A stretch of DNA of 64,000 bases, from the NCBI GenBank assembly GCA_024696155.1, contig JAILHD010000035.1, positions 20,420 to 84,419 of the forward strand, written 5' to 3'. A model generated the notes under the pieces. That model ran no database searches, was not told the DNA's origin, and worked only from the letters and a program-made list of their open reading frames with translations. The translations under genes and the position numbers were made by a program. The first letter of the stretch is position 1; each line of letters begins with the position of its first letter. Shown piece by piece: positions 1-64,000 of this stretch. This DNA comes from Treponema sp. Lineage in GTDB: Bacteria; Spirochaetota; Spirochaetia; Treponematales; Treponemataceae.

Positions 1-3000
1 GTTTCCCTGATTATATGAGCCGATTTTTGTTGCAAAATAAAGATTATTTGTTGTTAAACCGTCATTACCATTAAAGTTAAAATAACGGATTGCATTTTCT
101 TTTGCTTCATTAATATTTGCAGATTCTTTGATAATATCGTTTAATTCCTGAATCTGGAGCTTTACAAGCTCATCATGAATCTGTTCAAAACTGCTGCGTA
201 TTCTTGCATCACCAATATAGCGGGATTCATTTTCAAGGAACTGAGCTTTCATCTGTTCATAGGTAGAATAAAAGTCCTTGTATTTTTCACTATATTGCTT
301 AGTTACACGGTCAAATGGTGATTCAATTTCGACCTTTTCCAATTCAAGCTTTTCTTTTTTTAATTCTTCTTCAGATTTTCTAATCCAGCGACCTTCTTCA
401 TTCTGCTTGAAAAGAGTATTCTCCGCCATTTCATCAGAATTTGAACAGAAGTAAAGATTGAACTCTTTTCCCTCATTTTCATCAGGATTATATTCCAAAA
501 GCTCATTATCGTTATGAGCTGTAAGAGCGTCATTTATTAAATCAATATGAGCTAAGAGCCATTCTTCTGTTGTATCTGTGTTTTCAAGAATATCTTCGTA
601 TGAAACAGAATAGTTTTCCATTTCAGTAGATTCATTCATTGCGTGCTGGACAATCCAGTCTGCAAGATTTTCTGCATATTCTTCATCATTAGCTGGAATA
701 TTCTCAAACAATTCATTTTCTTTTTCAAAAACAAAATCCGGCTTTTCAACTCCTAAAATGCACTTGTCTGTCATTTCATAAAGTTCTTTGTATGCTGCAA
801 GTACATTCTTTGCGTGTTCATCATTCTTTTTGAGTTCTTTTACAAAATTATCACCAATATAGAATGAAGGATGTCCGTTTGTTTCAGTAAAGATTCCAGC
901 TCCCTCTCCATATTTATCATCAAAAATAAAATCGCCCGGAATATTAAGACCAATATAAGGGCTTAGTCCTTTATCTTTAAGCTCTGCATATTTCAATGCG
1001 GCTTTCTCTGCAGAAAGCCCTGTAATTGGTTCAATTTCAGCACCAATTCCCAAATCAAGATTTGCAGCGTCATTGATAAAGAAGTTGTAAGGCTTTTCTT
1101 CAGTAATACTGTTTTTTTCAGAATTAAAGGAATCATATACTTCATCAATATATTCACCCATAATTTCTTTTTTTGCTTTGTCACTGTCTAAAAGATTTCT
1201 AATTAAATCAGATTTGTCATTGTCATACTCTTTAATAAGTATTTCTGATAATTTATCGTAATAAGCATTTGCAAACTCCTGACGATTATTTACTAAAGCA
1301 CTTTGCTTGAGTTCTTCATCTTTTTTGAGAACATCTTTCCAATACAATATTTTATTTTCTTTTTCATGTTCAGCTTTTCTTTTTGTTTCAAGGATTTCTT
1401 CAAAGCCCTGCTCATCGGTCCAGATAGTCCAATTCTTTGAAAGATAGCGTTCCTTTTCGGCTTTTGTTGCTTCATATTCAGATTTGGACATTCCTTCAGG
1501 GTCAAAGCTGTCAATGTGGTATCGCATTTCAAGAACAGTATCAATGACTTCTGAAATAGTCTTTGGAGTAGAAGCTGTAAAACCAACATCATCACTCAGA
1601 ACATTATAATCTTTATCATAGAATACAGTGTGCCAGTCATTATCTTCAAAAGCGATTGTTAAATATTCCTGTGAATAAGGATTGTAGTAGTAGCGTTTAT
1701 GCTGACCAAGTGATTCAGAAATTGCTTCAACATCATTACCAGTTTCTTTGGCAACGTCTAAAGGTGATTTTACTTCCGGCTGTTCAGCGAATTTTGCATA
1801 TTCTGGGTACATATCAGGATGATTTTTATAGAGCCAACGTTCTACGGTCATTCCCTTTTCTACATGATAGTCAATTTCCATCATGCGAATACTTTTGACT
1901 TCGTTAAGGTCGATATATCCCCATTCTGCAAAAGTATAATCACCGTTAAGACACTGGAAGCCGTATGCTTCACCATTTTTGCCGATTTCTGTTACAAGAG
2001 TTTCTGTTCCAGTCGGATGGAAATAGCGGAGTACGATAGGATGCTGCTCTGCTCCGCCTGTTTCATAAATCTTTGGTGCGTTATTAACAATCTCTGCAAT
2101 ATCTTTAATCTTCTGCTTAAAGAAGTTCCCCTCCTCGCCTTGTGCCATACGAAGCGTAGTAACATATTGAGAAATTGGCATTACAGATTTAAAAATCTCC
2201 ATTTCTTCTGGTTCTACCAGAACTTCGCTTTCACTTGTAATTACATCTTTAATAAAGGCTTTTTCAACCTTTGGCAAATCTTTTTTATCCTGTACTTCAA
2301 GGATTTGATTAACCTTATCCATTACTTCTGCTGTAATTTCAAGAGTTTCTTTTTGCGATGAAGGTTCTTTCTGATTTTCTATAATTTCCTGTTCTTCTTC
2401 CTCTGTAAGTGTGTTTTCACGTTCCCATTCAGCTTCTTCATCAAGGTGCTGCTGTTCTTCCTGAATATCAAGAGCATAAGAAAGTCCTTCATCACGGCTG
2501 TTTGCAAGTTCAAATTCCAGCTTAGCAATTTTCTCTTGGTCTTTTCTGCGTTCTTCCCGAAGTTCTGCAATTAAGGCTTCAAGTTGGGCTGTTTTTTCAT
2601 CAACGATGTTCTTTGCAATATCTTCTGCAAGAGCTTTTACAACAGTTTCATTTGCCTGATAATCAAGGCTGTTATCAATAACTTCTTCAAGTTCGTGAAT
2701 ACCGCTATCGTTGTTCTCCTTATTCTGATTAAGCCCGTGTGCATCACGATATGCCTGTTTACGCTGTTCACGCTCGAATAATTCCTGTCCAAAAGATTTT
2801 TGTTCCTGTGCAGCAGGATCAAAAAATCTTTTCTGGAAATCTTTAACAAACTGCTCATTCTTTCCTATGTTCTTTGCTTCAGTTGTTGCCGGATACCATG
2901 CGTTATTATTACGGGACCAGCGGTAACCGTTTTCTTTAAGGTAATTTAACATTTCTTCAGTAGGTCTGCCGTCAATAGTGCGTAAGTTGTAATATCCGTA

Positions 3001-3027
3001 TGATGAGTTAAAAATTTCTAATTTCAT
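1..3027 (-). CDS. Large acidic polyvalent-type ICE protein, N-terminal 1,009 codons (runs off the window edge; missing from the ORF track)
   Basis: ATG at 3027 preceded by GGAG. By manual translation the frame is open to position 1: MKLEIFNSSYGYYNLRTIDGRPTEEMLNYLKENGYRWSRNNNAWYP... It contains a DUF2958-like segment (VLRYFHPTGTETLVTEIGKNGEAYGFQCLNGDYTFAEWGYIDLNEV) at ~1860-2045. Confidence 0.85.
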   Translation of the reverse strand, partial: MKLEIFNSSYGYYNLRTIDGRPTEEMLNYLKENGYRWSRNNNAWYPATTEAKNIGKNEQFVKDFQKRFFDPAAQEQKSFGQELFEREQRKQAYRDAHGLNQNKENNDSGIHELEEVIDNSLDYQANETVVKALAEDIAKNIVDEKTAQLEALIAELREERRKDQEKIAKLEFELANSRDEGLSYALDIQEEQQHLDEEAEWERENTLTEEEEQEIIENQKEPSSQKETLEITAEVMDKVNQILEVQDKKDLPKVEKAFIKDVITSESEVLVEPEEMEIFKSVMPISQYVTTLRMAQGEEGNFFKQKIKDIAEIVNNAPKIYETGGAEQHPIVLRYFHPTGTETLVTEIGKNGEAYGFQCLNGDYTFAEWGYIDLNEVKSIRMMEIDYHVEKGMTVERWLYKNHPDMYPEYAKFAEQPEVKSPLDVAKETGNDVEAISESLGQHKRYYYNPYSQEYLTIAFEDNDWHTVFYDKDYNVLSDDVGFTASTPKTISEVIDTVLEMRYHIDSFDPEGMSKSEYEATKAEKERYLSKNWTIWTDEQGFEEILETKRKAEHEKENKILYWKDVLKKDEELKQSALVNNRQEFANAYYDKLSEILIKEYDNDKSDLIRNLLDSDKAKKEIMGEYIDEVYDSFNSEKNSITEEKPYNFFINDAANLDLGIGAEIEPITGLSAEKAALKYAELKDKGLSPYIGLNIPGDFIFDDKYGEGAGIFTETNGHPSFYIGDNFVKELKKNDEHAKNVLAAYKELYEMTDKCILGVEKPDFVFEKENELFENIPANDEEYAENLADWIVQHAMNESTEMENYSVSYEDILENTDTTEEWLLAHIDLINDALTAHNDNELLEYNPDENEGKEFNLYFCSNSDEMAENTLFKQNEEGRWIRKSEEELKKEKLELEKVEIESPFDRVTKQYSEKYKDFYSTYEQMKAQFLENESRYIGDARIRSSFEQIHDELVKLQIQELNDIIKESANINEAKENAIRYFNFNGNDGLTTNNLYFATKIGSYNQGN

Positions 3028-3053
3028 AATTATTTATTCTCCAGTATTTTTAT

Positions 3054-4781
3054 TTAGTAAGAAAAACCTTCATAACTCTTATGTATTTCTTCATAAGGTT
3101 CTTTCTTTTCTGTTGTCTGTGTTTCAGTAGTTTTTACAGCTTCAACAGCCTTTGGCTGTAAAGCTTCTGCAGGAGCTTGGTTATTTTCTGCAGTAATTGT
3201 ATTTTCTGCAGATGGAACACGCTTAAATTCCTGCGGTTTTTCAAAGACAGGCGCATTAAGTTCTATGGCTTCCTTCAAATCGTTAATGGCAATTTCTGTT
3301 CGGTTTTCCATATTGGCGATTGTAAGGGCAACTTTCAAAGTATTTGCCAGTGAACGTGGGCTTTTTTCGCTCAATTTTGAATCAAAGTATTCTTTACATT
3401 CTTCATTAAGCTTGCATTTCTCTGCAATTTCCTGCGGTGTAAGAGCTGAATTGTAATTCGGATTTTCACGCTGAATACGAATTGCATTTTCAATATGTTT
3501 CTTCATTTCAGGAACAGTAATTTTACGTTCATCATTTTCATCTTTTTCAACAGTTACTTTGATTTCTACCCGGTCAAGAAGCGGAGCTGAAAACTTTTTC
3601 CAATACTGGTCAATAGATTTTGCAGAACATAGACAAATCTTTGAACTGCTTCCATAGTTTCCACATGGACAAGGATTTGTTGCCATTACAAGCTGAAAAT
3701 TGGCAGGAAAAATTGTGGTTCTTCCGGCTCTTGAAAGAGTAATATTGTGGTTTTCAACAGGAACACGAAGCATCTGCAGAACAGAACTCTTAAACTCTGC
3801 AGCTTCATCAAGAAACAAAATTCCGTTATGAGCAAGACTAATTTCACCAGGTCTACACTGCGTACCACCACCACAAATACCTTCTATACTTGCTGTCTGA
3901 TGCGGCATACGGAAAGGAATATTTTTAATCATTGCCCTGTCAGATTTTGTAAGACCTGCTATAGACCAGATTCTTGTTGTAGACTGGCTTTCTTCCTGTG
4001 TAAGCTGCGGTGTAAGAGCTGGAAATAAAGACTGTGCAAGAATAGTTTTCCCACATCCTGGCGCACCATTCAAAAGGATGTTATGTTTACCAGCAATCGC
4101 AACTTCAATAGCTCGTGCTGCGTCATAAAAACCGTCAAGGCTCATTTCAGAAACCTTTCTGCCAGTAAAATAGCTTTGGTCTGAATTTAATGATTCTTCG
4201 TCAAATGTAACTTCTTCTTTTGAAACAGGTTCGATATAAGAAGTTCTGAATAATTCGTTTACTTCTCTTGAATAAAGCTTTTCGTGTAATTCACTTAGTG
4301 CAGAAACACCAAGAACTGTTGCACCATTAACAGAAAGTGCTTCTTCCATATTTTCTTTTGGTACAATGAACTTATGAATACCAGCTGACATTGCTGAGTT
4401 AACAGCTGCATGAACACCACGTACAGGATGGATATGACCAGAAAGGTCAAGTTCTCCCATAGCGAGAACATTTTCATCGAGCGCATAATGATGCTGCTCA
4501 TTTAAGATTGACAAAGCCATTGGCAAGTCGAACCCTGCACCCTCTTTTCTTAAATCAGCTGGACTTAAACTCTGTAAAACTCTTTCTTGTGGGAATTCAA
4601 GAAGTGAATTTCTGAAAGCTGCTCTGATACGTTCTCTTGCTTCTTTTACTTGACCGTCTGCTAGACCTACAATATCAATGGAAGGAATACCACGTCTTAA
4701 ATCTGTTTCTACAGAAACAATACTTCCTTCATATCCAAATGGTGAAAAGCTATAAATTTCTTTTTTCTCTGTGTTTTCCAT
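3054..4781 (-). CDS. comM: ComM/YifB-family Mg-chelatase-like AAA+ ATPase (helicase) with C-terminal extension
   Basis: Lon-like N-domain (IVGLADGQVKEARERIR, SPADLRKEGAGFDLPMA), Walker A GAPGCGKT, PFRMPHQTAS, RPGEISLAHNGILFLDE, Zn motif NPCPCG..C.C, PLLDR. Confidence 0.9.
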   Translation of the reverse strand: MENTEKKEIYSFSPFGYEGSIVSVETDLRRGIPSIDIVGLADGQVKEARERIRAAFRNSLLEFPQERVLQSLSPADLRKEGAGFDLPMALSILNEQHHYALDENVLAMGELDLSGHIHPVRGVHAAVNSAMSAGIHKFIVPKENMEEALSVNGATVLGVSALSELHEKLYSREVNELFRTSYIEPVSKEEVTFDEESLNSDQSYFTGRKVSEMSLDGFYDAARAIEVAIAGKHNILLNGAPGCGKTILAQSLFPALTPQLTQEESQSTTRIWSIAGLTKSDRAMIKNIPFRMPHQTASIEGICGGGTQCRPGEISLAHNGILFLDEAAEFKSSVLQMLRVPVENHNITLSRAGRTTIFPANFQLVMATNPCPCGNYGSSSKICLCSAKSIDQYWKKFSAPLLDRVEIKVTVEKDENDERKITVPEMKKHIENAIRIQRENPNYNSALTPQEIAEKCKLNEECKEYFDSKLSEKSPRSLANTLKVALTIANMENRTEIAINDLKEAIELNAPVFEKPQEFKRVPSAENTITAENNQAPAEALQPKAVEAVKTTETQTTEKKEPYEEIHKSYEGFSY

Positions 4782-4813
4782 AATGATTATCTCCTTGTGT
4801 TTACCCGTTCGAT

Positions 4814-5752
4814 TTAGTATGACCAGCCGCCACCACCACGCTGGTAAGGTCTGGTTCTATTTGTTTCCGCAACTTTCATTTCTTCAATTCTTTTGGCGTT
4901 TTCCAAGTTGTAACCTTTTGCCACTGAAATACGCTGAAATTCAGTTCCGGCATTAAGAGCCGTACAAAGCATAAGACCAGCTTTATAAGCTCCTACATTG
5001 TTAGATTTATTACAAAACTCCTTTGAAGTCTGATAGCAAAGTTCTTTATGCTTGGCAGTCTTTTCTTCTGCCAGTTCAGGCATTCCAATTGAGTTTGTTA
5101 GGTTATGGAAATAATGACAGTTTGTAATTACTGTAAGGTTCAAACCGTTCTGATTACTTGCTTCAATAACCTTTTTCTTTATATCTTCAAAAGTCTTATT
5201 ATCCCCCTGTTTATTAAGCTTTATATTTGACTGAAATGCTTTGTAATTTGCTTCTGTGTAGCTTTTATCAACATTGTTTGCCATTTCAAAATATTTCAAA
5301 ACTTTTTCACGGGAACGGTCGGTTAGAGAATCAAGATTGTAAAGATACTGTTCTTTATTTCCTGTACCGCTTTCAGAAATGTATAAATCTTGTTCGTTCA
5401 GGTGAGTTGCTCCAAAATATTTTGTTATACACAAAGCTGGTACTGTTCCTTTTTTATAACTTAGACTTCCAACTTCTTTTTGAAGCTTGTTCAATTCATT
5501 TCCATAAATCCAAAGATTAGATTTATAACCATAACGGCTTGCGATCTGCTCTAAGGCAATAGAATTTTCATTATTGATTACTTTGCCTGTAGTCAGTTCG
5601 CGAGGAATTTTGTTTAAATCTTTGTTAAAAAAAGGTAATGTGTTGTTTTGTGTATTTTCTTTAAAAGCTTCGTAAATCTGTTTGTAGAAATACTGTTGTG
5701 CGGTCTGCCCGTCTTTTTCAAAGCTACTAAAATTTGAGTAAAAATCTGTCAT
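4814..5752 (-). CDS. Divergent ArdC-N-like ssDNA-binding domain protein
   Basis: Pattern PFF...PRELTTGK...N...L...GYKSNLW...KKG...YLYNLD follows the ArdC/DUF1738 N-terminal motif order; ICE context. Confidence 0.55.
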   Translation of the reverse strand: MTDFYSNFSSFEKDGQTAQQYFYKQIYEAFKENTQNNTLPFFNKDLNKIPRELTTGKVINNENSIALEQIASRYGYKSNLWIYGNELNKLQKEVGSLSYKKGTVPALCITKYFGATHLNEQDLYISESGTGNKEQYLYNLDSLTDRSREKVLKYFEMANNVDKSYTEANYKAFQSNIKLNKQGDNKTFEDIKKKVIEASNQNGLNLTVITNCHYFHNLTNSIGMPELAEEKTAKHKELCYQTSKEFCNKSNNVGAYKAGLMLCTALNAGTEFQRISVAKGYNLENAKRIEEMKVAETNRTRPYQRGGGGWSY

Positions 5753-5875
5753 TGTTTATGCTCCTACGAATAGCTGTTTAACTTGTGCTGATTAAGGAAT
5801 TAGAACTTCTGACAGAGTTTTATGTTTTTTACAAAATACTTTTTAAAATATGCTTTTTTCATTACTTTCTACACC

Positions 5876-5914
5876 TTTAAAAAATGAGTTATCTGCAAAA
5901 CAGATAACTCATTT
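5876..5914 (-). terminator. Intrinsic terminator after 5918-6688
   Basis: 14-bp perfect stem AAATGAGTTATCTG/CAGATAACTCATTT with a 5-nt loop, followed by a T run on the minus strand. Confidence 0.75.
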
Positions 5915-5917
5915 CTG

Positions 5918-6688
5918 CTAACGTTCTTGTTCAACTTTACGTGCCTGTTCTTTTGGTTTACGCTGCTGTTCCGGCTTTTCCTGCTTCTGACCAATGCCAA
6001 GTTCTTTTTCACGATTCTTTACGATATTCGAAGAATACTTTTCTATGTCAAAAAGAACATCTGACATTTTTGGAATGTTAGGATTTTTTTCTGCATTAGT
6101 ACGTGCAAGTTCATTAGACGTAATTGCAAGCATATTTGTTTTGAACTGTTCTGAAATTTCTGGAGTAACTTCAAGTTTTGCACCGCTTTTACAAGCTGCA
6201 ACATAAGTTCCAAGATATTCAGTAACATCAGGTGAAGAAATCTTTAAGGTTTCGTTTTTTAAATTCTGGGTCTGGTGACAATGCTTTTTTGCATACTGTG
6301 AAAACTTCTCTGGACTTTCCATCTGCTCTGCAAAATAAAAAGCATTATGGTCAAACTGTCCGTCTTTTCTAACAAAGTTGTAATAGATTCCACGTTCACC
6401 TTTTTTCAGCTTTGTATCAGCTTTTGAAGCACTGTTATAAGTACCTACAGCATCAGATTCATATCCTTTTTCAATCTTTGTAAGCTGAACAGGAATTAAA
6501 TCTTTTGCTTCCAAACAATGCTCTGTATTAACGTTGTAAATTAGAGAAGGTTTAAGCTGTCCGTTATTTGGAATAAAAGGAGCTGTACCGTTTTCGATAC
6601 CAGCTTTGATGAGTTTTGCAGTATGTTTAGGAACATACGCACCAATCCAATCATTTTTTGAAATTTGTAAATTCTGGGTATCTGACAT
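5918..6688 (-). CDS. Divergent ArdC-N-like ssDNA-binding domain protein with charged C-terminal tail
   Basis: GTAPF...YNVNT...KGYES...GTY...LKKGERG...FYFAEQ pattern; strong RBS AAGGAGG. Confidence 0.55.
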   Translation of the reverse strand: MSDTQNLQISKNDWIGAYVPKHTAKLIKAGIENGTAPFIPNNGQLKPSLIYNVNTEHCLEAKDLIPVQLTKIEKGYESDAVGTYNSASKADTKLKKGERGIYYNFVRKDGQFDHNAFYFAEQMESPEKFSQYAKKHCHQTQNLKNETLKISSPDVTEYLGTYVAACKSGAKLEVTPEISEQFKTNMLAITSNELARTNAEKNPNIPKMSDVLFDIEKYSSNIVKNREKELGIGQKQEKPEQQRKPKEQARKVEQER

Positions 6689-6836
6689 TAAGATACCTCC
6701 TTTTACTGCGGTATGTTTTCCAATCTGCTTTAGGAGTCCAAACAGATAATTCCTATTTTTTTAACGGGTAAGGAACGAAAACAATACCAAATAATATTTC
6801 CACAAGGAAACAATCAGTTGTACTGATATTAATAAT

Positions 6837-6887
6837 TTATTACATTTATTACATATTTTCAATAAAAAAATGTAATAAATGTAATAT
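6837..6887. promoter_or_regulatory. Operator-like array: 2x TTATTACAT direct repeats facing 2x inverted copies, between divergent genes
   Basis: TATTACATTTATTACAT (6838-6854) and ATGTAATAAATGTAATA (6870-6886) form a perfect 17-bp inverted repeat with a 15-bp spacer; TATAAT at 6911-6916. Confidence 0.7.
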
Positions 6888-6922
6888 TTGTGTATAGATT
6901 TTAATATTGTTATAATACAAAT

Positions 6923-7423
6923 ATGAGATACAACGTAACCGTAGATATTCCAAATTTGAAAAAACTACCCTACACGCTATATGCAAAAGGCTCATTGATT
7001 GAAATACCGTGGTTTGATGATAATGAGGAATTTGTTCACTTTAAGTTTGGTGGTAATACTGTCTTTGTTCTTTTTTATACGTTTGCAGGATTCCGCAGGG
7101 CTTATATAGCAACCGGCTGGCAAAGTGACAACGATGGTGAACCAGTTACCTTACCGGGAGTAAACGAAAAACTATGTGTAATATATACAGCCAGAGGTAA
7201 AAAAATAGACCATTTAAAAAGAGTTTTATACATTCTTACAGATGAACAGGGCGAAGAACATAAAGTATTTAAGTTACCATTATTATTCTGGTACAGACTT
7301 GCGGCTGTTATCCAACAAAACGGAGCGCCACGAAGTGATCTCTCAGTTTTGTGGGAAAGCTTTACACAAAAGCGACTTATTAAACTTAGTAAAAAAGAAC
7401 AACGTGATTTAAAAGCTGTATAA
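6923..7423 (+). CDS. Hypothetical protein
   Basis: 166-aa ORF starting 6 nt after a TATAAT box; no recognisable motif. Confidence 0.75.
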   Translation: MRYNVTVDIPNLKKLPYTLYAKGSLIEIPWFDDNEEFVHFKFGGNTVFVLFYTFAGFRRAYIATGWQSDNDGEPVTLPGVNEKLCVIYTARGKKIDHLKRVLYILTDEQGEEHKVFKLPLLFWYRLAAVIQQNGAPRSDLSVLWESFTQKRLIKLSKKEQRDLKAV

Positions 7424-7544
7424 CATAATTGATAGAATATTTTATATCCATTAATATAAATATATATTTTTTGTTTTAATATTAAAAAAGTTACTTAATA
7501 TTAAAATTTTTTATCTGATTTAATTTTTTTAGGAACTGAACTTT

Positions 7545-8168
7545 ATGCTTAAAGAAACTCCAGAGCGTATAACCTACGCACAAAAAAAGCTTTTAAATTT
7601 AATTGAGCAGCGAAAACTTCGAAGCTGGTGTCTTGAAAACGGTGTTACACATCCTTCAGCATATCGACTTGCACTGGGTGAACAAGCTTTAACTTATAAA
7701 ACAATGGCACAAATGTGCAATCTTATTTCTCCAATTGAATGGCTTTTTTTTACAGACGAAAAACTTCCTTACGAACCAGTATTATTACCCCCTTTTCCAT
7801 TTGATAAGCCTTGTAAATACGTTACAGAACACAAAAAAGATTACAAAGTTATTGAACAAAAATATAACCTAGAACACAATCAAGCATTTAATATTTTTGT
7901 TACTCATAGAACAAAGCCAACACCAATTTTTATTCGCAAAGTTTGTGATGAAGTAAATCCAATAGAGTTTTTTACACCAAGTGAAGATGCCTTAAAATCT
8001 GTTATAAAATTTGTTCCAGAACGTGGTGTAAAAAAATCTATTACTTTCCGTATTGAACTAGATAATCTTTCGTGGCTTCAAAGTAATGGTGTAAAAGGTT
8101 ATCAATCAAAACTTAATAATGTTATACGCTGGGCAAGAGAAAACAACTGCCCTATTTTTGAGCTATAA
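7545..8168 (+). CDS. Putative regulator: two internal HTH-like repeats plus a C-terminal BrnA-antitoxin-like RHH domain
   Basis: Internal repeats end in MCNLISPIEWL and VCDEVNPIEFF; the C-terminus KKSITFRIELDNLSWLQSNGVKGYQSKLNNVIRWA matches the BrnA pattern K.(I/V)T.R.D...W....G.GYQ..IN..LR. Confidence 0.65.
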   Translation: MLKETPERITYAQKKLLNLIEQRKLRSWCLENGVTHPSAYRLALGEQALTYKTMAQMCNLISPIEWLFFTDEKLPYEPVLLPPFPFDKPCKYVTEHKKDYKVIEQKYNLEHNQAFNIFVTHRTKPTPIFIRKVCDEVNPIEFFTPSEDALKSVIKFVPERGVKKSITFRIELDNLSWLQSNGVKGYQSKLNNVIRWARENNCPIFEL

Positions 8169-8197
8169 AGATTATAATTTATAATCATAATTAGAAA

Positions 8198-8250
8198 TGG
8201 TCTTGCAGATGTTTTGATATAAGAATATCTATATTATCACTGCAAGACCA
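8198..8250. terminator. Long stem-loop between convergent genes
   Basis: TGGTCTTGCAG (8198-8208) and CTGCAAGACCA (8240-8250) are inverted repeats, with inner GATAT/ATATC pairing. Confidence 0.5.
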
Positions 8251-8289
8251 GATTTGAGAAACAAGAAGATAATACTATTTAATAAAAAT

Positions 8290-8436
8290 TTAAGCTTTTG
8301 GGCGTTTTAAGATAACTATATTATCTGTATTAAAACCTACAACTTCCCAACCTTGTTCTCCAAATTCATTAAGCATCTTTTCTTTTTCTTCACTTCTAAG
8401 TGGTAACAAAAAAGATTTATATTCCCATTTAATCAT
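8290..8436 (-). CDS. Small DUF4177-like protein (48 aa; not in the ORF track)
   Basis: RBS GAGGTG, then MIKWEYKSFLLPLRSEEKEKMLNEFGEQGWEVVGFNTDNIVILKRPKA; carries the WEYK...LN..G..GWE.V...KR signature. Confidence 0.75.
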   Translation of the reverse strand: MIKWEYKSFLLPLRSEEKEKMLNEFGEQGWEVVGFNTDNIVILKRPKA

Positions 8437-8533
8437 AATTCACCTCAAAAATAAATTTAATTCAACAAACTTGAAAAGTCAAGTTAAAGAATCAAGTTAA
8501 AAAAATTACTTGCTAATAAAATAATTATGCCCT

Positions 8534-10489
8534 TTAATTATTTACTCTAGTCCCATTAGTTATACTTTCAGATTCATTATTACCATTATTTCCAGAACTA
8601 GAACCTTTTTTCTTGTTTTGTGCATCTTGTATTTTTTTAAGCCTTGCTTGTCCAATTGAATCTCCTTGAGAAGCTTTTTCTTTCATAAATTCTGATGTTG
8701 TCATATTTCTTGTTTGTTTTGTATTTTGGTCTGTAGTAGTAGCTGTTCTACTATGGGAATTGGATTGGTTATTAAGACTGTTACCTTCTGAACTTTGTCC
8801 ATTTCTCATAAATGCCGGAGAACCTCCCCCTGCTCCACCAGAGCCACCAGCTCCACCTTCAATAAAACCACCCGCTTGTAAGGCTTTATCAAGCACAGAA
8901 AAACCTGTACCCGGTTTTCTGGCAGCAGATTCTAATTTAGCTTTAGTACGCTCCTTTAATGCACCTCCAGCCACAGCACCATAAGCACCCAGAGTGCCTT
9001 TAATTTTTGCAGCAGTTGAAGCATTCGGTCCTAACCCATTTCTTACAGTGGATGCTGCATGATGCATTTTACTTATACCACCTGCAGCATCAATTCCTTT
9101 GTTACCAAGTTTTGCAGCTGCTCCTACAGCTGCACCCGGAGCTTGTTTCATAGCAACTGCAGTACCAAGTGCTGTTCCTCCAGCTTGTAATGCTTCACCC
9201 ATAGATAGCTGTGGTTGTCCTGTAAGAATTGTCTGTGCAATTTTTGGTGCGTTCTGTGTTAATACATAGGCTAAGATTGCTTCAAAACTTACTTCTGCAA
9301 CTCTTGGCCATGTCATACCACCATCATCTGCAATTGTATTAACTGCATTTTGTAACATAAGATAATACACAAACATAAGACAAATTGTTATAACGACAAC
9401 TTTTACCATAAAACTTGTAAATACAGGAATAAGTTTTTTTGGAATATCTTTTGTTCCATCAAAAAGCATAAGAGGTATAAAAATAGCACCTATTCCCACA
9501 ATTATTGTATATTCAAGAATGGTCATAACATATTGAATTGAAGCAAAAATTGTAGCAAGAATTAAAGTAAAACAGCAAAAAAGACACATAACCATTTGCC
9601 ATAAATGCTGTGCAAATGCACCAAAGCTTTCAATATGTTTTGTAACATCTAACAAGCCGCCATGTCTGCTTTCAATATCATCTTGTATGTTTTTATATCG
9701 TAAATTTTCTTTTTCCCACATTATCTGACAACTTAATAATGCAACCCTCAGTAATGAAGCTGAAGAAATGTAATATGTATCTCTCTGCTCAGAATCTTTT
9801 AAATAAATATCAAGGTCAAGATAAGTATTAGTCAGGTCACTGTTATCATCTACCCATTCACCTTTAATATTACGCCTACGTAAAACTTTCTCAATAGAAG
9901 CCAAAGTTTTACGACTAAACATAACTTTATATTTGTCAGCTTCTTTTACATCATTTATCATTTGTAAAGCATAGTCTCTATCAGAATTTTTCTTAAATTT
10001 AAAAGTTTGAACCTCATCTGATATTTTTGATAAATATTCTGACATTGTTTCATTATTTTGAAATTGCGTTGTCAACACTAGCCCTTCAAATTTGGATGAT
10101 AATTCAGCTTCCAAATCATCAGCAATTCGTTCACTTTCTTTTAAGTCATATCTTATTGAATCCCGAACTTGTTTAAGACCATCAATAATTACCTGTTTAC
10201 CACCACCAGCTTTCATTCCTATTTCATTTCCAAGATTCATAAAAGCTGTTGTCATAGTAGGATAAGCTGCTATCATCAATACAAATCCGCACCATTTAAA
10301 AAGTGTGTCCCACCACAAATCCTTAACAGTCATGCGGCTCATCATTACCTTAAAAGCAGACCAGCAAAGTCCAATTGTTCCTATTAGCAATCCGTATCTG
10401 GTTGCCCATTTAAAAGCAACGGCTATAATTCCTCCAAAGTAATCCATTGCTTCTACAACTGGTAAATCAATCCATGAGTTTCCGTTCAT
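8534..10489 (-). CDS. trbL: T4SS VirB6/TrbL-like polytopic membrane protein
   Basis: Multiple TM segments, PKIAQTILTGQPQLSMG motif, Gly/Ala-rich tail; position after the VirB5-like gene. Confidence 0.8.
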   Translation of the reverse strand: MNGNSWIDLPVVEAMDYFGGIIAVAFKWATRYGLLIGTIGLCWSAFKVMMSRMTVKDLWWDTLFKWCGFVLMIAAYPTMTTAFMNLGNEIGMKAGGGKQVIIDGLKQVRDSIRYDLKESERIADDLEAELSSKFEGLVLTTQFQNNETMSEYLSKISDEVQTFKFKKNSDRDYALQMINDVKEADKYKVMFSRKTLASIEKVLRRRNIKGEWVDDNSDLTNTYLDLDIYLKDSEQRDTYYISSASLLRVALLSCQIMWEKENLRYKNIQDDIESRHGGLLDVTKHIESFGAFAQHLWQMVMCLFCCFTLILATIFASIQYVMTILEYTIIVGIGAIFIPLMLFDGTKDIPKKLIPVFTSFMVKVVVITICLMFVYYLMLQNAVNTIADDGGMTWPRVAEVSFEAILAYVLTQNAPKIAQTILTGQPQLSMGEALQAGGTALGTAVAMKQAPGAAVGAAAKLGNKGIDAAGGISKMHHAASTVRNGLGPNASTAAKIKGTLGAYGAVAGGALKERTKAKLESAARKPGTGFSVLDKALQAGGFIEGGAGGSGGAGGGSPAFMRNGQSSEGNSLNNQSNSHSRTATTTDQNTKQTRNMTTSEFMKEKASQGDSIGQARLKKIQDAQNKKKGSSSGNNGNNESESITNGTRVNN

Positions 10490-10507
10490 AATTATTGTTT
10501 CCTTTGG

Positions 10508-11455
10508 TTACTTTTTAATAAATCTTGAAGAAAGCTGACTATTACTATTACTTTCAATTTCAGCAACTCTTGCAGCTTCATCTTTCTCAGCCTGTTCCTG
10601 TGCATCTTTTGCAATCAACTGAGCTGCAGTCATTTGACCTACTTCATTCATATTAAAACCAAGCTCCACAAGCTGTTGTAAAATTTCTTCTGACAAATGC
10701 AATTGAGCTTCCTGCATACCAGCCGCAGTTGGATTTCCATCTGAATCTGTATTATCAAGAGCTGCAGCAATAATTGCATTTGCTTTAGCAAGTTTTTCTT
10801 CTGCTACCATTTCTTCTGCTTGTTCGGTTGCTTTTGCCATAACCTTTTGAGCTGAAGCCATTACAGATGTCTGTGACTGTTGAATAAACACATAATTAGA
10901 CGGGCTGATTCCGTACTTTACCCAGATAGCTTTTCTTTGCTTTTCGTCCAGTCCATCAACAACAGAACTTACAGCTTCTTTCATTGTATTAGTCATATAA
11001 TATTTATAATCACTAACTGCAGTAAGCAGATTCTTGCGGCTTTCCCATGTATCACTGCTGGTACAACCACAAAGGTCTGCAATTGAATACTTTACGTTAC
11101 CACAATTGATTGAAGGTGTTGTAAGTGTTGTTTTGATATTTCTAGCTTGTGTCAAAAGCTTATTTACACGTTTATTTGCATTTTTAATATCATTTCGAAT
11201 ATCAAAATCACCGTCAAAATTTATATTGTCCCAATCTATAGATTTAGCAACTTCAATCGAGTGTTGAATAGATTTATACTGATTTTCAATCTGTGTAATA
11301 GTATTTTTTACCATATCATACTCTTGATAAAGCTGGTCTATACCATTTAGCCAGCCTGAAACATCAAAAACTGGGTAACCAGATGCAAACACAGAACTTA
11401 CAGGAGTAAGCATAAGGCTTACTCCCACAATACCACTAACAATTTTCTTTTTCAT
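10508..11455 (-). CDS. T4SS VirB5/TrbJ-like secreted helical protein
   Basis: Signal peptide followed by GYPVFD motif and coiled-coil; lies between virB4 and virB6. Confidence 0.7.
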   Translation of the reverse strand: MKKKIVSGIVGVSLMLTPVSSVFASGYPVFDVSGWLNGIDQLYQEYDMVKNTITQIENQYKSIQHSIEVAKSIDWDNINFDGDFDIRNDIKNANKRVNKLLTQARNIKTTLTTPSINCGNVKYSIADLCGCTSSDTWESRKNLLTAVSDYKYYMTNTMKEAVSSVVDGLDEKQRKAIWVKYGISPSNYVFIQQSQTSVMASAQKVMAKATEQAEEMVAEEKLAKANAIIAAALDNTDSDGNPTAAGMQEAQLHLSEEILQQLVELGFNMNEVGQMTAAQLIAKDAQEQAEKDEAARVAEIESNSNSQLSSRFIKK

Positions 11456-11463
11456 ATTTCCCC

Positions 11464-14055
11464 CTAAGCGAACATTTTTTTATATCTGGAAGTATCAAGA
11501 TTTCTTGTATCTTTTCCTATTTCACGAGCTTTGGCTGCAACTGCGTCTATAAGTTCAAAGGCAAGCTCATTTGTTGTATTCCGTCCGTACTGATTTTCAA
11601 GTTTATCAAGAAGTTCATGGTCACTTGAAATTAGTGCAAGCTGGAATGCGTCTAAGTCCAAAGTAAACATTCGGCTTCCGTTTGGATTCTTAAAGTAATA
11701 ATCACGTTTCATTGTTGCTTCACTTAATGCAATAATTTCGCTTTCTGTTAATCCAAAGTCTTTATAACTTTCTGCAAGTGAGAGTGCCGATTCATCTGCA
11801 AGATAGATTTTAGTAAGACATTGCTGAACGATTGTATCTCGCAAAGATGATTTACTTGCTGCAGAAACTTCCTGAGTTGCAAAAATACAGAACACTTTTT
11901 TCTTTCGCAAAGTACGAAGCCATTCCTGAATAAATCCGGCAAAGACCGGATGCTGCAGATAAAGCCAAGCTTCATCAAGAAAAAGGAATGTAAGCGGCTG
12001 TTTTGCTCCATGTGGAACAGTCCAGAGTTTTTCAAGATAGCGGAAAATATACATAAGAGCTGGGGCAACAGCTTTTTCGCTTAATCTCATTAAACTACCC
12101 ATTTCAATAGTCATAAGTTTTGAAAGATTAAGAGTTGTCTTTTCAGCATCAAAGATAGAACCGAATGTTCCGCCACGACAGTAAGGATCAAGTGCGGTTC
12201 TAATTGTATTATCTCCATTGTTTGGATTTGTGTAATTTACATATCCCTGAAAAGAAGTAAGGTCGTGCATATCAGAGCTTTTAATAGAAAGCATTACCAG
12301 AGTTTCACTGATTGCCTTACTCATTTGAGGTGTAACTTCAATATTCTGCTGTAAGATAAGACATTCAATAAACTGCTGACACCACATCAGACTTTCACAA
12401 TATTCTTCATCACTACATTCTTCTGGATTCAAAAGCTCACTTAATGGCTGAAAAGCTACTTCATCTTTGCCAGGTTCGATGTAAACGCCACCTGCAGCAA
12501 CCATAAAAGCACGGCTTGAAAGCTGCTTATCAATACATACAATGTTTGCATCTTTGTATTTTGTTGCCTGTGCCATAAGTAAAGCTAATAGAGTTGATTT
12601 ACCAGCACCAGTCGGACCAAACACGAACGTGTGTCCGACATCTCTTACATTTAGATTTAAGAAAAACGGAGTACCATAGCTTGTAGAACAAGTTAAAAGA
12701 GGAACGGCACTACCACAAGTTTCAAGTGTAAAATCGTTATAAAACATTCCCTGCCATGCAGAACATAATGGAATGATATTAGACATATTTCTTGTAGATA
12801 TAAGCGGTCTGCGGATATTTGAATAAACATTTCCTGCCATCATTCCGCACCAAGCTTCTACGTTGTTAAAGGTTTCTTCTTTTGTTGCAAAACCACAGGC
12901 ACGAACAGTCTGCTGTAATTTGCGGGATTTTACCTTTGCAGCTTCAAGATTAGTATCCCAGCACATAAGGTTGCTTGTGTAATAACCAAGAACATATTCA
13001 CCCATAGCAATATCAGCTTGAATCTGATTTGCTTCGGCTTCCATTTCCACAGCACCTTGATTTTCTCGGTCGATTTCTACATTGGCTGCAAGTTCTGTAA
13101 AAAGAGTTCCTGCAGATTTCCTTGCAGAGTACATACGTTTCTGGTATTTATCTGCTTCTTTTGCAGAAGTTTCTTTTGACATTGGTAAAAATCGTGTAGT
13201 CCATCTAAATTCCAACATTGTTCGGTTTAGACGGTCAAAAATTCCCGGATAACTTTTACTTGGAAAATCCATAACTGCTATTATAGGTACATAGTAAGAA
13301 CCGATTTTCAAAGGCATAGAAGTATGAACGTCCATATCACAGATAAAATTATCAAGAAAAAAGAACGTATTTTCCGGGTAAATTAAATCCTGTCTATTCA
13401 GACTGATGTTATTTTTTATGTAAGTAAAAAGTTCTGAATCATTAAGGCGGTGACACCAGATTTTTGTTGCTAGTGTACCCATTACCTTTTCAACTTCATC
13501 AAGGAAGTTTTCTATTTCTTTTTTGAAAAAAGAAACATTTATTGTTTCATCATTAAAGCTAAATAAAGAAGCTTTCTTAGACTTTGTAGTTTTCTTTTTT
13601 GCATTTTTATTCTTAAAGAAAAATGAGGTAGCTTTATTTTCTATATCACTAGGCAGCTGATAAACAAATGTAATGTAATAATCTGTTGTAAAATGCTCTC
13701 CATATTTATGAAAGTTTTCTGCCCTTCTCTGGTCTATAAGCCAGCCAGCAAGATTATCAAATTCACCACTTGGATAATCTTTTGTTTTGTAACGTCTTAC
13801 ATCAAAAAATATTGCCCACCCTTCGTCCTGAGCAAGCGCCATTACACTCTTATTAAAAAGCGATGCCATACTTGCAATAGTAGAAGCTGAAGAACTTTCC
13901 AAATCAGGATATTCAACCTGATAGGTGGTCATAATTGCACCATTTTTCAAAAGACAAACAGAAGGTGAAATTATAAAAGAGTATGGTGAAATATACTTCA
14001 ACTGATTAAACGGTTCTTTTACAGTTTTTTTGAAATCCATAAAAGGTATATTCAT
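11464..14055 (-). CDS. trbE: T4SS VirB4/TrbE ATPase
   Basis: DVGHTFVFGPTGAGKST Walker A, LDEAW Walker B, WLRTLRKK, FATQ; 863 aa. Confidence 0.95.
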   Translation of the reverse strand: MNIPFMDFKKTVKEPFNQLKYISPYSFIISPSVCLLKNGAIMTTYQVEYPDLESSSASTIASMASLFNKSVMALAQDEGWAIFFDVRRYKTKDYPSGEFDNLAGWLIDQRRAENFHKYGEHFTTDYYITFVYQLPSDIENKATSFFFKNKNAKKKTTKSKKASLFSFNDETINVSFFKKEIENFLDEVEKVMGTLATKIWCHRLNDSELFTYIKNNISLNRQDLIYPENTFFFLDNFICDMDVHTSMPLKIGSYYVPIIAVMDFPSKSYPGIFDRLNRTMLEFRWTTRFLPMSKETSAKEADKYQKRMYSARKSAGTLFTELAANVEIDRENQGAVEMEAEANQIQADIAMGEYVLGYYTSNLMCWDTNLEAAKVKSRKLQQTVRACGFATKEETFNNVEAWCGMMAGNVYSNIRRPLISTRNMSNIIPLCSAWQGMFYNDFTLETCGSAVPLLTCSTSYGTPFFLNLNVRDVGHTFVFGPTGAGKSTLLALLMAQATKYKDANIVCIDKQLSSRAFMVAAGGVYIEPGKDEVAFQPLSELLNPEECSDEEYCESLMWCQQFIECLILQQNIEVTPQMSKAISETLVMLSIKSSDMHDLTSFQGYVNYTNPNNGDNTIRTALDPYCRGGTFGSIFDAEKTTLNLSKLMTIEMGSLMRLSEKAVAPALMYIFRYLEKLWTVPHGAKQPLTFLFLDEAWLYLQHPVFAGFIQEWLRTLRKKKVFCIFATQEVSAASKSSLRDTIVQQCLTKIYLADESALSLAESYKDFGLTESEIIALSEATMKRDYYFKNPNGSRMFTLDLDAFQLALISSDHELLDKLENQYGRNTTNELAFELIDAVAAKAREIGKDTRNLDTSRYKKMFA

Positions 14056-14322
14056 TTATAATGCCCTCCAGATTGATGGTTGCAAAAGCCGTTCAAACAA
14101 AATTGTAAGCATAAAAGGGTCTTTTCTGCACAAAATCCGGCAGATAATAAAAAGCACAATTCCAATTCCAAAACACCAGAAACTTACTGTATTCATAAAG
14201 ATTATGGTAAGTACCAGAATAAACATAGCAGGAGCAGCACCAATTCCAAGAAGTTGAGATGGTTCAAGCAGAACTCTATGAATAGGTGTTGCAAAATCCA
14301 TTACCGTAATTTCATCTTCCAT
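14056..14322 (-). CDS. trbD: T4SS VirB3/TrbD
   Basis: PIHRVLLEP...two TM...RKDPF pattern directly upstream of virB4; start moved to ATG 14322, which has a GGAG RBS. Confidence 0.8.
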   Translation of the reverse strand: MEDEITVMDFATPIHRVLLEPSQLLGIGAAPAMFILVLTIIFMNTVSFWCFGIGIVLFIICRILCRKDPFMLTILFERLLQPSIWRAL

Positions 14323-14387
14323 TATTTTCTCCAATAAAGTCCAAAAGTTATTAAAAAACAACTTCTGGACTTTATGCCATTAAATTA

Positions 14388-14777
14388 TTAAGCAATACGT
14401 TCTACAGTCTGTAGAGTTGTACAACTAAATTCATCAAACTTTAGTCCTTCCAAGAAATATCCTGTAATTCCAGAAGCACTAAGAAGAATAACAGTTCCAA
14501 TAATCCAAGGTGCAAACTTCTTAATAACCTGTCCACCGCCACCCTGCTGACCTGCAGCAATCATACCAATTGCTTCAATAATCAAAGCAACACAAGCAAG
14601 AGCTTTTACCCAGCCTGATGAGAAAATTGAAAGAACTTTATTTCCCCAAGTATCAAGAGTATCAATTGTTGCATCTTCTGCGAACATACCAGAAACCATT
14701 ACAACAGAGAAAAGAACAAACATAATAAAAGATTTTGAACATACAAAACCTTTAAGATTTTTTAATATGGATTTCAT
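14388..14777 (-). CDS. T4SS VirB2/TrbC-like pilin
   Basis: Long signal peptide plus two hydrophobic helices, between virB11 and virB3; start ATG 14777 with TAGGAG RBS. Confidence 0.7.
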   Translation of the reverse strand: MKSILKNLKGFVCSKSFIMFVLFSVVMVSGMFAEDATIDTLDTWGNKVLSIFSSGWVKALACVALIIEAIGMIAAGQQGGGGQVIKKFAPWIIGTVILLSASGITGYFLEGLKFDEFSCTTLQTVERIA

Positions 14778-14911
14778 TTTTAAACTCCTATTAAATCCAA
14801 AAGATGTAATTAAAACGTTCAGAGCAAAAATAAAAATCAAAAGATAAAATTACTGAAAAACATATATAAACATCAGAAAACAAAACTTCAGCAATATCCA
14901 ACAGTTTTTTA

Positions 14912-14927
14912 ACCGACACGTGTCGGT
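14912..14927. repeat. 16-bp palindrome ACCGACACGTGTCGGT (family copy)
   Basis: Perfect palindrome in the virB11-virB2 intergenic gap. Confidence 0.9.
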
Positions 14928-14952
14928 TTTTACTAAACAACACCTCCTTTTT

Positions 14953-15912
14953 TTATTTTTCCATATCTAAAGTTGCCGAAAGTTGTTTTGTTTCAACAAC
15001 TTCATTCACAATCGGACCATTCTTCGTAGGTATCATGTGTATCAGAAGCTGAACCGATTGGGAAACATCAGGTAATTCACCCGGAATTACTTCTCGAAGC
15101 AAATCTCGGATTCTTGAAATCATAGTAGACGCAGAATTTGCATGTACCGTAGTAATTCCACCTGTATGACCAGAATTCCAAGCTTTTAAGACTTCATTTG
15201 TAACATCACCATAACGAAGCTCACCAAAAATGATTCTGGAAACATTACAACGCATGGCAATACCAACAGCTTTAAGACAATCTTTACCTTCCGCCCAAAT
15301 TGGGAATACGTCTTTTGCATGACATTTTATTTCGCTGGCATCTTCAACAATGTAAAATCTGTCGTCTGGCGTAAACTCAATCATTTTGTCGATAATGGCA
15401 TTAATAAGCGTAGTTTTACCAGAACCAGTTTCACCACCGATTACGATGTTACTTCGCTTTTTTATGTGTTCAATAATAAGCTCATATTTCTCTTTTGAAA
15501 TACGCCCACTTTCAAGATAGCTTTCAAGGCTGAAAATATAATCCGAAGGTCTGCGAATGATAAACATAGGATTAGCACTGGCACGAGGTGGTAAAATACC
15601 TTCAATACGCAATTTCCATTTAGGAAGCGGTAAAACTCCTTCCACAATAGGATTTTTTGAATCAATGTTAATTCCAAGAATTGACGCACTGGTATGAATA
15701 ATACTTTCAGTTTCTATGTCAGAAAAATAAATCCCTGTATAATTCTTATCCATACCGATACCTTCAACAATAAGCTGCCCACCAATTCCAATTGCAATAT
15801 CAGTTACTTTCGGATTTTCAAGAAAAGGTAAAATCCGGCTCATATCATTCAAAAGATTATGAATCCATTTATCTGTCTTTATCTGCTGTCCAAATCCATC
15901 AATGCTTGCCAT
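14953..15912 (-). CDS. trbB: T4SS VirB11/TrbB ATPase
   Basis: GETGSGKTT Walker A, VEDASE, GELR, AWNSGHTGGITTVHA. Confidence 0.93.
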   Translation of the reverse strand: MASIDGFGQQIKTDKWIHNLLNDMSRILPFLENPKVTDIAIGIGGQLIVEGIGMDKNYTGIYFSDIETESIIHTSASILGINIDSKNPIVEGVLPLPKWKLRIEGILPPRASANPMFIIRRPSDYIFSLESYLESGRISKEKYELIIEHIKKRSNIVIGGETGSGKTTLINAIIDKMIEFTPDDRFYIVEDASEIKCHAKDVFPIWAEGKDCLKAVGIAMRCNVSRIIFGELRYGDVTNEVLKAWNSGHTGGITTVHANSASTMISRIRDLLREVIPGELPDVSQSVQLLIHMIPTKNGPIVNEVVETKQLSATLDMEK

Positions 15913-16355
15913 TAGCTGTTACTCCCCTGCTGTTCGTAAGCATCAAGAATCATTGCTTCAAGTTTGCCTGTATGGTTTGTTTTCAAGATAGAAGAACATT
16001 CATTCATAAACTTTTCATATTCTTTTTCTACTACAAAATCAGAATTTACCTGTTTATTAGGCAGCGTTTTCATCAAAAGCTTAGTCTGTTGCAGAACAAT
16101 CAAAGCCATAAGTTCAATTTTGCTTTCAAGAAAACGTATCTTTCTTGAGTTTTCTATAAGACTTGCATGAACAATTTCTGTGTCGCTCATAGAACGATTT
16201 ACATAGTTCATTACAGCTTGTCTGATAATTTCGCTATTAGATGTATGATGTTCCAAAGCTTTAGCTTCTATTAATTCAGCCATTTTCTGTGTAAAGCGAA
16301 GCTGCATCTGTACAGAATATCTTTCGTGTTCTTCTTTTTTATTATTCTTACTCAT
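15912..16355 (-). CDS. Ribbon-helix-helix (CopG-like) protein
   Basis: VQMQLRFT...A......SEIIRQAV RHH pattern; occupies the usual slot between virD4 and trbB. Confidence 0.7.
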   Translation of the reverse strand: MSKNNKKEEHERYSVQMQLRFTQKMAELIEAKALEHHTSNSEIIRQAVMNYVNRSMSDTEIVHASLIENSRKIRFLESKIELMALIVLQQTKLLMKTLPNKQVNSDFVVEKEYEKFMNECSSILKTNHTGKLEAMILDAYEQQGSNS

Positions 16356-16370
16356 TTTTTAATCCTTATG

Positions 16371-18596
16371 TTATGACGCAGCAAACAAATCATATTCAGC
16401 TGGAATAACAACATCTGCCTTTACTGCATTAATCTTTTCAATTGCTTTATCTATAGATGAAATTTGTTTTCTAATCTTCTGGTGGCTCGGCAATCGGTTA
16501 AATGAAGTTGTCAGATAGTTCCAGTCTGGAATACGCTGCCATGCAAGCTTCATAAAGCGTGGGTCTTCATAGTAAACGACTTTCTTGCCTTTGTACGGAG
16601 CCATTCCCTGATTGATAACGATACATCTATTGAATTCAAGCTTCATAAGTTCATCTGGATTTATAAGACTTGTTGCTGTTTCCTGTGAACTTCTGGAAAT
16701 ATTACTGTAGCCTACCTGATACTTACTTCCGCTGGAAGAAATGTTATCCAGCAAAACAGAACGGTTACCTATCGTTTCGGAGAAGTTTTTTGCATCTTGG
16801 TAGTTACCCGGAGCATAAATAATAAGGGTCTTACAATGGTCAAGGAACGGATGTTTCTCGCCATAGGTTTCTACCAGCTGATTAACAGACTGCGATACAA
16901 TAAAGAATGTTACGCCATATCCGGCTAAAATACCCATGTTTTGAGCAATGTCTGGGAAATATCCTAAAACTGGGAACTCATCCAAAAGGAACAAACAAGG
17001 ATTTTTTAATTTTACAGAATTTGCACTTGTTGTACCGTCTGAAAACTTCTTAATCATAAACGTAATAAGCATACGGAACACAGGCGCAATACGAGGAATA
17101 TGGTTATAAGGAATAATCAAATACAATGAAATTCCATTTACGCTGTTAATAAAATCATCAACTGAAAAATCAGAATAAGAAGTAGCTTCTGCAACAAGAG
17201 GGTCTTGGAATAAAGTAATTTTTGAGAAAACTGTTGAATAAGTTGAACCTCTTTCTTTTGCAGGTTGCAAAAGACTTCGATTCGCTGCAAGTCTAATCAA
17301 ATTATTAATAATCTCAGAGCCGTGATCCGTAGCAATCATAGTATTACACATTGCTTCGCCACAGCCTTCGTTTTCTTCATCACTTGCTTCTTTTCCAGTT
17401 TTTCCTTCATGACTGGCTTCTGACATGAATTCTAGAACCTTTACCATATTCTTTTCTTTCCACGGAATTACATTTTCCGGCGAGAATCTGACGTGAAGAA
17501 CAACAGCTGTAAAAATATCACGAGCTTTGCTAGAAAAGTAAGCAGATGTTTCATCACCACCGCCACCATTACCCTTTTTCTCATTTGAAAAGAATATTTC
17601 AGCAATCATATCTGCCCAGGCAAAAGCTGTATTTGGATTATCAGGAATTTCAGCCAATGGATTATAATGTGCAGTCCATTCTGGTTCTACCTTTTTCCAT
17701 TTAGGGTCATTTTTATCTTCTTCTGAAATTGGTCTGTCACCAAGAGGGCGAAATGGAACACAAGTTGAAAACTTAGAACGCCAACCTGCAGTAGCAGCCC
17801 AGTTTTCACCTTTAGGGTCAAAAATTACCATTGAACCACGACCTTTAATAACCTTCTTTTTATGGGCTAAAAATTTAAGCTTTCCGTCAAAATGTTTGAC
17901 GAAAAAAGCATTTTTATTAACATCATAATGATAATAAGGAACGCCATAATTTATACAGGTTGGAATTACTGTTGAAACACCTTTTCCGGAACGTGTCGGA
18001 GCAATCATCCATGTATTAGTACGTCCAGAATGACAAATCAAAGGTGCGTTTTGTGGCTTACCAAAAATAGATTTGTGTAAGTCAAGAACAAGGCTCATAT
18101 CTTCTTCTTTAAGATGATAACCTACATTCGCATTCTCCAATTCTCCACAAACAACACCATGCTGCTGTAACATTCCGTATTTTTGTAAATCCTTTACTGT
18201 TGCCCAACGAGCTGTACCATGAATGTGCTGATTTTTCTGGTGTCCAGAAACAATAATACTTGTTACAACAAAGATTAAAGCTCCAAGAGAAAGTCCAAAG
18301 AAAGCAGCAGGAACAGCTTGGAAGAAATAAAAGGAATAAACATCATTAAAGGAATATTTGAACATTCCCAAAATGAAAACAAGCGGATTATAAATGCGAT
18401 AACCATTTTTTAAAATAAATAAAGGGCGACCGATTACACGAGGGTCGTAATTCATTAGAGGAGCAAACTTTTGAGTTGTAATGAATAAGCCTGTAAGAAC
18501 ACAGATGATAGGCACTACCCAGTTTAATACAGTTAACCAGAATACTTTGTAGTGTGCATCGGGGTCAGTTCTTGAAAACTCTTCTTTTTCTTTCAA
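16371..18596 (-). CDS. traG: Type IV coupling protein VirD4/TraG
   Basis: N-terminal TMs, HGTARWA, APTRSGKG Walker A, DPKGE, LLDEF..LG, QS..QL...YG; TTG start. Confidence 0.95.
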   Translation of the reverse strand: MKEKEEFSRTDPDAHYKVFWLTVLNWVVPIICVLTGLFITTQKFAPLMNYDPRVIGRPLFILKNGYRIYNPLVFILGMFKYSFNDVYSFYFFQAVPAAFFGLSLGALIFVVTSIIVSGHQKNQHIHGTARWATVKDLQKYGMLQQHGVVCGELENANVGYHLKEEDMSLVLDLHKSIFGKPQNAPLICHSGRTNTWMIAPTRSGKGVSTVIPTCINYGVPYYHYDVNKNAFFVKHFDGKLKFLAHKKKVIKGRGSMVIFDPKGENWAATAGWRSKFSTCVPFRPLGDRPISEEDKNDPKWKKVEPEWTAHYNPLAEIPDNPNTAFAWADMIAEIFFSNEKKGNGGGGDETSAYFSSKARDIFTAVVLHVRFSPENVIPWKEKNMVKVLEFMSEASHEGKTGKEASDEENEGCGEAMCNTMIATDHGSEIINNLIRLAANRSLLQPAKERGSTYSTVFSKITLFQDPLVAEATSYSDFSVDDFINSVNGISLYLIIPYNHIPRIAPVFRMLITFMIKKFSDGTTSANSVKLKNPCLFLLDEFPVLGYFPDIAQNMGILAGYGVTFFIVSQSVNQLVETYGEKHPFLDHCKTLIIYAPGNYQDAKNFSETIGNRSVLLDNISSSGSKYQVGYSNISRSSQETATSLINPDELMKLEFNRCIVINQGMAPYKGKKVVYYEDPRFMKLAWQRIPDWNYLTTSFNRLPSHQKIRKQISSIDKAIEKINAVKADVVIPAEYDLFAAS

Positions 18597-18613
18597 AACA
18601 TTTCCTTAGTCTT

Positions 18614-18623
18614 GGTGGGCAGA
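18614..18623 (-). promoter_or_regulatory. TCTGCCCACC box upstream of virD4
   Basis: The same 10-mer lies upstream of virB8 (34808-34817) and topB (40204-40213) in the same relative orientation. Confidence 0.6.
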
Positions 18624-18771
18624 AAATGTTTTATTTATGTATTTATTTTAATAATTTATTACATAATATACAATACATAATGTAATTAATTGTATTACAA
18701 GAAAAATATTTTTATTACACAACTTGAAAAAATAAGTGGACAAATCAAAATGTAGATTTTATAATAAAAAT

Positions 18772-18975
18772 ATGAATAATAGAAATTGGGGCGGGCAAAG
18801 AAAAGGCTCTGGTCGTAAAGCAACTGGCAGAATGACAGTAAACATAACACTTACCCTTACAACCGAAGAAGCGAAAGCTTTAGAGGAACGGGCAAAATGT
18901 GATGGTCTGTCAATCAGCCGTTTTGTTGCCAAATGGCTTGTTCTAAGTCCACCTAAAGAAAAAAAAGGAGAATAA
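18772..18975 (+). CDS. Small RHH-type DNA-binding protein with N-terminal GGxRxGSGRK motif
   Basis: MNNRNWGGQRKGSGRK...NITLTLT.EE...L...A...GLSISRFV; TGGACA-17-TATAAT promoter ends 6 nt before the ATG. Confidence 0.7.
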   Translation: MNNRNWGGQRKGSGRKATGRMTVNITLTLTTEEAKALEERAKCDGLSISRFVAKWLVLSPPKEKKGE

Positions 18976-18978
18976 AAA

Positions 18979-19290
18979 ATGACAGCAGAGGAATTAAAAA
19001 AAGCAAAACCAAATGTCAATTTTATTAAAACAAAAGTTTTTGTTGAAAAACCTGACATTGAACTTTTGAAATCATCTTTCATCCCAGATGAAGATATGCC
19101 GGAATTTCCAAAAATCGAAAAAGGAACAAGAATTTACCCTCTTTCGATTACGGAATACCCTTCTGTTTTAAGCAGAATGACAGCTATGGAAGCTGGAGCA
19201 TGGGCTATAACAAAATGCAAACAGGAAAACTGGGAACTGGAGCTTGAAAACTTCCAGAGCTGTCTTGCAAACTTGGAAATGGATTTTTAA
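18979..19290 (+). CDS. Hypothetical protein
   Basis: 103-aa ORF with AGGAG RBS, in operon. Confidence 0.75.
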   Translation: MTAEELKKAKPNVNFIKTKVFVEKPDIELLKSSFIPDEDMPEFPKIEKGTRIYPLSITEYPSVLSRMTAMEAGAWAITKCKQENWELELENFQSCLANLEMDF

Positions 19291-19305
19291 AGAGGAACAC
19301 TTAAA

Positions 19306-19941
19306 ATGAAAAAGAGATTCTTAATCATTCTACTTGCGTGCCTAACCTTTTCATTAAATGCAGCTTCAAAAGTAAAAACGATAGAAGTGCCGGAAAGCTT
19401 TGACAGTGCATTTAAAAAGATTGCGCAGCACGAAAAAAACAAAGATTATTACTACAGCTTTACTGCAGTAAACTTTGGAGATGCAACTTGCGAAGTAAAA
19501 ATCTACGACAAAGAATATATGACTGTTTTTCAGCCAGAAACTAAAGCAAAGCACTATTTCTACTACAAATTCATTGGCGATTATATTAATATAAATCTTA
19601 ATACAAAACGGTCAGGAATTTTTGGTTATGCTGCAAACCTTTTAACCAACGAAGTATTTGAAATTGTTTTTTGTAATAATTTTCACGGCGGATATAAATT
19701 CAAAAATATAAATGATGATATTCTGCATGATGTAAACTACAAAAACGGTTTTGTAACATGGAATAAGTACCCGGAACGTAAGTGTCCAGAAGAACTTTAT
19801 TTTCTTGACTTCTTTGAGAGGAAAGATAAGAAGTTAAATGATAACCATGATGATTTTGGAAACTACAAAGATTTAGCAGGTATAATTTACTGGTCTAAAA
19901 CACCAGTAGCATATAAAACAATTTTTAAAAAGGAAGAATAA
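19306..19941 (+). CDS. Hypothetical secreted protein
   Basis: Signal peptide MKKRFLIILLACLTFSLNA; GAGG RBS. Confidence 0.75.
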   Translation: MKKRFLIILLACLTFSLNAASKVKTIEVPESFDSAFKKIAQHEKNKDYYYSFTAVNFGDATCEVKIYDKEYMTVFQPETKAKHYFYYKFIGDYININLNTKRSGIFGYAANLLTNEVFEIVFCNNFHGGYKFKNINDDILHDVNYKNGFVTWNKYPERKCPEELYFLDFFERKDKKLNDNHDDFGNYKDLAGIIYWSKTPVAYKTIFKKEE

Positions 19942-19944
19942 AAA

Positions 19945-20886
19945 ATGAAAAAAACACTACTCGCTTTTACAACAATTGTCGCATTATTATTTGCAAGCTG
20001 TTCAAATTCAGCAGGTTCATCGAATGATGATCCTGCTGAAGAAACCGGAAATAATACAAATATCGGACTTTCAAGCGACAATTCAAACGATACTCCAAAG
20101 ATTACTGACGATAACTCAAATGAAAAAACGTTACTTTATACTTTAAGTTTTGATGCAAACTATCCTTTTGCCACAGGTGTTAGAAAAGATGAAAACAATA
20201 ATTATGTTTATAATTCCACCTTCTTAGATTCTGATGGTAAAGAATATTATTACATGGAAGGTGGCACAGTCGCAGATGACTGTGATGAACAGGCTTCTAT
20301 AACATCAGAAAATTGCATAGTTCTTGAAGCTTCTCCTTTTACTTATTCAAAGTGGTGTTATTTTAATTCAAAACACAAAACTTCAGTATTTGTTGCAGGG
20401 TATAAGTTCAGTCATTATAACACAAATCCAGATGATACTGGCACTTCTTATTATGAAGGTGATACAATTACTCTTACACAAGATACGACACTCTATTGTT
20501 TTTATACTTTTTGGTATGATACAAAAGATGATTCCAATGAGCCATCCAATAATACAAAAAGTCTTACAAATAAAATTACAGGTATTTGGACAATTACAGA
20601 CAGCAGTTACAGCGGTGTACTTACATTAAAACCCGATAATACTGGACACCTAATTTCTTATTTAGGTAACACAATTACCCATGATTTTGATTTTTTTTGG
20701 TCTGTAGCTTATGAAGAAAGCGATTCAAATACACGACTCCTATTATATTTTGGTAAAACAACCCCACACGATAATAATGAAGGATACCATCATATCAGAA
20801 TGAATTATGATTATACATCCATGACATTTAATGAGTATTTAAGTTTTGGTATGCCTTATACAACAACTTGGTATAAACACCACTAA
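19945..20886 (+). CDS. Lipoprotein with an InlB-B/Flg_new-like repeat
   Basis: Lipobox FASC; YTLSFDAN...GYKFSHYNTNPDDTGTSY..GDTITL..DTTLY pattern. Confidence 0.7.
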   Translation: MKKTLLAFTTIVALLFASCSNSAGSSNDDPAEETGNNTNIGLSSDNSNDTPKITDDNSNEKTLLYTLSFDANYPFATGVRKDENNNYVYNSTFLDSDGKEYYYMEGGTVADDCDEQASITSENCIVLEASPFTYSKWCYFNSKHKTSVFVAGYKFSHYNTNPDDTGTSYYEGDTITLTQDTTLYCFYTFWYDTKDDSNEPSNNTKSLTNKITGIWTITDSSYSGVLTLKPDNTGHLISYLGNTITHDFDFFWSVAYEESDSNTRLLLYFGKTTPHDNNEGYHHIRMNYDYTSMTFNEYLSFGMPYTTTWYKHH

Positions 20887-20901
20887 AAACAACAATTTTA
20901 A

Positions 20902-20933
20902 AAGAGAGCTGATCTTTTACGACCAGCTCTCTT
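20902..20933. terminator. Terminator hairpin between convergent genes
   Basis: AAGAGAGCTG...CAGCTCTCTT stem between the two stop codons. Confidence 0.7.
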
Positions 20934-20945
20934 AAACTAGACCTT

Positions 20946-23900
20946 TTATGGTCTATAATCTTTCGGACAGTTTCTTAATTCTAAAAATACTTTTCCAATA
21001 CATTCCTTTACTTCTTCTCCATTATGTTTATAAACCAATGTTAAATAACCAACTTCGCTAGAACCAGAACGTAATGAAGTATCTCTGGAATTTATATCCT
21101 TATCAAATTGTACGTGTTCTTTCCAAATATAAGGTTCAACATAAAGAAGAAGAGGGTCATCTCCTAAAGCACTTCCATAGTAACCATTTTTATAAGTACC
21201 GAAATTACCTTCTACAATATCATCATAGGTAATTTTATAATTCGTTCTGTATGTTCCATTAAATGATGCTTCAGGTGTGCCAGGACAGTATAACCATGCA
21301 TAATTTTTAAATTCGCGTTCTGACATCTGGACACCTCTCATAGACGTATCTTCTACAAGGTCAATTACCCAATGTTCCACCTTATCTCTATTTTCCGGAG
21401 CTTGTTGTTTTCCATCTTTACCTTCATACCACAAGAATTGATACCAATCACCAGGTCCTGTCAACTGAAAAAACAATTTGTCTATATCTTGATACCCTTT
21501 TCTCCCCCAAGTTTCCGGTCTATTTTCTGTCTGTAAATACCAAGAACCGTTTTTCCAATTCAAATTCTTATTTGCAGGCACAAATAATTTTTTTATTTCA
21601 TACACTTTTTCTATAACATCTTGAGTATGAACTAATGTAAACATTTGAGTTTTATCTTCAGAACTTCCTTTAATTAAGTTTTTTTCTATCGGAATATCAC
21701 CTACTATCGATGAGAACACAATTTTATCAAACTCAAAGTCTGCATTCTTTTCCAAGAAAGTAACTTTGAAATACATATTTTCTCCATCACCAATTACAAA
21801 TATATTTTCATCATCAACATTTGATATTCTAGACCATTTTCCATTAGCATTCACAAATTCAACTTTCGGAGTTAAATGATTTTTATATTTGAACTTTGCT
21901 GTAATTTCTTTTTCTTCAAATGTTACATTCTTAAATGCAGGGTCTTTGCCTAGAATTTTGATTTTAATTCCATCTTTAGGAGTTTCTTTTACAGGTTTAA
22001 TAATTATTCTGCCAGTTCCCTTATCAGTTTCAACAATATCATAATCAAAGTATTCCCCACTTTCAGAATTATCAATTGTAATTAAGGCATCAGTAGGTTC
22101 AACAGTATAATTAAAAGTTTTTGTTTCATCTGGTGTTATTGTAAATGATGTAGAACCATTCAATTTAAGCTTATAATCAAAAGCGACTTCAACTGTTATA
22201 GTTGCTTTAGCCCCTCCGTCAGTTACGCAAGTTAGAACACCCTTACCTGTCAAACCTTCATCATTACCAATAATATCTACTGTACCAAAACCATTTTCAT
22301 CACAGCCATTATCAGCAAAAGTGAAATAATCTTTATCCTGAGCCATAGACCAGTTCAAAATAGCATCTGGTGGACTTACAGTGTATTTACAAGTTACAGT
22401 TCTTTTTGGAGCAATTGTTTTTTTAGTGGATTCAAAAGTAAGTTTTTTTCCAGCTTCAACCACAACATTACATCTTGCAATAGAACCATTATCTGTAAGT
22501 TGTGCTGTTACAGTTGCAGTCCCAACATTTATAGGATAAATAGTTACATTCTGACCTTCACCCATAATACGACAAACTTCATTTCCATTAGAACCTACAC
22601 AAGCCCATTGTATCTTATTATAGTCCGCTGAGCTTTCTTTGTTCTCAATATTTGCTTTTAATGGGGAACCACTTGACCCCTTCATTATTGTAATATATGA
22701 CTTATCTAAAGTTATAACTTTTTCCCCTTTACCCGGAACAACAACATAGAACTGTAATGTACTTGCTGCCTTTTTATGGCTACAGGTAATAACAGCTTCT
22801 CCCGCTTTTAATGCTGTAATATATATACTCTGTCCTTTTACAGTTCCGTCAGAACCGATACCAGCAACCTGCACAATATCACTATCACTTGTTGTCCAGC
22901 TTAGTTCATACTGGTCACTTGCTATTACTCCAGTTCCTGTTAATGAAGCATATAATGACTGAGATTTACCTTTATTTACTGTTGTAATTGTGTTTGCAGA
23001 AGTAATATAAACAGCATTTACAGGTTTTTCTTGTACATAAAGCATCATTTCAGCTTTAGATTGAACAACTCCTGTACTGGATGCAACAAGTTTAGCTGTT
23101 ACTGTTGTTGTACCAGCACCCACTGCTGTAATCTGAGCAGTCGATTTAGTTCCTTTGACAGAACATATTCGTGCATTTTCCACAGAATACTCAATATGTG
23201 TTGTAACATTTGAACTAGGAACTTGCATTGAAATAAATCTTACATCCCCTTGTGTTACAGTCATACTTTCACTTGGGAATGCGAATGTTGAATATTGCTG
23301 CACATTAACAATAATCTGCTGAGAATAAGCGGCTTTTGGATGTTTTACAGTAATAGTTGCAGTACCAACCTGTTTTGGTGTAATCGTACAAACGTTTGCA
23401 GAATACTGTAAATCAATAATATCATATACATCTAGCGACCATGAGAAATTGTACTTATCCAATGTTGAACCATTAATGAGAGTTGCCGTTATAATCTGGC
23501 TTGCATCTGTTGGCTTCATTGTAATAATTGAACTTGGTACATTTATGTAACAGTCTGTTTTCTTTTCTTCATCACAAACTACAAGAATCTGAGCTGAATA
23601 ATTTGCTTTTGGATGGCTTACTGTAATGTAAGTTGTTCCTGCAGAAACAGCCTTTACTTTTCCAACTTCATTCTGTCCGTAAACAACAGCAATTTTTGAA
23701 TCATTCGAACTCCAAATAAAACCGCTTTTATCGCTGTCTGTTCCGCCAACAAGTTCAGCAGAAATTGATGTATAAGTATTACCACAAGTAAGTGTCATAA
23801 CACTAGAAGTGAGCTGGATATAAGGATTTGCTGCAGCTGCAATTGGGTCAATAACTTGTGCAATAATCTTTAAAGAATATTTACAAGCTTTGTTTGTAAC

Positions 23901-26900
23901 TGTAATGATTGCAGTTCCAGTCTTATTTCCTTTTAAAACAGCACTCGTTCCACTTGAAATTACATCACATATACTAGGATTACTTGAAGTCCATGTATAT
24001 CCGTCAACAATGATGCTTTCTGAGTTTTTAACACTTACACTTACAGATTTTGTATTACCCTCACCTATTGCTACAACATTATTTGATGTAGTCATATAAG
24101 TAAATCCTGCAAGTTCTTCTGAACTATTACCAACAACCACAAGAACTTTTTTACTAATTTCTGATTTTTTGTGAGTAATAGTTATTTCAGCCTGTCCACT
24201 TCCAACTGGCTTAATATAAGCAACACCATTAGAAGATTTTGCATAAATCTTTGCTACAGATGAATTATCAATTGTAAAATCAAAACCATCTGAATCTACT
24301 CCTGTAAAATTAACAAGGGTAGCTTGTAGTTTCTGTGTTTCTTCATCTTTGAGCATTGAAATTACATCAGGAGCTGCAATATAAACAACAGATTCCACAG
24401 CAGGAATAATATCTTCTGTATCTACGAAAACGTAGAAAGTAATAGAATTCAAGCTGCCCGGATAAGAAGCTGTAATCGTTGTTTTACCTTTTTTTACAGA
24501 ATAAACAGTTGCAGATGTGCCATTTGCAACAACTCTTGCGATAGATTCATCTGCAGACTTCCAGCTTACATTTGAATAATTATATTCATTCAAATTATGA
24601 GTTTTTACACTTACAACAGTCGATTTATTAATACGATCAAATGCAATCGTATTATTGCTAGTTGTAAGATAAACCTTTTCTTTAAGTGTGCTGTTATTTT
24701 CCTGCGTTGTAGCTCCAACAACCACAAGAACAGATTTAGACACCTTAGAAGCTGTGTGAGTAATTTCAACCTCTGTATATCCTTTACTTACAGCTGCGAT
24801 GTATGCCACGCCATTCTTTGACTGACTGGAAATCTTAGCGACAGATTCGTTCTTACATTTGAACGAGAATCCAGAAGTATCAGCGCCAGTAAAGTTTACA
24901 AGCTTTGCTTTAAGCTGCTGTGCAGAAGTTCCTGTCTGCAGAGAAAGTACATCTGGAGCAGAAATGTAAACTACACCCTCTTTTTCCGGCACTGTTACAC
25001 TACTTCCTGTACCGCCACCAGAACCATTATTAGGGTCGTTTATATTAATTCCAGAGCCACTTCCCGAAGAATTATTATCATCATCAACAGGGATAATATC
25101 TTTTGTGTTTACGAAAACGTAGAAAGTAATAGAATTCAAGCTGCCCGGATAAGAAACTGTAATTGAGGTCTTTCCTTTCTTTATAGAATATACTGATGCA
25201 GATGTGCCATTTGCCATAACTCTTGCGATAGATTCATCTGTAGACTTCCAGTTTATTTTATAAGCGTCAGAAGAACTTAGATTGTGTGCATTTACAGTTA
25301 CTACGGTTGATTTATTTGCACGGTCAAAAATAATCGTATTATTACTTGTTGTAAAATAAACACTCTCTTTTAAGATTGCATCAATTTCCTGCTGGGTATA
25401 TCCAACAAAAACAAGTACAGATTTAGATACCTTTGCTGCCGTGTGAGTAATATCAATTTCTGTATAACCTTTAGTTACTGCAGAAATGTATGCCACGCCA
25501 TTTGTAGACTGGCTGGAAATCTTAGCGACAGATTCGTTCTTACATTTGAACGAGAATCCAGAAGTATCAGCGCCAGTAAAGTTTACAAGCTTTGCTTTAA
25601 GCTGCTGTGCAGATTCACCAAGCTGCAAAGAAAATACATCTGGAGCAGAAATGTAAACAACACCTTCTTTTTCCGGCACTGTAATATTGCTGTCAGAACC
25701 GTTACCAGAGCCATTATTTCCTCCAGAACCACTACCAGAGCCATTGTTTCCAGAGCCGCTACCCGAAGAATTATTATTATCTGTTACAGGGATAATATCT
25801 TCTGTATCTACGAAAACATAGAAGGTGATGGAATTCAAGCTACCCGGATAAGTAGCTGTAATTGAAGTTTTACCTTTTTTTTGCGAATAAATAGTTGCTG
25901 ATGTACCATTTGCCATAACTTTAGCAATAGATTCATCTGCAGACTTCCAAGATATTTTTGAATAATAATATTCTTCAAGATTATGAGGTTTTATATTTAC
26001 GACTGTAGATTTATTAACTCTATCAAAGAAAACAGTATTATTACTTGTTGAAAGATAAATCTTTTCTTTTAAGGTCGCATTACTTTCCTGAATTGAAGAA
26101 CTTACAACAACAAGAACAGATTTAGATACCTTAGAAGCTGTGTGAGTAATTTCAACTTCTGCATATCCTTTACTTACAGCGGCGATGTATGCCACGCCAT
26201 TCTTTGACTGAGAATCAATTTTAGCAACAGATTCATTCTTACACTTGAACGAGAATCCAGAAGTATCAGCAACTGTAAAGTTTACAAGCTTTGCTTTGAG
26301 CTGCTGTGCAGAAGCTCCTGTCTGCAGAGAAAGTACATCTGGAGCAGAAATGTAAACAACACCTTCTTTTTCCGGCACTGTAATATTGCTGTCAGAACCG
26401 CTACCAGAGCCATTGTTTCCAGAGCCGCTACCCGAAGAATTATTATTATCTGTTACAGGGATAATATCTTCTGTATCTACGAAAACGTAAAAAGTAATGG
26501 AGTTCAAACTGCCCGGATAAGTAGCTGTAATTGTTGTTTTACCTTTCTTTACTGAATAAACAGTTGCAGATGTGCCATTCGAGATAACTCTTGCAATCGA
26601 TTCATCTGCAGACTTCCAGTTTATCTTATAGTTATCAGAAAAACTTAGATTATGAGCTTTTACACTGACAACAGTTGATTTGCCTACACTGTCAAAAACA
26701 ATCGTATTGTTACTTGTTGTGAGATATACTTTTTCATTCAGAATTACTTCAATTTCCTGCTGTGTATAACCAACAACAACAAGAACAGATTTAGATACCT
26801 TAGAAGCTGTGTGAGTAATTTCAACTTCTGTATAACCTTTACTTACAGGAGAAATATAGGCTACACCGTTTTTCGACTGGCTTTCAACTCTAGCAATAGA

Positions 26901-29900
26901 TTCGTTTTTACTCTTGAAAGAGAATCCAGAACTGTCAGCTCCAGTAAAGTTTACAAGTTTTGCTTTGAGCTGCTGAGCAAAGCCTCCTGTCTGCAAAGAA
27001 AGAACGTCTGGAGCAGAAATGTAAACGACACCTTCTTTTTCTGGAACAGTTATGTTGCTTCCAGAACCGCCAGCATTACCTCCGCCATTACCAGAACCAC
27101 TGCCAGTTCCGGAATCACCAGATGAACTATTATTATCATCATTTACAGGAATAACATCTTCAGTATCAACAAAAACATAGAAAGTGATAGAATTCAGACT
27201 TCCCGGACAAGAAGCTGTGATTGTTGTCTTACCTTTTTTAAGCGAATAGATTGAAGCCGAACTTCCATTTGGCATAACTTTTGCGATAGATTCATCAGCT
27301 GATTTCCAAGTAATTTTTGAATAATTATATTCTTCAAGATTGTGAGTTTTTACGCTTACAACAGTTGATTTATTTACTTTATCGAAAGCAACGGTATTAT
27401 TACTTGTTGTAAGATAAATCTTTTCTCTTAAAGTATTATTACTTTCCTGAATTGTATTCCCGACAACAACAAGAACAGTTTTAGACACTTTAGAAGCTGT
27501 ATGAGAAATTTCGATTTCAGTATAGCCTTTACTTACAGGAGAAATATAGGCTACACCGTTTTTCGACTGGCTTTCAACTTTAGCAATAGATTCATTTTTA
27601 CTCTTGAAAGAGAATCCAGAGCTGTCAGCTCCAGTAAAGTTTACAAGTTTTGCTTTGAGCTGCTGAGCAGAATCTCCAGTCTGCAAAGAAAGAACATCTG
27701 TTGCAGAAATATAAACTACACTCTCTTTTTCTGGAACAGTTATATTGCTTCCAGAACCGCCAGCATTACCTCCGCCATTACCAGAACCACTGCCAGTTCC
27801 GGAATCACCAGATGAACTATTATTATCATCATTTACAGGGATAATATCTTCAGTATCAACAAAAACATAGAAAGTGATAGAATTCAGACTTCCCGGATAA
27901 GAAGCTGTGATTGTTGTCTTACCTTTTTTAACTGAGTAAATGGATGCCGATATACCATTTCCCATAACTTTAGCAACTGATTCATCAGCAGATTTCCAAT
28001 CTATTTTGTAATACTTAGAAGAATCCAGATTATTTGCCTTTATATTTACAACTGAAAGTTTATTAACACGGTCAAAAGTAACTGTATTTTTAGTTGATGT
28101 AAGATAAACATTTTCATTCAATATAGAATCAATTTCCTGAATTGTATAACCGACTACAACAAGTACAGACTTAGATACTTTACAAGCAGGATGAGTAATT
28201 TCGATTTCTGTATAGCCTTTGTTTACAGGTGAAATATATGCAATCCCGTTTTTTGTCTGGCTAGAAACTTTAGCAATAGATTCATTTTTACTCTTAAATG
28301 CAAATCCAGAAGAATCAACCCCTGTATAATTAACAAGCGTTGCTTGTATTTTCTGAGAAGAATCATCTTGCAGTATAGAAATAACATCTGGAGCAGAGAT
28401 GTATACAACACCAGATTTTTCTGCGAGTACATCTTCTGCATTTACGAAAACATAGAAAGTAATAGAGTTTAAACTTCCCGGATAAGAAGCTGTAATTGTT
28501 GTTTTACCCTTTTTAAGTGAATAAACAGTCGCTTTCGTACCATTTGAAAAAACTCTTGCAACTGATTCATCAGCCGAGTTCCAGCTTATTTTTGAATACT
28601 CTGAAGTTTTTAAGTTGTATGGTTTTATGTCTATCGTTGTAGACATATTAACATTGTCAAAATTAATCGTATTGTCAGTTGTTGTAAAATAAACTTTTTC
28701 ATTTAAAATATTATCTATCTCCTGCTGAGTATATCCAACTACAACCAATACGCTTTTATTCAATTTTGAAGCTGCATGAGAAATTTCTATTTCAGTATAA
28801 CCTTTACTCACAGCAGAGATGAAAGCTACACCATTTTTCGACTGGCTCGAAATCTTTGCAACAGATTCATTATTAGACTTAAATGTAAATCCAGAGTTTG
28901 ACTGTGCATTCCAGTTCATAATGGCAGCGGAAATTTTTTTGTCTTCTGCACCCACAATTAAAGTAACAACATCATCAGATTTAATATAAGCACCAGATGT
29001 TGAAGCTTTTGAACCATCCACAAATTCCGAACCAACCCTAACATAAATCTTAAGTGTATTCTGAGAATCTGGATGAGAAACTTTTATAACTGTTTCACCT
29101 TCTGAAACAGCAACAATAGTTGCAGATGTTCCATTTGATATTATTTTCGCTACGCCTTCATTTCCACTAACCCAAGCGATATTTGAATATTCGGAAGATG
29201 GAAGATTTATGGCAGAAACAGAAACATTTGACGATTTTTTTTCTTTTAAATTTATTACATTTTGAGTTGTCGTTAAATAAACTTCTGGTTCAGCTTTTAC
29301 AGTTCCTCTTGGATAAACTGTCATTGTAAATTCACAAGAGTATTCAGTACCATCAACAGAAATACTTCCTATAAGTTTTGTTTTTCCACTCTTTAATCCT
29401 TTTACAACACAATTAAGAGGATAAGATGTATTATTTACAGTTACATTTATTATAGAAGGGTCTGCTACAGTCCATTTAAATTGTGAAAAATCAAATTTTG
29501 TATATGTGGTTATTTCTTCTCCAGCTTCATTTGTTGTTTTGCTTTCAGTATCAAACCCAACATGATTACAAGTAACAAAGATTTCATCATCAACATTAAA
29601 ATTGTAATAAAGCTTATCAGCATATAATGCTTTCATATTATTTAATGTTTCTTCATCATCAGCAGTCATTACAAGAACAGTTTTGTCAGAATCTGCTTTC
29701 TTATGTTTTGCTGTAATATGGCTAATTGTACATCCAGTTCCATAAGCTGGAGCATTTACAGTTGCAATATTTCCATTACCTATAACAGAAAGTCTACTAT
29801 CATCAACACTCCATTTGATACTAGAATCATCAGACAGGCTCTTACTGGTTCCACGAAGTTGAACTGTATATTCTTTACTCTGACCGTTAAGAATTTTAAG

Positions 29901-31559
29901 AATACCATCTCCAGTAAAATAAAGAGGGGCGTCAAGAAGTGAATCACTTGAAAGAACTTTTACAAGTACTTCAGTTGGATAAACAACCTTTGGATGTTTA
30001 ATTGTAATTACTGCAGTACCTTCTGCTTTTGGTGTAATATATGCATTTCCAAATGTATAAGTAGCGGAAACACTTCTACTACTAAATGCACTTCCATGAG
30101 GAGTTTCAAGATTTATAACATCATTTACACCATCATCTGGCTGCTGACTTACAGTCCAAGTAAAGCCATTTTCATCCCCCTCTACACCACCTTTCAAACT
30201 TACATTGAGTAAAATGGCTTCTGCTCCAACTTTGGTTCTAATATAGTTCTGGCTGGTTGTAATATATGCCGATGCGTCCACAATATTATTTGTAACCTGA
30301 CCTGTAACAATCAAAAGAACTTCTCGGCTGTAAGCAGCTCTTGGATGTGAAATAATAAGTTTTGTACTACCATTAGATTTTCCCTTAACTACTACCTGAT
30401 TTCCAACATAAGATACAATTTCCGCAACATCATAATCATCAAGTTTGTAGTCAAAATCATCAATATCAAAATCTGCTTTGTCTATATTCTGCAATGATGA
30501 AGTTATAATCTGCTGGTCAGAATCATATAATCTGACAATTGTATTATCCGGCTGAATATACACATTCTTTACTATTGTAATAACACGACAAAGAATATCT
30601 AAAGGATAAGACGCATCTGGGTGTGTTATACGAACAGCACAGCTTCCGCTTCTAATCGGTTTTATTACTGCTTTATTCCCATTATATTGAATCTGAATTG
30701 GAACCTCGGAATCATCTTCATTTACAATTTTCCAAGAAAAATTTGAATCAAGAGAAGTTTCTTTTCCATTTACAAGCGATACGGAAACAGTTTGTTCACT
30801 ATCATCTTGATTCATTGTTAAAATGTTATTGCCAGTAGTGATATAGGAAACATTTGTTGCATCTGCAAAAACATAAACACCAATATAATAAGGGTATGCA
30901 GCTTTTTTATGAGTTACTTTAATTCTTGCATATCCCGATTCTTTAGCTGTAATTAAACAATACTGACCTGTTGGCTGAATACTTGCAACAGAAACATTAT
31001 CAATTGTCCATGTATAGCCATCAATATCACTTACATCGCCACCGTAAAGGGAAACATATACTTTTTCAGTAATGCCCGGAGATGTCTGTAATATAGTTGT
31101 ATTTGAATAAATATATGGCTCTGTTGTTGTCTCATAACTTGATTCATATCCAGTAACCGTAATTACACATGTAGCATCATATCCTTGACAAGAACATCTG
31201 AGATATGTCTGCCCTTCCTTTATACCTTTAACAGTTACACCCCAATTTGAAGATGTATCACACTCAATTATTGATTTATCATAAGTCCAAGTCAAAGAAA
31301 CATCTTTCTGTACTGTTTGTGGTCTTACATTAACAGCAATATAGTCCAATGTTCCAACCTTTAAAGACATTGTTGTTTTTGCAAGTGATAATGAATTAAT
31401 AGCTAATTCATTTTTTGGTTTACTACTATTATTAATTTTATCTTCATCATTCTCAGCATCAAAGCTGCTAATCAAACTGCAAGATATTATGCATAAAAGC
31501 ATTGAAAAAAACAGAATGACCGACAGGTGTCGGTTATTTACTTTTTGTTTGGACTTCAT
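20946..31559 (-). CDS. Giant (3,537 aa) Ig-like (Big_2-type) repeat surface lipoprotein, putative adhesin
   Basis: Lipobox IISC; many W.S.(D/N).S(I/V)A.V...G.T.IT repeats; starts 15 nt after the virB10 stop on the same strand. Confidence 0.85.
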   Translation of the reverse strand: MKSKQKVNNRHLSVILFFSMLLCIISCSLISSFDAENDEDKINNSSKPKNELAINSLSLAKTTMSLKVGTLDYIAVNVRPQTVQKDVSLTWTYDKSIIECDTSSNWGVTVKGIKEGQTYLRCSCQGYDATCVITVTGYESSYETTTEPYIYSNTTILQTSPGITEKVYVSLYGGDVSDIDGYTWTIDNVSVASIQPTGQYCLITAKESGYARIKVTHKKAAYPYYIGVYVFADATNVSYITTGNNILTMNQDDSEQTVSVSLVNGKETSLDSNFSWKIVNEDDSEVPIQIQYNGNKAVIKPIRSGSCAVRITHPDASYPLDILCRVITIVKNVYIQPDNTIVRLYDSDQQIITSSLQNIDKADFDIDDFDYKLDDYDVAEIVSYVGNQVVVKGKSNGSTKLIISHPRAAYSREVLLIVTGQVTNNIVDASAYITTSQNYIRTKVGAEAILLNVSLKGGVEGDENGFTWTVSQQPDDGVNDVINLETPHGSAFSSRSVSATYTFGNAYITPKAEGTAVITIKHPKVVYPTEVLVKVLSSDSLLDAPLYFTGDGILKILNGQSKEYTVQLRGTSKSLSDDSSIKWSVDDSRLSVIGNGNIATVNAPAYGTGCTISHITAKHKKADSDKTVLVMTADDEETLNNMKALYADKLYYNFNVDDEIFVTCNHVGFDTESKTTNEAGEEITTYTKFDFSQFKWTVADPSIINVTVNNTSYPLNCVVKGLKSGKTKLIGSISVDGTEYSCEFTMTVYPRGTVKAEPEVYLTTTQNVINLKEKKSSNVSVSAINLPSSEYSNIAWVSGNEGVAKIISNGTSATIVAVSEGETVIKVSHPDSQNTLKIYVRVGSEFVDGSKASTSGAYIKSDDVVTLIVGAEDKKISAAIMNWNAQSNSGFTFKSNNESVAKISSQSKNGVAFISAVSKGYTEIEISHAASKLNKSVLVVVGYTQQEIDNILNEKVYFTTTDNTINFDNVNMSTTIDIKPYNLKTSEYSKISWNSADESVARVFSNGTKATVYSLKKGKTTITASYPGSLNSITFYVFVNAEDVLAEKSGVVYISAPDVISILQDDSSQKIQATLVNYTGVDSSGFAFKSKNESIAKVSSQTKNGIAYISPVNKGYTEIEITHPACKVSKSVLVVVGYTIQEIDSILNENVYLTSTKNTVTFDRVNKLSVVNIKANNLDSSKYYKIDWKSADESVAKVMGNGISASIYSVKKGKTTITASYPGSLNSITFYVFVDTEDIIPVNDDNNSSSGDSGTGSGSGNGGGNAGGSGSNITVPEKESVVYISATDVLSLQTGDSAQQLKAKLVNFTGADSSGFSFKSKNESIAKVESQSKNGVAYISPVSKGYTEIEISHTASKVSKTVLVVVGNTIQESNNTLREKIYLTTSNNTVAFDKVNKSTVVSVKTHNLEEYNYSKITWKSADESIAKVMPNGSSASIYSLKKGKTTITASCPGSLNSITFYVFVDTEDVIPVNDDNNSSSGDSGTGSGSGNGGGNAGGSGSNITVPEKEGVVYISAPDVLSLQTGGFAQQLKAKLVNFTGADSSGFSFKSKNESIARVESQSKNGVAYISPVSKGYTEVEITHTASKVSKSVLVVVGYTQQEIEVILNEKVYLTTSNNTIVFDSVGKSTVVSVKAHNLSFSDNYKINWKSADESIARVISNGTSATVYSVKKGKTTITATYPGSLNSITFYVFVDTEDIIPVTDNNNSSGSGSGNNGSGSGSDSNITVPEKEGVVYISAPDVLSLQTGASAQQLKAKLVNFTVADTSGFSFKCKNESVAKIDSQSKNGVAYIAAVSKGYAEVEITHTASKVSKSVLVVVSSSIQESNATLKEKIYLSTSNNTVFFDRVNKSTVVNIKPHNLEEYYYSKISWKSADESIAKVMANGTSATIYSQKKGKTSITATYPGSLNSITFYVFVDTEDIIPVTDNNNSSGSGSGNNGSGSGSGGNNGSGNGSDSNITVPEKEGVVYISAPDVFSLQLGESAQQLKAKLVNFTGADTSGFSFKCKNESVAKISSQSTNGVAYISAVTKGYTEIDITHTAAKVSKSVLVFVGYTQQEIDAILKESVYFTTSNNTIIFDRANKSTVVTVNAHNLSSSDAYKINWKSTDESIARVMANGTSASVYSIKKGKTSITVSYPGSLNSITFYVFVNTKDIIPVDDDNNSSGSGSGININDPNNGSGGGTGSSVTVPEKEGVVYISAPDVLSLQTGTSAQQLKAKLVNFTGADTSGFSFKCKNESVAKISSQSKNGVAYIAAVSKGYTEVEITHTASKVSKSVLVVVGATTQENNSTLKEKVYLTTSNNTIAFDRINKSTVVSVKTHNLNEYNYSNVSWKSADESIARVVANGTSATVYSVKKGKTTITASYPGSLNSITFYVFVDTEDIIPAVESVVYIAAPDVISMLKDEETQKLQATLVNFTGVDSDGFDFTIDNSSVAKIYAKSSNGVAYIKPVGSGQAEITITHKKSEISKKVLVVVGNSSEELAGFTYMTTSNNVVAIGEGNTKSVSVSVKNSESIIVDGYTWTSSNPSICDVISSGTSAVLKGNKTGTAIITVTNKACKYSLKIIAQVIDPIAAAANPYIQLTSSVMTLTCGNTYTSISAELVGGTDSDKSGFIWSSNDSKIAVVYGQNEVGKVKAVSAGTTYITVSHPKANYSAQILVVCDEEKKTDCYINVPSSIITMKPTDASQIITATLINGSTLDKYNFSWSLDVYDIIDLQYSANVCTITPKQVGTATITVKHPKAAYSQQIIVNVQQYSTFAFPSESMTVTQGDVRFISMQVPSSNVTTHIEYSVENARICSVKGTKSTAQITAVGAGTTTVTAKLVASSTGVVQSKAEMMLYVQEKPVNAVYITSANTITTVNKGKSQSLYASLTGTGVIASDQYELSWTTSDSDIVQVAGIGSDGTVKGQSIYITALKAGEAVITCSHKKAASTLQFYVVVPGKGEKVITLDKSYITIMKGSSGSPLKANIENKESSADYNKIQWACVGSNGNEVCRIMGEGQNVTIYPINVGTATVTAQLTDNGSIARCNVVVEAGKKLTFESTKKTIAPKRTVTCKYTVSPPDAILNWSMAQDKDYFTFADNGCDENGFGTVDIIGNDEGLTGKGVLTCVTDGGAKATITVEVAFDYKLKLNGSTSFTITPDETKTFNYTVEPTDALITIDNSESGEYFDYDIVETDKGTGRIIIKPVKETPKDGIKIKILGKDPAFKNVTFEEKEITAKFKYKNHLTPKVEFVNANGKWSRISNVDDENIFVIGDGENMYFKVTFLEKNADFEFDKIVFSSIVGDIPIEKNLIKGSSEDKTQMFTLVHTQDVIEKVYEIKKLFVPANKNLNWKNGSWYLQTENRPETWGRKGYQDIDKLFFQLTGPGDWYQFLWYEGKDGKQQAPENRDKVEHWVIDLVEDTSMRGVQMSEREFKNYAWLYCPGTPEASFNGTYRTNYKITYDDIVEGNFGTYKNGYYGSALGDDPLLLYVEPYIWKEHVQFDKDINSRDTSLRSGSSEVGYLTLVYKHNGEEVKECIGKVFLELRNCPKDYRP
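24390..28995 (-). repeat. Seven tandem intragenic repeat units (~580-700 bp each, two Ig domains, most joined by Gly/Ser/Asn linkers)
   Basis: Units start with (G/S)VVYISAPDV-like peptides near 28990, 28410, 27720, 27030, 26360, 25660 and 24975; near-identical DNA blocks occur at ~27040-27240 and ~27730-27930. Confidence 0.9.
31519..31534. repeat. 16-bp palindrome variant ACCGACAGGTGTCGGT inside the adhesin signal-peptide codons
   Basis: Both 7-bp arms are perfect; central dinucleotide is GG. Confidence 0.8.
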
Positions 31560-31574
31560 ATTAAGTGCCTCCTT

Positions 31575-32981
31575 TTAGCGTGTCCTTACATATTTTCTAG
31601 TTACTTGATTTATTTGAACTGGTGGGAGTTCAAGCGGAACATTCGTAATCAGCTTGATCTCGGTACCAGCTTTTATCGAAATTGTTGGTTTTATATCCAA
31701 AGCTCTGTCAATAATTTTGTTACCAATTTTTGCGGTTTCTCTATACATATCTGACATTGCATTTTGTAAATACTGATTATTTGTTGTTTTAATATCATTC
31801 ATTGCTTCAGTCTGAATCATCGAATAAATACCAACCATACCAAGAGCTTTTAATGTTTCAAATGGATGATTTGTTACTCGACCTTTATAACCACTTACAC
31901 CCTGTGCATTTACGCCATTCATATTGCCAAGTGTGCATCTGTAACCATCTGGTCTTATAAGTAAATTCCATGCAACCTGTACTTTATTCTGTCCATAGCT
32001 AATGGATGAATTATAAGTTGCATAAAGCAAAGAGCCTTCTGGAATTAAAAGGAAAGAATGGTCATAAGATGAATAAACATTTTCTGTTACACGGGCAATT
32101 ACAACTCCAGGATTATCAGTATTAATTGCAGTAACCAAAGCACCGCTTATAATTGTTCCATCCCACAACGAGTTATACGGCATGAACTGTCCGCTGCCAC
32201 CAGCACCATTGCCATTAGAATAAAACTGCTCTTTATTCTGCTGATAAGCGGCAGCAATTCTAGCACTATCATTGCTGTAAGCACCAACCCCACCACCAGA
32301 GCCATACATCTGATTCTGCAAATCTTTTGTCTGTTTCATCATTTGAGCAATGTATTCTTCTTTAGTTAATCTCTGCCCGCCATTTTGAGCAGACGGATAA
32401 TTGCCATTAAGCACAGAATTTACAGTATTTTGATTAGAACTTGGATTTCCCTGTCCTTTTAATCCATCTATTCTACGAGGTGATTTTGAATTTGGATTTC
32501 TTGTTTCTCGACTACTACTAGAACCAACAGGACTTACTGGAGCTGGAGCTGGATTTGCTTGCGGCTGTAAGTTTGTTGGCAGAGAATTTAAAATATTATC
32601 AATATTTTCCTCTGTTACTTCTTCCTTATCAGTTTCCTCTTTTTCTTTAATTTCCTCTACAACAGGATATTTTTCTTTGAATTCAACCTCATATTTTGTT
32701 CCAGCTTTATCAAGTTCTTTTTGAACAACTTTCTTTTTACTTTTCCTACTCCCAACCACCATTACAATCATAATGATTACTACGATTACTAAAAAAATTA
32801 CACCAAAAGCCGTTCCTGCATTAAACTCTCTGGCTTCATTTTCATCTGTTTCAGGGGGTAAGAGTTCTTCTTCCTCATTATTAATTTCATCAAGCAAATT
32901 AACAGGTTTTGTTTCTAGTGTTGTATCACTATCAAACAAATCAGCAGACTGTTCCTGCCCTCTATTTTCATTATTCTCCAT
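31575..32981 (-). CDS. trbI: T4SS VirB10/TrbI
   Basis: Single TM, Pro-rich linker, GT.I...L.TAINTD.PG, IP.GS.L, W..LIRPDG, I.PTI.I..G. Confidence 0.92.
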   Translation of the reverse strand: MENNENRGQEQSADLFDSDTTLETKPVNLLDEINNEEEELLPPETDENEAREFNAGTAFGVIFLVIVVIIMIVMVVGSRKSKKKVVQKELDKAGTKYEVEFKEKYPVVEEIKEKEETDKEEVTEENIDNILNSLPTNLQPQANPAPAPVSPVGSSSSRETRNPNSKSPRRIDGLKGQGNPSSNQNTVNSVLNGNYPSAQNGGQRLTKEEYIAQMMKQTKDLQNQMYGSGGGVGAYSNDSARIAAAYQQNKEQFYSNGNGAGGSGQFMPYNSLWDGTIISGALVTAINTDNPGVVIARVTENVYSSYDHSFLLIPEGSLLYATYNSSISYGQNKVQVAWNLLIRPDGYRCTLGNMNGVNAQGVSGYKGRVTNHPFETLKALGMVGIYSMIQTEAMNDIKTTNNQYLQNAMSDMYRETAKIGNKIIDRALDIKPTISIKAGTEIKLITNVPLELPPVQINQVTRKYVRTR

Positions 32982-34062
32982 CAGTATTATTAACTCCCGA
33001 AGCAGATTCAGTTTCTTTCTGTATTTTATTTGCTTTAATACGTCCTACTTTTTTCTTTGTTACTGTTACCTTTGCTTTTCCAAGTCTTAATGTAACTTTA
33101 TTAACAAGTCTAGGAATAACAAATACATTTTTCTTAATGCTGTAATTTACAATCTCATTTCTTTCATTAAAAATTAAAGGGAGTTTTTTCTGTAAAACAA
33201 TGTCGTCAACCTGTATATAAGTTGTTGCTCCATCATCGTATACACGTCTTGGTAAAAACTCAGGTTTACGCCATGTTGAATATCTTATTTTGTAATCAAA
33301 AGAAAGAAATTCTGGATTTGTTATTCTTATATAATCATTTTCAATTTCCACAGCTTTATCATGTTCTACTTTTTTCTTTGCCCATTGATTACGGCTATTA
33401 GGATAATTGAAACGAACCATAGACATATAAGTTGAGTTATAAGACTTAAGTCTAAAGTGATAAACTCTGCGGTCTGTAATAATGACTAAAGAGGAATCCA
33501 GTTTTGTGGAAGCAGGTTTAATAAATAGATGTTGAATATCTTCACCAGTAATTGGGTCTTTGGCAACGCCTGCAGTAAGCTCCCATGTTGTTTCATCATC
33601 CGACAAAAGTGGAGTACTTATTACAACCTCCCCTGCCTCCAGAATAATGTCTGTAAGGTGATACGGCTGCCCATAAACCTCATATACAAGATTTTCGTTG
33701 TACTGATAATAAAATGTTCCATCTTTATAGTTTTCTGGAAGAATAGTTGCTTTTTTCTGGCTTTTTACAACAGCGTCAAAACCTGTTTCATTTCCTCGTT
33801 CTGTACTAGGATTTGGTTTCTCAACAGGAATATAAACTGGTCTATCAATATAAACAATTTCTTTTTCATGCTCCTGAGAATCCAAAACATAAATGTTATT
33901 ATTATATTCGTGTTCTTTCTGTTTATCTTTCTTTTCAACTTCACGGCTTACCTGTTTTTTATAATCCTTTTCCAAGTCTTTAGTTGTAGCACAAGCCGAC
34001 AAAAGCATTAAACCAGAGCAAATACCTAACATCTGGCAGCTGATATTTTTAATTTTATACAT
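32971..34062 (-). CDS. trbG: T4SS VirB9/TrbG (lipoprotein-type signal)
   Basis: TDI.L..GE, HLFIKP, L.I.TDRR.Y, P.RVYDDG..TYI motifs; lipobox LSAC. Confidence 0.9.
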   Translation of the reverse strand: MYKIKNISCQMLGICSGLMLLSACATTKDLEKDYKKQVSREVEKKDKQKEHEYNNNIYVLDSQEHEKEIVYIDRPVYIPVEKPNPSTERGNETGFDAVVKSQKKATILPENYKDGTFYYQYNENLVYEVYGQPYHLTDIILEAGEVVISTPLLSDDETTWELTAGVAKDPITGEDIQHLFIKPASTKLDSSLVIITDRRVYHFRLKSYNSTYMSMVRFNYPNSRNQWAKKKVEHDKAVEIENDYIRITNPEFLSFDYKIRYSTWRKPEFLPRRVYDDGATTYIQVDDIVLQKKLPLIFNERNEIVNYSIKKNVFVIPRLVNKVTLRLGKAKVTVTKKKVGRIKANKIQKETESASGVNNTDGE

Positions 34063-34074
34063 TTTAATTTCTCC

Positions 34075-34788
34075 TTATTTATAAATTTCCTTAAAATCAA
34101 AAGCTGTAATATACACACCAAGAGGATTTTCTTTTATATCATCATTACTTGGTTTTAAGACTTTTACACTTACAACAGCTCTGTAAGTTTTACTTTCGCT
34201 AATTGTTCCAGTAAGTAATCTTGTTACAACCTTAAAATCTAATTGATATGTATCTTTAGATAACTGCAATGGCTCAGTTTCAAAAATAACTTCACGGGTG
34301 CGAGTTCCAAAATCCTCGAAAGGTTTTTCTTCTTTTATGCGTAATGAATATTTTGATGCTGTTGTAGAAGTCAAAAGATGATAGGTATTACTAAGTGATT
34401 TTTGCATTACAATTTTATCAGTAGAAAGTGTATAAGCATAATTCACAAACTTTTTAACCTGTGCTTGAATTGCAATTTCAGGAACAACAAAATTCTGAAA
34501 ATTTCTTCTTGAAACTGCTCCTACATAATTCGTTTCTCCGAAATCATTCATTGTAACTAGAACAGGAATAGTTTCTGGAAGTGTAATTGCGAAAAGAGAA
34601 ATACCAATTGAAAGAAAAAAAGAAAGACAAGCAATAACAACAACATATCTCAAAATGCGGTTTTCTTTCATGACTTGACCGCAGATGAAATCAAAGTGCT
34701 GCAATTGCAATGCGTTTACTTCGTTAATTTTAGTTGAATTGAACGGAGTTGTTGGTTCACCTTGTGGGTAAAAACTTTTTGTACTCAT
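34075..34788 (-). CDS. trbF: T4SS VirB8/TrbF
   Basis: Single TM, P.LV....G, C-terminal NPLGVYITAF. Confidence 0.88.
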   Translation of the reverse strand: MSTKSFYPQGEPTTPFNSTKINEVNALQLQHFDFICGQVMKENRILRYVVVIACLSFFLSIGISLFAITLPETIPVLVTMNDFGETNYVGAVSRRNFQNFVVPEIAIQAQVKKFVNYAYTLSTDKIVMQKSLSNTYHLLTSTTASKYSLRIKEEKPFEDFGTRTREVIFETEPLQLSKDTYQLDFKVVTRLLTGTISESKTYRAVVSVKVLKPSNDDIKENPLGVYITAFDFKEIYK

Positions 34789-34807
34789 TTGTATCTCCAG
34801 AAAAAAC

Positions 34808-34817
34808 GGTGGGCAGA
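34808..34817 (-). promoter_or_regulatory. TCTGCCCACC box upstream of virB8
   Basis: Identical to the boxes upstream of virD4 and topB. Confidence 0.6.
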
Positions 34818-34903
34818 GATACGTGTTATAGATTACAAGTTATAGATTTTTTAGTCAATATTACAGTTTATACATCATATTACTTTTGATACATAAAAGA
34901 TAA

Positions 34904-35185
34904 TTAATCCAAAAACTGTCTGACAATTTCTATTTTAAACCAATCAAAATATGGAATAATCGTAATGCTAAATTGTTCACCGCTTCTATCTTCTAATTTC
35001 AAATCTCTTGTACGATAAGAAGATGAATTATCTTTAAGGAATTCTTTCAAAGTCATATCAGAAAAACACAATTTTTTCTCATCTTTTTCGACTAAAATGC
35101 CGATATTATTATAAGTAGCATTCTGTTCTCTCCAAGATACCAAAGAATTTTCTGGTAACGACTTTAAGAATTCTCCAACGGTCAT
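34904..35185 (-). CDS. Hypothetical protein
   Basis: 93-aa ORF coupled to the relaxase stop, with GGAG RBS. Confidence 0.7.
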   Translation of the reverse strand: MTVGEFLKSLPENSLVSWREQNATYNNIGILVEKDEKKLCFSDMTLKEFLKDNSSSYRTRDLKLEDRSGEQFSITIIPYFDWFKIEIVRQFLD

Positions 35186-35188
35186 AGT

Positions 35189-36397
35189 TTACTCTCCTTG
35201 TTTCTTGATGTTCTTTCTGTACTTATGTTTCTTATCATCCTCAATAATGTAAATATCACTGGTGCGTATCTGACGGGCTAAAGCTTTCGTTCCGCCTGAG
35301 ATTGCAATTTCCTTACCAATCAAATTATCTTTTGTAAGCTGCCAGATCGGAACGTAAATATGTTTTTCTCCGTCATTTATTATTATAGCATCATTCCAAG
35401 CTTCATCTTTATCAAATGTGATAACATTTTCGCAAACACCCCTAACCGTTCCACCTGCATAAAGTTCAAGATTACCATTTGACTTTTGCCATTCATCAAA
35501 GTATGTGTTGTAGCGACCTGTTGCAACAAGAACATCTTTCCAATCGTCTTTTAGCACATATCTATCTTCATGTTTTTCTGCAAGTTTAAGTTCACTCAAA
35601 TATGCCAGGCGATTTACAAGTTCTGGCTCAAGATTTTTAATTGATATTGTTTTACCAAATGTTTCAAGAACATCATCAAGTTTAGTCCAGCGTTTTGAAT
35701 TTATCAGACCTTTTCTTGCAGCTTCTATTTCTTGCTCACTTCTCTCTCCTACCATAAGAGTTGAAATGTAAGAAAGAGTTTCTCTGAAAGTGGTTTTCAC
35801 AAGTTCTTTTTGAAAACGAACCTTTAAGCCATTCTTATCTTTTCCATTAATACATAGATGTGCGTGTCTATGCGCTGTATCATTATGAATACAACCTCGC
35901 CAGTAAAGCTGCTGCCCTGTTATTTCTTCAACTCTTTTTATAAACTGTTCAGCAAGAAGTTTCAAATCTACATTCTGATTTTCAGGCGATAAAATCCACT
36001 TATAATGATAAGCTGACATATTTTCATTGTATTCATCTTCTGGTGTTCCAAAAAGCTCCGGCTTTTCTACAACATAATCCTTATTTTCCTGCGGCATATA
36101 AGTATTCAGATATTTTTTATGTACAGTCTTAGAAGGATTGAAAGACTGTTTAAACATTACCCTCTGACGCTTTGGATTAAAAATACTGTCAGCAAAACTT
36201 CCGCCACCATCAAAATGTCCAAAGTTCTTCCAGCTTGAACTTTCATTACTGCGTTTTGTTCTTAGAGATTTCTTCATTAAATCTTCAAGAATACGCATAT
36301 CATCTTTACGAAATGGAACTTTTTTTACTTTATATAAATCTTCTTCTTTTTCTCTTGTTGGTTTATTTGAAAAAATATCTTTAATAGAATGGTTCAT
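35189..36397 (-). CDS. VirD2/MOBP-like conjugative relaxase
   Basis: RQRVMFK...YL..Y motif I, ILSPE motif II, IHNDTAHRHAHLCING HUH motif III. Confidence 0.8.
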   Translation of the reverse strand: MNHSIKDIFSNKPTREKEEDLYKVKKVPFRKDDMRILEDLMKKSLRTKRSNESSSWKNFGHFDGGGSFADSIFNPKRQRVMFKQSFNPSKTVHKKYLNTYMPQENKDYVVEKPELFGTPEDEYNENMSAYHYKWILSPENQNVDLKLLAEQFIKRVEEITGQQLYWRGCIHNDTAHRHAHLCINGKDKNGLKVRFQKELVKTTFRETLSYISTLMVGERSEQEIEAARKGLINSKRWTKLDDVLETFGKTISIKNLEPELVNRLAYLSELKLAEKHEDRYVLKDDWKDVLVATGRYNTYFDEWQKSNGNLELYAGGTVRGVCENVITFDKDEAWNDAIIINDGEKHIYVPIWQLTKDNLIGKEIAISGGTKALARQIRTSDIYIIEDDKKHKYRKNIKKQGE

Positions 36398-36409
36398 TGG
36401 TTAATTATA

Positions 36410-37234
36410 TTACCTACTCCAGTCTGAACTATTATCCTTTTTCTGATGTATAGTTTCGCTTTGAGTTGATTTTTTATATTCCTCAATTTGCTTTAATAAA
36501 TTATTCATGTGATGTTTCATCATAAAATCAATAAAAACAGTACTATCTTCATTATCCTGACTATCAGATAAAGATTTTATATACTCAACACGATTCTCTT
36601 TTTTAACAACAGAAGGGATAATATTTGCTTCATATTGAATCATGTTCATTACAAGTCTTGCCATTCTTCCGTTACCATCAGCCCAAGGATGTATGCTAAC
36701 AAGTTTGTAATGAGCTTCAAAGGATAATTCATATTTGTCTTGTAAAGACATATCATCAAGTCCTTTTCTTTCTTCATTAAGCCAATCGCAAAACTCCTGT
36801 AATTTTACAGGAACTTTTTGCCAAGCCATATAACTTTTTCCACCTCTTCCTGCACTGACATTAACAAGTCGCAGCTCACCTTTTGCTGCTGAAAAGTTTC
36901 CGGCAATAGTTTTGAATTCAGAACCAGTATTTTGCATAAGAATACCAGATAACATACACAACATTTCTACTGTGATATTTTCGTGATTCTTCGCAAATTC
37001 AAAACTCTTTTCATAAGCCTTTTTAAGGTCAAGGTTCATCATCTGTTCTTTTATAGGTTTATTAGAACCAAGGCCTTCATCAAAAAGAAGCTGATTCTCA
37101 ACTTCTGTAATTGTTGAACCTTCTATTGCAGTAGAATGTGTAATAATTGAATAAAGATAAAACTTATCGTAATCAATCTGCTGATTTATACCAAGAGAAT
37201 TATATTCTGAAATGATTTCCTCAATACTTTTCAT
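36410..37234 (-). CDS. Fic-domain protein (class II, autoinhibited)
   Basis: Catalytic HPWADGNGRMAR motif; N-terminal inhibitory STAIEG motif. Confidence 0.92.
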   Translation of the reverse strand: MKSIEEIISEYNSLGINQQIDYDKFYLYSIITHSTAIEGSTITEVENQLLFDEGLGSNKPIKEQMMNLDLKKAYEKSFEFAKNHENITVEMLCMLSGILMQNTGSEFKTIAGNFSAAKGELRLVNVSAGRGGKSYMAWQKVPVKLQEFCDWLNEERKGLDDMSLQDKYELSFEAHYKLVSIHPWADGNGRMARLVMNMIQYEANIIPSVVKKENRVEYIKSLSDSQDNEDSTVFIDFMMKHHMNNLLKQIEEYKKSTQSETIHQKKDNSSDWSR

Positions 37235-37417
37235 TTTAAATATCCTTAATGTTTTACAATACTGGATTATGCTTTTATTTTTTGATTATATCATGAATCC
37301 TTAAAATTTGTAATTTATCAATAGCTTATCGTGATAAACACCTTTTTCGCTTTCCATATTCTCCCCTTATCTCTCGACCGACAGCTGTCGGTTCTAATAA
37401 TTCTTCTCTAAACTTTC

Positions 37418-37936
37418 TTATTTGCCGTAATATCTATCATTCGATTCTTGAATCAGTCTTTTGTATTCTTCATCATCTTCGATATATCGGGTATCTTTGA
37501 TATTAAAGTAGCCGTAATCAGAACCGAAAACACAACAGCCTTTACCAATTCTTTCATTCAAAGTTTTGCCGGATTCTGCATAAGCTCCGTCTTTCACTTC
37601 TCGTCTATGTTCTGAAAGCCATTGCCAGACTGTATGCCATTCGTCACGAAGTATAGAAGCACGCTCCGCCATTCGCTTTAGACGTTCTCTTTTTTCTTTT
37701 TGTTCTGCACAGACTTTTTTACGATGTTCTTTTGCTTTTGATTTTTTATCTTCAAGTTCTTCTGCTGTCATTGGTCGAACGTTATCTGGCGAAGCATACC
37801 AAGAACAAACATTACAGAACTGATTTGACCAGAGTTCAACAGCTTTTGAACGGTCTATAATTACATACCCAGCTTTTGCCCACTGGTTTTCCGTTTTCCA
37901 ATCCTTGTATTCAAGGTAATATCCTTTTACTTTCAT
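37418..37936 (-). CDS. Hypothetical protein with two short W-rich motifs joined by a coiled coil
   Basis: WKTENQWAKAG and WHTVWQWLSEH segments; the RBS GAGG lies just after a palindrome copy. Confidence 0.75.
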   Translation of the reverse strand: MKVKGYYLEYKDWKTENQWAKAGYVIIDRSKAVELWSNQFCNVCSWYASPDNVRPMTAEELEDKKSKAKEHRKKVCAEQKEKRERLKRMAERASILRDEWHTVWQWLSEHRREVKDGAYAESGKTLNERIGKGCCVFGSDYGYFNIKDTRYIEDDEEYKRLIQESNDRYYGK

Positions 37937-37939
37937 TAC

Positions 37940-38092
37940 TTACCTCTCAACCGACAGCTGTCGGTCGTCATTATTTTCCTCTTCAATATAATCGCATACA
38001 TCTGCACATACGGATGGATTAATACAACAAGGAAACTTAAGACAACATTTCTGGCATACATTTTCAATCGCTTTTACAAGTTCATTAGACAA
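37940..38092 (-). CDS. Small Cys-rich protein (50 aa, 7 Cys; not in the ORF track)
   Basis: TAAGGAG RBS and TTG start; MSNELVKAIENVCQKCCLKFPCCINPSVCADVCDYIEEENNDDRQLSVER fills the gap between two co-oriented genes. Confidence 0.6.
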   Translation of the reverse strand: MSNELVKAIENVCQKCCLKFPCCINPSVCADVCDYIEEENNDDRQLSVER

Positions 38093-38103
38093 CTTACTTC
38101 TCC

Positions 38104-38748
38104 TTAAGAATTATATTTATCAATTAATTCCTGCATTTCAATTTCTGTTTTTGAAATACTATTTTCTAAATTTGTAATATCTATTTCTTGGTTTTCTAAT
38201 ACATTATTAAATTCAATTTCTGAATTTTTATATCTAAGCCAAGCTTCATATTTAGGAATATCTTCTTCAGATAAAATTGATTCTTCCTTTGCATATGTTT
38301 TGTGAGATTTAATATCTTTCTCTAATTTTTCTACAATAGGAGTAAGTTCTTTTATCCTCCTGTCACAAAAATATAAATCAAAAATTAAACCATCTATATT
38401 TGGCAACTTCTCATTTTTATTCTGTTTTCCAGTGCTATTAAATTTAAGAAGCCCTTCTGTTGTTTTTTCCTTAAGATGTTCCAAATTTGCTATTTCTTTT
38501 AAAACTTTACTAAGACGTTTTTTTAAACAAGCTAAAATATAATTATCTAAAAAAAGATATTCTTCATAATCAGTTTTATGAAAATATATCATCATAAACA
38601 GGGAATCAATTTCTTTAGGAAATCGTATATATCGAACATTATTATTTTCTTCTGCTCTCAAAATTTCATTTGTATTTGGCTGTAATTGATTTACACTTTG
38701 CTTCAGAGCTTCAATTTCCAATAAAATTTGTTCTTTTGTTTTCATCAT
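38104..38748 (-). CDS. Hypothetical coiled-coil protein
   Basis: ORF from the track; start moved to ATG 38748, which follows the GAGG RBS. Confidence 0.7.
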   Translation of the reverse strand: MMKTKEQILLEIEALKQSVNQLQPNTNEILRAEENNNVRYIRFPKEIDSLFMMIYFHKTDYEEYLFLDNYILACLKKRLSKVLKEIANLEHLKEKTTEGLLKFNSTGKQNKNEKLPNIDGLIFDLYFCDRRIKELTPIVEKLEKDIKSHKTYAKEESILSEEDIPKYEAWLRYKNSEIEFNNVLENQEIDITNLENSISKTEIEMQELIDKYNS

Positions 38749-38752
38749 ATTT

Positions 38753-39364
38753 TTACCTCTCAACCGACAGCTGTCGGTTCAAATCTATAAAAACACCAGA
38801 AAAATTAAAAAGCTTATGCCTACCATTACCTGCAGCCCTTTTTAATAATTCTTTCTTTGCTTCTTCAATCAAAGGAAGCAATGTGTATTTTTCATTGGTA
38901 CAAAACTTACTTAAAACTGCTTCTATATTTTCAATCTCAACCAAAGAAAAACTAACAGAAACTGGAGTACAAATTCTTAAAGCACTTGCCCAAGATGAAA
39001 ACCATTTAATATAAGTTTGAACTCGTATTTTTTCCATTTCGATTATTTTCTTATACTCTTCTTCTGTGTTTAATATAGATTTCTCTCTTAAACAAAAAAG
39101 ATAAAAAAATGGTTCATAGCCACCTTTGGATTCTGAATATTCAAAAAAAAGTCTACGCATTATTCCAGAATAATTTCTTAAATAATTTTTATTTTTATTC
39201 CGTACAATTCTCCCCCATGCAATAAACATCTTATCAACGTAATCAGCAAGCTCAGCTTCATCATTTGAGTAAACGCCTGTTTTTAATTTAATCACATAAA
39301 CAGAATAATTCTTTTTTTGAATCAGGTTCAAAATCATTTTTTGCATTCGTTTATTCAAATACAT
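38753..39364 (-). CDS. Degenerate pC194/Rep_1-family rolling-circle Rep homologue (predicted inactive)
   Basis: Motif order matches Rep_1 (GIMRR.....YEPFFYL, W..W..AL, SKFCT, HKLFNFSGVF), but HUH reads FFY and the catalytic Tyr position reads Phe. Confidence 0.55.
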   Translation of the reverse strand: MYLNKRMQKMILNLIQKKNYSVYVIKLKTGVYSNDEAELADYVDKMFIAWGRIVRNKNKNYLRNYSGIMRRLFFEYSESKGGYEPFFYLFCLREKSILNTEEEYKKIIEMEKIRVQTYIKWFSSWASALRICTPVSVSFSLVEIENIEAVLSKFCTNEKYTLLPLIEEAKKELLKRAAGNGRHKLFNFSGVFIDLNRQLSVER

Positions 39365-40227
39365 TTCTACCTCTTTTTTTATTCCGACCGACAGCTGTCG
39401 GTTAATTCCGACATCACTCAGTCAAGATAATACGATACCGTAAAAATGTATTTATTACAATATTGTATTGTTTATGCAATATTACTTTATCTACATTTTA
39501 ATCCTACCTGACATCCTGAACAAAAACAATAAAAATTATTGTGTTACAAACTTATAATAGAAGAAAATAATCTTTGTAATTGCTGAAAATATAACGTAAC
39601 ACAATTAACCGCTGACAATACCGTAATTTAACAGGGCTTGTAACACAAACCATTATCTTGCCGTCAAGGTTAGTATATTTTTATTAGTTAATATATTTTT
39701 AAATAAATTTATTAAGAACCGACAGCTGTCGGTCGGAACTTATAAAAAAACGGCTTCGCCTTACATTTACCGAGCGTAGCCGTAAAGAACCGACACGTGT
39801 CGGTTCTTAGAAATTAAGAAAATGGAAATACTTACAAAATCGAGCGGAGCGAAGTTACTACGAAATCTTTGCACAGCCCGGCGTTTTTAGAAATGAACTC
39901 ATCATCTGGATATTTGTTTTCTTTCTCAAAACTGTCCTAAGCATGTTTAATTGGACAATCTTTTTGAAAACCAAAATTTTTGCAAAAAGTACAATCATTA
40001 AACTCTGCAATTCCGTAAATAAAATCTTTTAATTCTGTATTCATTTTTTGAATACCCCTTTGTTATTTATAATTAAATTTTACAATACTAAAATCAAAAT
40101 GTAATTAAAGTGCCACTTTAATTTTTATAATATTATTTTTGTTTTTTAATATTAATTTACCTATATTGAAAAATTCAGAAATTTATGATTAAATAAATCA
40201 TGCTCTGCCCACCAGAAGGAGCATAAT
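39365..40227. other. Large divergent intergenic region; candidate oriT/origin and control region
   Basis: 863 bp with no long ORF; three palindrome copies (one extends to 24 bp, 39785-39808), TTATCTTG motifs at 39422-39430 (minus) and 39653-39660 (plus), GC-rich hairpin 39751-39782. Confidence 0.5.
40204..40213 (+). promoter_or_regulatory. TCTGCCCACC box upstream of topB
   Basis: Directly before the AAGGAG RBS; identical to the boxes at virD4 and virB8. Confidence 0.6.
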
Positions 40228-42405
40228 TTGCTTATCCTTACGGAAAAGCCATCAGTTGCAAAAGACTTTGCAACTGCATTAAACTGCACTTTTACTAAAG
40301 GTGCGTATATAAATAAAACCACTGTAATTACAAACTGTGTTGGTCATTTATTCAAGGAAGAAGTTCCAGCTCATTACAGAGCTGACTACCCTGTTATCCC
40401 GGAACACTGGGACTACAAATTACCAGAAGATGAAAATCTTGCCAAACACGCAAAGTTTGTAATTTCTCTATTAAAATCCCATAAGAACGACACAATTATA
40501 ATTGCCACTGATGCAGACCGTGAAGGTGAGATTATTGCACGTGAATGTCTGGAACAGGCAGGCATCAAAGACTTTTCTAAATGCAAAAGATTCTGGGTTT
40601 CTCAGGCTCTTACAAAACCTGTAATTCTTCAAGGACTGGAAAATGCAAAACCTCTGGAAGAATATAATCTTCTTGCTTCTCAGGGCTTTGCCCGCCAGCA
40701 CGCTGACTGGCTTGTGGGCATGAACTTCTGCCGTTATATCTCAAATGCTGCAAACACAAAGCTTACAGTTGGAAGAGTTCAGACAGCAATTCTTTCTGCA
40801 ATTAAACAGCGTTGTGATGAAATCGAAAACTTTGTAAGTAAAAAATACTTTCAGCATTATGGATATTTCCGACCGACAGCTGTCGGTTCTAATAATATCT
40901 GCAAAGGTATTTATTTTGAATCAGATGGCGGTTTTTGGAATAAATCATTTGACGATGATTCACGTAAAGAAAACTTAAAAAGTTGTATTGGAAAATCAGC
41001 AAAATTAAAAGACAGTAAGACTGAAAAGAAAGTAAAAAATCCTCCACAGCTTTATAATTTAAACGCTGCACAAAAAGATGCTTTTAAGTTCTTTGGATAT
41101 TCCGCAGATAAAACCTTAAAAATCATTCAGTCATTATATGAAGAATTAAAATGCGTTTCATATCCAAGAACACCGTCAAGAGTTATGGGAAGCGGAAACG
41201 TTGAGCTTTGTAAGAAAGTTGCTGACGAACTTTGTGATTCATATAAAGACTTTGAAAAGGTAAGAGGGCAGATGAATATATCTCTCTCAAATAAGAAGTG
41301 CTTTAATGATGCAAAACTTGAAGCTCACCACGCTTTAATTCCGTTAAAAGCTCTTCCAAAATCAGCCAGCGAAGAACAGTCAAATCTTTATAAACTTATT
41401 CTGGAAAGATTTTTTGTTGCTTTTCTGCCGGAAGAACAATATGAAAAACAGACGTACATCCTTGATGTAGATGCCAACCTTTTTGAAATAACAGGAAAGA
41501 AAGTAATTTCAGCTGGATGGAAAACTCCTGAGTTTTCAGAAATCTTTAAGTATTTATCAACCGACCGACAGCTGTCGGTTCAGGAAGATGAGGAAAATGA
41601 AGAAGATGAGCAGTCATTGGATAACATAAACTGGAACGCTCTTATTCTTTCTGATATTGAAACAAAAGAGAAATGGACTAGACCACCTGCATATTTTAAC
41701 GAAGCCAGTATTTTGTCGTTTATGGAAAATCCAACAAATTCACCTGTGATTGAGCATTCAGAAAATACTGATAAATTAAGAACTTTGATGGTTGTTCCAA
41801 TACGTTCTGGCAGAGGTGTTTCTACAGTTATGCCAACAATCAAAACAAAACTTGTTGGACTTGGAACAGCAGCAACTCGTCATACTTTCATTCCGCTTCT
41901 TCTTAAACGTGGTTATATTGCTTTTGACAAAAAAAACATTGTCTGCACAGATTTAGGCTCTGTACTTCTACAAGCTGTAAAAAATTCTTCAATAAAAGAA
42001 CTTGCTGACATTTATACCACAACAGATTGGGAAGAGCGTCTGGACAGAAATCCTGAAGAATATCTTTCCCAAATTAAAGATTATGTTCGTAATGCCGTAA
42101 AAGAGAACGTTTCTATTAGTATCCCTGTTTCCACAAGCGGGATTAAATGTCCCGTTTGTGGAAAAGATATCCGCAAAGGAAAGTCAAACTGGTACTGCAC
42201 AGGCTATAAAGAGGGCTGCAAATTTACTCTCTGGGAAAATGTAGCCGGAGCAAAGCTGACGGAAAAAGATGTAATCAATTTATGCAGCGGAAAAAAGACA
42301 GGAGTTAAGCACTGTGAGGGTAAGACTGGGAAAGCTTTTGACTGCAAGTTTGAACTTGATGAAGAAAACAAAATCAGATTTGTATTTGGGAGAAGAGATG
42401 AATAA
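40228..42405 (+). CDS. topB: ICE-type DNA topoisomerase III (type IA)
   Basis: LTEKPSVA, ATDADREGE, GRVQT, SYPRT (catalytic Tyr), HHALIP, GLGT.ATR, C-terminal Zn ribbon CPVCG. Confidence 0.93.
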   Translation: MLILTEKPSVAKDFATALNCTFTKGAYINKTTVITNCVGHLFKEEVPAHYRADYPVIPEHWDYKLPEDENLAKHAKFVISLLKSHKNDTIIIATDADREGEIIARECLEQAGIKDFSKCKRFWVSQALTKPVILQGLENAKPLEEYNLLASQGFARQHADWLVGMNFCRYISNAANTKLTVGRVQTAILSAIKQRCDEIENFVSKKYFQHYGYFRPTAVGSNNICKGIYFESDGGFWNKSFDDDSRKENLKSCIGKSAKLKDSKTEKKVKNPPQLYNLNAAQKDAFKFFGYSADKTLKIIQSLYEELKCVSYPRTPSRVMGSGNVELCKKVADELCDSYKDFEKVRGQMNISLSNKKCFNDAKLEAHHALIPLKALPKSASEEQSNLYKLILERFFVAFLPEEQYEKQTYILDVDANLFEITGKKVISAGWKTPEFSEIFKYLSTDRQLSVQEDEENEEDEQSLDNINWNALILSDIETKEKWTRPPAYFNEASILSFMENPTNSPVIEHSENTDKLRTLMVVPIRSGRGVSTVMPTIKTKLVGLGTAATRHTFIPLLLKRGYIAFDKKNIVCTDLGSVLLQAVKNSSIKELADIYTTTDWEERLDRNPEEYLSQIKDYVRNAVKENVSISIPVSTSGIKCPVCGKDIRKGKSNWYCTGYKEGCKFTLWENVAGAKLTEKDVINLCSGKKTGVKHCEGKTGKAFDCKFELDEENKIRFVFGRRDE

Positions 42406-42811
42406 CACAGACTCACTAAATGAATCAGTAACAAAAGGAACCTTATACCGCTATGGTTTTGATAGACACAATACAGCCAATAAAATATGTGCTGTCCTTA
42501 AATATCTTTTTCTCACGCATCCCAATTTACAGATGCCGGAACTAAGAGGTATTTTTGAGCAGAAATTTGCGGCAAATCTCCTTACTGAAATAATATTAAA
42601 CTCACGATGGTATAAGGATTCAGTTACGATAGTGGACGAATTATCTTTTTTCAGTAAGGATGACTATACTTATACATTCAATAAGTTTCTTACTTTATAT
42701 GATGAACTTTCAGAATACATAAAGAAAGTAAATGTTAATTTATCCATAGAAAGTTTTTCATCAAATTATGACGGTGGTTATTATGGTGAAATATACGACA
42801 ATGCAAAGTAG
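42398..42811 (+). CDS. Hypothetical protein
   Basis: ATG 42398 overlaps the topB stop; followed by a palindrome copy. Confidence 0.65.
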   Translation: MNNTDSLNESVTKGTLYRYGFDRHNTANKICAVLKYLFLTHPNLQMPELRGIFEQKFAANLLTEIILNSRWYKDSVTIVDELSFFSKDDYTYTFNKFLTLYDELSEYIKKVNVNLSIESFSSNYDGGYYGEIYDNAK

Positions 42812-42946
42812 ATAAGCGACCGACACGTGTCGGTTATAAGGAGAATAGAGATATGAACAAACAAATTCAACTAAAAGCATCAAAAACAAACAAATAGAAT
42901 AAGTTTTTAGGAAAAAAGAAAACTTAATTATAAGGAAGGTTAAAAA

Positions 42947-43537
42947 ATGATTACATTAGATTACTATGATGATAATACGGTCAGAGACAATGCCGTATTT
43001 TTTACGTTGAATAAGATTTTTGCAATCGTCATTGCGTCTTATTTGTCGATTGGTTTTTCCATATATAAGCTTTATAAATTTGAACTTGAAGGAAATACTC
43101 AGACTGCTCAGATTGCTTTTTTTGTAAGCATTTTGGCAATTAGTTTCATGACAGTTTTTATTTGTATGATGCTTTATTTTAACAGACGTGATAATGAATT
43201 ATATTCAAGAAATGACCTTATGAAGCTTAAAAGAAATTACGAATCTGAAAGAGAAAAGGTTCTGAAAGAACATAGTTATAATTATTCTATTTTTACCATT
43301 TATTGGGATACTATTGATAAGGAAATATTTTGCGATACTTTTTCAGTGGATAATAACGGTTATGTATATATTATGAACTCTGATTCTGATGCTGTACTTG
43401 ATGAATCTGAAAATAACAAAGAAAAATATCATCACATAGTTGATAACCGTGACGGCCATACCCTTACTGTAAAAGAACTGAAAGAAAAGTACCTATCAGA
43501 AAATATTAATGGTAAATCACAAAAAGAAGGTAATTAA
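42947..43537 (+). CDS. Hypothetical membrane protein (2 TM)
   Basis: Two hydrophobic segments; AAGGAAGG RBS. Confidence 0.7.
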   Translation: MITLDYYDDNTVRDNAVFFTLNKIFAIVIASYLSIGFSIYKLYKFELEGNTQTAQIAFFVSILAISFMTVFICMMLYFNRRDNELYSRNDLMKLKRNYESEREKVLKEHSYNYSIFTIYWDTIDKEIFCDTFSVDNNGYVYIMNSDSDAVLDESENNKEKYHHIVDNRDGHTLTVKELKEKYLSENINGKSQKEGN

Positions 43538-43627
43538 TGTTTTAAACCTATTTTTTATTCAGAGGGGGAGTAAATAAAATGAATAAACTTCAATGTTTAA
43601 GGCAGACTGCAAAAGATTTTATCAAAA

Positions 43628-43729
43628 ATGAGTAGAGAATTTTTATATATTTTATTTCCAGCGTTAGTTGGGGTTCTTTTTTATTACTATTGGAATAATG
43701 AAGATGAAGATGGTGATTCAAATAAATAG
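43628..43729 (+). CDS. Small single-TM peptide (33 aa)
   Basis: MSREFLYILFPALVGVLFYYYWNNEDEDGDSNK; its stop is 1 nt before a palindrome copy. Confidence 0.45.
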   Translation: MSREFLYILFPALVGVLFYYYWNNEDEDGDSNK

Positions 43730-43774
43730 AACCGACAGCTGTTGGTCAAAATAAAAAGTTTTAGGAAATATAAA

Positions 43775-44149
43775 ATGAAAAAGTTAATAAGTTTAATAAT
43801 GATTGTTTGTGTTTATGCAACAAATCATTATTTTGAAAGAATACTGGGAATAGAAATCACAGTTGAAAACAAAATTATTTCAGCGATAACTGTAATATTA
43901 ATTTGCAGTTTTGAAATCATTTGGGAAATAATAGAAAAAATTGAATTCAAAAAGTTATCAAAATTTAGTGGGCAAGACTTATCAAATTTTAATTTGGAAG
44001 CTCTAAGCAATTTAAATAAAAAATATTTAAGATTTAGTAGAGGAATAATTTTTTGTTCAAAAATCAGACATAAAGAACTTGCAAAAGAAGCTGATAGAAT
44101 ACAGGATGAAATCATAACCAGAATATTTCTGAATGATGGGAATTTATGA
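43775..44149 (+). CDS. Hypothetical membrane protein bracketed by palindromes
   Basis: MKKLISLIMIV... with two hydrophobic stretches; palindromes at 43731 and 44150. Confidence 0.65.
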   Translation: MKKLISLIMIVCVYATNHYFERILGIEITVENKIISAITVILICSFEIIWEIIEKIEFKKLSKFSGQDLSNFNLEALSNLNKKYLRFSRGIIFCSKIRHKELAKEADRIQDEIITRIFLNDGNL

Positions 44150-44203
44150 ACCGACAGCTGTCGGTTGAGTAGGTGAGCAATAATTATTTAATAATAGAAA
44201 AAC

Positions 44204-44245
44204 AAAACCGTCTGGTCCGTGTAATTGCACGGATCAGACGGTTTT
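44204..44245. terminator. Bidirectional terminator
   Basis: AAAACCGTCTGGTCCGTG/CACGGATCAGACGGTTTT stem with A/T flanks, between convergent genes. Confidence 0.8.
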
Positions 44246-44255
44246 TATTTTAGAA

Positions 44256-45134
44256 TTAATCTTCTTCTATTACTTCGATTCCGTTATCTTGCCTTGTTTC
44301 ATCATCTTTTATTTCCAGAGCAGGTTTATCATTTGCATTCAAAGGACTTACAACAGATTTTCCAATTCTGGATTCAATATCTGTACGAGCATTCTTTGCA
44401 ACACTTCCACCTTCTTTTGCAATTGAAAGGCTTTTCCCAAAGGTTTCGGGTTCTTTTGATTTTGAAATTGCCGTAGTAGTAACTTCTGCGAGCATATTCA
44501 AAACCAATTCGATGTTTGTCATATTATCTCGTAAATTTTCTTTTTTTAGTCCCTTAAGTTTTTTGTATTCTTTTACAGACAGTCCACTCCAGGCTTTTGT
44601 CATTTCATTTGTAAGAATGGCATAATCCTTTTCCTGCTCAATTCCACGAGCTTTCCATTCATCCGTCAGTTCTTTACGCATTTCAATAGTCTGTAAACGC
44701 TGATTAATCCAGTTTTCTGTATAACCTTTGGCACGATAGAAATCAGCACCACGAATAATTGCTTTCTCAGGGTCTGCAATTTCGTCTAATCGCTCTGAGC
44801 CAACCTGCGCCAACCAAAGCTTAAATGGTTCTGCTTTTGGTGAGGGGATAGACTGAATAAGCCGAAGTAGCTGCTTTGTATCAGCAACATCAGTAAGTCT
44901 CATTTTTCCGTCTTGCGCTGGCATTTTCAAACCGTGACAATTTGTCACGGTTTGATTTCCTTCTTCTTTCAAACGCTGTTTAAGTTTACGCCAGTAAGCA
45001 ACAGCATCTTTACTATCTGTTAATACAGCAACTACATCTACTATCGAGAAATACCAGTCTTCTTTATCTTCGTCCCAAACAGTTCGAACGTTTTTATTTT
45101 CAAATACCTTTATTTTATTTACAGTCATAATCAA
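44256..45134 (-). CDS. Bro-N domain (phage antirepressor-like) protein
   Basis: VRTVWD...WYFSIVDVV..LTDS...YWRKLKQRL...DGK.RLTDVA...LRLIQSIPSPKAEPFKLWLA. Confidence 0.85.
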   Translation of the reverse strand: MIMTVNKIKVFENKNVRTVWDEDKEDWYFSIVDVVAVLTDSKDAVAYWRKLKQRLKEEGNQTVTNCHGLKMPAQDGKMRLTDVADTKQLLRLIQSIPSPKAEPFKLWLAQVGSERLDEIADPEKAIIRGADFYRAKGYTENWINQRLQTIEMRKELTDEWKARGIEQEKDYAILTNEMTKAWSGLSVKEYKKLKGLKKENLRDNMTNIELVLNMLAEVTTTAISKSKEPETFGKSLSIAKEGGSVAKNARTDIESRIGKSVVSPLNANDKPALEIKDDETRQDNGIEVIEED

Positions 45135-45169
45135 TCCTTTTTTATTATTATTAATTCTAATAGAAAAAT

Positions 45170-46288
45170 CTACTCAAATAGTTCATTCACAACATTTCTT
45201 GCAGGCTGCAAAGCTTGGCACATATCAGAAATCATCATACGTGTATAATATTCTGTCATTTCAGTTGAAGAATGTCCCACCATTTTTCTTACATCTTCTA
45301 CGGAAAATGCTGTTCTCATTTTCGTTACATAAGTAAAACGAAGTGAATGTGGCACAAACTTTTTTCCAGCAGTATTTACACCGCTTAATCTTAAAACTTT
45401 CTTAAAAGTATGTTCTAAATGACAGTTCGTATATGTTTTTTCTAAGTCATTTAAAAATAAAAAATCATTTGAAGTTAAACCTTTGAGATTAATATAGTTA
45501 ATAAGTTCAATTAAAATTTTATCTGGAATTGGAACACAACGTATTTTCTGGTCGTTTTCGTTTCCTTTTTTATTATAATTTGTACGTATTCCGTTTCTCT
45601 TTAAAAATCCATCTACAATTAGTACACCTTCTCGAATCTTTATTTGTCGTACCTGTAAAGCCCTAGCTTCTCCAAGTCTTAATCCGCAAGCTGATGTGAC
45701 GTAAAACAACAACCATTCTTTATATGAATCCCATAAGTTTTTATTAAAAATTAAATTAAGCTCTTGTTCCGTAAAAACGTCAGGTTTTCTTGAGTTTCGT
45801 GCAAATCTTTGAAATTTTGGTTTTTGAACTGGAGTTTTACATTTCCATATAGTTTCATCATAAATATTTCCAAAAGTTTCAAGATAGAAGTTTTTCCAAG
45901 AACCAGAATGAATATCATCTTCAAGAAGGTAATTTTCTATTTCTGAAATTTTTAATTCATTAATTTTTTTGTTTCCAAATGATTTTATAATTAATTCAAT
46001 AAACTGTCTTTTTTGTTGAATAGTATCTGCAGAAAGAGTTTTTCCAAACTTTTTAAGCCTTTTTAAATGTTCACTTTCACTCAAAAACATATCACTGGCA
46101 ATGTTTTTAATTAAGTATTGATTATCTAGTAATAGTCTTTTTTTGAAATTAGAAATAAATAACAAAGCATCTGATTCTGTTTTACATCCTTTGCAAGTTT
46201 TTACCCTCTTTTTTTCACCATCTTTGTATGTAAAATACCAAGATACTTTTTCTCCAGTAATTCTACTTAGAAGCTCAAAATCTTTCAT
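45170..46288 (-). CDS. Tyrosine recombinase / integrase
   Basis: GLRLGE (R), PHSLRFT (HxxR), VGHSS..MT..Y (H, Y); next to the tRNA. Confidence 0.93.
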   Translation of the reverse strand: MKDFELLSRITGEKVSWYFTYKDGEKKRVKTCKGCKTESDALLFISNFKKRLLLDNQYLIKNIASDMFLSESEHLKRLKKFGKTLSADTIQQKRQFIELIIKSFGNKKINELKISEIENYLLEDDIHSGSWKNFYLETFGNIYDETIWKCKTPVQKPKFQRFARNSRKPDVFTEQELNLIFNKNLWDSYKEWLLFYVTSACGLRLGEARALQVRQIKIREGVLIVDGFLKRNGIRTNYNKKGNENDQKIRCVPIPDKILIELINYINLKGLTSNDFLFLNDLEKTYTNCHLEHTFKKVLRLSGVNTAGKKFVPHSLRFTYVTKMRTAFSVEDVRKMVGHSSTEMTEYYTRMMISDMCQALQPARNVVNELFE

Positions 46289-46290
46289 AA

Positions 46291-46626
46291 TTACCTCATG
46301 TTATTTGTTAATTTATACAATTCATAATACGAATGAATTATGTTTTGTATCTGATTAATAAAACATGAAGGCAGAACAAGTAGTTCTTTGTTTGTGTTGG
46401 TAAGATTTTTTTTGTAATTATCCTCAGGTTTACCTGTAATTAAATACTCTACAGTTACATTAAGCTGCTCTGCAATTTTATAAGCTACATCAACTTTTGG
46501 TAACCTGTTTCTGGAATCAATATATGATAGAAAAGTGCTGTAAGGAATTTTTAGTTTTCCAGAAAATTCCTTTAATTGAATATTCTGAAAGAAAAGTTCA
46601 TCTTTTAAATTATCTCTAAAGTTCAT
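46291..46626 (-). CDS. XRE-family HTH regulator
   Basis: F...LK......LKEFS....IPYST..SY......P.V.VA.KIA..L.V.VEYL.TG pattern. Confidence 0.85.
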   Translation of the reverse strand: MNFRDNLKDELFFQNIQLKEFSGKLKIPYSTFLSYIDSRNRLPKVDVAYKIAEQLNVTVEYLITGKPEDNYKKNLTNTNKELLVLPSCFINQIQNIIHSYYELYKLTNNMR

Positions 46627-46660
46627 AGGAAAAATATATCATTAACGAAAAAAACAATGG

Positions 46661-46750
46661 TTGACAAAAACACTTTCATGATGTATTTTAAATTTAAACA
46701 TGACAAAACGAACGTTTTGAAAAATTTAATTCATCAAAACATTCGATTTG
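46661..46750 (+). promoter_or_regulatory. Outward-facing promoter with two operator-like inverted repeats
   Basis: TTGACA(46661)-17 nt-TATTTT; CAAAACGAACGTTTTG (46704-46719) and a 14/16 related copy (46735-46750). Confidence 0.5.
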
Positions 46751-46793
46751 CAAGAGAATAAAAAAGTTTATTTACTTATTCTGTAAGTAATTA

Positions 46794-46866
46794 TCGGGCA
46801 AGAGGGATTTGAACCCCCGACATCCTGGTCCCAAACCAGACGCGCTACCAGCTGCGCTATTGCCCG
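46794..46866 (-). tRNA. tRNA-Pro (TGG); ICE attachment site
   Basis: Reverse complement CGGGCAATAGCGCAGCTGGTAGCGCGTCTGGTTTGGGACCAGGATGTCGGGGGTTCAAATCCCTCTTGCCCGA folds as a cloverleaf with anticodon TGG; no encoded CCA. Confidence 0.97.
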
Positions 46867-46963
46867 TCGCATGTTTAATAATATATACCAAACAGAAATT
46901 TTAATCAATACCTTAAAGTGGATTTTTTTAAAATTTTTGCATTTTTTTTCAAAAATTTTTTGG

Positions 46964-48394
46964 TTAATTTATTACCTCTGCCAGGGCTTCTATCTCTCCA
47001 CCTTTAAGAATACGCTCTGGAAGAGCCTTTACAATGCGCAGGCGAACAGATTTATTAACAGTTAGAGGTACATCTGTTTTAATCTCGCAATGAATAAAGT
47101 TTTCTGTTACAGCATGATAAATCATTGTGCCAGACTTTGCGCTCAAAGCTAAAGGATGGCGGACTGTTTCCAAAATGGCAGAAAGTTCTTTTCCGGCAAA
47201 CTGATTTATATATTCAATTTTACTATTTATTGCAAAGTCAGTAATTTTTTTTGCCCGTTCCCCGCTTACACTCTGAGGCACTTTTGGCTTCATTGTTGCG
47301 GCAGGAGTACCAGGCCGTTCTGAATACGGAAATGCATGAATCCATGCAAATCCGCATTTTTTGCACAAATCCATAGTCTGTTCAAAATCTGCATCAGTTT
47401 CGCCGGGAAAGCCCGTAATAATATCGCAGGCAAGGAACGGAGAGTCTTTTGCAGCCCTTAACTTGTTGCAGGCATTCAGAACATCTTCTGCCTTGTATAC
47501 GCGATTCATACGCTGTAAAACATCATTGCTACCGCTCTGCACAGAAATGTGAAAATGAGGTCTTACACGCGGATTTTTAATAACACGACAGAATTCATCA
47601 TCAACAACTTCCGGATAAAGGCTTGAGATTCTAAAGGCAATTTTTTTTGTATTCTGTAAAAGGAATTCCAAAAGTCTTGTAAAATTATATACCTTGCCTT
47701 CATATTCTGCGCGATACTGACCAATATTTACAGTCGTAATGACAACTTCATCATTACCCTTATTTTCCAGCTCTAAAACGCGCTCCAGGGCCGTTTCTAC
47801 AGGTATAGAAACACTGTGCCCGCGCGCAATATGAATTGCACAATATGAACAGGCATTATTACATCCATCCTGAATTTTAATTGATGCTCTGGAATGAGAA
47901 ATAAACGATGTTGTTGAAAGGGTAAACGACTTTTCCGGAAAGCCCTGTTTTTCTGCAGCTGCAGAAGAAAGCTTTGTATTAATAAGGTTTGCAAAATCTG
48001 CTGCATCAAAGTTTTCTTTTGCTGTATTTTCTTTTAAGAGTGCAGGAACACCTGCAATACGGCTTTTAATCTGTCCGCCAAGAACTGCAATACGAGCGTC
48101 CATAGACTTAATTTCTTCTGGAGCAAGCTGAGCATAGCAGCCTGTTACAAGAACACATGCATTTGGATATTTTTTAAGTAAAAGGCGGATGATTCTTCTT
48201 GCCTTTTGTTCTGCTTTCTGGGTTACTGTACAGGTATTTAAAATACACAAAAGCGTTGCCAAATCTTCTTCTGTCTGATTTGTAACGCCCTTCATATCAA
48301 CGGAATAACCGCTGTCTATAAAAAATCTTGCCGCCGCCTCGCTTTCAATCTGATTAAGACGGCAGCCTAAAGTTTCTATTCTAATTTCACTCAC
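46964..48394 (-). CDS. mtaB: tRNA t6A37 methylthiotransferase (radical SAM)
   Basis: TLGCRLNQIES, NTCTVT..A, KIQDGCNNACSYC, DIITGFPGET. Confidence 0.9.
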   Translation of the reverse strand: MSEIRIETLGCRLNQIESEAAARFFIDSGYSVDMKGVTNQTEEDLATLLCILNTCTVTQKAEQKARRIIRLLLKKYPNACVLVTGCYAQLAPEEIKSMDARIAVLGGQIKSRIAGVPALLKENTAKENFDAADFANLINTKLSSAAAEKQGFPEKSFTLSTTSFISHSRASIKIQDGCNNACSYCAIHIARGHSVSIPVETALERVLELENKGNDEVVITTVNIGQYRAEYEGKVYNFTRLLEFLLQNTKKIAFRISSLYPEVVDDEFCRVIKNPRVRPHFHISVQSGSNDVLQRMNRVYKAEDVLNACNKLRAAKDSPFLACDIITGFPGETDADFEQTMDLCKKCGFAWIHAFPYSERPGTPAATMKPKVPQSVSGERAKKITDFAINSKIEYINQFAGKELSAILETVRHPLALSAKSGTMIYHAVTENFIHCEIKTDVPLTVNKSVRLRIVKALPERILKGGEIEALAEVIN

Positions 48395-48398
48395 AATA

Positions 48399-49022
48399 CT
48401 AATTCAACTTTGATGTAACACGCTCTCTTCCGCGTACTGCATCATATAAAGTAGAGTTCAGCTTTAAAGACTCATCATAAGCCAGCAAAGCTTCTTCGTA
48501 GTTACCAGCCATCTCGCGGGCATAACCTACTCTTGCCCACCAGCGGTCGCGGTTAGGCTCTTTTTTTACAGCCATAGAAAGAGAAATGTCTGCATGCTGG
48601 TATTTAGCCTGACGGATATAAATCTCTCCCATATAATAATAAGCAGCACCAATTCTGGCACCGTTTTCGCTTGCAGTTGCAGCATACTTCTGGAACTGTT
48701 CCAAAGCACCGTTGTTTTTTCCAAGATAGTATTTAGATTCGCCAAAGATTTCAATAAGACGCAAATCATAAGGGCTTATCTTTAAACCTGCTTCTGCACG
48801 CTGTTCTGCTTCTGCATACTGTTTATTTGCAACAAGTGACCAGCACAAAACAACATAAGAATCTACACGATTTGGATTATCTGCAATTTCCTGCTCACAA
48901 ACAACAATTGCATCCTTATAGTTTCCATTATGGTAAAGAACAAGTGCATCTTGTCTTACCTGGGCAAAAATATTAAACGCAAAAACTGAACAAACAATTA
49001 AAATTGATAAAACTTTTTTCAT
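48399..49022 (-). CDS. Secreted TPR-repeat protein
   Basis: Signal peptide from ATG 49022; TPR-like helical repeats. Confidence 0.85.
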   Translation of the reverse strand: MKKVLSILIVCSVFAFNIFAQVRQDALVLYHNGNYKDAIVVCEQEIADNPNRVDSYVVLCWSLVANKQYAEAEQRAEAGLKISPYDLRLIEIFGESKYYLGKNNGALEQFQKYAATASENGARIGAAYYYMGEIYIRQAKYQHADISLSMAVKKEPNRDRWWARVGYAREMAGNYEEALLAYDESLKLNSTLYDAVRGRERVTSKLN

Positions 49023-49036
49023 AAAATCCCCTCGCC

Positions 49037-49414
49037 TTATATAGAGTGATTTGCTGGAGTCTTCATTGTACACTTTCCGGTAAAAACACAACCTGGTTCA
49101 AGTACAACTTTTTCTGTTGTAATGTCGCCTTCGATTGAGCCTGAAGATGTAACAAAAATCATTTTATTTCCGATTACATTTCCGCAAACCTTGCCGCGAA
49201 CAAGAATGCGTTCTGCCTTAATGTCGGCATTTACAACTGCATTAGAGTCGATTACAAGGTCGCTTTCGCTGGAAATTGTACCGTTTACCTTACCATGAAT
49301 CATAAAGGTAGTTTTGGTTTTGATATTTCCAGTAAAGAGAATGTCGTCTTCTATGATATTTTTAAAAGACTCTTCTTCCAAATCAAAAAAATCTGTATCT
49401 TTTACGTCAAACAT
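49037..49414 (-). CDS. Bactofilin (polymer-forming cytoskeletal protein)
   Basis: G.I......I.G.V.G.I beta-helix repeats, LEPG..FTG.C.M ending. Confidence 0.88.
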   Translation of the reverse strand: MFDVKDTDFFDLEEESFKNIIEDDILFTGNIKTKTTFMIHGKVNGTISSESDLVIDSNAVVNADIKAERILVRGKVCGNVIGNKMIFVTSSGSIEGDITTEKVVLEPGCVFTGKCTMKTPANHSI

Positions 49415-49426
49415 AATTACAAACGG

Positions 49427-50566
49427 CTATCTGCCCATCTCCGTGTAGTTTTTATTAATCCAGTCCTTATATGAACCGCTCTGAATGTGCTCTATCCAGC
49501 TTGAATTTGCAAGATACCAGTTTACAGTTTCCTGCAAGCCTTCTTCAAAAGTCATAAGGCGCTTCCAGCCAAGCTTTGTCTTGATTTTTGTGCAGTCAAT
49601 GGCATAGCGCTTGTCGTGCCCTGGCCGGTCCTTAACGTAAGTAATTGTTTTTTCTACATCGCTAACCTTTTTTCCGGTTGCAGCAGCAGTAAGTTCAATT
49701 ACTTTATGAAGCAGTTTGATATTCTGCCATTCGTTTTCACCGCCAATGTTGTATTTTTCGCCTGTTACGCCATTTTTTACAATCAGCCATACAGCGCGGT
49801 TATGATCTTCTACATAAATCCAGTCGCGGATATTATCGCCCTTACCGTAAACAGGAAGATTTTTTCCCTCTTTGATATTAGAAATCATAAGTGGAAGAAG
49901 TTTTTCCGGGAACTGATAAGGTCCATAGTTGTTTGTACAGTTTGAAAGTGTAATTGGAAGTCCGTAAGTATGGAAGTATGCCATTACAAGATGGTCTGAA
50001 CTTGCCTTTGAAGAAGAATAAGGACTTCTTGGGTCGTAAGGAGTGTCCTCGCGGAAGTAACCAGTCTCTCCAAGAGAACCATAAACTTCATCAGTTGAAA
50101 TATGATGAAAAAGCACGTCATCACGAATGCTTCCGTCTTCTTTTTTCCAGTAATTGCGGGCAACGTCCAGCATTGTAAAGGTTCCCATTACGTTAGTCTT
50201 TACAAAGGCTTCCGGCCCAAGAATAGAACGGTCTACATGACTTTCTGCGGCAAAATGAACAACAGTATCAATATCATACTGCTTAAAAATGCGTTCAATC
50301 TGTTCGCGGTCGCAGATATCAACCTTTTCAAAAAAATATCGCTGATTTTTACCTGCAGCCTTGCCAAATTTTTGTTCTACATCAGAAAGACTTTCAAGGT
50401 TTCCTGCATAAGTAAGACAGTCAACATTTACAACTGTGCCGTCAAACGCAGCGTCGCTAAAAAGATTATTTTTTGCGGAAGAAAGTCCAAAAAGATAATG
50501 AATAAAATTTGAGCCGATAAATCCTGCTCCACCGGTAATCAGAACATTTTTTAATTTTCTACCCAT
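49427..50566 (-). CDS. rfbB: dTDP-glucose 4,6-dehydratase
   Basis: TGGAGFIGSNF, LTYAGN, AAESHVDRS, STDEVYG, YSSSK, DRPGHD.RYA. Confidence 0.95.
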   Translation of the reverse strand: MGRKLKNVLITGGAGFIGSNFIHYLFGLSSAKNNLFSDAAFDGTVVNVDCLTYAGNLESLSDVEQKFGKAAGKNQRYFFEKVDICDREQIERIFKQYDIDTVVHFAAESHVDRSILGPEAFVKTNVMGTFTMLDVARNYWKKEDGSIRDDVLFHHISTDEVYGSLGETGYFREDTPYDPRSPYSSSKASSDHLVMAYFHTYGLPITLSNCTNNYGPYQFPEKLLPLMISNIKEGKNLPVYGKGDNIRDWIYVEDHNRAVWLIVKNGVTGEKYNIGGENEWQNIKLLHKVIELTAAATGKKVSDVEKTITYVKDRPGHDKRYAIDCTKIKTKLGWKRLMTFEEGLQETVNWYLANSSWIEHIQSGSYKDWINKNYTEMGR

Positions 50567-50575
50567 TCTTCTATT

Positions 50576-51226
50576 TTAGCACATTTTCATGTGGGGTGGA
50601 AGTTCTATTTCAAACACCTGCTCCTTACCGTTCAAAGGGAGCGTAAGCCGCACCGATGCCAGTAAAAGCTGTTTTATCTTCAAAGATTTTTTTAATGCCT
50701 TATTCAGCTTAAAATTACCATGCTGATCATCACCCGCAATCGGACAGCCGTTTTTTGCAAGATGAATACGAATCTGATGCATACGTCCTGTTTCCAGTTT
50801 TAGACGTATTACAGAAAGAGTTATATTTTCAAAGCCTTCAATTTCTGTCTGAACCTGTTTTTCCTGCTCCACAGTATAATATGTAACGGCGGATTTTTCG
50901 CATCCGTGCTGGGTAACGGTTTCTGTAATCACGCCTTTTTTCTGCTTCATAGTTCCGGCACAGATTGCAATGTATTCTTTTTTTACGATTTTTGAAGAAA
51001 TTAATTTTGTCCACCTGGCAGCTGCAAACGGAGTTTTTGCAACAATCATAAGTCCGCTTGTGTCTTTGTCCAGACGATGAACAAGAAAAACTTTACAGCC
51101 AACTTGCTTTGCAAAATCATTATCAAGAGAGTGTGTTACCCCCTGTCCGCCCTGAACGCTTAGCCCTGCAGGCTTATTAATCATATAAATTTCTTCATCT
51201 TCATATAAAACAGGAATAGAATTCAT
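50576..51226 (-). CDS. RluA-family pseudouridine synthase
   Basis: INKPAG, VHRLDKDTSG, TGRMHQIR.H, GD..HG. Confidence 0.92.
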   Translation of the reverse strand: MNSIPVLYEDEEIYMINKPAGLSVQGGQGVTHSLDNDFAKQVGCKVFLVHRLDKDTSGLMIVAKTPFAAARWTKLISSKIVKKEYIAICAGTMKQKKGVITETVTQHGCEKSAVTYYTVEQEKQVQTEIEGFENITLSVIRLKLETGRMHQIRIHLAKNGCPIAGDDQHGNFKLNKALKKSLKIKQLLLASVRLTLPLNGKEQVFEIELPPHMKMC

Positions 51227-51255
51227 CCGAAATATAATAATAAAGGAAACCTAAA

Positions 51256-52428
51256 ATGACAACAAAACTTTCTAAAAAATTTATTGCTCTTTTTACTGCT
51301 GTTTTATTTTGTTTTTGTACTTTTGCAGAACCTGTAATTGACGAAACCTTTGGCTATGCACTTGATATTCCAGAAGGCTACGAACTTACTGCAACCACAA
51401 ATGATAATCTTAGCTATGCCTTCAATCATAAAAATCTGCCTGTAACACTGGCTGTAAAGATTTATGACAGCACAGAAGAGGCCCACAGCGTTTTGCAGAC
51501 AGCCTTGCAGAAAATCGGCTCTAAGGATGAAGCTGGAAGTTTTGATTGGAACAAGAACCTTTGTGCAATTTCTAAAGTGAACTTTGCACTTTCTGACGGT
51601 CAGGAATTCGGCGGCTGGGCTGTGTGCGCTCCAACAAAGTTAAAAGGATATTTTTTAACCCTGCTATGTTATGCTCCAAAGTCGATTTCTGACAGATGTG
51701 ATTATTTTATTATGTCTACTCTGAATTCCCTGCAGATTGGAGATAGCAAATCAACCGGAATTATTACTGATTTTGCATATCCAAAACAAGGAAAACAGGA
51801 TGTGCAGCTTACAATTGGTGGAAAAAAAATTAAAACCACAATTGATAAAAGCGATGCAGAAGCTGCAGGATTTGTTGTTAATATTGAATTTGCAGTTCTT
51901 TCAATGTACGCAAATCATCCAAAAAAAGTGGAGGCATGGAAACGCTACTACCGCCTTATTTACCGCGACAGTTATGCACGTTTACACCATGTAAGTGATG
52001 ATATTTACAAAGCCCTTTCCACCGACATAAAAGCAAAATATCCAAACAATAGTAAACTGGGGTACGCACAGACACTTTTAAGCTGGGTTCAGACTTTTGA
52101 TTACAAACGTGCAAAAGAAAAAACAAGTTCAGACTTTACACCACTCCCAGCAATTCTAACCGGAGAAGGCAGCGACTGCGACAGCCGATCTATGCTTGTA
52201 AGTTTAATGCTTAATGCTAAAAAGATTCCGTCTGTACTTCTTTTAAGTCCAGCTTACTCGCACGCCATGACAGGAACAGAAATAAAAGCACCTGGGCAGA
52301 CCTTTGTAAATACAGAAACTAACAAAGAATATTTAATGGGAGAAACAACCGCAAAAGTTACCTGGGGCACAATCGCCCAGGACCACGCAGACAAGACCAA
52401 GTGGTTTGCAATTGAACTTGATAATTAG
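51256..52428 (+). CDS. Secreted hypothetical protein with a transglutaminase-like C-terminal motif
   Basis: Signal peptide; SDCDSRS...HAM...ETT catalytic-triad-like spacing. Confidence 0.65.
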   Translation: MTTKLSKKFIALFTAVLFCFCTFAEPVIDETFGYALDIPEGYELTATTNDNLSYAFNHKNLPVTLAVKIYDSTEEAHSVLQTALQKIGSKDEAGSFDWNKNLCAISKVNFALSDGQEFGGWAVCAPTKLKGYFLTLLCYAPKSISDRCDYFIMSTLNSLQIGDSKSTGIITDFAYPKQGKQDVQLTIGGKKIKTTIDKSDAEAAGFVVNIEFAVLSMYANHPKKVEAWKRYYRLIYRDSYARLHHVSDDIYKALSTDIKAKYPNNSKLGYAQTLLSWVQTFDYKRAKEKTSSDFTPLPAILTGEGSDCDSRSMLVSLMLNAKKIPSVLLLSPAYSHAMTGTEIKAPGQTFVNTETNKEYLMGETTAKVTWGTIAQDHADKTKWFAIELDN

Positions 52429-52445
52429 ACACGCATAGCGCGGAT

Positions 52446-52479
52446 AAAAAAAAGACGGCTCATACGAACCGTCTTTTTT
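52446..52479. terminator. Bidirectional terminator
   Basis: AAAAAAGACGG...CCGTCTTTTTT between convergent genes. Confidence 0.8.
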
Positions 52480-52485
52480 ATTTAT

Positions 52486-53133
52486 TTAAGCCTTCAATAA
52501 AAGGTCGTAAACTTCTTTTTCTGTAGCAGCCTGAGTCATTGCCTGTCTAAGGTCGCTCTTCTTAAGTTTTGCACTAAAGTGTGAAATTGTCTTAAGATAG
52601 TAGGAATGCTGGTTATAAGCAGCAGCAATCATGAACAAAAGATTTACTTTTTCATCATCAATTGTCTGGAAATCTTCCAAAGGCTTTTTACAAACGCCAA
52701 CAGCCATTACAAGGTCTGTAACAGAAGAAAGACGAACGTGAGGAATAGCAATTCCACGGCCAATTGCTGTAGACATCAATTCTTCGCGTTTAAGGATTTC
52801 TGTTGTAAGTTCCTGTTCGTTTTTAACCTGAGGAGCTGTTGCAAGAACCTGTGCAAGTTCTACAAGAGCGTCATGCTTAGTTGTGTGATTGATAAAAATT
52901 ACACGCTCAGGAGAAAGTACGTTTCTTACCTGAACCTGAATCTGTGCCTGTTTAGAAGTATCTGAAGAAAGGCGGGCATTTACCCAGTTTTCTACTTCAG
53001 ATTTCTTAAAGCGCCATACTGTTCCAATTTTACCGGCTGGAATTTCGCCCTTCTGAGCCCAATCATAAACTGTTCTATCTGATACACGAAGATATTTTGC
53101 AACTTCTTCAATTGTAAGGATATCGTCTTCCAC
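52486..53133 (-). CDS. Excisionase-like HTH fused to PTS EIIA (nitrogen/fructose type)
   Basis: LTIEEVAKYLRVS..TVY..A..G.IPA.KIG..WRF; RE...STAIG.GIAIPH. Confidence 0.9.
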   Translation of the reverse strand: MEDDILTIEEVAKYLRVSDRTVYDWAQKGEIPAGKIGTVWRFKKSEVENWVNARLSSDTSKQAQIQVQVRNVLSPERVIFINHTTKHDALVELAQVLATAPQVKNEQELTTEILKREELMSTAIGRGIAIPHVRLSSVTDLVMAVGVCKKPLEDFQTIDDEKVNLLFMIAAAYNQHSYYLKTISHFSAKLKKSDLRQAMTQAATEKEVYDLLLKA

Positions 53134-53262
53134 GACGCGCCCCCTCTATATTCATTTTTATTAAATTCAATTTGAAAACTTTAGAATATTTTGCATACTT
53201 TACGCTTTTTTGTCAATGATTTTTAAGTTGAGATAATTACTAAATTATAGTAAATTAATAAT

Positions 53263-54327
53263 ATGAATGATACAAAATCTCGTGTTCCACTTTTTATAAC
53301 TATTGCACTCATTTTTTCTATCGCATATCTGATTTTTGCAGCAAAAAAACTCCCAAAAGAATATCAGTTCCAGCCAATCTGGAAAATCAATATAACAAAA
53401 CAAATTACAGAATTAAAAGAAGGTCAGAAGCAGCATTACTTCCGTCTTGGAAACAACCTTGGCTATTTTACAGAAGACGGAAACATCACTCTTTACAAAA
53501 ATTTTCCTCACCTTGCTTCAATTTCTAACGAGTATTTTACCATTTATAATAATTACGCAAAAAACACAACTTTTTACGAAAATAACGGAAGCGCAAAAGG
53601 CGTAATCAATTTTGAAGGCCTTCCATACATTGTAGAAAACCGCATTTACGTTATGCTTCCAGGCGGAACTTCATTTATAAAATGCAATACAGACGGTAAC
53701 GCAGACTGGCATTACGAAGGCATTCTGCCAATCACAGCGTTCAGCTCGCAGGATAAATATACTGCAGTTGGTTTTGCAGACGGTTCAATCAGCATTTTTA
53801 ATAACGATACAGGAACTGCAGAAATTGAATTCTCTCCAGGCGGAAGTGATTTCCCAGTAATTCTTGGAATTGATATTTCTGACAGCGGAGATTACATTGC
53901 AGCCGTTTGTGGTCACAACAAACAGCGCTTTGTACTGGCACATCGCGAAGAAAATCAGCCTAAAATCATTTATCATACTTTTTTAGATACAAAAGGTGCA
54001 AATCAGAGCCTTGTTCACTTTTGCAATGACAACAGCCGTGTAATCTATACATTTGAAAAAAATATCGGTATTTATGATTACAAACAGAATCAGAATAATA
54101 TAATTCCAATTAACTCAAAAATTATTTCTATAAGAGAATCTGACACTTTGATTTTCCTTTTAGGCAAAAACGGCAGTGAATATTCAGTTTATATTCTGGA
54201 AAAAACAAATACTCTGGAAGGAAGTTTTAGTTTTAAAGCAGAAACCGCCTTTATTCAGACAGGAAAAAATTCTTTATACGTAGGAAAAGACGATTCGATC
54301 TCTAAGATTTCTTTAGAAAGGAAATAA
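53263..54327 (+). CDS. Membrane-anchored beta-propeller-like protein
   Basis: N-terminal TM followed by beta-rich repeats. Confidence 0.65.
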   Translation: MNDTKSRVPLFITIALIFSIAYLIFAAKKLPKEYQFQPIWKINITKQITELKEGQKQHYFRLGNNLGYFTEDGNITLYKNFPHLASISNEYFTIYNNYAKNTTFYENNGSAKGVINFEGLPYIVENRIYVMLPGGTSFIKCNTDGNADWHYEGILPITAFSSQDKYTAVGFADGSISIFNNDTGTAEIEFSPGGSDFPVILGIDISDSGDYIAAVCGHNKQRFVLAHREENQPKIIYHTFLDTKGANQSLVHFCNDNSRVIYTFEKNIGIYDYKQNQNNIIPINSKIISIRESDTLIFLLGKNGSEYSVYILEKTNTLEGSFSFKAETAFIQTGKNSLYVGKDDSISKISLERK

Positions 54328-54329
54328 AT

Positions 54330-55190
54330 ATGAAAAAATTACTTACAATTGCACTTACATTTTCAGTTTTTTCAAATATTTTTGCATTTGACTGGCCAAC
54401 AAGCAAGATTGAAGCAGAGAAAATCACCACATATTTTGCCCAGAAAAGTGGAAACAGCATGGGAACCTTTGTTACCCTTAAAGAAACAGAAGAAGTTCTT
54501 AGTTCTGACAACGGAAACACACTGATTATTCTAGAAGATTCTAAAGATGATACAGATTTCTTTCCTTCTGCCTTAGGAACTGCTCTTATTGTACGTCATG
54601 ATGACAATCTGATTTCTGTTTATTCACATCTTAATAAAGACTCTATTAAAACTACAGATTATTCTTACAATATTTCTAAACATGAAGAAATTGCAAAAAC
54701 AGGAAACTCTGGTTTTGTAAAAGATGAAAACACACTTGAATTCCAGATTGTTGATGTAAAAGAAAAAAAGGCTATTAATCCGCTGCTTTTATTACCACAG
54801 CCTGCTCAGTTGCCTCCACTTTCTGTTTCTAACATAATAATCAAAAATAAAAACGGCGTTGCTTACGAAATGCAATATGCAAAAGCATTTATGGCAGGAA
54901 CTTATAAAATCTACTTTAAGCGAAATGAACTTGCCATGCCATTTAAGACTTCTATTTTGATTAACGGCGAACAGACTGATGAAATTTCTTATACTTCTCT
55001 TAATCAGGAAGACGGAAAATGCAACGTTACAGGAAAAAGAAACTATTCCAATGCAGAAATTTATCCTGATGAAAAACTTATGCTTGCCGGTGAAGCAGTT
55101 CTTAAACAGGGAAAAGCCACAATTTCTCTAATTTTTACAGACATAAAAGGTAGTTCAAGACAAATAAATTATAACGTTACAGTTCACTAA
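54330..55190 (+). CDS. Secreted M23-peptidase-like protein (degenerate)
   Basis: FDWP, LG..LIVRHDD...VYSHL, TGNSG; lacks HxH. Confidence 0.7.
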   Translation: MKKLLTIALTFSVFSNIFAFDWPTSKIEAEKITTYFAQKSGNSMGTFVTLKETEEVLSSDNGNTLIILEDSKDDTDFFPSALGTALIVRHDDNLISVYSHLNKDSIKTTDYSYNISKHEEIAKTGNSGFVKDENTLEFQIVDVKEKKAINPLLLLPQPAQLPPLSVSNIIIKNKNGVAYEMQYAKAFMAGTYKIYFKRNELAMPFKTSILINGEQTDEISYTSLNQEDGKCNVTGKRNYSNAEIYPDEKLMLAGEAVLKQGKATISLIFTDIKGSSRQINYNVTVH

Positions 55191-55210
55191 AAGTGTGATA
55201 GAATAAAATC

Positions 55211-56980
55211 ATGGAACATAAAATGATTTTATCGGCTTCCGGATGGCGTAAAGTATTTGCAGCCTCTGGAGCAGAACAGGACAAAACGTTAGAAATTACA
55301 AAAGAAAGTACCGCAATTTCTGTTGCAGCAGCAGTTTGTTTTTTTGATTATCTTTCTAATCTTACAGGACTAAGTTCCCCGGTCATCGCTGTGGGAATGG
55401 ATACCCGCCCTACAGGACCAGCAATCGCAGACGCAGTTTTGCATGCTCTGGTAAAAAAAGGCGCAATCATTCAGTTCTTAGGCGTTTCTTCGGCGCCAGA
55501 AATCATGTCTTATGCAAAAAAACTTGACGGATTTATTTATATTTCTGCAAGTCATAATCCGATTGGGCATAACGGAATAAAATTCGGCACAAATGACGGT
55601 GGAGTTTTAAATGCCCAGGAAAACGCAAAAGTAACAGAACAGTTTACAAAACTTGTTGCTGACGATGAAAAACTTGCAAAAACTGTAGAAGAAGCATATT
55701 CCTGCAGCAGCACACAGTTAAAGCAGGTCTATACCGAAAAAAACAGCGCAAAACACAATTCGCTTAAGGCTTATTTCAATTTTGTAAAGCATACAATTTC
55801 CTCCAGCGCAGAAAAAGAAGTTCAGGATAAATTCTTTGACCTTATAAAAACTTCTGCAAAAGAAAAAGCCGTAGGTGTTGTATGTGACTATAACGGAAGT
55901 TCAAGAAATTTATGCATTGACCGGGACTTTTTTGCAGAAAACAATATCCACTTTAACAGCATTAATGATTCAGAGATTGTACACGAAATTATTCCAGAAT
56001 CAGAAAACCTTGTTCACGTTGCAAAACAAATGGAATGGCTTCATTCGCAGGGCTACAAAGAATACATTTTAGGTTATATGCCAGATTGCGACGGCGACCG
56101 AGGAAACATTGTTTACTGGGATGAAAAACAGAAAAAAGCAGTAATTCTTAAGGCTCAGGAAGTATTCAGTCTTTCGGTTCTTGCAGAACTTTGCTGGTGC
56201 ATCTGGAACGACAAAGAAGGAAAAACAAAACCTGCAGTTGCTGTAAACTGCCCTACTTCTATGCGAATAGAAGAAATTGCAGATAAACTTGGCGCAAAGG
56301 TATTCCGCGCAGAAGTTGGTGAAGCAAACGTTGTAAATCTTGCACGCGAAAAACGAGAAGAAGGATACACCGTTCCAATTTTGGGTGAAGGCTCTAACGG
56401 CGGAACAATTACATATCCTTCCAGCGTGCGCGATCCGTTAAACACAGTTTTTGCACTTTTAAAACTTCTTACGATCCGCGAAGACGGACTTTTTGAACTC
56501 TGGTGCAAAAAATCTGGCAATAAATTTAAGCCTGATTACACACTTACAGATATTCTGGAAACTTTGCCAAAATACACAACAACTGGTGTAAGTGAACCAC
56601 GTGCAGTTTTAAAAGTAAAATCTTTGGATCATTCACAATTAAAGTCTAACTTTCAGGAGGCATTTGAAAAAAGCTGGAAGTCTAAAAAGGCTGAATTACA
56701 AAAAAAATACGGAATTACTTCTTACGAAGCAATCATTACTAACGGCACAAAAGAAACCCGTGATGTAAAAAATTATTCTTTGAGTAAAAAAGGTGGATTA
56801 AAAATCCTTTTCAAAGATAAATCAGATTCACCATGTGCCTTTATCTGGATGCGTGGAAGCGGTACAGAACCGGTATTCCGCATAATGTGCGACGTAAAAG
56901 GAAGCGATAATAATGCCATCAAAGAGGAAAAAGCACTTCTAGAATGGGAAACAGAGCTTTTAAAAGAAGCCGATAAGTAA
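55211..56980 (+). CDS. Phosphohexomutase family protein (PGM/PMM)
   Basis: SASGWR, D.RPTG, SASHNP, DCDGDR, R.SGTEP. Confidence 0.88.
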   Translation: MEHKMILSASGWRKVFAASGAEQDKTLEITKESTAISVAAAVCFFDYLSNLTGLSSPVIAVGMDTRPTGPAIADAVLHALVKKGAIIQFLGVSSAPEIMSYAKKLDGFIYISASHNPIGHNGIKFGTNDGGVLNAQENAKVTEQFTKLVADDEKLAKTVEEAYSCSSTQLKQVYTEKNSAKHNSLKAYFNFVKHTISSSAEKEVQDKFFDLIKTSAKEKAVGVVCDYNGSSRNLCIDRDFFAENNIHFNSINDSEIVHEIIPESENLVHVAKQMEWLHSQGYKEYILGYMPDCDGDRGNIVYWDEKQKKAVILKAQEVFSLSVLAELCWCIWNDKEGKTKPAVAVNCPTSMRIEEIADKLGAKVFRAEVGEANVVNLAREKREEGYTVPILGEGSNGGTITYPSSVRDPLNTVFALLKLLTIREDGLFELWCKKSGNKFKPDYTLTDILETLPKYTTTGVSEPRAVLKVKSLDHSQLKSNFQEAFEKSWKSKKAELQKKYGITSYEAIITNGTKETRDVKNYSLSKKGGLKILFKDKSDSPCAFIWMRGSGTEPVFRIMCDVKGSDNNAIKEEKALLEWETELLKEADK

Positions 56981-56986
56981 AAAAAC

Positions 56987-57008
56987 GGGCGGTTCATTTG
57001 AACCGCCC
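56987..57008. terminator. Terminator hairpin
   Basis: GGGCGGTTCA/TGAACCGCCC inverted repeat between convergent genes. Confidence 0.7.
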
Positions 57009-57015
57009 TCTCTGT

Positions 57016-58140
57016 TTAACAATTTATAAAGTCTGGAATATCAGTTTCTAAAAGAAGATTTTCTGCATCAAAGTTTTCAAATACTTCTTTTACGTTCTTA
57101 AAGCATTCTATAAGCTTTGGATTAAACTGACCACATTCACCATTTATAATCATCTCGTAAGCCTGAGAAGGTGTAAAGGCATCTTTATAGCAGCGTTCAC
57201 TTACAAGAGCATCATAAACATCTGCCATGGACACAAGCTGGGCTGCAATAGGAATTTCATCTTCTTTTTTATGCATAGGATAGCCTTTTCCATCCCATCG
57301 TTCATGATGATAAAGACAGATTTCATAGCAGATCTTACCGTAATCTTCATCCCAGATATCAGACATTTCTTTTACAATATCTGCGCCTTTTGTAGTATGA
57401 GAAGTCATTATCTCAAATTCTTCCGGTGTAAATCGTCCAGGCTTTAACAAAATTGAATCTGGAATTGCAATCTTTCCAACGTCATGCAATGCACTTGCAG
57501 ATGCAATAAGCTGTGCCTGCTTTTTTGTCATTCCGCTTTCTGGATAAAGTTTCATATATTCAAGCGCAAGAAGTTGAGTATAGCCTTTTACTCGGTGAAT
57601 ATGCTGGCCGCTTTCCAGGTTTCTTGATTCAACAACTGTACCAAGAATATCAATAATTCTGGCATTATTCTGATGCAGCTCGTATGCCTGACGACGCAAA
57701 AGAATATTTGTTTTTTCAAGAATATCTGTCTGGGTATTAAAACGTTCTTCTACCTGCTTGCGGTAATTGTAAAGATCTGTGATATTTTTTATTCGCTGAC
57801 GTACAATATTTACATTAAAAGGCTTATGAATAAAATCATTTACACCAAACTTTAAAGCTCTGGTTTCAACTTCTACAGTGGCATCGCCGCTTATGATTAC
57901 AACAGGAATATCAGTCATCCAGTCACGCTCTTTCATAATATTCAGAACGTAAAAACCGTCCACCTCTGGCATAACTAAATCAAGAAGAACTGTTGCAATA
58001 TTATTTATCTCAGAATTCATGATATTTATTGCCTGGCGTCCGTCTGATGCTGTAAGAATATCATAATCGGAACTAAGCATATCAGAAAGAATATCTCTAT
58101 TCAGTTCAACATCATCAACAATAAGTACTTTATTTCGCAT
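57016..58140 (-). CDS. Response regulator with HD-GYP phosphodiesterase domain
   Basis: VDD...LLDLVMP receiver domain; HDVGK, HHERWDGKGYP, ADVYDAL. Confidence 0.92.
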   Translation of the reverse strand: MRNKVLIVDDVELNRDILSDMLSSDYDILTASDGRQAINIMNSEINNIATVLLDLVMPEVDGFYVLNIMKERDWMTDIPVVIISGDATVEVETRALKFGVNDFIHKPFNVNIVRQRIKNITDLYNYRKQVEERFNTQTDILEKTNILLRRQAYELHQNNARIIDILGTVVESRNLESGQHIHRVKGYTQLLALEYMKLYPESGMTKKQAQLIASASALHDVGKIAIPDSILLKPGRFTPEEFEIMTSHTTKGADIVKEMSDIWDEDYGKICYEICLYHHERWDGKGYPMHKKEDEIPIAAQLVSMADVYDALVSERCYKDAFTPSQAYEMIINGECGQFNPKLIECFKNVKEVFENFDAENLLLETDIPDFINC

Positions 58141-58152
58141 GCACCACCCCGC

Positions 58153-58512
58153 TTACATTTCGTCTTTAAATTTCTTTAAGACTTCCATAATTGCCTGATA
58201 GTCAGCGCTGACTTTGTTTACAAGTTCAGAAATATCTGATTTAGGAGCTCCATGACGCATTGTATCGCAGAGTTCTGAACCTGAACGAGCAAGTTCTGTA
58301 AAGCTCATATTTAATGCAATACCCTTAAGATTGTGAGAAGTTTTAAAACCGTCATCCCAATCCTTATTGGAAATTGCCTTAATCATATCATTAAAATCTG
58401 TAAGTTCCATAAATTTTAATAGATATTTTGAAATCAGTTTTTCTGAGCCCAAACGTTCCATTGCATCTTCGTAATCTGAATTTGTCTGTTCGTAAACTTC
58501 CTTAATTGTCAT
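58153..58512 (-). CDS. Hpt phosphotransfer protein
   Basis: SHNLKG..LN motif, located between the kinase and the response regulator. Confidence 0.85.
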   Translation of the reverse strand: MTIKEVYEQTNSDYEDAMERLGSEKLISKYLLKFMELTDFNDMIKAISNKDWDDGFKTSHNLKGIALNMSFTELARSGSELCDTMRHGAPKSDISELVNKVSADYQAIMEVLKKFKDEM

Positions 58513-58537
58513 AAACTAAATCCCTTTCTATTATATT

Positions 58538-60727
58538 TTACACCAAGTTATCGATTTTTTTTATAAAAAAAACATCCAAAACGTTAAATAATTTATTCAC
58601 ATTAATTGGTTTAACAATATAAGCGTTCATTCCCTCCTGTTTTGCTTTTTGAAGATCTTCATCAAAGGCATTTGCAGTAACTGCAATAATCGGAATCTGA
58701 GACAGCGATAAATCTGGAAGTGCCCTTATAAATCTTGTGGCTTCATAGCCGTTAAGAACAGGCATCTGAATATCCATAAGTACGGCAGAATAATAGCCTG
58801 GCACACTAGCCTTTACTTTTTCTACGGCTTCCTGACCATTGCGGGCTTCTTCTACTTTAAAACCAACCTGTTCAAGAATTTCTGTAGAGATTTCGCGGTT
58901 AAAATCATTATCATCAGCAAGAAGAAGAATTTTGTCTTTATACATTCTTTTTGATTCGTTAAATTTTGAATCAATTTTAGAACGGTCATGAGTTATAGAA
59001 AGGAACTTTTCTTTTTCATACTGTTCCATAGTAATATGATTAAATTTGAGTTTTACGGTTATTTCTGTTCCAACGTCTTCTGCACTATTAAGCTCAATAG
59101 TTCCGTTCATGTGCTCTATAAGAGTTTTACAAATGGCAAGTCCAAGCCCTGTTCCTCCAACCTTGTTTTCTACAGATTCCTGACGGCTAAAAGGCTCAAA
59201 AACGTGCTTTAAGAAGTCTTTACTCATGCCAATTCCGTTATCTTTCATAACAAACTCATATTCAGAGCTTACAATGCCATCAGAAGATGTAACGGGCTTT
59301 TCTGTAACTGTAAGAGAGATTTCGCCGCCCTTCTGGGTATATTTTACAGAGTTTCCAAGAATGTTTATAAGAATCTGAGAAAGATGAAGCTTGTCGCACA
59401 TTACATAATTATGCACAAGAGAACCTGAATTTACGGTAAAGTTCTGCATTTTTGGCTTAGTCTGAACAGTAAGAATACTTTCAATTTCTCTTAAAATCTC
59501 GCATAAATCACATTCAGTTTCTTTTATACTGATTTTTCCACTTTCAATACGGCTGATATCAAGAATCTCATTAATCAAAGAAAGCAGATGATTACTTGCA
59601 GTAAGGCTTTTTGAAAGATACTGCTTCATTTTAATTTCGTTATTTGTATTTATAAGCGCAAGATTTATGTAGCCGATAATTGCATTCATTGGAGTACGAA
59701 TATCGTGACTCATAGAAGAAAGAAAAACTGTTTTGTACTTAGCTTCTGATTCAGCCTTTTTTACACGTTCTTCCATAATTGAAATTGCAATTTTTTCGCG
59801 TGTAACTTTAATCATAAAAAGCAGGTAAATCGTATAAACGACTAGCATTATTGCAATAAATTTTGTAGATGTGCTTCTAAAAAGATGAAGGTCGTGGAAT
59901 ATTACGCTGTTTTTTCCAAAAACACAGATAGAAAAGTTTTCTACAGCAAGCGGAATTGAATAAAAATAAAGTTTTTCTCCAAGACTGTGAACTTCAGACG
60001 AATAAACTTTATGCTGTTCACTTGTAGAAATAATTTCATCAACCAGATATTTGGGATAAATAAGACGTGTTAAGAAGGCATAAAAATTTCCTGTAAGTCT
60101 GGTATAAGTATTTACATACATCTCCCTTGAACCAGGATTAAAAATTATATAATCAGCCTCCCCTTCGTAAATAGGCTCAATACCTTCGTTTGCAAGAAAA
60201 TCAAGGTCCATTGTGCAGAACATGACACATACAACCCTGCCATCAATAGATACAGGAAAATAATGATCAATTGATGTGACAGAGTCTATAAAACTTGGTT
60301 TGATTTCAGAAAAACATTCTCCGCCGGAAGAAAAACGCTGAAAATAATTTGGATCAGAAAGTTTTATAGTTTTTCCTCCGTTTGTTACAATTGTTCCGTC
60401 TGGAAGAAGAATATTAATTTCATAAGTATGGGAAGAAAAAGTAAAAGACTTCATAAATTTTAATAAGTCTTCTCTTGTTCTGGTTTTATTAGCGATAATT
60501 AGTTCTGCAAAATCCTGAAAAAAAAGTGTCTGATACTGAATATCAGAAGAAATTGCGTTTCCTACTCTTTTTGCAACACTTTCAAGCTTCATAAGACAAT
60601 TTTTTTCGGTCAATCTATACATGCGAACATAAACAAAGGCTACCAGAATTATAGAAATTATAATAATGGTGATGGTTGCAACAAGAGAGCCCAGTTGTTT
60701 TATTTTTTTAGAAAACGCCAGTTTCAC
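58538..60727 (-). CDS. Hybrid sensor histidine kinase with receiver domain
   Basis: MSHDIRTPMN, N..GNSVKYT, DNGIGM, GTGLGL, LMDIQMP. Confidence 0.93.
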   Translation of the reverse strand: MKLAFSKKIKQLGSLVATITIIIISIILVAFVYVRMYRLTEKNCLMKLESVAKRVGNAISSDIQYQTLFFQDFAELIIANKTRTREDLLKFMKSFTFSSHTYEINILLPDGTIVTNGGKTIKLSDPNYFQRFSSGGECFSEIKPSFIDSVTSIDHYFPVSIDGRVVCVMFCTMDLDFLANEGIEPIYEGEADYIIFNPGSREMYVNTYTRLTGNFYAFLTRLIYPKYLVDEIISTSEQHKVYSSEVHSLGEKLYFYSIPLAVENFSICVFGKNSVIFHDLHLFRSTSTKFIAIMLVVYTIYLLFMIKVTREKIAISIMEERVKKAESEAKYKTVFLSSMSHDIRTPMNAIIGYINLALINTNNEIKMKQYLSKSLTASNHLLSLINEILDISRIESGKISIKETECDLCEILREIESILTVQTKPKMQNFTVNSGSLVHNYVMCDKLHLSQILINILGNSVKYTQKGGEISLTVTEKPVTSSDGIVSSEYEFVMKDNGIGMSKDFLKHVFEPFSRQESVENKVGGTGLGLAICKTLIEHMNGTIELNSAEDVGTEITVKLKFNHITMEQYEKEKFLSITHDRSKIDSKFNESKRMYKDKILLLADDNDFNREISTEILEQVGFKVEEARNGQEAVEKVKASVPGYYSAVLMDIQMPVLNGYEATRFIRALPDLSLSQIPIIAVTANAFDEDLQKAKQEGMNAYIVKPINVNKLFNVLDVFFIKKIDNLV

Positions 60728-60826
60728 AATCTTATATTATATTTTAGCATGAAAGGTAGCAAAATCAATAAAAATCATCTATAATATATATTGATATACA
60801 AAATCAATTTTGAGGAGAATATTTGT

Positions 60827-62611
60827 ATGGAACAGTCAGAGATTTTGAAGAGAGCTAAAGCTTATATTGCAGAAGAAAAAGATGTTCGCTTTAGCAAAGA
60901 AGTTGAAGAACTTATTGCAAAAGAAGACTACAAAGAACTTGAAGACAGATTTTATCAGACTCTTGAATTTGGAACAGGCGGACTCCGCGGAATTATGGGC
61001 GGTGGTACAAACCGCATGAATACACTTGAAATCAACAAGGCTACACAGGGTCTTGCTAACTACGTTCTTAAGGCATTCCCACACGAAGCAAAATCAGGTA
61101 CTTTGAGTGCAGTTGTTGCTTACGACAGCCGCTTGAACTCAGACGTTTTTGCAGAAGCAACAGCTTTGATTTTTGCTGCAAACGGAATTAAGGCATACCT
61201 TTTCTCAAGCCTTCGTCCTACTCCAGAGCTTTCATTTGCTATCCGTCAGCTTGGTGCAAAAACTGGTGTTGTAGTAACAGCATCACATAACCCACGCATG
61301 TATAACGGTTACAAGGCATACTGGGACAACGGTGCTCAGGTAATCGAGCCACATGATGTTGGTATTATTGAAGAAGTAAACAAGGTTACAGAAGTTAAAA
61401 CAATGACACGTGTTCAGGCCATTGCAGAAGAAAAGCTTGTAATCATTGATAAAGAAATTGATGAAAAATTCTGGGCAATGTGTAAGGCACAGCTTTTCCG
61501 TCCTGAATTGATTAAAGAAAAGGCAAAGGACATCCGCATTGTTTACACACCACTCCACGGAACAGGTGCTATGCACGTAGAAAAGGTTCTTGGTGATCTT
61601 GGACTTAAAGTAATCACAGTTCCAGAGCAGCGTGAACCAGACGGAAACTTCCCAACTGTAGAAAAGCCAAATCCTGAAGAAAAACCAGCTCTTACTCTTG
61701 CAGTTGAACTTGCAAAGAAAGAAAAGGCAGACGGTGTAATGGCAACTGACCCGGACTCAGACCGCTTTGGTACAGCTTTCCCAGACAAGGACGGAAACTT
61801 TGTCCTTTTGAGCGGAAACCAGATGGGTGCCCTTTTGATGGATTATGTTATCCGCAGCCGCGAAGAATTCGGAAAAATGCCTAAAAATCCTGCAATCATC
61901 CGCTCTATCGTAACTTCAAACTTTGGAGACGCAATCTGCAAAAAGCACAACATTGCTCTGATTGAATGTCTTACAGGATTTAAGTGGATTGCTGCTGCAG
62001 AAGAAGATTTTGAAAAGGCTGGAACTCACAACTATGTATTCGGCTTAGAAGAGAGCTACGGCTACAAGATTGAAAAAGATGTAATGGATAAAGATGGTGT
62101 TTCTGCTGCTGCTATGTGTGCAGAAATGATTCTTTACTGGCGTTCACAGGGTAAATCACTTCTTGAACACCTTGATGATATGTACAAAGAGTACGGCTAC
62201 TTTGAAGACCGCGCAATTTCTAAGAACTTCCCTGGCTCTTCTGGTGTTGCAACAATGAAAGGCATTATGGCTAAGCTCCGTTCAGAAGGCCTTAAGACTC
62301 TGGGTGGCGAAAAGGTTGTTAAAATCCGTGATGTTCAGGAAAGCACAGTATTCGATCCTGCAAACCCTTCAAAGAAGGAAGCAATTACTCTTCCAAAGAG
62401 CAACGTACTTCAGTTCTATTTGGAAAGCGGTACAATCGTAAGTGCTCGTCCTTCTGGAACAGAGCCTAAGATTAAGTTCTACATCAATTCTGTAATCCCA
62501 GCAGGAGATGGAAGCGATGCATGGCTTAAGGATGCAAAAACTAAGGCTGGCACATTCTGTAACGCAATTGAATCAGACATCAACTCTATTCTTGATGCTG
62601 CTTCAAAATAA
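60827..62611 (+). CDS. pgm: Phosphoglucomutase (phospho-sugar mutase)
   Basis: FGTGGLRG, TASHNP, DPDSDR, EESYG, RPSGTEPKIK; start ATG 60827 after GAGGAG. Confidence 0.9.
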   Translation: MEQSEILKRAKAYIAEEKDVRFSKEVEELIAKEDYKELEDRFYQTLEFGTGGLRGIMGGGTNRMNTLEINKATQGLANYVLKAFPHEAKSGTLSAVVAYDSRLNSDVFAEATALIFAANGIKAYLFSSLRPTPELSFAIRQLGAKTGVVVTASHNPRMYNGYKAYWDNGAQVIEPHDVGIIEEVNKVTEVKTMTRVQAIAEEKLVIIDKEIDEKFWAMCKAQLFRPELIKEKAKDIRIVYTPLHGTGAMHVEKVLGDLGLKVITVPEQREPDGNFPTVEKPNPEEKPALTLAVELAKKEKADGVMATDPDSDRFGTAFPDKDGNFVLLSGNQMGALLMDYVIRSREEFGKMPKNPAIIRSIVTSNFGDAICKKHNIALIECLTGFKWIAAAEEDFEKAGTHNYVFGLEESYGYKIEKDVMDKDGVSAAAMCAEMILYWRSQGKSLLEHLDDMYKEYGYFEDRAISKNFPGSSGVATMKGIMAKLRSEGLKTLGGEKVVKIRDVQESTVFDPANPSKKEAITLPKSNVLQFYLESGTIVSARPSGTEPKIKFYINSVIPAGDGSDAWLKDAKTKAGTFCNAIESDINSILDAASK

Positions 62612-62625
62612 GGCATTCACCTCTA

Positions 62626-63207
62626 ATGCAGCACTATAACCGAATTTTGCAGGATAACAGACGACTGCTCAAGCTTTTAAACAGCGGAGCAGTTATCACA
62701 GCCTTTGATACCGAAACAACTGGCATAAAAGCAGAAGACTGCACAATAATCGAAATTGGTGCTGTAAAATTCAATAAGGATGGAGAGCTTGACCGCTTCT
62801 CCACCCTTATTAATCCCAATCTTCCTATTCCACCAATCATTACACAAATTACAAAAATCACAGATCAGATGGTCTGCGGAATGCCCTGTATTAAAGAAGT
62901 TTTACCGCGTTTTATTGAATTTATTGGTGATTCAATTTTAATGGGACACAACGTTCAGTTTGATCTTAATTTTTTAAACTCTGAATGTGAAAAAAACGGT
63001 CTTCCTTATGTAAGAAATCATGCCCTTGATACCCTGCGCATTTCACGCTGGGCCTACCCAAAAGCAGAAAGACACAAACTTGATTATTTAGCTGATGCTT
63101 TAAAAATAAATAAAGGTCACAGTCATCGTGCCTTTGACGATGCTGTAACCTGCAAAGAACTGTTTTTACGAATTCTGTCTGATACAGTTTCTGTGCAAAA
63201 AGTCTAA
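62626..63207 (+). CDS. DnaQ/DEDDh 3'-5' exonuclease
   Basis: DTETTG, HNV.FD, HRA.DD. Confidence 0.9.
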   Translation: MQHYNRILQDNRRLLKLLNSGAVITAFDTETTGIKAEDCTIIEIGAVKFNKDGELDRFSTLINPNLPIPPIITQITKITDQMVCGMPCIKEVLPRFIEFIGDSILMGHNVQFDLNFLNSECEKNGLPYVRNHALDTLRISRWAYPKAERHKLDYLADALKINKGHSHRAFDDAVTCKELFLRILSDTVSVQKV

Positions 63208-64000
63208 TTTCTTGGAGCTGTACGAGGATCCAGCGGCTGACCATTCTGAAATACCATAAACGTAATTCCAGGTTTTCCGCTGATTGGGTCAACACCAGCT
63301 GTACCAAGTTCTGAACCGCTTACAGCATAATCACCTTTTTTAACGTTTACGCTGCCAAGCCCTGTGTAGGCATAAATCAAGCCTGTTTTTGACTGAACAA
63401 ACAGAACCTGACCAAAACCACGGTAAACACCCACATACATTACAGTACCTTCATGAATACACAAAACCTTTTCATTCTGCAAGGCTGTTAGCTGTACGCC
63501 TGAAACCTTTCCTTTTACCGAAGTAATTTTTGGATTTTTAACAGGCCATTTTGTATTTGCATCTGAAGATACAGTTGAACCGTAAGTTCTTGTATCCGGG
63601 GCTTTATCGTCGAGTCTGATTGTAGTAGTAGGTCCAGAATAATTCTGAGAAGCAGAAATAGCTTCTTGTGTATACTGAGCGCCTCCAGAAATCTTTAATT
63701 TCTGTCCAACTTTTATTACAGCATTATTATCAAGATTATTAAGCTGCAAAAGTTCTGGAACCTTCATGCCGTTTTTGCGGGCAATTCCGTAAAGTGTATC
63801 GCCTTTCTGAACGGTATAAGTTGAAGTTGAAACATTTGTATTTGCAACTGGCGAAGTTTTCTTATTAGAAGAAGAAAGTGCAGCAGCAGTTCCAATATCA
63901 GCTTCTGGAATTACAATTCTTTGTCCAGCTTTTAAAACGTCGTTTTCTGAAAGGTTATTTGCAGTTCTAAGTTCTGCAACTGTAATCTGATTTTTTCTAC
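63204..64000 (-). CDS. LysM + M23-like envelope protein (5' end beyond window)
   Basis: Frame is open to the window edge; LysM repeats (YTVQKGDTLYGIARK...) and a C-terminal M23-like domain. Confidence 0.85.
   Translation of the reverse strand, partial: RKNQITVAELRTANNLSENDVLKAGQRIVIPEADIGTAAALSSSNKKTSPVANTNVSTSTYTVQKGDTLYGIARKNGMKVPELLQLNNLDNNAVIKVGQKLKISGGAQYTQEAISASQNYSGPTTTIRLDDKAPDTRTYGSTVSSDANTKWPVKNPKITSVKGKVSGVQLTALQNEKVLCIHEGTVMYVGVYRGFGQVLFVQSKTGLIYAYTGLGSVNVKKGDYAVSGSELGTAGVDPISGKPGITFMVFQNGQPLDPRTAPRN

Follow-up and report, generated by a model that had tools for sequence, protein, structure and literature searches.

Organisation of the locus

The window, i.e., the whole stretch of 64,000 nucleotides of Treponema sp. 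DNA that was analysed, carries part of a complete element of 66.7 kb, flanked by 47-bp tRNA-Pro repeats. Its main features are listed below, with positions in the window or, when preceded by C19, in the contig that bears it.

8534..34788, minus strand: VirB/VirD4 conjugation genes, part of the element
35189..36397, minus strand: relaxase, weak Pfam match; in-frame sites in relatives
38753..39364, minus strand: 203-aa protein, predicted HUH/Rep-like fold, no HxH motif; candidate rival binder of the sites
40228..42405, plus strand: DNA topoisomerase III, 725 aa, with two in-frame sites
45170..46288, minus strand: tyrosine integrase, within the window
46792..46838, no strand: 47-bp attachment repeat, tRNA-Pro 3' end; twin at C19:509-555, 0.3 kb ahead of parA
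C19:829-1626, outside the window: parA, AAA_31 match (E 4e-29)
C19:1825-2916, outside the window: ParB-like gene, ParB-fold model

The element is punctuated by a 16-bp palindrome, ACCGACA-nn-TGTCGGT, of which the window holds the following copies (no strand assigned).

14912..14927: centre CG, separates virB11 and virB2
31519..31534: centre GG, in frame, early in the gene for a 3537-aa Ig-domain protein
37377..37392: centre GC, between the Fic gene and ORF 37418-37936
37950..37965: overlaps a 50-aa ORF at its 3' end, then RBS-like GAGAGG
38763..38778: overlaps the HUH-fold gene at its 3' end; relatives keep the slot; edge of the alignment to a close relative
39387..39402: 22 nt upstream of the HUH-fold gene start
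39718..39733: within the divergent intergenic region
39789..39804: centre CG, about 440 nt ahead of topoisomerase III
40872..40887: topoisomerase III codon ~218, in frame
41564..41579: topoisomerase III codon ~449, in frame, in a variable loop
42819..42834: centre CG, 7 nt past a stop, within a segment absent from a close relative
43731..43746: one mismatch, follows a small ORF, 1 nt beyond its stop
44150..44165: immediately 3' of the stop of ORF 43742-44149

The palindrome is confined to the element

All 13 positions given in the preliminary description of this DNA are correct, 12 copies being exact and that at 43731 bearing one mismatch. The centre varies as had been described (GC in nine copies, including 43731, CG in three and GG in one), and the asymmetric extension attributed to several copies, AACCGACAGCTGTCGGTCGGAA, is found three times. 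Shuffled controls contain on average 0.00-0.01 palindromes, and the real count is matched in none of 100 shuffles. The description had placed the copies in an array of small genes, mostly at gene junctions, and this holds in part. The right arm opens with the large topoisomerase III gene, and the copies at 40872, 41564 (in frame within that gene) and 31519 (inside the start of the Ig-domain gene) are not at junctions, whereas those at 37950 and 38763 do overlap ORF 3' ends and many sites adjoin ribosome-binding sites or gene junctions.

The palindrome had also been reported to be absent from 17 kb of host DNA. It is indeed missing from the 17.1 kb of host sequence in the window, and a scan of the whole 2.4-Mb genome (86% complete) places all 13 exact copies and two of the three one-mismatch copies within the one element. 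Fifteen of the 16 genome-wide copies with at most one mismatch thus lie in C19:509-67257, two of them to the left of the window (C19:4801, exact; C19:17991, one mismatch), and the sole copy outside the element, on another contig (C121), has one mismatch. This confinement rules out a REP-like repeat of the whole host. Restriction avoidance is likewise discarded as the origin of the GC centre, as CACGTG is undepleted in the host (observed/expected 1.39), and so is a terminator function, only two sites being scored as terminator-like. No RNA was listed as a holder of the motif. A pattern scan of 6 of 64 parts of the species genomes is uninformative on the range of the motif beyond the genus: among the 80 loci listed, one record has 15 copies, one has two and the others have a single copy.

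A ParA/ParB-like pair is encoded at the left end of the element

The first of two proposals had been that the palindrome is a parS or operator of an element-encoded ParB-like protein, with the remark that the window encodes none. The remark is true of the window, but the same element carries parA and a ParB-like gene 18-20 kb to the left of it (C19:829-2916), in the part where such a gene had been suggested to be sought. The two genes are separated by 198 bp, and the ParB-like gene thus has the Walker-type ParA neighbour typical of type Ia ParABS systems; NCBIfam ParA models match the parA product below their cut-offs. The structural model of the ParB-like protein matches Noc, ParB and KorB in Foldseek (E 1.5e-7 to 6e-7), the target TM-score being 0.68 for the KorB complex 8qa9 and 0.65 for Caulobacter ParB 6t1f, and a ParB N-domain and a helix-turn-helix are both present in the predicted fold. 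Sequence models are weak overall: TIGR00180 scores 21.8 bits, far under its cut-off of 58.45, and a Pfam search gave no match to ParB_N. PDB sequence searches also return weak matches, so that the register to Caulobacter residues is unaligned and the Caulobacter numbering is taken from the G-x-S turn. The GxxR box is intact (G98-Y-T-R101, with G98, T100 and R101 invariant in 79 homologues), and the second nucleotide box reads LQVDR where ENxxR is expected; the available text of one report describes the nucleotide choice of such proteins as unpredictable from sequence (PMC12704722). The protein ends in a short, helical, acidic tail. No ParB relative was found in a scan of viral contigs.

The 15 copies share the element with parAB, the main cluster being 3-10 kb away from parA when counted through the attachment junction, and in three related elements (G355, G332 and G330) one site is placed between parA and parB. 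The host encodes a separate ParB (on C138), and its contig C173 bears four parS-like sites of canonical type. The gene 3' of the element's parB, which has three internal repeats, scores with HTH_36/phage replication-initiator clusters, and would fit a replicating circular form.

Slots are conserved while the motif changes

Related elements carry either the same palindrome or another 16-mer family at matching slots. A close ParB homologue (E<1e-60) occurs in 17 of the 22 genus genomes having at least three exact 14-mers, and elements with a diverged ParB bear different 16-mers of the same build in the same slots, at least eight motif families being distinguished. At the topoisomerase III slot (40872 here), 20 of 30 genes hold the motif family of their own element, in frame, and the local peptide is PTAVGS, PTRVGS, AKRFAH or AQRCVP depending on the family. 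This is the arrangement of KorB/OB-type systems, with dispersed operators at conserved positions. A named circular plasmid, NC_015386.1, also bears parAB and four family-F sites around its topoisomerase gene. Some elements are site-poor (none in G266, one or two each in G194, G108 and G272), and for five elements, whose ParB and sites come from separate contigs, the pairing is assumed.

The motif family tracks the residues of the ParB recognition helix more closely than the remaining parts of ParB. Wherever half-site position 2 is C (eight elements), residue 177 is Glu, and in all 11 elements with G or T there it is another residue; with C at half-site position 6, residue 182 is Arg in 12/12, apart from G127 (Lys). 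For 18 helix-turn-helix positions, picked after inspection of the alignment, rho is 0.62 over 19 elements that include non-independent kin and on which the motif families themselves were defined; this exceeds all 3000 random position sets drawn from the ParB N-domain and from topoisomerase. In a thinned set of 14 elements rho is 0.48, a value that 0 and 14 of the 3000 random sets attain. These counts leave out ten near-duplicate elements, G073 (an oriented hairpin-like 22-mer and a distant ParB), G194 (two sites with another spacing) and G266 (no site), and, for rho and residues 177 and 182, G330, whose topoisomerase is partial.

When about 1,900 12-residue windows of seven proteins are scanned without bias, the ParB helix does not come first: relaxase 14-25 is top (rho 0.68), the best ParB window is tenth (0.53), and after thinning ParB is outside the top 12. 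Among 33 new loci, of which one (L221) is mis-extracted yet counted, eight have a perfect site, all of the predicted family, and 25 have none; the N-domain neighbour predicts the identical family in the same 8/8.

Taken together, the encoded protein, the confinement of the sites and their family-wise conservation or replacement support the first proposal. The ParB-like protein that the element encodes, together with ParA, at its left end quite probably uses the palindrome as its loading site, of parS or KorB-operator type.

Other binders and other functions

The sites could instead be bound, and spread, by the 203-aa HUH-fold protein in the manner of REP-associated tyrosine transposases, ParB merely co-descending with them. 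Sites do lie on both sides of its gene, homologues exist in most elements, and the element of G069 has sites and the HUH-fold gene without ParB. The model of the protein resembles HUH domains (Z 7.6 for SIRV1 ORF119, 7.0 for a Helitron transposase and 5.5 for TnpA-REP), but with Z below 8 perhaps only the fold is shared, and Foldseek gave nothing under E 0.001. The HxH motif, intact in REP/RAYT systems, is absent from every aligned homologue, and the repeat itself is not dispersed as in such systems, a single one-mismatch copy lying beyond the element and several copies being in coding frames. Furthermore, G278, G027, G036, the second contig of G360 and G308 all have sites and ParB but yielded no homologue. 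Some windows of the protein correlate with the motif (rho 0.60-0.66), but over the same elements the whole protein reaches 0.47 against 0.72 for the ParB helix, and 0.15 against 0.46 after thinning. We thus consider this explanation unlikely.

Under the second proposal, crossover at the palindromes would let single-gene cassettes be gained and lost. When relatives are aligned, 13 of 246 alignment ends fall within 40 bp of a site, about twice the 6.2 expected, and the alignment to one close relative ends at 38779, the edge of a site. In G332 and G360, extra genes lie between direct repeats (70 to >100 bp) that end at a site; sites also bound tandem paralogues in G336 and a tandem repeat of ~97 bp in G069, and an inversion in G278 has one end at a site. 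On the other hand, 233 of the 246 ends are away from sites, 50 of 69 sites lie within aligned blocks, and a conserved GC-rich motif is itself prone to anchor alignment ends. In the closest relative (94-98%), neither of the two gene-loss joints coincides with a site: the Fic gene is lost with its site, none being left at the joint (36397-37422), and two genes are lost along with theirs (joint 42394-43625). Finally, sites within topoisomerase and relaxase are unable to delimit whole genes. From these alignments the cassette idea is mostly rejected, and appears very unlikely. As some duplications end at a site, occasional recombination there may nevertheless occur.

It is highly improbable that the sites are operators, unrelated to ParB, of the RHH protein (15912-16355), the XRE protein (46291-46626) or ORF 7545-8168: although sites commonly abut ribosome-binding sites or gene junctions and these three genes lay outside the covariation test, perfect 16-mers in coding loops and slots conserved with a changed sequence are more in keeping with a loading site than with a promoter operator, and promoter-like matches are not above those of shuffles (32 vs 39.5).

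A probable partition system of parS/KorB-operator type

The whole is most likely a parS/KorB-operator-like system. Each subunit of a ParB dimer would read one half-site through its helix-turn-helix, and ParB would load as a clamp, then spread. Excision would join the ends of the element and bring the 11-site cluster to 3-10 kb ahead of parA, and ParA could then segregate the circular form. Element and chromosome would not be in competition, the sites being unlike the parS of the host, and since loading would not depend on exact position, new sites could be tolerated in variable protein loops and beside ribosome-binding sites. More speculatively, a KorB-like repression may be exerted as well at the outlying sites, which lie at gene junctions in the transfer region.

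A close parallel is KorB of IncP plasmids, a ParB-family clamp with a ParA partner, IncC, and twelve dispersed OB sites at conserved positions over ~60 kb (PMC11790492, PMC13768133). Both systems combine a ParB-family clamp, putative in Treponema, with ParA and dispersed, position-conserved sites, and KorB gives the best TM-score among the structural matches. However, the OB sequence is reported to be conserved between IncP-alpha and IncP-beta, whereas in Treponema the positions are kept but the sequence changes from one family to another; moreover, the element is integrated and no KorA/TrbA-like partner was identified in it. The Bsr systems of Burkholderiales secondary replicons are similar in that related ParBs each have their own 16-bp parS-like palindrome, mostly with a central CG, which is read as incompatibility avoidance (PMC5450999). 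They are described on chromosomes and plasmids of Proteobacteria, while the Treponema sites have GC-rich half-sites and 3-22 copies per element, many in frame in conserved genes. BisD of ICEclc is a ParB-like protein that loads at palindromes, bisS, on its element (PMC12409273); it is reported with two sites and an activator domain, compared to up to 22 candidate sites and a short helical acidic tail here. In chromosomal ParB/parS and Noc/NBS, which also use a 16-bp palindrome, specificity switches with a few residues of the helix-turn-helix and of the next helix (PMC7383237), but between two specificities, as against at least eight motif families here.

If true, our interpretation would provide at least eight natural ParB-site pairs within a single family of proteins and a candidate two-residue code, of relevance to the diversification of DNA-binding specificity. 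The different palindromes at shared positions would form a natural set of separate protein-DNA addresses, possibly usable as orthogonal tags for locus imaging. The peptides at one topoisomerase position would be a case of a protein loop rewritten by a DNA site. The data also point to a plasmid-like, actively partitioned phase of conjugative elements in gut Treponema; no description of these elements, sites or such a phase was found in the literature searched, which comprised few subscription papers and no supplements.

A possible, though rather doubtful, extension is that the pairs constitute an address code. Lineages might switch two to three ParB recognition residues, all sites being rewritten in concert by active copying or conversion, even inside the topoisomerase III and relaxase frames, which would keep co-resident elements compatible. 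Satellites without ParB might hijack such a code. A candidate is the small element of G069 (99% complete), with five perfect sites and no match in a ParB search. It has a precedent in SGI1, a small integrated element without ParB that mimics the parS of IncC with parS-like sites (PMC10954446). A trace of copying could be the shift of the central pair, which is GC in nine of the 13 exact copies here and CG in 61 of 63 copies of six relatives.

Palindrome array and element boundaries

The array of ACCGACA-nn-TGTCGGT palindromes reported in the preliminary description is borne out, with 12 exact copies in the window and a 13th, at 43731, with one mismatch, a count that none of 100 shuffles approaches. 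Its specificity for the element also holds genome-wide: among the 13 exact and 3 one-mismatch copies of the whole assembly (2.4 Mb, 86% complete), 15 of 16 lie on contig C19, from position 4801 to 64584. On this contig, the 3' end of tRNA-Pro is repeated perfectly over 47 bp (C19:509-555 and C19:67211-67257), and the pair delimits a complete 66.7-kb element. Its genes include those for VirB/VirD4 conjugation, a relaxase and a tyrosine integrase, together with topoisomerase III; proteins homologous to its own bear Treponema names. The preliminary description overlooked that some copies lie in frame, two in topoisomerase III and one in a large Ig-domain gene. Among 152 half-sites from seven elements of motif family A, 122 have GAA or CGA as the three bases just outside the arm, so that recognition may extend over about 20 bp.

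Partial copies of the tRNA-Pro 3' end, three of them stacked, lie at the left boundary (C19:121-555, in stretch L001) and suggest earlier integrations at the same site. The cargo (window 20946-31559; L001:8226-19912) includes a 3537-aa Ig-domain protein, a 2709-aa methylase/SNF2/RadC protein, a MuF-domain protein and two ArdC-like genes.

ParB-like protein and its distribution

The palindromes had been taken either for a new parS or operator of an element-encoded ParB-like protein or for cassette-delimiting recombination sites, and only the first part is retained here. The proposed search for ParB or KorB in the left part of the element reveals ParA and a 363-aa ParB-fold protein just inside the left end. 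Their positions, with those of two further genes taken up below, are:

C19:829-1626, ParA (AAA_31, E 4e-29)
C19:1825-2916, ParB-like protein, 363 aa
L001:3450-4544, probable phage-type replication initiator
Window 38753-39364, minus strand, 203-aa protein

The ParB-like protein has a sub-threshold TIGR00180 match and no match in a Pfam search, and its predicted model (mean pLDDT 72.6) resembles Noc, ParB and KorB structures (E about 1e-7). GxxR is invariant across 79 homologues, and the second box is altered (LQVDR). The host also has a canonical ParB of its own, with four parS-like sites, elsewhere in the genome. We regard the ParB-like protein as quite probably the binder of the palindromes: its dimers would load there and, together with ParA, could segregate the excised circle, and KorB-like repression might also be exerted from the sites. 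By arithmetic from the coordinates, joining of the attachment sites would bring the cluster of 11 sites to 3-10 kb before parA. Two ssb genes and the initiator follow 3' of parAB; the three internal GGTAAAC-n-GTTTACC repeats of the latter, replaced at the same place by other repeats in its relatives, make it a candidate origin of the circular form.

Of 338 genus genomes, 127 have a match to the ParB-like protein and 51 contain the exact 14-mer, with at least three copies in 22, whereas a reversed 14-mer control gives at most one copy per genome. A close ParB homologue occurs in 17 of these 22; it is distant or partial in G078 and G253, and none was found at E 1e-10 in G069, G080 and G300. Six further elements, whole or nearly so, carry 6-22 exact palindromes each, and the slots recur: ahead of ssb, in the interval from parA to parB, within the N-terminal part of relaxase, at the 3' end of the 203-aa gene, and before and inside topoisomerase III. 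A 2.2-kb contig of G078 (L207), in which no element gene was matched, has three sites within 420 bp, 3' of an ATPase-like gene. In a record titled Lachnospiraceae (L087-L089), the same element genes recur along with 15 sites over 20 kb; this record was kept out of separate counting, as it may be mislabelled or duplicate one of the G-numbered genomes.

The site layout closely parallels the twelve position-conserved KorB operators over about 60 kb (PMC13768133) and the 16-bp centromeres, each specific to its replicon, of Burkholderiales (PMC5450999), and integrative elements with ParB-like proteins are already known (PMC12409273, PMC4489591). The Treponema elements differ in their number of motif families, in slots conserved while the sequence changes, and in in-frame sites rewriting protein loops. 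A search covering the literature incompletely found no account of these elements or sites.

Motif families and covariation

Elements with a more distant ParB carry other 16-mers, with half-sites AGCGCAAC, AGCGAAAC, AGCGTCAC, GGTGACAC, ACCGYCAC, WGTGCCAC and GTRGCAAC. In a 33-element matrix, on whose very elements the families were defined, 28 elements match some family exactly, 5 match none, and only 3 exact matches are off-family. Of 30 topoisomerase genes, 20 carry the element's own family at codon ~218, where the peptide varies with the family.

By eye, the motif tracks the ParB recognition helix. A C at half-site position 2 comes with Glu177 (8/8; the remaining 11/11 read G or T there), and a C at position 6 comes with Arg182 (12/12; of the other 7, G127 alone is an exception). 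This reading is helped by cases in which kinship is broken: G249 lies inside the main ParB clade, yet has Lys177 and an altered motif; G035 and G027/G036 belong to separate clades and share helix and motif; G308, on a long branch, keeps the helix and near-type sites. The correlation with motif distance (rho for 20 elements, then 14 thinned) is 0.64 and 0.48 for 18 helix positions, which were chosen rather than taken from a blind scan. The ParB N-domain reaches 0.21 and 0.07, topoisomerase 0.35 and 0.24, and relaxase 0.44 and 0.28. In four controls of 3000 random sets each, the helix positions outscore every set in three and 2986/3000 in the fourth. Independent motif switches are few, and an unbiased scan of 12-residue windows in seven proteins ranks the best ParB window below those of relaxase, SSB, the 203-aa protein and topoisomerase. 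Among 33 new loci, all 8 with a perfect site fit the helix-predicted family, and overall kinship predicts the same; given this and the scan ranking, the covariation is suggestive.

In topoisomerase III, variable loops contain foreign DNA: the loop of the window's gene (41730-41840) is similar to a stretch of the virD4 region of G278, and that of G249 (L178) to the Bro-N gene. A repeat of another kind, an oriented 22-nt hairpin-like sequence (arms TAGCGCC, loop CGAA), has at least six copies around relaxase and topoisomerase in the distant element of G073 (L162-L165, positions 60779-68976).

Possible alternative binder and the cassette hypothesis

Much less probably, the sites could instead be bound by the 203-aa protein, which has an HUH/Rep-like predicted fold and whose gene lies between two sites and is found in most elements. 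It lacks HxH, however, and a search found no homologue in five elements with sites and ParB. Its homologue is nevertheless present, with an integrase, an XRE-like gene and a toxin-antitoxin-like gene, in a small integrated element of G069 (L206:8168-13990) that has five perfect sites and a ~97-bp tandem repeat bounded by sites; no ParB was found in this 99% complete genome. G069 is the main unexplained case; its element is best read as a satellite or deletion remnant, with a precedent in SGI1 (PMC10954446).

That the palindromes delimit cassettes is mostly rejected. Across seven element pairs, 13 of 246 alignment ends come within 40 bp of a site, against an expectation of 6.2, and 50 of 69 sites fall in the interior of aligned blocks. 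In X5, a sequencing run with a close relative (94-98% identity in the best-matching parts; 4 of 16 listed runs compared), the Fic gene is missing and so, in a separate loss, are two genes after topoisomerase; each loss takes a site along with it and has its joints elsewhere. One X5 alignment stops at the end of site 38763, and duplications end at a site in G360, G332, G336 and G069; the sites thus act at times as repeat ends, without defining cassettes.

The elements of G278 (L132-L135) and G332 (L156-L159) have large internal inversions when compared with that of the window. G278, with no relaxase or virB8-10 matches left, may therefore be transfer-defective; it keeps 7 perfect sites.
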